IMG/VR virus record: IMGVR_UViG_3300028603_000003
Reading direction: 5' to 3' (one strand)
DNA: 36,596 bases
Origin: a virus
Lineage: Duplodnaviria > Heunggongvirae > Uroviricota > Caudoviricetes
Shown here: positions 1-36,596 of the stretch, in pieces
How positions within the stretch are numbered: the first letter of the stretch is position 1
Layout: each line of letters begins with the position of its first letter
Notes under the pieces: model-generated
What the model was told of the DNA's origin: nothing
The model's input: only the letters and a program-made list of their open reading frames with translations
Database searches by the model: none
Position numbers and translations under genes: made by a program

Positions 1-64
1 AGAAACTCCTTGCGGAGTATGGGTCAAAAGTCAATATGCACCACAGTGGTACAGCTACGAAGAT

Positions 65-343
65 TTGAAGAAACACCGTTATCTGAAGTGGGTGCACAAC
101 ACCGCAACAAAAAAGCACTGCTATCCAACTTTGAAGGAAGCGATTGACTCTTTCAAAGAGCGCAAGATTCGGCAGGCTTCGATTCTCAACAGTCAACTTC
201 GCCAAGTACAAACCGTATTGGATGGCGCGAAGATTTGGGAGAACGCGGAGCTTTCGGACTTCGAGACTAATGCTTTGGATATTTTAAGTTCGGGAGAAGA
301 AATTTCTTTGTATTGTGCTGTTGCACACGACACTGACACGTGA
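65..343 (+). CDS. hypothetical phage protein (probably 5'-partial)
   Basis: ORF co-directional with the downstream genes; no recognisable motif. Confidence 0.55.
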   Translation: MKKHRYLKWVHNTATKKHCYPTLKEAIDSFKERKIRQASILNSQLRQVQTVLDGAKIWENAELSDFETNALDILSSGEEISLYCAVAHDTDT

Positions 344-379
344 TATAATTGTCTCATCAACTGACAACAGGAATCAAAG

Positions 380-583
380 ATGACCAAGTATGAGTTTTCT
401 GACGCAGAATTGAAGAAAATCTTCCATATTCACGAAATTTCTGGTCCTCGTGCAGCCTATGCATATCACGTTCTGCCGGAAGAGATTATGAACAGTGGCA
501 TGAAAATCAACACTATCGATGTAGAAGACTTCATCATCCAGTTTTACTCGCAATACAACGATCGTTTTGGCCTCACTTTTTAA
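380..583 (+). CDS. hypothetical protein
   Basis: ATG with AGGA SD, downstream of a TATAAT box at ~345. Confidence 0.65.
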   Translation: MTKYEFSDAELKKIFHIHEISGPRAAYAYHVLPEEIMNSGMKINTIDVEDFIIQFYSQYNDRFGLTF

Positions 584-598
584 TTAAAGGAAAACATA

Positions 599-865
599 GT
601 GAAGAAACTTATCGCAGCAATCATCGCCGTTGTTGGTCTTGTTGGACTTACCGGGTGCGAACAATACGTGACTAATAAGCTCGGCGGAACAACAGAGCTA
701 AAGATTCCTGAAGGTGCTCGGTTGGTTAACGTAACTTGGAAGCTAGATAATATTTGGTATCTGGTTTACTTTGAAGACACCAATACTTGTCACTTCAAAG
801 AATCCGCTAGCATGGGTGTTCTGGAGGGTACAGTTGTAATCAAGGATTGCAACCCAATTCGATAG
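599..865 (+). CDS. putative lipoprotein
   Basis: MKK + hydrophobic stretch + lipobox LTGC; AAGGA SD. Confidence 0.75.
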   Translation: MKKLIAAIIAVVGLVGLTGCEQYVTNKLGGTTELKIPEGARLVNVTWKLDNIWYLVYFEDTNTCHFKESASMGVLEGTVVIKDCNPIR

Positions 866-873
866 GGGGTTTT

Positions 874-1272
874 GTGAGAGTTCTGGTTTGTGGTGGAAGA
901 AATTTTAGTGACCGGGAATTGTTGTACAAGGTTCTTAATATAATCCACAATGGGATCAAAAGCGGAATCACAACAATCATTCACGGTGGCGCTTCTGGTG
1001 CCGACTCGATTGCTGGAGAATGGTCGGCAGATGTCCTGAAAAAAGAAGCCGAAGTCTACCTCGCAAATTGGAACCTACACAAAACCGCAGCGGGTCCGAT
1101 ACGCAACAGGAAGATGCTAAAAGAAGGAAAGCCAGACATTGTTGTTGCATTTCCGGGTGGAAGCGGAACTTCTGATATGATAAAGATTGCTGCTGCGGCT
1201 GGGGTAAAAGTTTTCGATATTGAAAAGAAATTGGTATACAACGAACGCAACTCGGTGACAAAGTTCTTATGA
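874..1272 (+). CDS. SLOG/YspA-like (DUF2493) nucleotide-binding protein
   Basis: VLVCGGR, IIHGGASGAD, AGPIRN and VAFPGGSGT motifs; GTG start after a GGGGG SD. Confidence 0.85.
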   Translation: MRVLVCGGRNFSDRELLYKVLNIIHNGIKSGITTIIHGGASGADSIAGEWSADVLKKEAEVYLANWNLHKTAAGPIRNRKMLKEGKPDIVVAFPGGSGTSDMIKIAAAAGVKVFDIEKKLVYNERNSVTKFL

Positions 1273-1547
1273 AGCTAACAGAATACACTAAAACCAAAAC
1301 AAAAAATGATTTTGGGGTAGACGGAATTCCTCTTACTCCAGAGCGCGGAGGTTATCTCGAAGACCTTGAGGATGCGGTTTATTGGGCATGCAAGAACACT
1401 TCTGAAAATCTTCCTGATGCATATGGGCATTTTGCTACCGATGAAGTTTTTGACCGCAAGTTGACTTCAAGTTCAGAACTTGTTAAGATGTGGATGGCTG
1501 GTCTAATGCCCGAGTGGGCCAACTGCTTTTATTGGAATGAGGTATAA
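1269..1547 (+). CDS. hypothetical protein
   Basis: ATGA overlap with the upstream gene. Confidence 0.65.
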   Translation: MKLTEYTKTKTKNDFGVDGIPLTPERGGYLEDLEDAVYWACKNTSENLPDAYGHFATDEVFDRKLTSSSELVKMWMAGLMPEWANCFYWNEV

Positions 1548-1926
1548 CTATATGAGCAAAATCGCCCCAAGCCTAGTAAATTCCTTCGAGCTAGATTATA
1601 AGAAGCTAAACTCTCTGATGCAATACAAACTACCAAAAAGCGAACAAACCTTCAACAAAGCATACGAAATCTACACCAAGACCCTAAATGGGGTTCACAC
1701 ATTCGAGAAAGGCTTCAATGATCTTTTCCTTCTTCGCCACGATGCCCTGATGGAAGTCAACAAATTTCTGTTTGACGAAGACCAAGAAAAGCTTTATGAT
1801 ATGAAAGATGACGACGAAGAAGGTTGGAGTCTGTACAAAGAAAAGTCAGAAGAGTATCGAATCCTAGACTTCTTCTTCACTCGACTTCTTAACGTGGCAA
1901 ACCAAATTACCGTCGAAGGGAAGTGA
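1537..1926 (+). CDS. hypothetical protein
   Basis: Tightly packed ORF in the operon. Confidence 0.65.
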   Translation: MRYNYMSKIAPSLVNSFELDYKKLNSLMQYKLPKSEQTFNKAYEIYTKTLNGVHTFEKGFNDLFLLRHDALMEVNKFLFDEDQEKLYDMKDDDEEGWSLYKEKSEEYRILDFFFTRLLNVANQITVEGK

Positions 1927-2126
1927 TGAATCTGCACTACAAGAGTCTGTATGATGCTCTCGATCTATTCTCGACCGAGGGCACAGGAACACAGCTAATC
2001 AACATCCTTGTAGAGTATCTATGTGAAGACCCGCGATGGCTTGTTGACAACATTAGTACAATTGATGCAGAACGTCTTGTAAAGCTAGCAAAGTTAATTG
2101 AGGGTAATTTTAAAAATGAAGCTTGA
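1923..2126 (+). CDS. hypothetical protein
   Basis: Overlaps neighbouring genes; directly upstream of rIIA. Confidence 0.6.
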   Translation: MMNLHYKSLYDALDLFSTEGTGTQLINILVEYLCEDPRWLVDNISTIDAERLVKLAKLIEGNFKNEA

Positions 2127-4323
2127 TCACTACAATCGAAAAGTCTTTACTGTTGGTGGCGAAACGACCGCATTCACTGCAACCATGAATGGTGCAGCAT
2201 TTGCGATCCTTTCCGACGCGATCTATCAACATAAGTTGGCGGCAATTGTCCGCGAACTCTCGTGCAATGCATACGACAGTCACGTCGAGGCAGGCAAGGC
2301 CGACGTGCCGTTTACGATTGCTCTACCAAACCATCTATCTTCAAACCTAATCATTTCAGATGAGGGTGTGGGCCTTGACGATATTGGTGTGCGAAAGGTT
2401 TTTGCTTCGTACTTCAATTCAACAAAGACTAACTCGAATGACGTGACAGGCGGCATGGGTATCGGGGCAAAGAGTGTTTTCTCTTACAGCAACTCGTTTA
2501 CCATTGTCGCTCGAAAGGACGGAGTCGAGCGAGTCTATAACGCATTCATTGGTGAAGCTGGCGTTCCGCAAGTCCAGATCGTATCACACGAAGACACCGA
2601 AGAAAAAAATGGCGTTAGCATCTATGTTCCGATCAAGGAACAGGACTACTCTTTGGTTGAATCTGAAACTTCTGTTATTGCCTCGATGTTCAAAACTATT
2701 CCGAACGTTACCGGCAAGACAGGCTTCAAGCTTCATCGAGAAGATATATATGAGCAAATCGAAAAGACTGGCTACGCAAAGATTCCTCGATTTTCCTCTT
2801 CTAAGCTATACTCCACAAATCGCCACTACGCTCTGATGGGAAATGTGATTTACCCGATTCCCGCAACTGTTGCTGTAGAGGTTGATAACTTTATAAGTGC
2901 TTTGATTAATAGCAACGAAGCTATCGTCATTCCGTTCAGTGTAGGGGACTTGACACCTGCCGCGTCCAGAGAATCACTTAGCCTTAACGAAAAAACAACC
3001 AAGGTAGTAATTGATAAGTTCAACGCTGCCGTCGCAAAGGCAAAGTCTAATATTCAAGAAGAGTTGAAAAACTTTGATCATCCGGTCCCTGCTTATCGAT
3101 ACCTTATTAGCAGGGTAACTGCACAATTTGCAGGAGGGTTCAAATTCAAAGGCAAAGACTTCTCGCGTGTAGTTTCTCGGAAGTTTAAACTGCACAACTT
3201 TTGTATTCCAAAGTCTGTGTTTTATCCGAGCAGGGGGTATAAGCCAAGAGTCAATAGGCGCGAAGAGTTTACAGTCTATGACGCTGCACCCCTAACAAAA
3301 GTTGTGGTCTACCAGAAGTCAGAGGAAAAGAGTCCGAGCGAAACAAAGCGCAACGCTTATTTTAAAGATTATGTTTCGAGTAACAATAGCGAAATGTATT
3401 CTACCCTGTTCTTGGAATTCTCTAGGGTTCTGAGTGCGGCGCAGCGTAAGCGTTTGGAAAACTATCTTCAAGTAAAAACTTTCGTGTATGTGACTGACGC
3501 GGAAGTGAAGAAGTTTTCAGACTCAAACAAAGCTCCTACTGCTGGTAGAAAGCAGAATTCCGAAAAGACCGACACTACAATTTACTGTAAGGTTATTCGA
3601 AACTATAGCACTGTTGACGCAATCAACAACGTTGATGTCTCTGAACCGGGAATTTCTTATTACTGGATCGATTGCGATCCAAATGAAGAAAATTACATTT
3701 CGCCTTCATTCTTTTCCACTGAAGGGTCAGAGGTCAGATACATTCTAAAGAACAAGATTAATGCTTCAAAGATTGAAAAACTCGGAATCTTGGGGTACAC
3801 ACAGCTAACCAAAAACCTTGAAAAAGAAAAGAAAGATGAGATTACAAAGTATTTGACGTACAAGAAGCTGGACACAGTTCTTTGTTTCTCACAACCTTAT
3901 GGGGGCGCTGTAACAGTATCTTTGAGGTCGCAAACCAGATTGGATAAGATTTATTCTGTGTCTGAACTGGTCAAGAAAAGACTAGAACCTATCCTTGATC
4001 GCGTAAAAAACTTCTACGCACAAAATAAAGACTTGTTTTCAAAGATGGATCGTGCTCTTGCTTTTGGGGCCGAAGCTCCTTCGAGTGTTTCTTCTTGGCT
4101 TTCTAAGCTGGAAGGCGCTGAGCCACTCAAAGTCTTCACGGAAGTTCAGGCGGAACTCGATACCTTGTCGCTACAGTATGCAGACGCATGGGACATCATT
4201 TCTAGAATCCCCGTTTATAATCAAGATCAAGCGACTATTAAACGTATTGTTGACTTGGTAGAAGAGCTTGAGTATCATAGATCAGATGCAGCAAACCCTA
4301 ACCTAAATTTGAAAGCAGCTTAA
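2116..4323 (+). CDS. rIIA: rIIA-like protein with N-terminal GHKL ATPase domain
   Basis: VRELSCNAYDSH, ISDEGVGL and GGMGIGAKS GHKL motifs, plus SRESLS; adjacent to rIIB; ATG at 2116 after GAGGG. Confidence 0.92.
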   Translation: MKLDHYNRKVFTVGGETTAFTATMNGAAFAILSDAIYQHKLAAIVRELSCNAYDSHVEAGKADVPFTIALPNHLSSNLIISDEGVGLDDIGVRKVFASYFNSTKTNSNDVTGGMGIGAKSVFSYSNSFTIVARKDGVERVYNAFIGEAGVPQVQIVSHEDTEEKNGVSIYVPIKEQDYSLVESETSVIASMFKTIPNVTGKTGFKLHREDIYEQIEKTGYAKIPRFSSSKLYSTNRHYALMGNVIYPIPATVAVEVDNFISALINSNEAIVIPFSVGDLTPAASRESLSLNEKTTKVVIDKFNAAVAKAKSNIQEELKNFDHPVPAYRYLISRVTAQFAGGFKFKGKDFSRVVSRKFKLHNFCIPKSVFYPSRGYKPRVNRREEFTVYDAAPLTKVVVYQKSEEKSPSETKRNAYFKDYVSSNNSEMYSTLFLEFSRVLSAAQRKRLENYLQVKTFVYVTDAEVKKFSDSNKAPTAGRKQNSEKTDTTIYCKVIRNYSTVDAINNVDVSEPGISYYWIDCDPNEENYISPSFFSTEGSEVRYILKNKINASKIEKLGILGYTQLTKNLEKEKKDEITKYLTYKKLDTVLCFSQPYGGAVTVSLRSQTRLDKIYSVSELVKKRLEPILDRVKNFYAQNKDLFSKMDRALAFGAEAPSSVSSWLSKLEGAEPLKVFTEVQAELDTLSLQYADAWDIISRIPVYNQDQATIKRIVDLVEELEYHRSDAANPNLNLKAA

Positions 4324-4335
4324 AAGGATATCATC

Positions 4336-5298
4336 ATGGCAAGCAAACAAGATTATGAAATTTGTGCCCTAATCGAACAAGGCAAAAGCAAGGCAGAAGT
4401 CGGACGGTTGTTTGGGGTTTCTCCCCGAACCGTTGGTCGGGCAGTTGAACGAGTCATCAAAGAAAAATTTGACAAGTATCGAAAGTCAGAGGTTGAGCCA
4501 GTCGGTGGAGTGCGGACATTTGAAATCAAAGACCGCCCGAAGTATTCTTACAGTGTGGTTGTCACAGAGGAACATCTGACAATTATCAAGAACCCCGGCA
4601 ACTCTGTTTACATTTCAAATGCTGACGCCCGGTTCGAAGACTTCTTTTCTCAAATCATGAAAAGTCGAGGAAGCCAATCTGTTCTAGAACGCCTGTATGA
4701 ACAGCTATCACCCATCAGTCAGCTAGAGGCTTGTGAGGCTTTTGGTGTTGAGTTCGACCATAAGACCTGTCAGGTGTCCTTCCACGGAGAGCCAATTTCC
4801 GAAGGTCTTGGCAACCGTCTGGTAGAAGCTGCCAAGAGTCGAGACATGGAAACATTCGAGTCACTAGCAGCCTTCACCAAGAACCTGAACCAAAACCCCT
4901 CTTATCGGGCCGTGAACGAGCTTTACGATTTTCTTGTGGCGTCAGATATCAAGATCACAAAAGACGGCTTGGTAGAATGTTTTAAGCGTGTAAATGAAAA
5001 CTACACTGACGTATATAGTGGAAAGTTTGACAATAGTCCGGGAAAGTATGTCAACGTACCTCGAAACAAAGTAGATGAGAACTCAGAGGTTACTTGCAGT
5101 TACGGGCTGCACGTCTGTTCGAAGGCTTATCTTTCCTCCTACAGTGGGGCACGAGTTGTCAAGGTACACGTTCACCCTAAAGACTTTGTGGCTATCCCAA
5201 GGGATTATTACTCGATTGACGGTCAAGGCGAAGTAAAAGCCAAGGCTCGCGTTTGTGCATACAAGGTAATTGAGGACGTTACCAAAGAGGTTCTTTGA
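4336..5298 (+). CDS. rIIB: rIIB-like protein
   Basis: N-terminal HTH; NPSYRAVNELYDFL, CSYGLHVCS and VHPKDFVAIPRDY motifs. Confidence 0.92.
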   Translation: MASKQDYEICALIEQGKSKAEVGRLFGVSPRTVGRAVERVIKEKFDKYRKSEVEPVGGVRTFEIKDRPKYSYSVVVTEEHLTIIKNPGNSVYISNADARFEDFFSQIMKSRGSQSVLERLYEQLSPISQLEACEAFGVEFDHKTCQVSFHGEPISEGLGNRLVEAAKSRDMETFESLAAFTKNLNQNPSYRAVNELYDFLVASDIKITKDGLVECFKRVNENYTDVYSGKFDNSPGKYVNVPRNKVDENSEVTCSYGLHVCSKAYLSSYSGARVVKVHVHPKDFVAIPRDYYSIDGQGEVKAKARVCAYKVIEDVTKEVL

Positions 5299-5338
5299 TT
5301 AGAACCTCCTAAATAATAAAAACAACTTGAGGTAACAC

Positions 5339-5587
5339 ATGCCAATCTACACAGTCAGAAATAACAAGACCGGCGAAGTAAAAGATGTGATTATGAAGAT
5401 TTCAGAAAAGGATCAATATCTTGTTGACAATCCTGACTGTGAGTTCATCATCACACAAGCACCAAGTCTTGGCGACTCTATCCGTCTTGGAGTGAAGCGC
5501 CCCGACGGAGCTTGGAAAGAAGTTCTTCAGAAGATCGACGAACGCACACCCGGTTCACAACTCAAAGATAACTCTCGATATCTTTGA
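5339..5587 (+). CDS. FmdB-like small protein of T4-like phages
   Basis: MPIYT.RN.KTGE start and GAWKEVLQKI...PGS end; usual position before phoH. Confidence 0.7.
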   Translation: MPIYTVRNNKTGEVKDVIMKISEKDQYLVDNPDCEFIITQAPSLGDSIRLGVKRPDGAWKEVLQKIDERTPGSQLKDNSRYL

Positions 5588-5595
5588 AAACCCCA

Positions 5596-5637
5596 AACCC
5601 TCTTATTGGATAGTACCAGTCCAGTACAGAGGGTTTT
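5596..5637 (+). terminator. hairpin / probable intrinsic terminator
   Basis: AAACCCTC...GAGGGTTT stem followed by a T-rich tail. Confidence 0.55.
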
Positions 5638-5662
5638 ATTTTAACTGCATCAGGAGCAATAC

Positions 5663-6433
5663 ATGTCACGTTCAGCCCGCAGACTGCGCAAGCAACTTTC
5701 ACGCCAGAAGGAAGTCGATGTTCGCTTTATCCAAAACGACTACGATATCCTGCCACAGAAAAAGACATTCACACTAAAAGATTTGAAACAAATCAAACCC
5801 CTGACAAAGACTCAAGAAGAAGCATTCTACGAATGGTACGACTCAGATAAAGAAGGATACTATAATGACGTTGTGTGTATGACTGGAGCGGCGGGAACAG
5901 GTAAGACAATGCTGGCTTGTTATATGGGGTTGCAGTCTATCTTGGACCCAGACACACCATTCGAAAAAATCGTGATTGTTAGGAGCGCGGTTGCAAGTAG
6001 AGAGATAGGCCACCTTCCGGGTGAAGAGGACGATAAGATTTCTGTGTACAAACAGCCATATCACTATTTGTTTGACAAGTTTTTCTCTTATGCCAAGTCA
6101 TTCAAGAACATGGAAGACATTGGGCTAGTGCAGTTCGAATGCACATCCTTCCTTCGCGGAGTGACCTTCGACAACGCTATCGTGATCTTGGATGAATGTC
6201 AAGACACAACCGCTGTTGAATTCGAAACCGTCCTCACACGACTAGGAAAGAACTCTAGAATGTTTGTGGTCGGCGACATCTGGCAGAACGACTTGGGCAG
6301 TAAGTCTGGCTTCAACGAAGTATTGCATGTATTAAAGAAAACAGAAGGCGTTTCGATTGTCGAGTTTGGTGTTGACGACATCGTCCGTTCTGGGTTTGTT
6401 AAAAACTATTTGGTTGCTAAGCACACGAGGTGA
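5663..6433 (+). CDS. phoH: PhoH family ATPase
   Basis: GAAGTGKT, IGHLPG, FLRGVTF, ILDECQ, GDIWQND and DIVRSG motifs. Confidence 0.95.
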   Translation: MSRSARRLRKQLSRQKEVDVRFIQNDYDILPQKKTFTLKDLKQIKPLTKTQEEAFYEWYDSDKEGYYNDVVCMTGAAGTGKTMLACYMGLQSILDPDTPFEKIVIVRSAVASREIGHLPGEEDDKISVYKQPYHYLFDKFFSYAKSFKNMEDIGLVQFECTSFLRGVTFDNAIVILDECQDTTAVEFETVLTRLGKNSRMFVVGDIWQNDLGSKSGFNEVLHVLKKTEGVSIVEFGVDDIVRSGFVKNYLVAKHTR

Positions 6434-6434
6434 A

Positions 6435-6671
6435 ATGAAAGAAGAACTATTGAGTAAGATTGTCGAAGGCGGGTTCGAACGAGTAGCAAAAAGAATCGAG
6501 TTGTTCTGGGACGAACCCGACATTAACTACGTCTTTACCTCACTGATCATCAGCGACAGGGAACACCGACAAGGGTTCCCGCCAGAAGTGATGGAGGCGA
6601 TTCTCAAGCTTTATCGGCTACGGTGGCCTGAAACTGAATATGATGTGTGGGTTGAGAATAACCTAAAATGA
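6435..6671 (+). CDS. small hypothetical protein (RQGFPPEV motif)
   Basis: ATG at 6435 after GAGG; motif recalled from beta-proteobacterial proteins (not verified). Confidence 0.7.
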   Translation: MKEELLSKIVEGGFERVAKRIELFWDEPDINYVFTSLIISDREHRQGFPPEVMEAILKLYRLRWPETEYDVWVENNLK

Positions 6672-6696
6672 AAAAGGGGCCACCGGCCCCTTTTGT
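6671..6696. terminator. bidirectional intrinsic terminator
   Basis: AAAAAGGGGCC-ACC-GGCCCCTTTT. Confidence 0.85.
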
Positions 6697-6698
6697 CT

Positions 6699-6706
6699 TA
6701 TAAATA
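6699..6706 (+). promoter_or_regulatory. T4-type late promoter
   Basis: Exact TATAAATA just after a terminator, upstream of the lysin cassette. Confidence 0.7.
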
Positions 6707-6737
6707 GTTGTTGACTCAAACTATAAATTTAGGTACA

Positions 6738-6971
6738 ATGCATCACATCGAAACGGAGAACATCATGCAAAACAACCTTAGCCGCGAAGAACTCTTTGAG
6801 AAGTTTGCCGAACAATACACCGCTGAACAGATCGCCAGCCTTGGGTGCATGCACATCATCGAAGAATTCGAAAAGAAATATGGCGCAGAAGAAGAAGAAG
6901 GACTGGCAGAGATTGTGATCGTCGAAGGCAAAGAGGACGAGAGCATCAAACTCGCTCTTGGATTTGTATGA
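6738..6971 (+). CDS. small acidic protein (possible antitoxin-like partner)
   Basis: Very Glu-rich; stop overlaps the next ATG (ATGA); start codon uncertain. Confidence 0.6.
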   Translation: MHHIETENIMQNNLSREELFEKFAEQYTAEQIASLGCMHIIEEFEKKYGAEEEEGLAEIVIVEGKEDESIKLALGFV

Positions 6972-7423
6972 AGAAAGTAACAATCCTACAGGACACCAAA
7001 AGACTAAAGGCATCAGTATCTTTGGCAAAGCGCGGAGTTCCGAAGCTACCTCAACTGTTAACAGACTTTTTGGAATTCAAAAAATTAAACCCAAAGCAGT
7101 CATATAATAAAAACGACGACGCGCTTAAGGGCGGAGAACTGAAAAGCCTTGGCCTTCGACATTTTGACATAGGCCGAGAATACAGGCTGTATTACCGAGT
7201 AGTCGAAGACACCGACTCCATAAAGGTTATACTTTATGGAGTTTTTACGCATGAAGAAACTGGAACTGGTAGACCCCCTAACCAAAACCGGCAAAAAAGT
7301 TTTGCAGATACTGTTAGAAACGCGGAAAACAGACTCACCCCAGTTTCAACAGACAGCAAGCTTGATCCAGTTATCGAGTGCTATTTTAACTGGATCAGGA
7401 AAGAATGTCAACTATGGAACTAA
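6968..7423 (+). CDS. RelE/YafQ-like mRNA interferase-fold protein
   Basis: DDALKGGELKSLGLRHFDIGREYRLYYRV...LYGVFTHEE resembles the YafQ/RelE core; ATG at 6968. Confidence 0.6.
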   Translation: MKKVTILQDTKRLKASVSLAKRGVPKLPQLLTDFLEFKKLNPKQSYNKNDDALKGGELKSLGLRHFDIGREYRLYYRVVEDTDSIKVILYGVFTHEETGTGRPPNQNRQKSFADTVRNAENRLTPVSTDSKLDPVIECYFNWIRKECQLWN

Positions 7424-8028
7424 CACTAGAACAACTAAAACTTTGTGTGCCTCTTTGCAAGAATCCCGAGGAACTTCTACCTCATCTGAATCATTACATG
7501 ATCAATGAAGGAATTATAACTCCACTTCGGAAGGCGCACTTCTTGGCGCAAGTTGCTCACGAGTCTGGAAACCTGAATGTGTTTTCCGAAAACCTTAACT
7601 ACTCCGCTGAAGGGCTGCAAAAGGTTTTCAAAAAATACTTTCCCGATTCCGCTTTAGCTTGGAAGTACGCCAGACAACCACAGGCTATAGCCAACAGAGT
7701 ATACGCGAATAGGATGGGGAACGGCCCGGAATCTTCTGGCGACGGGTGGAAGTATCGGGGCGCTGGACTAATCCAGCTAACAGGTAGGAACAACCAAGAA
7801 GCCTTCGCCAAAGCCACTGGGACGCCACTAGAGGGCATTGGAGACTATCTGAGATCGTCTGAGGGGGCTGTGCACTCTGCCGTATGGTTTTGGTCTGTAA
7901 ACGGCTTAAACAAACTCGCAGACGCCAACAACATAGATGCGATCACTAAGAGGATCAACGGCGGATATAACGGACTTCAGGACAGAGCGATGAAGTTTGA
8001 GAAGATGATAAAGATTCTAGACAAATAA
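7405..8028 (+). CDS. glycoside hydrolase family 19 (chitinase-like) endolysin
   Basis: FLAQVAHESG, ENLNYSA, YANRMGNG, YRGAGLIQLTG and TKRINGGYNGL motifs. Confidence 0.93.
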   Translation: MSTMELTLEQLKLCVPLCKNPEELLPHLNHYMINEGIITPLRKAHFLAQVAHESGNLNVFSENLNYSAEGLQKVFKKYFPDSALAWKYARQPQAIANRVYANRMGNGPESSGDGWKYRGAGLIQLTGRNNQEAFAKATGTPLEGIGDYLRSSEGAVHSAVWFWSVNGLNKLADANNIDAITKRINGGYNGLQDRAMKFEKMIKILDK

Positions 8029-8052
8029 AAAGGGGCCATCGGCCCCTTTTGT
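8027..8052. terminator. bidirectional terminator at the strand convergence
   Basis: AAAAAGGGGCC-ATC-GGCCCCTTTT between convergent genes. Confidence 0.9.
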
Positions 8053-8053
8053 T

Positions 8054-8836
8054 TTACAGCATCAAAAACTCTTTCAGCGCGTCCTTGATGTCGAACCCTA
8101 GAACGTGTGCAACCAAGGTTCCAACAACATACAAGAATCCTCTGAAGAAGTAGAAGTTTTCAGTGGGCACCCCACCAAAAACCTCAACCGCCAAGACCAC
8201 CAGATCGGCGACAAGAGCAAGACTTGCCACACTCATCACAAGGCCGACAACCCCGCCGATTGCCCACGCCAGCAGTTTGGCGGGGTAGTATAGAACCTTG
8301 TATGCTGCCCAACCCAGAGCAACAACCAACACTCCCAGAAGACCTCCGAAGCTGTAGGCAAAAAACTTGAGAACTCCAAGAAAGAAATTGCCAATCATGC
8401 CTTCACCTCGAACTTTTTTGTCAGGTTCCTTGGCAGAGCCTTTCTTTGCAGCTTTCGGCTTGGAGTTTTCCCAAACCAAATTTACAATTTCTATGGCTTC
8501 CCATGCGCTAAGGCCGGAAGCAGAACACACTTTGAGAATTTCGTTCTTGGTGCTGCCTTCCATGCGCATGCGGACAAGTTCGCGGACCAGTTCAACCTTG
8601 CTGACATGCTTGTTGGCCTCAGAGGCAAAGCTTTCATCGTACTTGGCTCGACTCTCTTTGTTCATCAGCACACTGTAAGCCTTGCGGATGTTCATAAACA
8701 TCTCGCTAGCATTAGCAGCCTTGTTCCTGTCAGGATGCCAAACCATAGCCATGCGCTTGTATGCAGCTTTGATAGCTTCGGGTCGCGCGGTTTTTTCGAG
8801 TCCCAGAAGTTCGTAGTAGTTCATGGTGGCAGACAT
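8054..8836 (-). CDS. DnaJ (J-domain) protein with C-terminal transmembrane segments
   Basis: NYYELLGL...WHPDRN J-domain; hydrophobic C-terminal half. Confidence 0.88.
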   Translation of the reverse strand: MSATMNYYELLGLEKTARPEAIKAAYKRMAMVWHPDRNKAANASEMFMNIRKAYSVLMNKESRAKYDESFASEANKHVSKVELVRELVRMRMEGSTKNEILKVCSASGLSAWEAIEIVNLVWENSKPKAAKKGSAKEPDKKVRGEGMIGNFFLGVLKFFAYSFGGLLGVLVVALGWAAYKVLYYPAKLLAWAIGGVVGLVMSVASLALVADLVVLAVEVFGGVPTENFYFFRGFLYVVGTLVAHVLGFDIKDALKEFLML

Positions 8837-8889
8837 TTGGCTTCTCCTATCAGTCGAAGATATGATACCACAACTGTAGGAGAAGTCAA

Positions 8890-9183
8890 CTATTTTAGTT
8901 TTATTTTTGTAGAGGTGCTCTCCAACATTTCAATCGCTGACAGATATTTGCGATCATCTTCAGTCGCCACCCGGATCACATCTCGCTCAAAGCTCGCATG
9001 TGATCCCCAATTTTCCACGTATTCGACACACAAATTTCCTTGGTCGTCTATCATGTGTGATCCTAAGTCTTTGGATTCGCCCCAGACATCGTACATGATT
9101 TTTATTGCAGATTCCAGAATAACAATTTCTGAAACCTCTACGTTAACGTGCTCGACCTTTTTGCCGAAAATTTTTATACTCAT
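8890..9183 (-). CDS. hypothetical protein
   Basis: GAGG SD; in operon. Confidence 0.65.
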   Translation of the reverse strand: MSIKIFGKKVEHVNVEVSEIVILESAIKIMYDVWGESKDLGSHMIDDQGNLCVEYVENWGSHASFERDVIRVATEDDRKYLSAIEMLESTSTKIKLK

Positions 9184-9186
9184 AAT

Positions 9187-10020
9187 TTATACCTCAAAAA
9201 TAATTCCGTGATTGTATTTCAGTGTCCGAAGCTCATGTCCGTGATAACCTCTAGGGGAACACAGGATTCGAGTGTCTTTGATCTTATAGTTAAAATCTTG
9301 GTGGACGTGGCCGTGACACCACACTGATATATTTTGCCTGCTTTCGATGAACTCGTCAAGATTAGACGCATACAAGGGACTGTCGTTTGACTTGTGAGAG
9401 TGCAGAGAAGACATATAGCTTGGAGCGTGGTGACTCATCACAACAAACTTAGAGTCAGAGTCTTCTAGGGTCTGTTCTAGCCAAGCCAGTTCTTCTCTGT
9501 GCATATCATACGCATCCTCGGGTTCGAACCTTTGAAGTACATTCTGGGCAGTAACCGGCCTGTCTGATTTGATTACATTGTTGTAATCATTCATCACTCT
9601 TCCGGCTCGGGACATCCACATCCAATCCCCACCGCCGAAGTCTGTCCACAGAGTAATCCCGGCCACACATACTCCATTCCCAAAATCAAAATGCTCCATG
9701 TTCAGGTGCTTGGCTTTGGGGTAATGACTGAACAAACGTTCTTCCAAAATCTCAGAAGTCTTCGCTACGTCGCCGTTATAGTGCTCGTGGTTTCCGTTGA
9801 TGTGGATGATGCAGTCAAACTCTTTCGAGGCAGATTCCATAAATTTATGATATGCTTCGATAGATTGTTCGTATTCTTCAGCATAGCTAAGCCGGTCAGC
9901 CATGACAAAGTCTGCTGCCACAAACACATCACCAGAAAGCAGAAGAACTTCAGCACCTTTGTTTTGTGGCTCGTAGGCTCCGAATTCCAGATGAAGGTCC
10001 GACATTAATTGAAACTTCAT
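9187..10020 (-). CDS. calcineurin-like metallophosphoesterase
   Basis: SDLHLE, LSGD, GNHEHY, SHHAP and HGHVH motifs; ATG at 10020 after GGAG. Confidence 0.92.
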   Translation of the reverse strand: MKFQLMSDLHLEFGAYEPQNKGAEVLLLSGDVFVAADFVMADRLSYAEEYEQSIEAYHKFMESASKEFDCIIHINGNHEHYNGDVAKTSEILEERLFSHYPKAKHLNMEHFDFGNGVCVAGITLWTDFGGGDWMWMSRAGRVMNDYNNVIKSDRPVTAQNVLQRFEPEDAYDMHREELAWLEQTLEDSDSKFVVMSHHAPSYMSSLHSHKSNDSPLYASNLDEFIESRQNISVWCHGHVHQDFNYKIKDTRILCSPRGYHGHELRTLKYNHGIIFEV

Positions 10021-10040
10021 AAAATTTAAACTCCAAATAG

Positions 10041-10065
10041 AAAAGGACTCCGAAGAGTCCTTTTT
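10041..10065. terminator. intrinsic terminator
   Basis: AAAAGGACTC-CGAA-GAGTCCTTTT (TTCG loop on the - strand). Confidence 0.85.
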
Positions 10066-10082
10066 GGGTGTGGGCAATAGGT

Positions 10083-10253
10083 TTACGCCAGAGTGCCGAT
10101 TCCGGTGCCTTCCTTCTCTGCTTGTTCCTTGCGATACTCTGCAAGAAGAGCGTCAAACTTGGGGCTACCCTTTTGTTCGCCATGCTTGGCGAGGATTGCT
10201 GCGGCTTCTGCGGCTTCGCGGTTGAGCTTGTGAATGGTAGTAAGTCCGTACAT
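10083..10253 (-). CDS. 56-aa protein MYGLTTIHKLNREAAEAAAILAK... (absent from the ORF track)
   Basis: AGGAG SD, own sigma70 promoter and terminator. Confidence 0.75.
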   Translation of the reverse strand: MYGLTTIHKLNREAAEAAAILAKHGEQKGSPKFDALLAEYRKEQAEKEGTGIGTLA

Positions 10254-10282
10254 GTTGTTTTCTCCTGATTGGGTAAGGTTGT

Positions 10283-10311
10283 ATTCTACTGCTGTTTTTG
10301 ATCTATGTCAA
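10283..10311 (-). promoter_or_regulatory. sigma70-type promoter
   Basis: TTGACA-17-TAGAAT. Confidence 0.75.
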
Positions 10312-10314
10312 CAA

Positions 10315-10584
10315 CTATTTATCTTCTGGCTTCTTGCTATCACACCAAGTAACAGTTGGTGCAAAAGGTTCGCGCCCAAGATAATAGTCAGGTGGATTTG
10401 GGGCGATGGGCCACATTGGCTTTTGCGGATGCTCTGGTGGATAGTATGGTTGATGAGGCTTCCAAGGATAGTTGTTGTCTTGCTTTGGTGGCTTGATACT
10501 CGGAGCAATTTCTATGTGAGTCATTACCTCTTCGTATGTTCCGTCATCGTAGTATACCACAATTCGCTTAATCTTTTTCGTCAT
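10315..10584 (-). CDS. Pro-rich hypothetical protein
   Basis: GAGG SD; overlaps the upstream ORF. Confidence 0.65.
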   Translation of the reverse strand: MTKKIKRIVVYYDDGTYEEVMTHIEIAPSIKPPKQDNNYPWKPHQPYYPPEHPQKPMWPIAPNPPDYYLGREPFAPTVTWCDSKKPEDK

Positions 10585-10984
10585 TATTAACCTCGCGACT
10601 TAAAAGTATACCCATAGAAATATAAAGGGTCGGAATAACAACAAGCATAACAAAAATGTATCCGATTGCCCCGAACCCGCTAGCCGTCACTAGCCAATAA
10701 CAAATCACAATCTGGTTTAGCCAAACCAAAGCTGCTTGCCACGTTGGGTCAAGCAACCCATACGATTTGTTTCCTTTTTTTACTGTGACTCTGGAGATTG
10801 CCACATAGTATAGAAGCCCTGCGAAAAATGCAGGGATGCCAACTAGCCACCCGAGGGCGACAGAATTGACATAGATTACTAACCCAACATAAGCAAATAA
10901 AGCAATAATAACAATTGGGATTAGAAAAAGTGGAATCCCATCAAGAATATCAAAGTCTCGGATTTTAATGAATAGCTTTTTCAC
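10568..10984 (-). CDS. integral membrane protein
   Basis: About 4 hydrophobic segments. Confidence 0.7.
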   Translation of the reverse strand: MKKLFIKIRDFDILDGIPLFLIPIVIIALFAYVGLVIYVNSVALGWLVGIPAFFAGLLYYVAISRVTVKKGNKSYGLLDPTWQAALVWLNQIVICYWLVTASGFGAIGYIFVMLVVIPTLYISMGILLSREVNNDEKD

Positions 10985-10993
10985 ATTGTTGCC

Positions 10994-12370
10994 TTAGAAC
11001 TTGAATTGATCAAAACCGCCACCTGACTGCGGAGTAGATGATACCATTGAAATCGAAGCTGTGTCAACCAGTTGGGTTGGAGCATCAAGGTCGAATAGCT
11101 TGAACTTGTTGATGTTGATTCCCATAACAAACCTAGAAAACTCTGCCTTGTTCGAGTATCTTGACTTTAGTTGCTTAAACATAACTTGCCCCATCTTGTC
11201 AAGCTCTTCTGTTCGGATAATCGCCCAGACCAAATCAGCAATGTGATATACACTCATAGACTCAGCCGTTGAGGTTTCATCCAAATCCGTGTTATTGTAT
11301 CCTGACCTGTTGGTTTGAATTGCAGACCAGATAGCCACGCCAAACTCTACGGCAAGCCCTCGCAACTCTTGGGCAACAAAGCCCATGGCGTGATAGCTGT
11401 TATAGTTTGAAGACTTATATTTTTGCGAAGCTACAATTCCGAGGTAGTCAATATATATGACATCGGGAACAAAGTCTTTCTTGTTTTTGAGTTCTTCTAG
11501 TAGTGCTCTAAAGTGGCCGACGTGGGCCGCGCCTGTTGGGTACTGCTTGACAGCCATCCTGCCCCTAGTTTTCTGCTTTAGCGAAGCTACCCTGCTAATA
11601 AAATCATCCTTCTTCATCTTCTTAAGATTTTTAAGTTCGATGTCAAGAAGGTTGCAGTCGATTCGCTCTGCGATCTTGTGCTCTGCCATCTCCATCGTGA
11701 TGTAGAGTACGTTTCTGCCAGCTTCCAAATCTCCAGCAGCAAGGTCACACAACATGATCGTCTTACCGACGTTCGAAGGCGCTAGGAACAGATTAAGAGT
11801 CTGGCTTTCGATTCCACCCGCAGTTGCTTGGTTCATCGTTGCGTGACGAATAGCAATTTTCTTAGTATTCTCAGAATATATCGCGTATCGAGCTTCTGCA
11901 CTTTCTAGGTAATCGTGGCCCACATCTGAATCGAATGATACTGAAAGCGCCTCTTGCAGAATTGTTGGGATGGCACCGGGTCCGAGCTTCTTGTCTTGAC
12001 CGTCTGCAATCAGGATTGATTGTGTAATAGCATTGTAGAGTGCGCGTTCTTTGCAGAACTTTTCTGCCAAATCTGTAGCCCACTTTACATCAACAGTTGC
12101 AGTATCGGAGAAGCTTTCAATCTTCTCCATCGTTTCTTCGAAAATCTTTTCTGGGACTCCTTGCTTCTCTTGAAGCGAGATTGCTAGAACTTCTCTCGTT
12201 GGTGCTTTGTTATACTTTGTGAAGAAGTCGTCAACTATCCGATAGACAAGCTTATCTGATTCTACTTTGAAATACTCGTCCTTGAGGAACGGCAACACCT
12301 TTCGAGTGTATTCTTCGTTGACGATTAGATTTTGTAGTACGGTAAATTCTACTGAGTGTTTTGCTGCCAT
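10994..12370 (-). CDS. 41: T4 gp41-like replicative helicase (DnaB family)
   Basis: APSNVGKT, YITMEM, KQYPT, IDYLGI, QTNRSG and QLKSRY motifs. Confidence 0.95.
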   Translation of the reverse strand: MAAKHSVEFTVLQNLIVNEEYTRKVLPFLKDEYFKVESDKLVYRIVDDFFTKYNKAPTREVLAISLQEKQGVPEKIFEETMEKIESFSDTATVDVKWATDLAEKFCKERALYNAITQSILIADGQDKKLGPGAIPTILQEALSVSFDSDVGHDYLESAEARYAIYSENTKKIAIRHATMNQATAGGIESQTLNLFLAPSNVGKTIMLCDLAAGDLEAGRNVLYITMEMAEHKIAERIDCNLLDIELKNLKKMKKDDFISRVASLKQKTRGRMAVKQYPTGAAHVGHFRALLEELKNKKDFVPDVIYIDYLGIVASQKYKSSNYNSYHAMGFVAQELRGLAVEFGVAIWSAIQTNRSGYNNTDLDETSTAESMSVYHIADLVWAIIRTEELDKMGQVMFKQLKSRYSNKAEFSRFVMGININKFKLFDLDAPTQLVDTASISMVSSTPQSGGGFDQFKF

Positions 12371-12384
12371 CTAATTCCTCTTGG

Positions 12385-12699
12385 TTAAACGATATCTTCT
12401 AGCTTGGTGCTTGTGTCGATTGGAGATTGCTCCATCTGATTCATCGACTCTTCGATAATGTTCTGAACAAAGTATGAAAAGTCTTTGTTGAACTCGGCCT
12501 TGTCTAGCTCGGGGTCTAGAAAGCTGTACTCATAATCTACAATTAGGGTTTCTAGGTTAGGATCATTCGGGTCAGACCTAAAATCCTTCAATTGAAAAAC
12601 AATTGACTTTCCGTTGGAGTCTAGATATCGGAATTCAATCTGATCACCAGCTTCGGTTTCGCGAACCATGTATTGAAATTTTTGTAGAGGATTGCTCAT
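12385..12699 (-). CDS. hypothetical protein, positional analogue of T4 gp40
   Basis: Small acidic ORF between uvsX and 41. Confidence 0.55.
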   Translation of the reverse strand: MSNPLQKFQYMVRETEAGDQIEFRYLDSNGKSIVFQLKDFRSDPNDPNLETLIVDYEYSFLDPELDKAEFNKDFSYFVQNIIEESMNQMEQSPIDTSTKLEDIV

Positions 12700-12757
12700 G
12701 TGTGTCTTCCTTGTAAAATTGAGTGGAATCTGTTGACTCCACTCATTGTCTCAAATC

Positions 12758-13087
12758 TTACCAGTTGAAGTCAAAGATAGTATCTTCGTCTTCTCCATCC
12801 TCGGCTTCTTCTTCAACGTCACTCAAATGTTCCAGAGGGTTAAGTCCACAAATCGACTTCGAACCCACAGTTTCCACCAACCACGAAATCTTAGATTGAT
12901 CTTCCGAAAGCAAAGTCAAATCTTCTTTTTCTAAGGTTCCGAAAATTTCCGAGTGTTTGCCCAGAACCTCGCCAAAGTAAACGTCCTTTCCCAAAGCCTC
13001 TTCAAGCTCTTTGTCGGCTGCCACAAACAGGGACTCAATGTCCCCGCCACGGAAGCTCCAACTGAATCGATATAGCTTATTCATCAC
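12758..13087 (-). CDS. conserved phage hypothetical protein
   Basis: VYFGEVLGKHSEI motif; overlaps the uvsX stop. Confidence 0.7.
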   Translation of the reverse strand: MMNKLYRFSWSFRGGDIESLFVAADKELEEALGKDVYFGEVLGKHSEIFGTLEKEDLTLLSEDQSKISWLVETVGSKSICGLNPLEHLSDVEEEAEDGEDEDTIFDFNW

Positions 13088-14150
13088 TTACCTCTTCATC
13101 ATTGATTGATTCGATTTGTTGTTGCAGACTGTTGTGTGACACCTTGAACTTTTGTTCGACGAAGTCCAAGAACTTTTCTGACTCCAGAATCGATTTCCAG
13201 AACTCGTCAGTGTTGGTTTGCTTCAACCGAAAATTTGGTTCGCAAATCTCGCCGGTATCAGGATTGACCTTTGCATACCATCCGTTCTTTGGCTTAACAA
13301 CCATCCCGCATTCAATGGCAAGTTCCATTAGTCCAGAATACTTGTTTATGCCGCCACTATATGTGACTAGTAGTGGGAACTTAGTCTTTTCCTTTACGTT
13401 TCTCGACTTGTCGGCGTTTAGGGTAAAATTCCAACCAGCAATCTCGTCGCCGTCTTTTTCTTGACTTCTACCCATGATGAAAATCGAGTTTGCAGAAAGC
13501 ACGCCACCAGTTCCGCCACTAACAACATCCTTGGGGAAAAGCTCCATCGTCTTGTATGTGTGCATGATTGCAAACATGGGGATGTCATAAAGGGTGAAGT
13601 ATGGCGTAACCATTCGGAAGAAGCTCTTAAGTTGCTTAGCGCGAGTCATGTCTGCTGCCGCACTTTCCTTTAGAGCGTCTTCTACTTCTTTCTTCGAAGC
13701 CAAGTTACCAATCGAGTCAACGAAGAATACTAGTCGTTCGCCGCGCTTCAACTGTTCAAGCTTCTGCATCATGTCAAACTTCAACTCTTCAATGTTTGTT
13801 ACAGCAATGTGTAGGACTCGATCTGGATCAATTCCAGAAGACTTCCAATAATCTTTTGTGGTGCCAAATTCAGAATCGTAGAATACACAAATTGCGTCTT
13901 GGTATTTGTTCAGATACGAAGAAACGAACACCATGCTTGTATTTGATTTGAAGTGCTTCGAAGGGCCAGCAATCAAGTGAATGCCGGGACCATATCCTCG
14001 CTGTCCCTTTCGCATTGATCCCGAGAACGCAGCGTCCAAGATTGGGACTCCAGTTTCGATCAAGTCTCGATTGTTGAGAAGTTCAGAATCAGAAAGTACC
14101 GACACATGCTTGGCGCTGCCTGTCTTTCGCATCTTGTCCATTAAACTCAT
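13077..14150 (-). CDS. uvsX: UvsX RecA-like recombinase
   Basis: AGPSKHFKS, YDSEFG, DSIGNLASKKE and ADMTRAK motifs. Confidence 0.96.
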   Translation of the reverse strand: MSLMDKMRKTGSAKHVSVLSDSELLNNRDLIETGVPILDAAFSGSMRKGQRGYGPGIHLIAGPSKHFKSNTSMVFVSSYLNKYQDAICVFYDSEFGTTKDYWKSSGIDPDRVLHIAVTNIEELKFDMMQKLEQLKRGERLVFFVDSIGNLASKKEVEDALKESAAADMTRAKQLKSFFRMVTPYFTLYDIPMFAIMHTYKTMELFPKDVVSGGTGGVLSANSIFIMGRSQEKDGDEIAGWNFTLNADKSRNVKEKTKFPLLVTYSGGINKYSGLMELAIECGMVVKPKNGWYAKVNPDTGEICEPNFRLKQTNTDEFWKSILESEKFLDFVEQKFKVSHNSLQQQIESINDEEVSDE

Positions 14151-14506
14151 ACAGTTTCCTCTTTGTTATAAAGTTGTTTTTGATAATCTTTTAGAATGTC
14201 CACTATAACTGCGTGTCCTTGCACCCCAATAGAATTCCGAAAGAATGCAGAAGGATAGATGACTTCAAGTGACCAAATACTCTCCGCATAATCGATTGCT
14301 AGATTCACAGCGTCAATAAAGCTAACATCTGAGTTTAGCGTTGTTCCAAGCTCGATTACTCTTGAGTTAGCCAAGTCCTCGTCAATGTAGAGTAGGTAAG
14401 AGACAGAGTAATACTTTCCTTCGCCCAACTGTACTTCGTCGATAACGATGGAAATCATCTCGGGATAGATTTGCTCTCCGCTTTTAATTTTCTTGTTAAA
14501 CAACAT
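14147..14506 (-). CDS. hypothetical protein
   Basis: GGAG SD; between pol and uvsX. Confidence 0.65.
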   Translation of the reverse strand: MLFNKKIKSGEQIYPEMISIVIDEVQLGEGKYYSVSYLLYIDEDLANSRVIELGTTLNSDVSFIDAVNLAIDYAESIWSLEVIYPSAFFRNSIGVQGHAVIVDILKDYQKQLYNKEETV

Positions 14507-14508
14507 TG

Positions 14509-15612
14509 TTACTCCATAGTAAAAAATGAATCCATCGTATTACGCTGCTCTGCTTCCCATCCAATAATCTGCAATACATTTTCCATCGGACCCAAGAAAG
14601 CCTTTTGGAATTGGGTGTCATAGTCAACATACTTGTGGGCATTGAACTCTTTCGGAAGTTCAGTCATAAACCCAATCTTGTCTTCCCCGAAGGGGTTAGG
14701 CTCTTTGACATAGACGAACTTCATCTTGTCACCTGAGAATATCTTATCGTAAGTGACACCAAGATTCAAATCTGATAGCAACTTGTTGTATAGAATCGCA
14801 GCCTTTACGTGCGCTGGAGTGCCCTTTATGTATCCAGTTTGGGTATTAGCAGAATACTTCTCGATGCCATTCACTCCCCGAGGAAAAGCAATCTCTTCGA
14901 CTGACAGGCTCTTGAACCATGCCTTCTTTGTTTTGATAAACTTCTGAAGTGCTTCTTGTCCGTGCTCGAAGATTTCTTTGTATGCCTCTTTCATAAGGCG
15001 TCTTCCGATTTCTGGGATGTTCGATCTGATGGCATCGAGGCCAACGATCTTCAGCTTCGGTTCTGAGTAATAGACGCCTTCGTTGTAATAGACATATTGA
15101 GCATACTTCGCCTTGGCAATGTAGAAAGTTCTGGTGCAAACCGCCTCAGTCTTCATTGAGATTCTGTTTTGTTTGCAGTTAAATCTATTAGCCAAAGCAA
15201 CATAGGTCTTGTCGAGCAATGGTTCGATCTTCTCTGTCGCAATCTTGACTAGCAGTCGGACTCTCTCTTCCTCAGACTTGTCGGCGAAAAACTTCTCCAC
15301 AACGTCTTCCATGCATACTTGAGCGGAGTCGGTGTGCATATACACAACGCGATCCTTCTTGTCTTGCATAAGCTTCTGAAGGAAATCATTGATTGCAATC
15401 TCAGATTGTTTGATGATTGTTTGCCCCGAGATAGTTACAGACTCTGCAATGCGAGGATCGTACCATCTGAACTGGGCGCTGCCTAGAGCACCATAAAGAC
15501 TGTTTGCGCGGAGCTTTGCGTTATTTTGCAGCGCGTCAAATTTATTGTATTGGGTTTTTAAAGATTCTAGTTTGGCTAGTAGCTCTTCTGTGCTTAGTTG
15601 TTCATCAGACAT
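14509..15612 (-). CDS. 43: family B DNA polymerase, C-terminal part (gp43B-like)
   Basis: Motif B KLRANSLYG, motif C YMHTDS, AKAKY, C-terminal clamp-binding-like MDSFF. Confidence 0.92.
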   Translation of the reverse strand: MSDEQLSTEELLAKLESLKTQYNKFDALQNNAKLRANSLYGALGSAQFRWYDPRIAESVTISGQTIIKQSEIAINDFLQKLMQDKKDRVVYMHTDSAQVCMEDVVEKFFADKSEEERVRLLVKIATEKIEPLLDKTYVALANRFNCKQNRISMKTEAVCTRTFYIAKAKYAQYVYYNEGVYYSEPKLKIVGLDAIRSNIPEIGRRLMKEAYKEIFEHGQEALQKFIKTKKAWFKSLSVEEIAFPRGVNGIEKYSANTQTGYIKGTPAHVKAAILYNKLLSDLNLGVTYDKIFSGDKMKFVYVKEPNPFGEDKIGFMTELPKEFNAHKYVDYDTQFQKAFLGPMENVLQIIGWEAEQRNTMDSFFTME

Positions 15613-17099
15613 GTACCCCCCCTTTGTGCTAGGATTGCTTTGATGCTCTCCATTTCATTTTCGATTGTCTTCATCTGTTTCTTATATACCTTACGAGAGT
15701 CAATGAATCGTTGCAGTAGCTCGGGGATGATTCCTTGCTTGTCTGTTCGATAGACGTGTCCCGCTGCGCTTACGCATTGGTCTTCGCTCAAGCCATAATC
15801 GGTCTTGTCCGACAAATCGTAAACATCTGGTTGAGGGGAGACTGTCACCCCATCGATAAACCCACAGATTGTTTCTGGAGAAATGTTGAACTGGATAATT
15901 GTGCTTGGGTATAGACTGGCAACGTCTTCTGTGAAAACATACTTATGGTATCCCTTGATCAAGTCTTTTTGATATCCTCCGGGATAAGGGCGCTTTGCCG
16001 AATCTGAGCCTAGAGGGACACAAATCTTTCTCTTAAGAAGCTCACCATAGATGATACTGTCCCAAGCAGGAATGGTCAAAAGTTCTTCAGAGTAGTTGAC
16101 CTTCGCAGAATACGCAGCAGTCAGACACATGTTAATGTAGCCTAGCTCCTGTTCAAGCTCATACACCAGTCGAGTATCGATGATGTTGTATTCCATGTAT
16201 CGCTGAAAGTCTTTCTCATACATTTCTTTCAGGTTCTTATACATTGAATAGTCAAGCTTCTTCTTGTTGAGTACGAGTTCGGCAATCGCATCTAGACGAT
16301 ACGATTCTTGAGGTCCAAACTTCATGCCAAACTTCTTGAACAATTGCATGTAGTCTAGTTGTTCAACACCATAGATTTCGTACTGATAACGCATCTTGCC
16401 TTGTTCTTCTCGCTCTCGAAGCTGAATCTTTCCCCAAGGCGAGATTCGCTTGGCTGTGTCTTCTCCAAGGATTTTGATGATTCGCGTGAGAAAGTAAACC
16501 ATGTCGTACTCGACGCTGTTCCACCCGGTGTAGATACTGGGGTCATAGGAAACCAAAAAGTTCATCGCCCCCATCAACATATCTCGCTCATTATTGAAGA
16601 CGCGCTTTTCCACCGACAGCCCTTGCAGAAGACTTGACTTTGGTTCATAATCGACAAAAGAAAAGCTATGCGCATTGCCATCATTGTCTACGAATGCGAT
16701 GGCTGAGATTTGTCCTTCAGCCTCATGTGCTTCAGAATAGCCATATTCGGTTGGTAAAGTTTCGATGTCCCAATAAATGATCTTAGGAGTTTGCCACTCA
16801 ATCTCTTCTGGAAACTTGGCGTGTAGAAATTGGGCAACATAGTTTTTGTTGCCATACACTGTAAACCCAACAACGTCGCTGTACCGCTCGATGAACTCTT
16901 TGCAGTCTCTCATTGTTCCCGGCATGACTGGCTCTACAGGATTCCCATAGATGTCTTTCCACTCCGACAAAGCCTGCGATGACGTGAATAGTGTCGGATG
17001 AAATTCTTCTTTATACTTTACACGCTTTCCCTTCTCGTCATATCCCATATAGAGAATCTGATTGCCAAACCTGCAAACGTTGGTATAATAACCTTGCAT
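15594..17099 (-). CDS. 43: family B DNA polymerase, N-terminal part (gp43A-like: exonuclease + motif A)
   Basis: WDIET, TGWNSVEYD, SYRLD, YNIID, YPGGY and DVASLYPS motifs. Confidence 0.93.
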   Translation of the reverse strand: MQGYYTNVCRFGNQILYMGYDEKGKRVKYKEEFHPTLFTSSQALSEWKDIYGNPVEPVMPGTMRDCKEFIERYSDVVGFTVYGNKNYVAQFLHAKFPEEIEWQTPKIIYWDIETLPTEYGYSEAHEAEGQISAIAFVDNDGNAHSFSFVDYEPKSSLLQGLSVEKRVFNNERDMLMGAMNFLVSYDPSIYTGWNSVEYDMVYFLTRIIKILGEDTAKRISPWGKIQLREREEQGKMRYQYEIYGVEQLDYMQLFKKFGMKFGPQESYRLDAIAELVLNKKKLDYSMYKNLKEMYEKDFQRYMEYNIIDTRLVYELEQELGYINMCLTAAYSAKVNYSEELLTIPAWDSIIYGELLKRKICVPLGSDSAKRPYPGGYQKDLIKGYHKYVFTEDVASLYPSTIIQFNISPETICGFIDGVTVSPQPDVYDLSDKTDYGLSEDQCVSAAGHVYRTDKQGIIPELLQRFIDSRKVYKKQMKTIENEMESIKAILAQRGGTCLMNN

Positions 17100-17176
17100 A
17101 TTTTGTTCCTTACAAATGAAAATGGACAGAAACCATTTAGGTCACTGTCCATTTTACCAATCTGACTAAGTCGAAG

Positions 17177-17377
17177 TCAAAGAATTTCTATGTCGTCTAA
17201 CCGGAAGATAATCTCACTTTCGGTTTGAGTTGTAACTAGAATAGCTAGTTCATTGTTTGCTAGAGTTACAAACCGCTTAATGTGGCCGTATACGAACTTT
17301 TCAGCTTCCCGATCATAGTAAGCCTTCACAACGGTTCCGGCTTTAAGCTGTGATAGCTGGAATTCGCCAAACATCAC
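17177..17377 (-). CDS. hypothetical protein
   Basis: In operon. Confidence 0.6.
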   Translation of the reverse strand: MMFGEFQLSQLKAGTVVKAYYDREAEKFVYGHIKRFVTLANNELAILVTTQTESEIIFRLDDIEIL

Positions 17378-17659
17378 TTAGTCCTCGGTCAGAACAAACA
17401 GTGATGGCTCGGTTCGATAAGCGGTGGCAATAATTTCTGGACTCACCGCATCTAGTCGATACTTGACGATTCGCTTGCCCTTCTTGTCTTTTGTGATTAC
17501 AGAGTAAACCGGAATTCCCATTTCTCGAAGGCGCTGTACTTCCTTTGATGGCGAGCCTACTTTATACATTTTCTTCAGTTGTTTCTGTGTCAGGTCGCCT
17601 TGATTCCATAGAGCACCGACTAGCCGTTCAGATACTGAAGTGTAAATTTTCTTTGTCAT
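17378..17659 (-). CDS. small basic winged-HTH-like protein
   Basis: LTQKQL...SPSKEVQRLREMGIPV...YRL pattern. Confidence 0.6.
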   Translation of the reverse strand: MTKKIYTSVSERLVGALWNQGDLTQKQLKKMYKVGSPSKEVQRLREMGIPVYSVITKDKKGKRIVKYRLDAVSPEIIATAYRTEPSLFVLTED

Positions 17660-17671
17660 AATTTAATCCTC

Positions 17672-17884
17672 TCAGATGCTATAGTTTAGTTCTGTTGTTT
17701 CAACAGTATCGATTGATTTCAGTGTAGTGTCCATCCATCGGACATTTTCGGCCCACAAAGTAAAGTTAGAACCATTAATGCACTTTTGAACGTGGTCAAA
17801 AATTTCCATAACCTGTGCTTCTTCAGGAACCTCAATCTCAAAAACCACGTTAACCTTCACAGTCTTCATCACATTCTTCATCAC
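17672..17884 (-). CDS. hypothetical protein
   Basis: Overlaps the upstream stop. Confidence 0.6.
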   Translation of the reverse strand: MMKNVMKTVKVNVVFEIEVPEEAQVMEIFDHVQKCINGSNFTLWAENVRWMDTTLKSIDTVETTELNYSI

Positions 17885-18381
17885 ATTCCTCGCTTGATAT
17901 TTTTAAAAATGATTTCCTTGAACCCCTCTTCCTTGGTAGGAACCTTGAATTGCTTTCGCATCTTGTCAAGCACATCGTAAGGGATGAGCTTTCCGCGCTT
18001 GCCTCGCTCTTCGTTGCGGTCAAGGATGACTTCGAAGTCTTCATTGAAGACATACGCAACAGTATGATAGTTGCTGGCGATCTTTGCAAGTTTCTTTTTG
18101 CGAGAAGCAGGAGTCAGATTGGTTTGGTCCCAGATGATGTGCTTGTTGTGCCATACAGCCTCGTGGAGCCGTTTTTCCATGTCGGAGGTAGCTTCGCCAA
18201 TGGCGGACTCAAAAATCTTGTTGTAGGTCGTTTTAAGCTGCTTGGCGCGAGCTTCGATGAAGTCGTCAGTCGAGAGCACAACAGCATCAGGAAATACCCG
18301 CATAAGGTATTCCACTTCGGTTGACTTGCCTGCACACGGAAGACCGCAAAGCATAAAGAGGGTTGGGGTTTTATTTGCCAA
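17881..18381 (-). CDS. P-loop kinase (AAA_33 / polynucleotide kinase-like)
   Basis: GLPCAGKST, LSTDD, IWDQTNL and RNEER motifs. Confidence 0.88.
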   Translation of the reverse strand: MANKTPTLFMLCGLPCAGKSTEVEYLMRVFPDAVVLSTDDFIEARAKQLKTTYNKIFESAIGEATSDMEKRLHEAVWHNKHIIWDQTNLTPASRKKKLAKIASNYHTVAYVFNEDFEVILDRNEERGKRGKLIPYDVLDKMRKQFKVPTKEEGFKEIIFKNIKRGM

Positions 18382-18702
18382 TTATTCATTCTCCAATTGA
18401 TTAATATACTTCAACAAAAACTCGCACTCTGAAGTCTTCTTGTTTAGTTCGTCCCGCAGATAAATACGCTCTCCGAGTGCAGAATTATACTGTTCCCACA
18501 TTTTACCATATTCTGAAATCAAATTGCAAACTGCGGCAGAATTCTTTTCTTTTTCAGAAAGTTTCTGAAACAAGTGCGCGGCATGAACAAAGTTGTTGTG
18601 GATGTTGGTTTGCTTTCTCTGTGGCTCTGGGGCGCGGGGGTCAATTGTTTGCCACCCGCCATCCCGAGTTCTGATTGAATATGGAACAATTGGTGCGACC
18701 AT
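18382..18702 (-). CDS. hypothetical protein
   Basis: GGAG SD; in operon. Confidence 0.65.
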   Translation of the reverse strand: MVAPIVPYSIRTRDGGWQTIDPRAPEPQRKQTNIHNNFVHAAHLFQKLSEKEKNSAAVCNLISEYGKMWEQYNSALGERIYLRDELNKKTSECEFLLKYINQLENE

Positions 18703-18705
18703 AAA

Positions 18706-19077
18706 TCACTCCCCAAAAACACACGGCTTGTCGTAATCGCCGACTCGCAGATAATAGTAGTATGCGCAGTTGAAGTAGTCGGTTTGCACATCACTGTCGT
18801 CATAGAATTCGTGACCAACGGAGGCAGTTGCCTTGAACATTTCTTCGTAGATGCTCTTGTAAATGTCGGCGTGCTTGTAGTTTTCTACTTGGTAATGGTT
18901 AATTTCCGCGTAGGATCGACCGTGAAGGTCGGCAGTCAGATCGACAGTAGATTTTAGGATGGTGATGTACAGAGTGCTACAATGGGCGTTTTTGCGCACA
19001 CTAAACTTGAAGTCCTTGAACTTAGCCTTGAGAGCAGCACGAACAGCTTTGGTCATTTCTGCGCTAACGTATGCCAT
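18706..19077 (-). CDS. LPD29-like domain protein
   Basis: VRAALKAKF...KFSVR...DSDVQTDYF pattern; own promoter. Confidence 0.7.
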   Translation of the reverse strand: MAYVSAEMTKAVRAALKAKFKDFKFSVRKNAHCSTLYITILKSTVDLTADLHGRSYAEINHYQVENYKHADIYKSIYEEMFKATASVGHEFYDDSDVQTDYFNCAYYYYLRVGDYDKPCVFGE

Positions 19078-19138
19078 GATTTATTTCCTCGGTCAGTTGA
19101 TGAGAAGAATTATATCAAGTGTTGTTCTTGGTGTCAAC

Positions 19139-19378
19139 TTATTTCTTCAGTGCTTCAAGCTTCGCCATCAGCGCAAGTTCTCGTTCAGCCCCCATCCCAT
19201 TTAGGCGGGCTTTCTCGATGGCTTCGGACTCCGCCGCTTCGAGGCGGTCGAGAATATCCAGAACTACTTGTGAATTCAGAGAGTCGTGAAGGTCGGAAAT
19301 GGCTATTGATTTTTCCTGTTTTGTGGTTGCAGCCTGCACCGCTTTCGCTAGACTTCTGATTTTTTCGATGTCATTCAT
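19139..19378 (-). CDS. hypothetical coiled-coil protein (MNDIEK...)
   Basis: ATG at 19378, coupled to the upstream mini-ORF. Confidence 0.65.
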   Translation of the reverse strand: MNDIEKIRSLAKAVQAATTKQEKSIAISDLHDSLNSQVVLDILDRLEAAESEAIEKARLNGMGAERELALMAKLEALKK

Positions 19379-19473
19379 CTCGTAAGTCTCCACCACAAAA
19401 TTACAAAGACGGTTGTCACGCATACAGGCAAAACAATGTATATCCCTATTGCTTCGATAGCTTCGACTGACAT
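19375..19473 (-). CDS. 32-aa membrane peptide MSVEAIEAIGIYIVLPVCVTTVFVILWWRLTR
   Basis: AGGA SD, one TM helix, ATGA coupling. Confidence 0.65.
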   Translation of the reverse strand: MSVEAIEAIGIYIVLPVCVTTVFVILWWRLTR

Positions 19474-19497
19474 TTTTGTTCCTATAAAATTTTTGCT

Positions 19498-19620
19498 TTA
19501 CTGGTAGTGTCGAAAGATAGCGTAGACTACACCAAACACTGTTGAGATATAGACTATAGGCACCAACAAGGAAATACTGACAATCACACAAACTTCTCGT
19601 ACCTTCTTCGCCGCAGACAT
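19498..19620 (-). CDS. 40-aa membrane peptide MSAAKKVREVCVIVSISLLVPIVYISTVFGVVYAIFRHYQ
   Basis: AGGAG SD directly after a promoter; one TM helix. Confidence 0.65.
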   Translation of the reverse strand: MSAAKKVREVCVIVSISLLVPIVYISTVFGVVYAIFRHYQ

Positions 19621-19669
19621 TCGCTTCTCCTAATTGATGAGAAGATTATACCAAGTTTTCTTCTGACAG

Positions 19670-19951
19670 TCAACAAAGTTCATCTAGTCCATCTTGTTGC
19701 CAATGTATCCAGTCAAGAAGAACCTCTTCTTCGACGTGCCACTTTAGTTCGCAATCCTCGCTTACCGCATTAATTGCGTCTAAGCTGACGAGAAAAACAG
19801 TTCCCTTTTCTGCTGTAATTGTAGTGTTTCCCGCCTCGGAATAAATCTTTACATTGAATTTTAAAGTATATTTCTTTTCTCCGCCCGGCTTGCTAACTAC
19901 ACTCCCATCAGGAATCCTCTTTGCTTTGAGCAATACTTTTAACATTTTCAA
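19670..19951 (-). CDS. hypothetical protein
   Basis: In operon. Confidence 0.65.
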   Translation of the reverse strand: MKMLKVLLKAKRIPDGSVVSKPGGEKKYTLKFNVKIYSEAGNTTITAEKGTVFLVSLDAINAVSEDCELKWHVEEEVLLDWIHWQQDGLDELC

Positions 19952-20379
19952 TCTTTCCTCATTAATTCGTCGGGAACTTCAATTTCTTCGCCAAGCTTGC
20001 TGACGACAAAGCAGCGCATGGCTGCGACGAGTGGGGTGGGGCCATGCATGTAATCGGCCATGTCATGGAGCTTTGCCCATACCCTTTCGTTGCCACTGTC
20101 AGGACCGCCGCGAACCATCTCAAAGCCTTCGGCATACATTCGATCAATGATTGGACCCCCTTGTGTCCAGTTGGTCGAAAATTCGCACCTGAATGTGTCG
20201 ATTCGACCAAGACATTCCCGGTCGATAGCGGGTTTTCCGTAGAATAAATGAAGGCGGTCTTTGGGCAAGGCTTCAATCTTAGCCACCAAATAATTCAAAG
20301 CCTCAATCGGGGCATCACAAACTTTAATCTTCACAGGGTTATCCAAATTTAATCTAGGTGGCAGCGCGGACAAGAACAA
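19948..20379 (-). CDS. DUF2591 / NinX-like phage protein
   Basis: STNWTQGGPII and GPTPLVAAMRCFVVSKLGEEIEVP motifs. Confidence 0.8.
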   Translation of the reverse strand: MFLSALPPRLNLDNPVKIKVCDAPIEALNYLVAKIEALPKDRLHLFYGKPAIDRECLGRIDTFRCEFSTNWTQGGPIIDRMYAEGFEMVRGGPDSGNERVWAKLHDMADYMHGPTPLVAAMRCFVVSKLGEEIEVPDELMRKD

Positions 20380-20585
20380 CGAGGATAAGCATTGATCATG
20401 ACTGTCGTAAAGCTGCGATCTTTTAGAATCATTTGATCAGTAAATTGATCCGAGGCATAGCAATGACTCATCCTCCATTTCTTGTTTTTGTATAGTGGAG
20501 CGATAACATCAACGTGTGCCGAACCATTTTCGCGAACAATTTGAACCGAAACATTCAAGCCGTAAGGTACATCGTAGGTATTCAT
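20349..20585 (-). CDS. hypothetical protein
   Basis: GGAG SD after a promoter. Confidence 0.6.
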   Translation of the reverse strand: MNTYDVPYGLNVSVQIVRENGSAHVDVIAPLYKNKKWRMSHCYASDQFTDQMILKDRSFTTVMINAYPRCSCPRCHLD

Positions 20586-20606
20586 CTTATCTCCAAAATA
20601 AAAAGA

Positions 20607-20652
20607 GCACAGAAAGGATTATACCTAACTGTGCCTTTCGTGTCAACTACCT
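20607..20652 (-). repeat. 46-bp promoter/hairpin module, copy 1
   Basis: 45/46 identical to 28194-28239; contains TTGACA-17-TATAAT. Confidence 0.9.
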
Positions 20653-22313
20653 ACCGGGAACTTATAAGGCAGAGGATTCTGTGCAAGTCGTGCTCGAATC
20701 AATTCGAGACTCTCGTCAACCAGAAGTTCGCCATTTTCAAAAATGGTTCGCAGAAGTCCAGTCCGCTCTTCTTCTGTGGTCACATCTTGAAGAAGCTTAG
20801 GGTATCCGTCTTCGCCTTCGACCACACACAACAGACCTCGCGCAGACTTCTTGGTTCCGCTGTCAGTGACAGGGTCTTTGAAGATTGCCTGTCCCTTGCC
20901 GGATTCTTCGACATAGGTTGCCTTCATAGCAAAGCCGAGAGTGTCGCGAGTGGTGTATTGGAAAGTGTAGCTGCCGATGCCAAACACCACATTGTCAGAA
21001 GCAAATCCCTTTTCCTTGAGTTCTTGAAGAATTTGGTCGCAGCGTGTAAGTGTGATCGAATCGCCGTAGATAAGACCAACGCGGGGGTTGAGAGTCTTGT
21101 ATCCTTGAGCGTTGATTGTACCACCAAACTCTTCCCAAAGCAACTGTACGGCACCCTTTACTTCGTGTTCGGAAATCTCTTCCACTTCGTATGAGGTTGA
21201 CCAGCCATCATCATAGGATTCGAATTTGTAGTATGCTTCGTCGTCTTCGGTATAAACAACCTCACACCCTTGGTTTTCAGCTTCAATCATCCCGTAAGTG
21301 TCATATACACTCTTGACATTTGCGACCTTGTAGCCGCACAGAATCTTCACAGGGTCGCCGCTGTCTGGCCGGAATACTACTTTGGCATTGCCAAATTGGT
21401 CTGGAGTTCGGGAAAGAATTTCTTGTTTCAGTTCCTTAGTGTATTCGGTGATGACTCGCCAGAAATCCCAAGTATCCGAAACAATCGAAACAATCCCGGA
21501 AGGATAGGTTTTCAGCAGTCGCCGGAAGGTTTCTAGTTCACCTTCCTTGGAGCCTGCACAAATCACAGAGTGCTCTGTGGCCGGAACAGAGCCTCCAACA
21601 AAACAACTCTTGCCCTGATACCGCTTGTTGGCTAGCACAACTGCCGGAATGTTGTCAGTTCCACTAAAAGGCAGTAGATGTCCAAAGCCCGAGCGCGCAG
21701 CGTCTTCGATGCCCGACATCCCGCGAACGCTGAAGTCATGGCCTTGCCATGCGATGAATTCCTTGCTGCCACCCGTAAGCTCAGCGTACTCTTCAATAAT
21801 GCGACGGTAATAGGCAGAAATTGTGGCAGAGGTCGGAATCTTCCAAAGATCGGCAGACAGATGAGTTTCCAAAAAGTTTGGAAGCCAGTAAGCTTCGGGT
21901 AGGGTGTTCGTGATGGTCAAAACTGGAACTCCAACCGGAACAACGGTGCCTTCTGGAAGTGCCTTGATTTGCAGCGGCAGATAGCCAAGGTCGTGCAACC
22001 ACTCGATTCGGCTGACATCAAATCCGCGAGGACCGACAAATGGAGCAACAAGTTCCGCGAATTCCGCAACTAATTCTTCCTTTTTACGAAGGAAGAAAGT
22101 CTCGTCCCAAAGTTCTATCAGTTCCTTTAGAAAATTCTGAATGCCAGCCCAGACGATATATTCGGATTTGTATTTGTGACTAACATTGAGGTGCTTAACG
22201 CTGCGCGCAGTGAAGTTGCTATACACCTTAAAGGTGTTCGGCGGATATTGATCTGCGTGTCCAAGCTTGTAGCTGTCAATGCAGGTAAGTGCGGTCTTTG
22301 TAGAAAAACTCAT
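20643..22313 (-). CDS. nicotinamide phosphoribosyltransferase-like protein (NadV / Namat-like)
   Basis: DSYKLGH, HDFSVRG, VPATEHS, SIVSDTWD, RPDSGDP, YGDSIT and KKSARG motifs; ATG at 22313. Confidence 0.92.
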   Translation of the reverse strand: MSFSTKTALTCIDSYKLGHADQYPPNTFKVYSNFTARSVKHLNVSHKYKSEYIVWAGIQNFLKELIELWDETFFLRKKEELVAEFAELVAPFVGPRGFDVSRIEWLHDLGYLPLQIKALPEGTVVPVGVPVLTITNTLPEAYWLPNFLETHLSADLWKIPTSATISAYYRRIIEEYAELTGGSKEFIAWQGHDFSVRGMSGIEDAARSGFGHLLPFSGTDNIPAVVLANKRYQGKSCFVGGSVPATEHSVICAGSKEGELETFRRLLKTYPSGIVSIVSDTWDFWRVITEYTKELKQEILSRTPDQFGNAKVVFRPDSGDPVKILCGYKVANVKSVYDTYGMIEAENQGCEVVYTEDDEAYYKFESYDDGWSTSYEVEEISEHEVKGAVQLLWEEFGGTINAQGYKTLNPRVGLIYGDSITLTRCDQILQELKEKGFASDNVVFGIGSYTFQYTTRDTLGFAMKATYVEESGKGQAIFKDPVTDSGTKKSARGLLCVVEGEDGYPKLLQDVTTEEERTGLLRTIFENGELLVDESLELIRARLAQNPLPYKFPVGS

Positions 22314-22314
22314 T

Positions 22315-23595
22315 TTATTTTTCCTCTTCAATTTTATATTCAACTTCTTCATCAGAAGAAAGTTTGAACTGGGACATGTTGTTGAACACATCAATATCGT
22401 CGTAATCTTTTAGAACATCGACGCCCTTGCTAAAGATTCCGTGTGAAGCCCAAAGCCCGAGTCGTTTAACATTATACACTTTGCGAAGTTCTTTTGCAAG
22501 CTCGATGAATGTCCGACCGCCATCGATGATATCATCGATCACTAGAAGGTTTACAGGGTCAGAAATTCCCAAGTCTTGTACAACTGTTCCTGAAACTGTT
22601 CCCTTAACAACATCTCGATTCTTAGAAGCCTGAATAACTGGTAGACCAAAATATCCAGAGATTTGATAAATCTTCTTCAAAGCTCCTGCGTCTGGGGCGA
22701 CGATGTAGGTCTTTTCTTTGAAGTTAATGTAATTCTGAATAATGTGTGAGCCTTTAATTGCGTCCAGTTGGCTAATAACCTTTAGCTCACCCGGTCCAAA
22801 CAGCGCAGAAAGAACATCGCTGTGAGGGTCAACAACTTCGACTTGATTGAACTTGCAACTTCGAATTAGGTTTACAATTGCCCGCAAAGAATTTGACTGC
22901 CCATCACACATACGTCGATCTTGGCGAGCATACGGAAAGTAAGGAATGTAAAGATCGATAGGAGCTTCAAGCCCAAAGCTTTCCCTCAAAGCATCATTCA
23001 ACAACAAGAGGTTAATCAGATCGTCGTTGCTTTCGAAGTTGCAGACAATCTTTAACTTTGCTGGTTCACCGTAATAAGGGTACACACTATGTTGAAGGCC
23101 AGTCTCTCCCGCAGGAAACTTCCAAGTTTCCACGCTGTAGTCATAATATTTTGGCCCGGTGTTTGGCGTTACGGCTAGCAATTTTAGCATTTTATATTCC
23201 TTTTTACTCTCGCGATTCCAACTGAATCTTCGAAAGATGATTGATTGACCACACTCTTTCCTTATTTTGAGCGACCAATGACCCAGTCCCCAAGTCAACT
23301 CCAAGGATAACTCGCGAGTAAGAGCCTTGTTGTATGTTTTCACACAAAAAGGCGTTTTCATTTCTAGTTCTAAAATCGTCCAGCCATCGTGGGCGTTCTC
23401 TCCGTTGAGACTAACCTTAGTCTTCTCAGCGGCTTTTCCTACAGCAAGGGCTTCTTCCTTGCACTTGTCATGAACCCGCAAAAAAGCTGCTAGCTCTTGA
23501 AAATGAGAAAACTTCTGATACTGTTTGATTGTAACGACTTTGCCTTCAGACAAAAAGAATTCAACCAGATTTGGGGTTGCTTTGATAGTAATCAT
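22315..23595 (-). CDS. ribose-phosphate pyrophosphokinase-like protein (Adps-like) with in-frame N-terminal extension; likely internal start at 23190
   Basis: FPAGE, PYFPYARQDR, DPHS, APDAGA, DDIIDGGRTF and SHGIFS motifs. Confidence 0.88.
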   Translation of the reverse strand: MITIKATPNLVEFFLSEGKVVTIKQYQKFSHFQELAAFLRVHDKCKEEALAVGKAAEKTKVSLNGENAHDGWTILELEMKTPFCVKTYNKALTRELSLELTWGLGHWSLKIRKECGQSIIFRRFSWNRESKKEYKMLKLLAVTPNTGPKYYDYSVETWKFPAGETGLQHSVYPYYGEPAKLKIVCNFESNDDLINLLLLNDALRESFGLEAPIDLYIPYFPYARQDRRMCDGQSNSLRAIVNLIRSCKFNQVEVVDPHSDVLSALFGPGELKVISQLDAIKGSHIIQNYINFKEKTYIVAPDAGALKKIYQISGYFGLPVIQASKNRDVVKGTVSGTVVQDLGISDPVNLLVIDDIIDGGRTFIELAKELRKVYNVKRLGLWASHGIFSKGVDVLKDYDDIDVFNNMSQFKLSSDEEVEYKIEEEK

Positions 23596-23602
23596 TTAAT
23601 CT

Positions 23603-23806
23603 TTACTCCAGATGCTGCAAGGCATCGCCACACAATTCGTATAGTTCTTCTACAAGTTCTGCTGTAACTACAAGCCCTTGAACTTTGAGGACGTTATAAA
23701 CATCGTCTTCACCAAAGCAAACTTCAGCTATCATTACCTCTAGGGCGTCTTCGGCATACTCTAAGGTTTCTCCGCGAGATACTAGAGCTTCGATAATCTT
23801 GTACAT
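23603..23806 (-). CDS. small acidic hypothetical protein
   Basis: GGGGG SD. Confidence 0.6.
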   Translation of the reverse strand: MYKIIEALVSRGETLEYAEDALEVMIAEVCFGEDDVYNVLKVQGLVVTAELVEELYELCGDALQHLE

Positions 23807-23855
23807 TTGTGCCCCCAGAACTCAAGAACCTGCATTATACTCTAGGCGAAGACTT

Positions 23856-24218
23856 TTAGCTACCCTTTCCGAAATGAAAGGACAGACTGTGAATGCCGGA
23901 AACATACATGTTGTCGTCCAACTTTTCGAGAAACTTCTTCAGGTCGGCAACGCTCATCTTATCAGAAGTCTTGTTAAATTCCTTTTCTTGTTCACCAAGC
24001 GTCCTTTCAATGAAGGCTTTTTGTTCCGCTGCACGACGAACAAGACTCACACAATTCAGTCCCGCATGAAGTGTGTTGCCGTCGCTGTCCCAAACAACAA
24101 GCACTTGATTAGGATCATGTGGGTTGCAATGAGTTCCCATTCTCACAACAGTGCCGTAATCGACCTCTCCGCCAAGGGAATACTTCACATAGTCTCCGGG
24201 GTAGTAAACTTCACTCAT
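23856..24218 (-). CDS. hypothetical protein
   Basis: GAGG SD after a promoter. Confidence 0.65.
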   Translation of the reverse strand: MSEVYYPGDYVKYSLGGEVDYGTVVRMGTHCNPHDPNQVLVVWDSDGNTLHAGLNCVSLVRRAAEQKAFIERTLGEQEKEFNKTSDKMSVADLKKFLEKLDDNMYVSGIHSLSFHFGKGS

Positions 24219-24253
24219 TTTGTGTTTCCTCGTTTGGTTAGCTGATGGAGAGG

Positions 24254-24291
24254 ATTATATCAAAAGAAAAAGGGGCCGTCAAGCCCCTTTT
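24254..24291 (-). promoter_or_regulatory. terminator hairpin overlapping a sigma70 promoter
   Basis: AAAAGGGGC-TTGAC-GGCCCCTTTT with the -35 in the loop, then TATAAT. Confidence 0.7.
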
Positions 24292-24292
24292 G

Positions 24293-26896
24293 TTATTTTG
24301 CTCTCCACTTGCCGTTGCGGATAAAAATTAATTGTCGCTTGCCGTTGGCGTGGATGATGCAGTGTGCGTGATCCCAACTAGACAACCCCTTCACGTATGG
24401 CATCTTGAACTTCGACGAAGTTCCAACAACATATGCGCCCTTGTCAATCGTTACAGAATTTCCAGTCAACGAAACTTTTCCTGTAGAATCATGTTTAATC
24501 CAGAAATTTTTAAACTCAGTTTCTAAGCAACTTACCTGAACACTTTCTACTTCGTATGTCCTTGCGCCCCACGCTGACTGCCTGTACTTTTGGTGTGTGT
24601 TCGAATCTCCAAAGTGAGAGTAATTTTTATCTGCACACCAAGTAACAACAAACTGTTGTTCTCCTCTAGTCTTTAAGTGAGACTTTTTATGGTAAACCGA
24701 AGTCCTATATCCAAGCTCGACGAGGATTTCGCTAACAAGATTTGCTTCTTCTTGTTTCGCAGTTGACCACTGCCGCCCATTTCCTCCTGTGTCGAGTGTT
24801 CCGTCCCAGTATCTGAGTTCGTCTATAAAAATTTCCTTACAGACAGAACTTAACTGTTTAACAAATTCAGGAATCTGTTTTTTTCCATAGGAAAAATATT
24901 TTGACATTTCCTTGTGAGCTTCGCTATCGACAGACAAAGAATATTTGAAAGATTTTTGTCCGTTTTTCTTTAGTCCGCCGCGAGTAAAATTTCCAGAAAA
25001 TAAATCTACAATTCTGTCTAACTTTCTTTGCTTGATTATGTGAAACGAAAAATATCCGTTTTTATCCACATGACCGTCAGCACATATAGCAACAATTCTA
25101 CGCAAAGTCAACTCATCGATGTCTAGACCTTCCACTGAAGAACTGCCCTCCGCAGCAGAAAGAGGGACGCACGAAGGATTTTTTGTTAAAATTGCTTCAC
25201 AAACATTAATATATTCTCCATCTTTTGTGAATAGACTGTGATTTGTTGTGACTATTTGTGTAAAGTGTTTATTTTTTATTTCAATCGCAGTGCCGGAATA
25301 AAAACTTTTGTGTGTGCGCTTATTTTCTGTCCAAACATTTTTATTTGTTTTTGGGTCATACGACAAAACAAGCTCACCAACTTTCACATCTTCTACGGGT
25401 TTCCACCCATCTACTGTTAGGGCGGAATGTCCCGGCAGCAAACAATGAGAATGCCCTGAAATTGTTTTCATCGGAACATTGGAAAAAGCTTTCGCGCTCC
25501 CTCTGGCTCCGTTGACCCCGACGTGTCCGTGAAGACCTACCTCGATCCCCATGATTTTGTAAGAGTCGCTTTCACCGAGGAACACCGTTTCATGAGTCAT
25601 CTTGCCCCCACAATAAAGCACAAATGGGTCTGGGGTTTGCACCACAGTTCCATTGACAATCTTGGTGTGCTTCAAAACATTATAGCTTAACCAATGATAC
25701 AACAAAGCATTTTCTGGGTCGGTCTTTGGGTCAGATTCAAGTAGCCATCGCTTTAGATGATTGTTGTGGTTGCTGGCAACGATTACGTTTTTGGTGTCCT
25801 TTGGAGTTGTGTCATTGATAAACTTAATGACCTCTTCAAGTTCAACTTGAATGTTTCCCGCTTTGCCTTCGTGGTGCTTAGCGTAATTTAGAATCCAATC
25901 GTTCTTTGAGTGATGGCTTCTTGAGAAAAAGTCAAGCACATCGTGGCGAACAATCACCTCGGGGTTCAAAGTCTTTGTTATACTGTCACTAGCGAAGAAA
26001 GTAGCTTGAGCGACTTCTGAATCGTGGAACATTACATGGCTGTCACCAGTAACAAGAGCAACAACACTTCTTTGGCCGGGTTCAATCCAGACATCTTCTA
26101 TGTAGTTGTCTTCGTTGAATTGGCTGTCTCCGTAGTAGGTTCCCAAATCAAAGAAGCCTGCACCATCAAAGTTCAGATGTCGAATGAAGTGGTCGTCAGA
26201 ATCGTCATACTCTACAAGAACTGCCGAAAAGGAATGATTGAATCCTGCCTTAAACCCAGACTTTGTATTGCTGTAAAACTTTTCTGTAATGGCCCCGGTT
26301 GTTGTTGCGATTGCGGGGTACTTCTCTGTTTGTCTGGGTAAAGTTCTTAGGGCTAGCTGCGGGTGGGGTACAATCACACTAGAACCCTTCGACAAGCCTT
26401 CGATGCCGCTTAGGGGGCTGTCTACTGTAGCTTGAACCTTGATGCCGCCCAGAACCCGAATATTGCCATGCAAGTCAAAGTTGTTTTCTACCAGATAAGG
26501 AACAATCTTAGAATCATAGTAAACTTCTTCGGAATCGTTCAGCATCGACGGATTTTTATATCTGATCGGCAACACTACTAATTTTGAATTATTCTTATCA
26601 CAAAACTCCAAAAGCGCAGAAAGAAACCTTTCGTTGACTTTGGAGTTGTTTACCGCACAAACAAAAACTAGTGAGTCTCTTGTCCGAATATCTCTGATAT
26701 ACTCAGGGTCACGTATGAATTGGAGATTCTTTTCAAAATCCTCATTGGAGACTTCCAATTTTTCTGTTGACTCGAAGGGAAGAACAAAGGTTTCTCCACA
26801 GTTATTACATTTGAAACCTCGACCTCTTTCTTTGCCCAGAAACCGCATCCCAAGCTTCTTCATATTTGGCGAGTCACATGATAGGCATCTATCCAT
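24293..26896 (-). CDS. large-phage metallophosphoesterase-like protein with N-terminal Zn ribbon, intein-containing
   Basis: CxxC...CxxC N-terminus; GDSH, HDVLD, SNHNNH, HGH and GHSH motifs; start MDRC after GGAG. Confidence 0.85.
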   Translation of the reverse strand: MDRCLSCDSPNMKKLGMRFLGKERGRGFKCNNCGETFVLPFESTEKLEVSNEDFEKNLQFIRDPEYIRDIRTRDSLVFVCAVNNSKVNERFLSALLEFCDKNNSKLVVLPIRYKNPSMLNDSEEVYYDSKIVPYLVENNFDLHGNIRVLGGIKVQATVDSPLSGIEGLSKGSSVIVPHPQLALRTLPRQTEKYPAIATTTGAITEKFYSNTKSGFKAGFNHSFSAVLVEYDDSDDHFIRHLNFDGAGFFDLGTYYGDSQFNEDNYIEDVWIEPGQRSVVALVTGDSHVMFHDSEVAQATFFASDSITKTLNPEVIVRHDVLDFFSRSHHSKNDWILNYAKHHEGKAGNIQVELEEVIKFINDTTPKDTKNVIVASNHNNHLKRWLLESDPKTDPENALLYHWLSYNVLKHTKIVNGTVVQTPDPFVLYCGGKMTHETVFLGESDSYKIMGIEVGLHGHVGVNGARGSAKAFSNVPMKTISGHSHCLLPGHSALTVDGWKPVEDVKVGELVLSYDPKTNKNVWTENKRTHKSFYSGTAIEIKNKHFTQIVTTNHSLFTKDGEYINVCEAILTKNPSCVPLSAAEGSSSVEGLDIDELTLRRIVAICADGHVDKNGYFSFHIIKQRKLDRIVDLFSGNFTRGGLKKNGQKSFKYSLSVDSEAHKEMSKYFSYGKKQIPEFVKQLSSVCKEIFIDELRYWDGTLDTGGNGRQWSTAKQEEANLVSEILVELGYRTSVYHKKSHLKTRGEQQFVVTWCADKNYSHFGDSNTHQKYRQSAWGARTYEVESVQVSCLETEFKNFWIKHDSTGKVSLTGNSVTIDKGAYVVGTSSKFKMPYVKGLSSWDHAHCIIHANGKRQLIFIRNGKWRAK
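24458..25444 (-). mobile_element. intein (329 aa) with LAGLIDADG homing endonuclease
   Basis: GHSH|CLLPGH N-terminus, block B VTTNHSL, IVAICADG and FIDELRYWDG, C-terminus TGN|S; visibly more AT-rich than its flanks. Confidence 0.92.
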
Positions 26897-26976
26897 AAAT
26901 TTACATCTCCGTGTTAATAAAAAGGGGAATGGTTTATTATCCCATTCCCCTTGAGGCTTTGTCAAATTTTGTGTTT

Positions 26977-27162
26977 CTAGTAATCAGTCTTGATGTGGTC
27001 TTCGTCCAGTACCAATGCCACGGTAATTGTTGAATCGTACTCGCCGCATTCTGAATGCTCTTCTAGAAGTCGAGCTTTGATAGTCTCAACCTCTTCCATA
27101 GTTTTAGCGTAATGAACTGTTGGATAATACGGGCGGTTAATCACAACAATGTAAGGATGCAT
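26977..27162 (-). CDS. hypothetical protein
   Basis: TAATG coupling. Confidence 0.6.
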   Translation of the reverse strand: MHPYIVVINRPYYPTVHYAKTMEEVETIKARLLEEHSECGEYDSTITVALVLDEDHIKTDY

Positions 27163-27698
27163 TATAGCCTCATTAGTTTGATTGCTTTCGCGTAAATGTC
27201 AACTGTTTTAACTGACTCATAAACAAACTTTGAACCGGGTTCGGCTTCAATCTCAGACGCCCATTCTGAGTTAGAGTCTGGAGTAAAGTTTCCAAGAACT
27301 TCGGTTTGACCTTTCTTTCCGCTAGTCTCGTTTGTGTAAATCAGAGTAGCCTTCTGTCCTTTCGGAGTATAGATCACGGAGTCCTGATCGTAAAGCTCTC
27401 CCATCTCCACCACAAACATTTTAACATCTTTTCCTGATTCTGACCAGACCAAGAAAGACTTTTCTCTAACTGTACTGCCACCTTCCTCTGGGTAAGACCC
27501 AAGAAGCTTCAAATACTTGAAGCCCTTCGAAACAATGTTCTTCTCTAGCTCAACCGTATTCTTCTCGTTCCAGCTATCAACGTCTTCGATTCCAAGGCGT
27601 TCGACTGTAGGGCTGTCTGCGCCGCGCATTGCCGTAACAATGCCTGTATCGTATTGCTGGTGAATCTGTTGTGCCTTTTGTAGTAGCTCTTTTGCCAT
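27162..27698 (-). CDS. DUF3293-like phage protein
   Basis: GIVTA...GSYPE...EKSFLV...GELYDQDSVIY; ATG at 27698 after GAGG. Confidence 0.7.
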   Translation of the reverse strand: MAKELLQKAQQIHQQYDTGIVTAMRGADSPTVERLGIEDVDSWNEKNTVELEKNIVSKGFKYLKLLGSYPEEGGSTVREKSFLVWSESGKDVKMFVVEMGELYDQDSVIYTPKGQKATLIYTNETSGKKGQTEVLGNFTPDSNSEWASEIEAEPGSKFVYESVKTVDIYAKAIKLMRL

Positions 27699-27699
27699 C

Positions 27700-28170
27700 T
27701 CAACCTCTGTTAATTGCCTTGTTATATGCTCGCATGAGCTTGTACTTGTCAAGACCAAAGTCGCTGTAGCCCACAGCAATCTGGTCAATATAGTATTTAG
27801 CAGGAGCCTCTTCTTCTCCGGCAGGCTGAAGTGCCCTCATAATGTAAACTTGTGCTTCGCAGTGGTTGATCACTTCTGCTCCGCCGCGAAGAGTTTCATA
27901 CCAAACTCGAACAGTTGTTCGCTCGTACAGGTGGGGGCAGCTTTCATACGCATCCAGCTTGGTCAAGTCTTCCTCATCAACAACCCACAAGCCAACAGGC
28001 ACATAGTCCGTGACATCGGGAACGATAGTGGCGAATGTATCGAAGTGAAGTCGATAGTCAAGAATCTTTGCGTGACTGCCCTTGAACTTTGTAGGAGACT
28101 TCCCTAGAATTTGCTCCATCAACTCCGAATCCAGCAGACTGCCATATGCAGCGAAGATAACCTTAGACAT
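27700..28170 (-). CDS. gamma-glutamylcyclotransferase family protein
   Basis: FAAYGSLL, ATIVP and LDAYESCPHLYER motifs. Confidence 0.88.
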   Translation of the reverse strand: MSKVIFAAYGSLLDSELMEQILGKSPTKFKGSHAKILDYRLHFDTFATIVPDVTDYVPVGLWVVDEEDLTKLDAYESCPHLYERTTVRVWYETLRGGAEVINHCEAQVYIMRALQPAGEEEAPAKYYIDQIAVGYSDFGLDKYKLMRAYNKAINRG

Positions 28171-28193
28171 TTAAAAATCCCCAAATCAAAAAG

Positions 28194-28239
28194 GCACAGA
28201 AAGGATTATACCTAACCGTGCCTTTCGTGTCAACTACCT
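28194..28239 (-). repeat. 46-bp promoter/hairpin module, copy 2
   Basis: Near-identical to 20607-20652. Confidence 0.9.
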
Positions 28240-28263
28240 GCGTAAACTTCTACAATGTCGCGT

Positions 28264-29334
28264 TTAGCTTGCCTCGATGCCGAAGGTGTGGAACCACTTG
28301 CGTGCGCGGGTTGAAAGCAGACTGCCGACATCCTTCATCGTAAGGCCAGATGCTTCAAGGGTGTCTGCTTCTTCGCGAGCAATATCAGATGAAATCCACT
28401 TAACAAAATGTCCAGTAGCCTTCATATCTGCGATGATTCCTTCGCGGCGAAGAACTTCAAGCCCTTGCCTCAGTCGATTTTCAGTGACAGTGTTTTCCAC
28501 AAACTCTTCAATGGACTTTACCTTCTCAACATCAACTGCGGCAAGAGTCTTAACCTTGGAAACAGAGTGCTTCTCGCCCTTTACCTTAAACACATGTCCG
28601 CCGTGATCCTCTTCGGAAACCCATACAATTCCCTCGCCGACAGTGTTCTCCGTTACCCCAAAGAACTTGCCGACAGGACAATTGGCCTCGACCTCTTCGG
28701 TTAGCCTAACAAGCTCGTTTTGAACTGCTTCTGGATTCGAAAAGTCAATCTCTACTTCATACTTCCCAAACTGGAAAATATTGTAGAAGTTAATTGAATT
28801 GTCATAGATCAATTCGTCATCAAAAATTAAACATTCTTCAAGATACTCAATCGGAACGTTTCGCACACGCCCGTCACAATATTTGATTCGAATTCCAAAA
28901 AGAACGAAAATTTTATTCGGAAGGTAAGAAACGGCAACGCCCTTTTGGACGTTTGGTCCACACCATTCTCCGAAGAAGTATACACTCTCGATGTCAGCGG
29001 CATCCGCAAAAATTAATTGGTCAAAGAAAATTTCCTTCAACGCTTCCTTGTTTTCTTCGACGTAGTTCCAAAAGCCAAAGTTCGTGTTGCCAGAACCCAG
29101 AACCTGAGAACGAGATTGCGCCCAGATTTCTCCGGTTTTGGGGTTGAATCCAATACCAGCGTTTGTTCCGTGAATCTTCACAGTGCCGGTAAATTTGATC
29201 TTCGGCATCGATGCATCTCGGTTGACGATGACATTTCCTTCTTCGTCTTTACCAACATATTGTGCTCGCATGCGAACTTCCTTTACCACATGTCGGAATT
29301 GTTCAATCGAAGGCCACTCAAGAAATTTACTCAT
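28264..29334 (-). CDS. RNA ligase, Rnl2 family
   Basis: Motif I KIHGTN, QSR, FGEWCG, GEGIVW and FKVK. Confidence 0.88.
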   Translation of the reverse strand: MSKFLEWPSIEQFRHVVKEVRMRAQYVGKDEEGNVIVNRDASMPKIKFTGTVKIHGTNAGIGFNPKTGEIWAQSRSQVLGSGNTNFGFWNYVEENKEALKEIFFDQLIFADAADIESVYFFGEWCGPNVQKGVAVSYLPNKIFVLFGIRIKYCDGRVRNVPIEYLEECLIFDDELIYDNSINFYNIFQFGKYEVEIDFSNPEAVQNELVRLTEEVEANCPVGKFFGVTENTVGEGIVWVSEEDHGGHVFKVKGEKHSVSKVKTLAAVDVEKVKSIEEFVENTVTENRLRQGLEVLRREGIIADMKATGHFVKWISSDIAREEADTLEASGLTMKDVGSLLSTRARKWFHTFGIEAS

Positions 29335-29339
29335 AATAA

Positions 29340-29486
29340 TCAGTCCTTTTTGAAAAACTGTTGAATGTTGTACATAAAGTTATTGACATTGTAAGCCATG
29401 TATCCAGACACAACCCTAGTAGCTTCGAATGGGGTCTTGGAGCTTACAAGCTTTTTCCAAAAGTAGAATGGAGTCAGTTTTTGCAT
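29340..29486 (-). CDS. 48-aa hypothetical protein MQKLTPFYFWKK...
   Basis: Fills the gap before the ligase; ATG overlaps a -10 box. Confidence 0.4.
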   Translation of the reverse strand: MQKLTPFYFWKKLVSSKTPFEATRVVSGYMAYNVNNFMYNIQQFFKKD

Positions 29487-29490
29487 TATA

Positions 29491-29586
29491 TCAAACCTTG
29501 AATTTGCAGTCAACACACTTTACAACCATGTGTTTTTTCTTTTTGTTAAATTTGTACACCAGCATTCCACCGCACTGAGGGCACAT
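29491..29586 (-). CDS. 31-aa Zn-ribbon peptide MCPQCGGMLVYKFNKKKKHMVVKCVDCKFKV
   Basis: AGGA SD; CxxC...CxxC. Confidence 0.55.
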   Translation of the reverse strand: MCPQCGGMLVYKFNKKKKHMVVKCVDCKFKV

Positions 29587-29599
29587 GTTTGTCGTCCTA

Positions 29600-29914
29600 T
29601 CAAGTATGTTCAATGATTTCGATGTCTGTCAGTTCCCGAATGGCTTCGGTACACACAGGGCATGGCTTAGCTGGAGCAGGATTGCCGTTTTTATAAAACC
29701 TAGAAACAAAGATTCTGTGTGCTTTGGACAGATCACGGCACTTGAGAATAGCGTCGACCTCTGCGTGCAAAAACACTTTGTCTGGAAGTCCTACCTTGCT
29801 AGCCATCTTAGCCATAACGGTATGCGTTTTGACGTAAGAGTTCTTGCCAATCGAAAGAATCCTCCCCTTTTTATCGTAGATCACAGCAGTTATATCAAAA
29901 CGCACTTTACACAT
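29600..29914 (-). CDS. cytidine/adenosine deaminase-fold protein
   Basis: LHAE...KPCPVC zinc-deaminase motif. Confidence 0.85.
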   Translation of the reverse strand: MCKVRFDITAVIYDKKGRILSIGKNSYVKTHTVMAKMASKVGLPDKVFLHAEVDAILKCRDLSKAHRIFVSRFYKNGNPAPAKPCPVCTEAIRELTDIEIIEHT

Positions 29915-29970
29915 AAAATTCCATCTAAATCACAGTTTGTAGTATAGCACCACCAAATCTTGAAGTCAAC

Positions 29971-29993
29971 AAAAAGCCCGCACTGGGCGGGCT
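29971..29993 (-). terminator. intrinsic terminator after the Ro60-like gene
   Basis: AGCCCGC-CCAGT-GCGGGCT-TTTT. Confidence 0.8.
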
Positions 29994-29998
29994 ATTCT

Positions 29999-31387
29999 TT
30001 AAATCCAGCGAGTGTATCGTGGAGAGTTGATCGCTTCCAACATGATGTCCGCAGGGGTTACATTCTTAGCTGCCAGAATGCTCTTAACCACAGAAGGCGA
30101 AGCTCCAGATACAAGCCCAACCCCCTCAACGTTGGCCTTCACAGGGACCGAAGTTTGTGCGGCTGCAATGTTCCACCAAATCAGATTTGGGGTCTTGTAA
30201 CCATACAGAGCAAACTCTGCGTCAATCTTCGCCTTGAGGGCGTCATCCCAGTGGAATGCCTTTCCGTTGAACTGCATGTCAGACATGATCAACAGATACT
30301 CAGGCATCTCTTCTTGAGGGACTTTCCCGGCTTTCGCCACATTCAGAATCTCTCGGAAAGCTGCATCTAGGTTTGTTGAAAACCCAACGTTTTGCTTTAC
30401 GTTAAGAAACTTTGTTAGCAAGTCTCCGTTGGCTAGGGTTGCTAGTCGAGGACGCTCAGTGAAAGTGAGATACAACCCGTTGAACTTCCCTTGTTGCTTT
30501 TCGGCAATGTACATCCCAAGAGAAATCGCGATGTCCATGCAAGAGAGGCTAGAGCCATGGGCCTGAATGGACATTGAACCAGAAACGTCGATCATCGGAA
30601 GAATCTTTGCTTCACCGACATAATCGGGAAGTGCCTTCCACTGTTCGTTTGCAACAACCCGGTCGCCACGGATGGCAGACATAACAACGTCGTAAGGGAA
30701 AACTGCCGAAGCGTTGATCTTTGTTTCGCCCTTGACCAGACTATCGCGATATCGAGCGTAAGCTTCAGGAGCATTACGGTTGAAAGCCTTTTGATACCGA
30801 GCAGAAGCTACCGACGGAACGTGTGCAAAAACAATGTCGTTCCACTGCTTAGCACACATAGAAGTTTCGACAACATTGGTCAGAGTCGAAAGCATCTTGC
30901 GATACTGCTTCGAGTTCAAGCCAAGGAAGTTGCGGAAATCCTTCGCAACATCCGCTTTTGCAGACTTCTCACGAGGACACCACTTTGCTGCCAGTGAAGC
31001 TGTGTTTGGATCGGCAAGCGCCTTCTGAAGTTGCACAAACCCATGAAACTTAAATTCTGGGGACTTGAAACAGAACAGGTCATCGTAGCGACCGACCTCG
31101 GCGATTGCAGGAATCAGAGAAAAAAGAATCTCGCGAGATTGGTCTGAATAGGATTCCAGAAAGTTCAGGAAGTTGCGGAACTGTTGACGTTCGCCTGCAC
31201 CGCCTCGAACATCCCGCAGCCAAAGGCCAAGTCGAGCAGTTAGAATGGGGTAAGCATCAAACGCTTTGCGGAATTCAGATTCCAGATTCTTGCCGCGAGA
31301 AGCGCCAGCAAGAAAGAAAAGATCGACAACAGGCTTGATTGTGTTTTGTTCGTTGTCGTTTTGTACAGCTTGTGCAAAAGTTGCCAT
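29999..31387 (-). CDS. TROVE/Ro60-like helical + vWA protein (DUF2828-type)
   Basis: RDVRGGAGER, GRYDDL, AAKWCPRE, YRKML, VPSVA; MIDAS DVSGSM; LTF, STNL, SDMQF and WN motifs. Confidence 0.85.
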   Translation of the reverse strand: MATFAQAVQNDNEQNTIKPVVDLFFLAGASRGKNLESEFRKAFDAYPILTARLGLWLRDVRGGAGERQQFRNFLNFLESYSDQSREILFSLIPAIAEVGRYDDLFCFKSPEFKFHGFVQLQKALADPNTASLAAKWCPREKSAKADVAKDFRNFLGLNSKQYRKMLSTLTNVVETSMCAKQWNDIVFAHVPSVASARYQKAFNRNAPEAYARYRDSLVKGETKINASAVFPYDVVMSAIRGDRVVANEQWKALPDYVGEAKILPMIDVSGSMSIQAHGSSLSCMDIAISLGMYIAEKQQGKFNGLYLTFTERPRLATLANGDLLTKFLNVKQNVGFSTNLDAAFREILNVAKAGKVPQEEMPEYLLIMSDMQFNGKAFHWDDALKAKIDAEFALYGYKTPNLIWWNIAAAQTSVPVKANVEGVGLVSGASPSVVKSILAAKNVTPADIMLEAINSPRYTRWI

Positions 31388-31409
31388 GATTTATTTCCTC
31401 TTCAATTAC

Positions 31410-31481
31410 CAGTTTGATGTGCTGGTTTGCTTTTCCAGCTTTGATTACAATGGTAGCTTATTTTGTTGCTGAAATCAAACT
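31410..31481 (-). ncRNA. candidate Y-RNA-like ncRNA, unit B
   Basis: AGTTTGAT-TTCAGCAA...ATCAAACT-G with 8-bp closing stem; internal GCTGG/CCAGC hairpin. Confidence 0.6.
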
Positions 31482-31485
31482 AAAA

Positions 31486-31552
31486 CAGGATCGCTAGTTT
31501 TTACATTTTACATAAGAAGTGTAGTGTAGTTTAAAGTTTGCTGAAACGATCC
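31486..31552 (-). ncRNA. candidate Y-RNA-like ncRNA, unit A
   Basis: GGATCG-TTTCAGCAAA...CGATCC-TG. Confidence 0.6.
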
Positions 31553-31567
31553 ATTCTTTTGAAATTT

Positions 31568-31643
31568 TGGAGCGGGTAGCCGGTAACGATCCGGTCTATT
31601 CAAGTTTGGAAGACTCGCGTGTATCCATAAACACCTTACCCGC
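31568..31643 (-). tRNA. tRNA-Gly(TCC), atypical T-loop ATCGTTA
   Basis: GCGGGTA/TACCCGC acceptor, CT-TCC-AA loop, T73, CCA. Confidence 0.88.
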
Positions 31644-31647
31644 TTGA

Positions 31648-31746
31648 TGGAGGCTGAAGGAATCAAACCTTCGAGGGGCCGTCGCAGTTCAACTGAATCC
31701 ACAGTCTAGGTCGGAATCGAACCGACATCCTCTTCATTTAGCCCCC
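31648..31746 (-). ncRNA. tRNA-like RNA with Ala-type acceptor and two T-arms
   Basis: GGGGGCT/AGCCTCC-A; GTCGG-TTCGATT-CCGAC and GAAGG-TTTGATT-CCTTC; no D or anticodon arm. Confidence 0.7.
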
Positions 31747-31756
31747 AACTAATTTT

Positions 31757-31830
31757 TGGTGCCCCCACTCTGAATCGAACAGAGGATGTCGGGTTACAAA
31801 GCCGAAGTTATACCACTTAACTATAGGGGC
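31757..31830 (-). tRNA. tRNA-Thr(TGT)
   Basis: Cloverleaf, TT-TGT-AA loop, CCA. Confidence 0.9.
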
Positions 31831-31854
31831 GAAGGTTTGCTTGTCTCGTCAGAC

Positions 31855-31926
31855 AACGTGTGACAGGGATCGAACCTGCTGCCAAGGATTTTTGCCCCCG
31901 GAAGTCGCCAATGCTTCTCCACACAC
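31855..31926 (-). ncRNA. tRNA-like RNA / pseudo-tRNA with degenerate anticodon arm
   Basis: D-arm GAAG/CTTC and T-arm GCAGG-TTCGATC-CCTGT intact; anticodon region GGGGG-CAAAAA-TCCTT; no CCA. Confidence 0.6.
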
Positions 31927-32035
31927 AACAAACCAAATCTAGATGCACCATGTAATGACGATTTCTCGCTCATCGGGGTGAGTAAAGGCTCGCTGGCCCG
32001 ATTAAACATGCTTTCACTTACTAGCCAAGCATATA

Positions 32036-32437
32036 TTAAATCTTCTTCAAGTTCAAGATCACTTCTGTGGGGTCTTCGTCCCCAGTCTCGAACATTTTCC
32101 ACATCAACATCAAATCTTCATAATTCAACTTAACCCAGTCTAAGACTTCTTCAACTTCACTGGGTTTTAACTTAACCATTTTTGGTGTAAGTACCGTAGG
32201 AGTTTTAGAGACAGACACAACAAAGCTATCGTTTGCTGTCATCTTTCCTTTATTAGAAACTTTGATTCGAGGTCCGTGTTGTCCACCAACTTCTCCAAAC
32301 CAAATTACAACAGGCAATCCAGTTCTCTTAGGATGTAGATTAGCCATTTCATCGAGAAACCCATAAACAATCTTGAGTTCTTCGTCTAATAGCTTAACAG
32401 ACTGTAGGCTTTCTTGAAATTTCTTATCTACATCCAT
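32036..32437 (-). CDS. DUF4160-like protein
   Basis: EMANL...TGLPVVIW...HGPRIKV...WVKLNYEDL...W pattern. Confidence 0.7.
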   Translation of the reverse strand: MDVDKKFQESLQSVKLLDEELKIVYGFLDEMANLHPKRTGLPVVIWFGEVGGQHGPRIKVSNKGKMTANDSFVVSVSKTPTVLTPKMVKLKPSEVEEVLDWVKLNYEDLMLMWKMFETGDEDPTEVILNLKKI

Positions 32438-32450
32438 ATCTTAAATTCTG

Positions 32451-32469
32451 TGGCCTGCCCGGTAGGATT
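32451..32469 (-). pseudogene. isolated tRNA 3' end
   Basis: AAT-CCTAC-CGGGCAG-G-CCA with no matching 5' part nearby. Confidence 0.5.
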
Positions 32470-32550
32470 GGCATCTGCCAATATCAAAAGAAAAATATTA
32501 TTCGAACCTCAGTGTTAAATGCAATGCTTCACGACTCTACGGTTCGACTC

Positions 32551-32558
32551 TATAAATA
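32551..32558 (+). promoter_or_regulatory. T4-type late promoter for the antisense HNH gene
   Basis: Exact TATAAATA about 100 nt upstream of the + strand ORF. Confidence 0.55.
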
Positions 32559-32560
32559 TA

Positions 32561-32640
32561 TGGCGGGGCTGATAGGATTCGAACCTACATGCGTCCAATT
32601 ACGGTTTCTACAGTTTAGAAGACTGAGCCGATACAACCCC
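32561..32640 (-). tRNA. atypical tRNA-Arg(TCT) lacking a conventional D-arm
   Basis: GGGGTTG/CAGCCCC-G-CCA; CAGT-CTTCTAA-ACTG; GTAGG-TTCGAAT-CCTAT. Confidence 0.7.
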
Positions 32641-32657
32641 AACAAAAGGAACTTAAA

Positions 32658-33146
32658 ATGAATAACTGCTACCACTGCAACAAAGAAACCACAAACCCAA
32701 AATATTGCTCAAGATCGTGTGCTGCAAAAGAAAACAACAAAACACCGAAAAGAAAACTAACAAGAACTTGCTTAGAGTGTAGTGCACCTGTCTGGTCGTA
32801 CAGACATACCCGATGCGAAACACACTTCTTAGAATACAAAGCCAGAGGACACAAAGACAAAACCATCGGCGAATACAGAAATCTTTTGTCGGTCAAAGGA
32901 AAGCACCCATCATGGGTCAACTCACACATAAGAAACTTTGCTAGAAGTTGGCTAAAACACTTAAGAGATAGTCCTTGTCGCAAATGCGGATACGATAAGC
33001 ATGTAGAACTCGCACACATAAAGTCGGTTGCTAGCTTCCCAGACAGCGCACTTCTGTCTGAGGTGAATTCGGAAGAAAATGTTATACCACTGTGTCCAAA
33101 TTGTCATTGGGAATTTGACAATTTGCCTCGCTATGTGATTGATTGA
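32658..33146 (+). CDS. HNH endonuclease with N-terminal Zn fingers
   Basis: CYHC..YCSRSC; CRKCG...ELAHIK...N...LCPNCH; AAGGA SD. Confidence 0.88.
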   Translation: MNNCYHCNKETTNPKYCSRSCAAKENNKTPKRKLTRTCLECSAPVWSYRHTRCETHFLEYKARGHKDKTIGEYRNLLSVKGKHPSWVNSHIRNFARSWLKHLRDSPCRKCGYDKHVELAHIKSVASFPDSALLSEVNSEENVIPLCPNCHWEFDNLPRYVID

Positions 33147-33213
33147 TGTGCTTCCCACGCACGTTACCAGCATTAAAGCTTGGCGTCCTATAGGTTTCTA
33201 GACTAATCAATCA
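33139..33213 (-). ncRNA. 75-nt cloverleaf RNA, 8/4-like fold, CT-TTA-AT central loop
   Basis: TGATTGAT/ATCAATCA, GTCT/GGAC, CCA(A)GC/GCTGG, GTGC/GCAC; own promoter. Confidence 0.55.
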
Positions 33214-33224
33214 AATCAACATCT

Positions 33225-33253
33225 ATTGTACTGCAAATCTAACTTAAAGTCAA
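33225..33253 (-). promoter_or_regulatory. sigma70 promoter
   Basis: TTGACT-17-TACAAT. Confidence 0.75.
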
Positions 33254-33266
33254 CTACTTTAAAACT

Positions 33267-33480
33267 CAGGAAAAGGATTCCGCTTACTTTAAAACTCAGA
33301 CCACGGTTCTGACTAAGTTCGAGATACCTTTCTGGAATCAATATCCCACCATGGCTGAGAGCACCCACAGTTTACTCGGAACTGCGACCCAGTAAGAACC
33401 CACCAACTAACCGTTACCAAGTTGGCTTTGTCTTACAGCCTAACATATATTATTCATTAAGTGTTTGCTGAACTTTTCCT
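33267..33480 (-). ncRNA. candidate Y-RNA-like ncRNA, long unit C (214 nt)
   Basis: AGGAAAAG-TTCAGCAAA...CTTTTCCT-G; several internal stems. Confidence 0.6.
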
Positions 33481-33552
33481 TTAAAACTCTAGGAGTATTA
33501 AGTCGCGGTAGAACCTAGCTTCACCTTTGACTTTGTTTCTGCTACAGGAAGA

Positions 33553-33581
33553 ATTATCTCACACTCCCCATAACAAGTCAA
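33553..33581 (-). promoter_or_regulatory. sigma70 promoter upstream of unit C
   Basis: TTGACT-17-GATAAT with an extended -10 TG. Confidence 0.65.
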
Positions 33582-33590
33582 CAACTTTAT

Positions 33591-33663
33591 TTTGAGTGGC
33601 AGGGATCGAACCTGCGACCTTTGCGCTCGTCACGCAATTATCTCACCACTGATATACACTCAA
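33591..33663 (-). tRNA. atypical tRNA, nominal anticodon ACG (Arg), G at position 33, no encoded CCA
   Basis: TTGAGTG/CACTCAA, TATC/GATA, TTGCG-TGACGAG-CGCAA, GCAGG-TTCGATC-CCTGC. Confidence 0.7.
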
Positions 33664-33667
33664 ACTC

Positions 33668-33789
33668 TGGAGGCGACGGTAGGATTCGAACCTACATTGG
33701 GTGCGCACCCAATCGGGGAGTTTTATCTTTCATCTAGAATCAAGATAAAACCTTATCCCGACCTGCATTGCCGTGTCTGCCACGTCGCC
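33668..33789 (-). ncRNA. 122-nt tRNA-Cys-like body with greatly extended anticodon arm
   Basis: GGCGACG/CGTCGCC-T-CCA, canonical T-arm; long hairpin GGTTTTATCTT/AAGATAAAACT in place of the anticodon arm. Confidence 0.72.
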
Positions 33790-33796
33790 TCTGTTC

Positions 33797-33889
33797 TGGC
33801 GGAAGGTGTGAGATTCGAACTCACGGAGGATGTTCAGTCCCCGACGGTTTTCAAGACCGTTGCAATAAACCGGACTCTGCCAACCTTCC
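33797..33889 (-). tRNA. tRNA-Ser(TGA)
   Basis: CT-TGA-AA loop, long variable arm, G73, CCA. Confidence 0.95.
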
Positions 33890-33916
33890 AAACTCTAATT
33901 GTACTACATAATTTAC

Positions 33917-34002
33917 TGGTGGGCAAGGTAGGATTCGAACCTACTCAGCCAGCGGCGTCAGATTTACAGTCTGATACATCTCTCCAACTATGTCGCTTGC
34001 CC
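33917..34002 (-). tRNA. tRNA-Tyr(GTA)
   Basis: CT-GTA-AA loop, variable arm, CCA. Confidence 0.95.
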
Positions 34003-34023
34003 TTCTAAACTGGCTCGTTTAAG

Positions 34024-34443
34024 TCACGGAATTATTCCGTTGTACCAGCCCAGTTGTAATGCAGTCCTTCTTCGATGACAGTTAGCGCAGAGAACTCTGC
34101 ACTTGCCAATCTCTTTTTTTATTGTTTCCAACGAGCAACCATACATAACAGAAACAGAATTTCTTTTATTGTTCTGGTCCAAGTGGTCAAACTCTAATAC
34201 CACAGGGTCAGGTTCCCCACACACTTCACAAGGATGAATCTTTAGGTAATCCCATATGTATTGTTTGTTTTGTTTTTCCCTAATTTTTTGCAATTCATGT
34301 TTTCTTGCTTTTGTCTCTACATTTCTATTTTTGTGAAACTCTCTGTCGTATGCTCTCCTACACGATCTACAGATCGCCATTCTCTGTCCGTATGGCTCAT
34401 ACTGCGCTCCACATTTATTACAAGTTTTTAATTCTGACATCAC
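34024..34443 (-). CDS. HNH endonuclease-like protein
   Basis: CNKC, CRSC; CEVCGE...LEFDH...KCRVLCANCH. Confidence 0.88.
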   Translation of the reverse strand: MMSELKTCNKCGAQYEPYGQRMAICRSCRRAYDREFHKNRNVETKARKHELQKIREKQNKQYIWDYLKIHPCEVCGEPDPVVLEFDHLDQNNKRNSVSVMYGCSLETIKKEIGKCRVLCANCHRRRTALQLGWYNGIIP

Positions 34444-34483
34444 AAAATAACCTGTTTAATAAACACAACAAATAGAAAATACA

Positions 34484-34518
34484 AAAAGCGAGGACTCTAC
34501 CAACTGAGCTACACCCAG
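34484..34518 (-). pseudogene. tRNA 5' half (Pro-like), truncated at the anticodon loop
   Basis: CTGGGTG-TA-GCTC-AGTTGGTA-GAGT-C-CTCGC-TTT, then AT-rich HNH leader. Confidence 0.7.
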
Positions 34519-34537
34519 AGTCTTGAAACTCTTATTC

Positions 34538-34612
34538 TGGTACTCCTGTGGGGAATCGAACCCCAGTTCCCTCATAGAAAGTGAGGTGTCCTAACCGCTA
34601 GACGACAGGAGC
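34538..34612 (-). tRNA. tRNA-Glu(TTC), T at position 37
   Basis: CCTCA-CTTTCTA-TGAGG, T-arm, CCA. Confidence 0.9.
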
Positions 34613-34616
34613 AAAA

Positions 34617-34853
34617 CTAGTAAACTGTTTGAATAACAATCGCACGCTTATTTTCGTCCCATGTGTATCCTATTCGCATTCCTTCATGGTATAAGCGTCT
34701 ACCGACGTTTCCGTTTAGGTGGCATTCAAACACCAACTGCAATACTTCATTGTTCAATCTATTTGCCAAAGATCGTGAGAATTCTTTGGGGGAATCTATC
34801 CTCAACAAAGCTCTCTCGGCGTAGTGTCTAGAAAATTCCCAATGCCTTTTCAT
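34617..34853 (-). CDS. hypothetical protein within the tRNA array
   Basis: SRHYAERA...IVIQTVY (loosely toxin/RNase-like pattern). Confidence 0.6.
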   Translation of the reverse strand: MKRHWEFSRHYAERALLRIDSPKEFSRSLANRLNNEVLQLVFECHLNGNVGRRLYHEGMRIGYTWDENKRAIVIQTVY

Positions 34854-34964
34854 AATATGGTTGACAAATTTGTCAGGATGACTATCTACTTTTGGATTAA
34901 TGAGGAAAAATCGAAAACCTCTGGCCGTATTTTATTTAGTTGCCGCAATCATCCTTCGTTAATC

Positions 34965-35039
34965 TGGTGGGGGCAGAAGGATTCGAACCTTCGGCCTATC
35001 GGTTAAAAGCCGATTGCTCTACCGCTGAGCTATGCCCCC
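34965..35039 (-). tRNA. tRNA-Lys(TTT)
   Basis: Canonical cloverleaf, CCA. Confidence 0.96.
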
Positions 35040-35047
35040 AAATTAGG

Positions 35048-35132
35048 TGGTCCCTAGGGCCGGAGTCGAACCGGCACGTCTTTCGACGGCGGATTTTGAA
35101 TCCGCTGCGTCTACCAATTCCGCCACCTAGGG
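35048..35132 (-). tRNA. tRNA-Leu(CAA)
   Basis: TT-CAA-AA loop, variable arm, CCA. Confidence 0.95.
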
Positions 35133-35185
35133 TGAAATCTGTACTGCTTTGTATTGCATCCAAGAAGTTCTTGGCTTCAGAAGCT

Positions 35186-35258
35186 TGGTTGCGGGCGAAA
35201 GAGTCGAACTTTCTCCCAACTGGCTTATGAGGCCAGCGTCACACCTCGTGAACCCGCA
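35186..35258 (-). tRNA. tRNA-Met(CAT), initiator-like, reduced D-arm
   Basis: TGCGGGT/GCCCGCA-A-CCA; CT-CAT-AA loop. Confidence 0.82.
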
Positions 35259-35269
35259 ACTGAAACTAT

Positions 35270-35298
35270 ATTATAGTTGATTAGTTGTTGCTTGTCAA
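35270..35298 (-). promoter_or_regulatory. consensus sigma70 promoter for the tRNA array
   Basis: TTGACA-17-TATAAT. Confidence 0.88.
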
Positions 35299-35306
35299 CC
35301 ACAATT

Positions 35307-35474
35307 TTAACAAATCTTCATCAGTTCAACCGATGCTCGAAGAACAACGTCCTTCCGCCACACAGAGCTACGAATCCACTCGCCACTAGCAATCTTTCGA
35401 TATACAGTATATCCATCAATCTTGTGGCTACCAGAATTCACCAGCTTTACGAGTTCATTAGTTTTGTTCATCGC
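35307..35474 (-). CDS. 55-aa hypothetical protein (MNKTNEL...)
   Basis: GAGGT SD; TTGACA-17-TATAAT at 35530-35502. Confidence 0.6.
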   Translation of the reverse strand, partial: AMNKTNELVKLVNSGSHKIDGYTVYRKIASGEWIRSSVWRKDVVLRASVELMKIC

Positions 35475-35544
35475 ACACCTCAGTTGACTTAGTATGTGAA
35501 GATTATATCGCAAGAACTCAACACTGTCAACTACTTTTATTTTT

Positions 35545-35661
35545 GTGGTGGCCTGTGCTGATCTCAGGCTTCCGTGACTCGATCAACGAGCGCATTTGCT
35601 GCTCGGCAGGACACGACACGGCGGTTTCCTGTTTCGGCGCATCAGCCTGCGCATTCACCAC
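35545..35661 (-). ncRNA. C4 antisense RNA-like element
   Basis: GTGGTGAATGCGCAGGCTGATGCGC...AAGCCTGAGATCAGCACAGGCCACCAC matches the C4-family ends as I recall them. Confidence 0.72.
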
Positions 35662-35673
35662 TCCGAAGCCACA

Positions 35674-35809
35674 TTGACAAACTAATTTTACAGCTTTCTA
35701 ATGTGACTAAAGAATCTCTGCTTACCATAATACAGCGTGCCTACACATCACGCGGAGGGCACGGAAACGAAATCTCTATAATTCTACAGGACTTTCACCT
35801 GTTTGTCAA
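35674..35809 (-). ncRNA. putative structured RNA
   Basis: 9-bp closing stem TTGACAAAC/GTTTGTCAA, ACAGG-TGAAAGT-CCTGT hairpin, GTGCC/GGCAC stem. Confidence 0.5.
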
Positions 35810-35927
35810 GGCTCTCCACCTCGATCTGCTTGTTTGTGGTTTTGCTTCGCCTATAGCTCCACAGGCACTCGCAAGCTTCTTAAAGAGTTAACGACCAGTG
35901 CTATAGGTAAGTGCTAACTCTGACAAC

Positions 35928-35956
35928 ATTGTATCTTATTTAGTTGTTACTGTCAA
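35928..35956 (-). promoter_or_regulatory. sigma70 promoter for the ncRNA block
   Basis: TTGACA-17-TACAAT followed by ~400 nt without a credible - strand ORF. Confidence 0.75.
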
Positions 35957-36348
35957 ACTCTTTCGAAAACAGTAATCGTCTTTTGTTCAGGTTCTACGAA
36001 ATACCACTCGTCGTATTCTGCGCCATTATATGAAGCATACCACCCATCAAACTTTACATACACTACTTCTGTTCCATTAGTGAATGAATAAACAGACCAG
36101 TATTCGTCGCCCTGCCCTTCTCCGCCATGATTACCCTCATACTCGAAGCTGATGCCATCCTTCTCTAGTCCATCTAGGAAATCGAAGTAATATTGGTAAT
36201 GCTCTCGGTTTTCGAGAGCATACTCGCTTGGTGTGACTGAAATTTCGGAACCGAAAAACTCTTGAATGATTTCGGAATCAGCTTCACGTAGTGCGCATGC
36301 CACGGCCTGCTTAAGAAGTTGCTTTGGGGTCTTTTCTTTTTTGCTCAT
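35953..36348 (-). CDS. conserved phage hypothetical protein
   Basis: GGEGQGDEYW...GWYASYNG...VEPEQKTITVF pattern. Confidence 0.75.
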   Translation of the reverse strand: MSKKEKTPKQLLKQAVACALREADSEIIQEFFGSEISVTPSEYALENREHYQYYFDFLDGLEKDGISFEYEGNHGGEGQGDEYWSVYSFTNGTEVVYVKFDGWYASYNGAEYDEWYFVEPEQKTITVFERV

Positions 36349-36557
36349 GATTTAAAATATCTCCGTTCTGATTCTGGAAGTGAAATAATAAGGTTTACAA
36401 CGTCTTTAATCTTTTGTTCATCAAACAACCCAATTACATGAGGGTAATAGTCAATTGCAAAGTCTCTGAACCACCCAGAACAAAGTGTGGTGCAAATCTT
36501 GTCAACAGACTTGATGTACGCTCTCTTCGGGCTATAGTTCCAGTTATTAGGAACCAA
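36345..36557 (-). CDS. hypothetical protein (probably 5'-partial)
   Basis: ATGA overlap with the downstream gene. Confidence 0.55.
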   Translation of the reverse strand: MVPNNWNYSPKRAYIKSVDKICTTLCSGWFRDFAIDYYPHVIGLFDEQKIKDVVNLIISLPESERRYFKS

Positions 36558-36596
36558 AAACCTTTCGGTGGCAATGACATATGCCTCTTCTGCAAC

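What the first reader, a model, noticed from the sequence alone, without database searches (positions are those of the whole stretch)
28264..35960. RNA repair / tRNA-decoy island: ligase, deaminase, Ro60-like protein and many tRNA mimics
Seen: Rnl2 ligase, a Zn-deaminase, a Zn-ribbon peptide and the Ro60-like gene lie directly downstream of an array in which about half the tRNA-shaped genes are abnormal, mostly in the anticodon or D arm, while acceptor and T arms stay well paired. A PNK-like kinase and two phosphoesterases are elsewhere in the window. Known: T4 Pnk/Rnl repairs PrrC-cut tRNA, and Salmonella rsr-yrl genes lie with rtcB. Inference: an integrated counter-defence module against anticodon nucleases using replacement tRNAs, decoys and repair.
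Basis: partly seen in the sequence, partly recalled or inferred. Interest (0 to 1): 0.8.

Follow-up and report, generated by a model that had tools for sequence, protein, structure and literature searches.

The report
Phage tRNA island with Ro60-like protein
This is the early-expressed tRNA and RNA-handling region of a large T4-like phage; its odd tRNAs are partly conserved unusual tRNA families and partly debris left by homing endonucleases, with no evidence that they are decoys.

Summary
On the minus strand lie an Rnl2-like RNA ligase, a 104-aa Zn-deaminase, a 40-aa CxxC..CxxC peptide and a protein with a Ro60 fold. Upstream is a tRNA array in which about half of some 16 tRNA-shaped elements are non-canonical.

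The decoy reading is not supported.
- Two odd tRNAs belong to conserved, covarying families with intact anticodon loops. One is tRNA-Gly(UCC) with a variant T-loop. The other is a tRNA-Arg that lacks a D-arm.
- A half tRNA (a chimera in the relative) sits at HNH homing-endonuclease breakpoints, seen by comparison with a ~94% identical contig.
- Four more have no relatives and stay undecided.

The Ro60-like protein is a homologue of Bas63 gp130, reported to counter the Ppl defence. Its family lies beside same-strand tRNA arrays in most of 50 phage loci; the ligase does not.

A repeated RNA element (stem, UUCAGCAA, stem, CUG) fills this gene's leader and some tRNA spacers. It recurs in many phages and is the best candidate RNA partner. 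This scan had already noted that element on this same window.

Counter-defence is plausible only by analogy. Verdict: new variant of a known kind.

The parts
28264..29334 (-). Rnl2-like RNA ligase, 356 aa
   Evidence: PF09414 E 1.1e-10. phrog_548 E 2.7e-65. TIGR02307 E 1.8e-12 over 14-305/326, below its cut-off. Motifs KIHGTN, EGIVW, FKVKGEK. Own promoter at 29513.
29340..29516 (-). 58-aa ORF of unknown function, without cysteines
   Evidence: No family hit. 95% identical in L004.
29491..29613 (-). Zn-ribbon peptide, 40 aa (31 aa from the ATG), CPQC..CVDC
   Evidence: Open in L004 with five substitutions; both CxxC pairs are kept.
29600..29914 (-). Minimal cytidine-deaminase-fold Zn-deaminase, 104 aa (HAE, PCPVC)
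   Evidence: PF00383 at 31.3 bits against cut-off 25. Its nearest Atlas clusters (26 of the 30 best hits) are ~100-aa proteins annotated almost only from viruses. The L004 allele is only 37% identical while its flanks are 86-98%.
29975..29993 (-). Terminator-like hairpin after the Ro60-like gene, followed by a promoter at 29969
29999..31387 (-). Ro60-fold protein (DUF2828 + DUF7788/vWA), 462 aa
   Evidence: Pfam E 2.9e-36 and 1.4e-20; phrog_850 E 4.4e-129. Model pLDDT 87; top 13 PDB matches are Ro60, best E 1.6e-9, TM 0.5-0.6. MIDAS residues D267, S269, S271 are invariant. Bas63 gp130 is a homologue.
31405..31485 (-). Stem-UUCAGCAA-stem-CUG RNA element in the leader of the Ro60-like gene
   Evidence: Model R2 gives 37.2 bits, E 2.4e-7; the window was not in the seed. 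The closing stem AGUUUGAU/AUCAAACU is visible.
31488..31552 (-). Second copy of the element, directly after tRNA-Gly
   Evidence: R2 gives 18.5 bits, E 0.007. Closing stem GGAUCG/CGAUCC seen in the sequence.
31568..31643 (-). tRNA-Gly(UCC) with T-loop AUCGUUA
   Evidence: Called by ARAGORN but not by Rfam. 84-92% identical in Aeromonas T4-like phages, with paired changes in the anticodon stem.
31645..31746 (-). 102-nt RNA with an acceptor-like stem and two T-arm hairpins; no anticodon arm
   Evidence: No relatives outside L054.
31757..31830 (-). tRNA-Thr(UGU), canonical
   Evidence: Rfam 58.7 bits. In L054 this gene is cut at the anticodon loop by a 185-aa HNH gene.
31855..31926 (-). tRNA-shaped RNA with a weak anticodon stem, loop CAAAAAU and no CCA
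   Evidence: ARAGORN calls it Phe(aaa); Rfam does not call it. No relatives.
32036..32437 (-). 133-aa ORF inside the array, function unknown
   Evidence: Weak DUF4160 match. Two tandem copies in L054.
32455..32563 (-). Stretch with an interrupted T-loop-like sequence
   Evidence: Sequence and fold. No relatives.
32564..32640 (-). tRNA-Arg(UCU) without a D-arm, member of a conserved phage family
   Evidence: Rfam 33.8 bits. Similar sequence in 51 phage records; the four I read are members. Model R3 separates members (66-101 bits) from ordinary tRNAs (38 bits or less). All 11 members have Arg anticodons. All 203 cells pair and 17 of 19 pairs show double changes.
32658..33146 (+). HNH endonuclease gene on the opposite strand
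   Evidence: phrog_1271 E 1.9e-13.
33275..33490 (-). Long version of the element (AGGAAAAG-UUCAGCAAAC ... CUUUUCCUG, about 170-nt insert), behind the promoter at 33581
   Evidence: Read from the sequence; promoter. Not detectable by R2 because of the insert.
33590..33664 (-). tRNA-Arg(ACG) with G33 and no encoded CCA
   Evidence: Rfam 52.2 bits. Loop UGACGAG. Its 3' half is shared with the chimeric gene in L054.
33669..33790 (-). 122-nt class-II-like tRNA body whose anticodon loop is replaced by an 11-bp AU-rich hairpin
   Evidence: Fold z-score -3.5. Absent from L054. No relatives.
33797..34002 (-). tRNA-Ser(UGA) and tRNA-Tyr(GUA), canonical
   Evidence: Rfam 53.8 and 50.5 bits.
34024..34443 (-). 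HNH homing-endonuclease gene
   Evidence: phrog_2255 E 4.8e-32.
34485..34520 (-). 5' half of a tRNA, ending after the 5' strand of the anticodon stem
   Evidence: Sequence. In L054 this half is joined to the 3' half of Arg, giving one gene with a 4-nt anticodon loop.
34538..35258 (-). tRNA-Glu(UUC, U37), marginal element copy at 34875-34955, tRNA-Lys(UUU), tRNA-Leu(CAA), tRNA-Met(CAU) with a compact D-arm
   Evidence: R2 gives 11.6 bits, E 0.36 for the element copy. Promoter at 35298.
17881..18381 (-). Kinase-only PNK-like protein, outside the stated span
   Evidence: AAA_33 E 3.8e-21; phrog_505 E 6.6e-16; TIGR04075 E 2.8e-8.
9187..10077 (-). Calcineurin-like metallophosphoesterase, outside the stated span
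   Evidence: PF00149 E 1.6e-10; phrog_1649 E 8.7e-44.

Best explanation
The stretch is the early-transcribed tRNA and RNA-handling region of a large T4-like phage. It has three layers.

1. A working tRNA set. It comprises seven tRNAs that pass the tRNA model comfortably (two with odd anticodon loops) and at least two structurally unorthodox but conserved ones: Gly-UCC with a variant T-loop, and an Arg-UCU that lacks a D-arm. Met-CAU with a compact D-arm may be a third. These supply or replace host tRNAs during infection.

2. tRNA debris. HNH homing endonucleases insert inside tRNA genes at the anticodon loop, and recombination occurs between tRNA genes. This accounts for the half tRNA here and the chimera in the relative, and may account for the double-T-arm piece.

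3. A Ro60-fold vWA protein. It appears to be transcribed together with the downstream end of the array. Its leader and some tRNA spacers carry a conserved stem-UUCAGCAA-stem-CUG element. I infer that this element is the protein's RNA partner or operator, in the way a Y RNA partners Ro60.

The deaminase, the Zn-ribbon peptide and the Rnl2-like ligase are neighbouring but separately promoted early genes. The ligase can plausibly seal broken RNA. A counter-defence role for the whole region is inferred by analogy and has not been shown.
For: Phage type: rIIA/rIIB, UvsX-like recombinase, replicative helicase and a split DNA polymerase.

Working tRNAs: Rfam scores of 50-80 bits for seven. Gly-UCC is conserved with paired stem changes. 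The Arg family without a D-arm has 11 members, all with Arg anticodons, 100% pairing and 17 of 19 covarying pairs.

Debris: the contig L054 differs from the window by whole cassettes whose ends lie inside tRNA genes. Its tRNA-Thr is cut at the anticodon loop by an HNH gene. The window's half tRNA abuts an HNH gene.

Ro60 fold and MIDAS site.

Linkage to tRNA arrays: most of 50 loci, always on the same strand.

RNA element: covarying closing stem with 0 of 500 shuffles as high. Model hits lie just upstream of the Ro60-like ORF in 13 or more loci that were not used for training. In a pattern scan not selected for the protein, 75 loci had a closing stem of 8 bp or more; 62 of them held tRNAs and 27 held the protein. 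Of 43 loci without the stem, 3 held tRNAs and 1 held the protein.

Transcription: promoter-like sites at 35298, 33581 and 33253; a terminator-like hairpin at 29975; separate promoters at 29969 and 29513.
Against: - No expression, processing, charging or binding data exist.
- Four odd RNAs (33669-33790, 31855-31926, 31645-31746 and Met-CAU) have no informative relatives, so function and decay cannot be told apart.
- Identity to L054 is mosaic and says nothing about selection: an intergenic block is 100% identical while a coding block is 92%.
- Model R2 finds no copy of the element (E up to 1) in the fetched parts of Bas63 and LPCS28, which carry the protein (LPCS28's longer tRNA-like RNAs do carry a UUCAGCA motif). 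A strict protein-RNA partnership is therefore not universal.
- The seed instances for the element were chosen for having a stem, which inflates the pairing percentage.
- Promoter and terminator calls are consensus matches only.
Confidence: 0.55

Rival explanations
1. The region is one integrated counter-defence module against anticodon nucleases. Replacement tRNAs restore decoding, malformed tRNAs act as decoys that soak up the nucleases, and the ligase with kinase and phosphoesterase repairs cut tRNAs, assisted by the Ro60-like protein.
For: The ligase has an intact active-site motif. A PNK-like kinase and a metallophosphoesterase are in the window and recur 3-10 kb from the Ro60-like gene in other phages. 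Bas63 gp130 counters a defence system (PMC11482910; homology). Phage tRNAs as counter-defence are documented (PMC10264068, PMC11555353). G33 in Arg(ACG) and U37 in Glu are anticodon-loop variants of the kind proposed to evade nucleases.
Against: The decoy candidates lack normal anticodon loops, which is what anticodon nucleases recognise. A half tRNA, and its chimeric form in L054, lie at HNH and recombination breakpoints and differ between ~94% identical phages. Ligase and deaminase are not syntenic with the Ro60-like gene beyond the nearest relative and have their own promoters. The kinase has no phosphatase domain and lies 10 kb away.
Confidence: 0.15
2. An ordinary codon-supplementing tRNA array in a hyperplastic region. 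All non-canonical elements are neutral wreckage, and the neighbouring genes are unrelated early genes that happen to lie there.
For: Cassette-level differences from L054 and two HNH genes in the array. Four odd RNAs have no relatives. Every small gene has its own early promoter, as in T4-type early regions.
Against: The Arg family without a D-arm and the variant Gly are conserved with covariation. The Ro60-like gene is linked to tRNA arrays on the same strand in most of 50 loci. The UUCAGCAA element is conserved with covariation and sits in the leader of that gene.
Confidence: 0.2
3. The tRNA-shaped elements that lack decoding arms are processing punctuation. Their acceptor and T-arm minihelices are RNase P and RNase Z sites that release the embedded mRNAs (HNH, the 133-aa ORF, the Ro60-like gene) and the neighbouring tRNAs from long early transcripts.
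For: Acceptor and T arms are the parts kept intact. The elements flank ORFs inside the array. Few promoters serve many genes between 33253 and 29975.
Against: There is no conservation of these particular elements and no end-mapping data. The bias towards acceptor and T arms may be a detection effect.
Confidence: 0.1

Closest known systems
Bas63 (Escherichia phage JohannRWettstein) gp130, with its adjacent tRNA array
   Same: Homologous protein: 40% identity, E 6.5e-94, nearly full length. It lies on the same strand next to a large tRNA array. The preprint describes it as Ro60-like by structure, reports that it counters the Ppl defence, and suggests that some of the tRNA genes may be Y RNAs (PMC11482910).
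   Different: In Bas63 the gene precedes the array; here it follows it. Model R2 finds no UUCAGCAA element in the fetched end of the Bas63 genome, 76500-87100. No ligase or deaminase is annotated within that stretch.
Ro60/Rsr with YrlA Y RNAs in bacteria, mycobacteriophages and Thermus phage phiLo
   Same: A HEAT-repeat ring plus a vWA domain with a MIDAS site. Candidate partner RNAs are encoded within a few hundred bases on the same strand, as for YrlA (PMC4201824) and for phiLo Yrl1 and Yrl2 (PMC12135203).
   Different: No Pfam TROVE match, and 11-17% identity to solved Ro60 structures. No YrlA match at threshold. The candidate RNA is a short closed stem with UUCAGCAA and an A-rich strand. 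It lacks the tRNA-like domain and CGAA motif of YrlA. No rtcB gene is nearby.
T4 Pnk plus Rnl1/Rnl2 repair of tRNA-Lys cut by PrrC
   Same: A ligase with Rnl2-type motifs, a polynucleotide-kinase-like P-loop protein, and a tRNA-Lys(UUU) gene in the same phage.
   Different: The ligase scores below the Rnl2 equivalog cut-off. The kinase has no HAD phosphatase domain and lies 10 kb away. No anticodon nuclease target is known for this uncultured phage.
Homing endonuclease genes in the tRNA clusters of T4-type phages (for example segB; from my own knowledge)
   Same: Free-standing endonuclease genes sit among tRNA genes. Cassettes are present or absent between close relatives.
   Different: These are HNH enzymes rather than GIY-YIG. 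The breakpoints fall in the anticodon loop and leave half or loop-deleted tRNA genes.
Jumbo-phage RNA repair systems (Iyer et al. 2021, PMC7824862)
   Same: That survey describes tRNA arrays, Rnl1/Rnl2 ligases, kinases, phosphoesterases and, in a few phages, a TROVE protein with a tRNA-like partner as a counter-measure to attacks on tRNA.
   Different: This protein belongs to the DUF2828 branch, not the annotated TROVE branch. The phage does not appear to be a jumbo phage. Linkage here is strongest between the protein and the tRNA array, not between the protein and the ligase.

Membership tests
Rnl2-type RNA ligase | Nucleotidyltransferase motif I lysine (KxxG), with motifs IV and V | tested here: met
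   KIHGTN, EGIVW and FKVKGEK are in the translation. That they match T4 Rnl2 is from my own knowledge.
Rnl2-type RNA ligase | Match to the family profiles at their curated cut-offs | tested here: inconclusive
   PF09414 scores 42.3 bits against cut-off 27, which is met. TIGR02307 scores 47.4 bits against cut-off 197, which is not met, although the match covers 14-305 of 326 positions. No PDB sequence match even at E 10.
Rnl2-type RNA ligase | Sealing of 3'-OH/5'-phosphate nicks in RNA | not testable with these tools
   Needs an enzyme assay.
Ro60 / TROVE | Ring of HEAT-like helical repeats closed by a vWA domain | tested here: met
   Model pLDDT 87, pTM 0.85. The top 13 Foldseek PDB matches are all Ro60, aligned over 500 or more columns, TM 0.5-0.6.
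Ro60 / TROVE | Pfam TROVE domain by sequence | tested here: not met
   No TROVE hit at E 0.01 or better. The hits are DUF2828 and DUF7788.
Ro60 / TROVE | MIDAS motif DxSxS in the vWA domain | tested here: met
   D267, S269 and S271 are invariant in 25 homologues.
Ro60 / TROVE | Y RNA (YrlA-type) encoded nearby | tested here: not met
   The best YrlA match is 19.3 bits against a gathering score of 69. It spans tRNA-Glu and the following half tRNA, the known artefact of adjacent tRNAs (PMC4201824).
Ro60 / TROVE | Some conserved structured RNA encoded next to the gene on the same strand | tested here: met
   The UUCAGCAA element is in the leader here and in 13 or more loci not used for training. 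It covaries. Binding was not tested.
Cytidine-deaminase-fold Zn-deaminase | H(C)xE and PCxxC zinc-binding motifs, and the Pfam PF00383 cut-off | tested here: met
   HAE and PCPVC. 31.3 bits against cut-off 25.
TadA-type tRNA adenosine deaminase | TadA or MafB19-type profile, with the C-terminal helix that binds tRNA | tested here: inconclusive
   Only PF00383 is hit. At 104 aa the protein is shorter than TadA. MafB19 appears only in more distant Atlas clusters.
T4-type polynucleotide kinase-phosphatase | A kinase domain joined to a 3'-phosphatase domain | tested here: not met
   The 166-aa protein has the P-loop kinase only: AAA_33, and the kinase part of TIGR04075.
Canonical tRNA (Rfam RF00005) | Gathering score of 29 bits | tested here: met
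   Met by 8 elements. Not met by Gly-UCC, Met-CAU, 31855-31926, 31645-31746 and 33669-33790.
Phage tRNA-Arg family without a D-arm (defined here) | Acceptor stem, a 3-bp stem enclosing the anticodon hairpin, the UAAYUGGA connector, a T arm, and an Arg anticodon in a 7-nt loop | tested here: met
   The window copy scores 100.7 bits with R3. Eleven members carry UCU, UCG or ACG. All 203 cells pair.
HNH homing endonuclease | HNH profile match, and presence or absence of the gene between close relatives at a conserved target gene | tested here: met
   for the profiles; for the presence or absence polymorphism inside tRNA genes. Cleavage was not tested.

The most novel reading that the evidence does not exclude
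The DUF2828 branch of Ro60-like proteins forms a phage ribonucleoprotein with the stem-UUCAGCAA-stem-CUG elements. These elements sit in the protein's own leader and between tRNAs. The particle would act on tRNA-array transcripts, in quality control, processing or protection against host tRNA-directed defences. In parallel, phages would have evolved re-architected tRNAs, namely the Arg family without a D-arm and the Gly with a variant T-loop, that still decode but escape host enzymes that recognise the normal tRNA shape.
Probability: 0.3. Interest if true: 0.8.

Novelty: new variant of a known kind. Interest (0 to 1): 0.58.

Why it matters
Phage tRNA arrays are now seen as counter-measures to host attacks on tRNA. 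What the many odd tRNA-like genes in them do is still unknown.

This island gives three testable handles.
- A conserved tRNA-Arg without a D-arm, found in phages of Escherichia, Streptomyces and Agrobacterium and in several uncultured phage contigs.
- Clear examples of homing endonucleases remodelling tRNA genes at the anticodon loop.
- A conserved RNA element tied to a widespread Ro60-like phage protein, one member of which already has a counter-defence phenotype.

Together they separate 'odd because broken' from 'odd by design'. They also point to the likely RNA partner of an uncharacterised protein family that has matches in 710 phage records.

Tried and rejected
- Rfam YrlA as the partner RNA: the best hit is 19 bits, over a tRNA plus half-tRNA pair, which is a known artefact.
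- Using the ~94% relative L054 to measure selection on the odd RNAs: identity is mosaic (92% and 99-100% blocks unrelated to feature type), so it is uninformative.
- BLAST of each odd element against 50,697 phage records and against about 190 fetched loci: nothing for 33669-33790, 31645-31746, 31855-31926, 32455-32563 or Met-CAU beyond T-arm similarity.
- PDB sequence searches for the ligase, the Ro60-like protein and the deaminase: empty or spurious.
- Membership of the window's 122-nt RNA in the 'long tRNA-like' family R1 (CUGACAAG hairpin): it scores no better than ordinary tRNAs, 36.6 bits against 41.9 for tRNA-Lys, and the motif is absent from the island.
- The nearest record G001/L004 ends inside the Ro60-like gene, so it could not be used for the array.
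- Folding the promoter-driven non-coding stretches at 35535-35921 gave unremarkable z-scores.
- A literature search for DUF2828 returned only incidental plant and animal mentions.

Full report
**Setting.** The window comes from a large T4-like phage. It encodes rIIA/rIIB, a UvsX-like recombinase, a replicative helicase, a split family-B DNA polymerase and NAD-salvage enzymes. Genes from about 8 kb to the end of the window lie on the minus strand. No close cultured relative exists. The best DNA matches in 50,697 phage records are short tRNA matches to Aeromonas T4-like phages. Two metagenomic contigs are close. G001/L004 is about 95% identical but ends inside the Ro60-like gene. L054 is 4.2 kb, about 94-96% identical, and covers the array from about 31449 to 35042.

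**The protein genes.**
- The ligase (28264-29334) matches Pfam RNA_ligase, PHROG 548 and the Rnl2 profile TIGR02307 over nearly its whole length, though below the equivalog cut-off. It keeps motifs KIHGTN, EGIVW and FKVKGEK.
- The 104-aa deaminase (29600-29914) has HAE and PCPVC and passes the Pfam cut-off. Its nearest Atlas clusters are ~100-aa proteins annotated almost only from viruses.
- The Zn-ribbon peptide is a 40-aa ORF at 29491-29613 that overlaps both neighbours. It stays open in L004 with five substitutions and both CxxC pairs intact. The 58-aa ORF next to it has no cysteine.
- The 462-aa protein (29999-31387) is DUF2828+DUF7788 by Pfam, not TROVE. An AlphaFold model built on 25 homologues (pLDDT 87, pTM 0.85) has Ro60 structures as its 13 best PDB matches, aligned end to end. 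They include Thermus phage phiLo Ro60, Xenopus and human Ro60, and Deinococcus Rsr. The MIDAS residues are invariant. 'Ro60-like' is therefore correct for the fold. Membership of TROVE by sequence is not met.

**The tRNA-shaped elements.** ARAGORN finds 10 and Rfam finds 8 at gathering score.
- Seven reach the tRNA model's gathering score comfortably, at 50-80 bits. Of these, Arg(ACG) has G33 and no CCA, and Glu has U37.
- The others are these:
  - Met-CAU, with a compact D-arm and every stem paired.
  - Gly-UCC, with T-loop AUCGUUA.
  - A 77-nt RNA at 32564-32640.
  - A 122-nt RNA at 33669-33790, whose anticodon loop is replaced by an 11-bp hairpin.
  - A cloverleaf with a poor anticodon arm at 31855-31926.
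  - A 102-nt piece with two T-arms at 31645-31746.
  - Fragments at 32455-32563.
  - A 5' half at 34485-34520.
- 'About half abnormal' is accurate.

**Odd by design.**
- Gly-UCC is 84-92% identical in Aeromonas T4-like phages that share no other DNA with the window. The odd T-loop is invariant, and the closing pair of the anticodon stem switches from U-A to C-G. The loop reads A54...U58 where normal tRNAs read U54...A58. That is consistent with a kept tertiary pair, which is my inference.
- The 77-nt RNA matches 51 phage records. I built a covariance model from four members: the window, Streptomyces phage Mildred21 (annotated there as tRNA-Phe), Agrobacterium phage Atu_ph04 and Escherichia phage Bas62. 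The model found seven more copies in five metagenomic phage loci at 66-79 bits. Ordinary tRNAs score 38 bits or less.
- All eleven members carry a normal 7-nt anticodon loop with UCU, UCG or ACG, which are all arginine anticodons.
- Their fold has no D-arm. A 3-bp stem encloses the anticodon hairpin, and a conserved UAAYUGGA connector precedes the T arm.
- All 203 cells pair, and 17 of 19 pairs show compensatory double changes. No shuffle out of 500 reaches these values. This is a real, conserved, non-canonical tRNA-Arg.

**Odd because broken.** L054 differs from the window by whole cassettes whose ends lie inside tRNA genes.
- The window has this order: a 5' half tRNA, an HNH gene, tRNA-Tyr, tRNA-Ser, the 122-nt RNA, then tRNA-Arg(ACG).
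- L054 has one gene in that place. It is made of the same 5' half joined to the 3' half of Arg, with a 4-nt anticodon loop.
- L054 has an extra tRNA-Ile after tRNA-Lys.
- In L054 tRNA-Thr stops at the anticodon loop, followed by a 185-aa HNH gene (PF01844). The window's Thr is intact.
- HNH genes also abut tRNAs in Cronobacter phage LPCS28 and in Mildred21.
- Homing and recombination inside tRNA genes therefore produce half and chimeric tRNAs in this lineage.

**Undecided.** The 122-nt RNA, 31855-31926, 31645-31746 and Met-CAU have no informative relatives. Identity to L054 is mosaic and cannot show selection.

**Linkage.**
- The Ro60-like protein has matches in 710 phage records.
- In most of 50 IMG/VR loci, tRNAs lie within 6 kb of it. 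Every tRNA upstream of the gene is on its strand, and in seven loci checked with Rfam all tRNAs are.
- The ligase and the deaminase accompany it only in the near-identical L004.
- The PNK-like kinase and the metallophosphoesterase recur 3-10 kb away in several loci. This may reflect a shared genome backbone rather than function.
- Bas63 gp130 is a homologue and sits directly upstream of that phage's tRNA array. A preprint reports that gp130 is Ro60-like, that it counters the Ppl defence, and that some of the tRNAs might be Y RNAs (PMC11482910).

**A conserved RNA element.**
- The 181 nt between tRNA-Gly and the start codon of the Ro60-like gene consist of two copies of one element. A closing stem begins UUAGG (or a variant). 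It is followed by UUCAGCAA, a variable insert that often holds a small hairpin, an A-rich strand, and the returning stem strand ending CCUG.
- The same motif is strongly strand-biased in the related loci: 150 forward against 34 reverse.
- In 16 compact copies from other phages the 8-bp stem pairs in every cell. Three positions use all four Watson-Crick pairs. The covariation score is 0.51 against 0.10 in shuffles. These copies were chosen for having a stem, which inflates the pairing figure.
- A model built without the window finds the window's leader copy (37 bits) and the second copy (18.5 bits). In 13 or more loci not used for training, it finds a copy immediately upstream of the Ro60-like ORF. 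It finds none in Aeromonas T4-like arrays, nor in the fetched parts of Bas63 and LPCS28.
- A sequence-only scan of IMG/VR returned 118 loci. Of 75 with a stem of 8 bp or more, 62 held tRNAs and 27 held the protein within the fetched stretch. Of 43 without the stem, 3 held tRNAs and 1 held the protein.
- A long version lies at about 33275-33490, and a marginal copy follows tRNA-Lys.
I reached it independently and add the cross-phage evidence.

**Transcription.** Nine strong sigma-70-like sites lie on the minus strand. The scan found 30 sites against 12.8 +/- 3.3 in shuffles. After 33253 no site above the scan's minimum score (9 of 12) follows until the terminator-like hairpin just after the Ro60-like gene. 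The deaminase and the ligase group then have their own promoters. These are consensus matches only. They suggest that the Ro60-like gene is transcribed together with the downstream end of the array, and that the ligase is transcribed separately.

**Reading.** The island combines a working tRNA set that includes re-architected tRNAs, endonuclease-made debris, and a Ro60-like protein with a probable RNA partner. Separately expressed RNA enzymes sit next to these. Counter-defence is plausible by analogy with three cases: T4 Pnk/Rnl against PrrC, phage tRNAs against tRNA-cutting defences (PMC10264068, PMC11555353), and Bas63 gp130. The decoy idea has no support here. The malformed RNAs lack the anticodon loops that such nucleases read.

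Noticed in passing
L067:9344-9467 and L067:9474-9589 (Cronobacter phage LPCS28); L043:3515-3638; L022:2045-2161; L017:8055-8180; L024:3759-3887; L038:11811-11939: A family of 115-130-nt tRNA-like RNAs with acceptor, D and T arms and CCA, plus a ~50-nt insert that holds a CUGACAAG-looped hairpin and a UYCAGCA motif. Model R1 scores them 48-129 bits, while ordinary tRNAs score 46 or less. In LPCS28 two tandem copies lie in an unannotated gap just downstream of the Ro60-like gene. The window has no member.
   Followed up: partly
L004:2899-3871 (relative of window 28264-29334): In the ~95% identical contig the ligase gene is interrupted after codon 256 by about 973 nt, and the two parts are in different frames. 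This could be an intron or an inserted element. The 323-aa ORF on the opposite strand has no Pfam match.
   Followed up: partly
window 29600-29914 against L004:1522-1866: The deaminase allele in the close relative is only 37% identical in protein, while the flanking genes are 86-98% identical. The gene has been swapped or is diverging very fast.
   Followed up: no
L054:2117-2942: The relative carries two tandem copies (135 and 134 aa) of the 133-aa ORF that is single in the window at 32036-32437.
   Followed up: no
window 14509-17099: The family-B DNA polymerase is split into two overlapping ORFs of 501 and 367 aa.
   Followed up: no
window 20643-23595: NAD-salvage genes lie together: a nicotinamide phosphoribosyltransferase and a ribose-phosphate pyrophosphokinase-like protein.
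   Followed up: no
L026:7724-8152: A two-piece (alpha-type, permuted) tmRNA gene lies about 1 kb upstream of the Ro60-like gene in another phage contig.
   Followed up: no
window 35535-35925, minus strand: Two strong promoter-like sites (35956, 35809) are followed by about 120 and 250 nt with no ORF of 50 aa or more on that strand. Fold z-scores are unremarkable.
   Followed up: partly
L033:6674-6772: A 99-nt tRNA-shaped RNA with a 10-bp extended anticodon arm (fold z-score -3.7) lies 3 kb upstream of a Ro60-like gene. Its design resembles the window's 122-nt RNA, but the sequences are unrelated.
   Followed up: no
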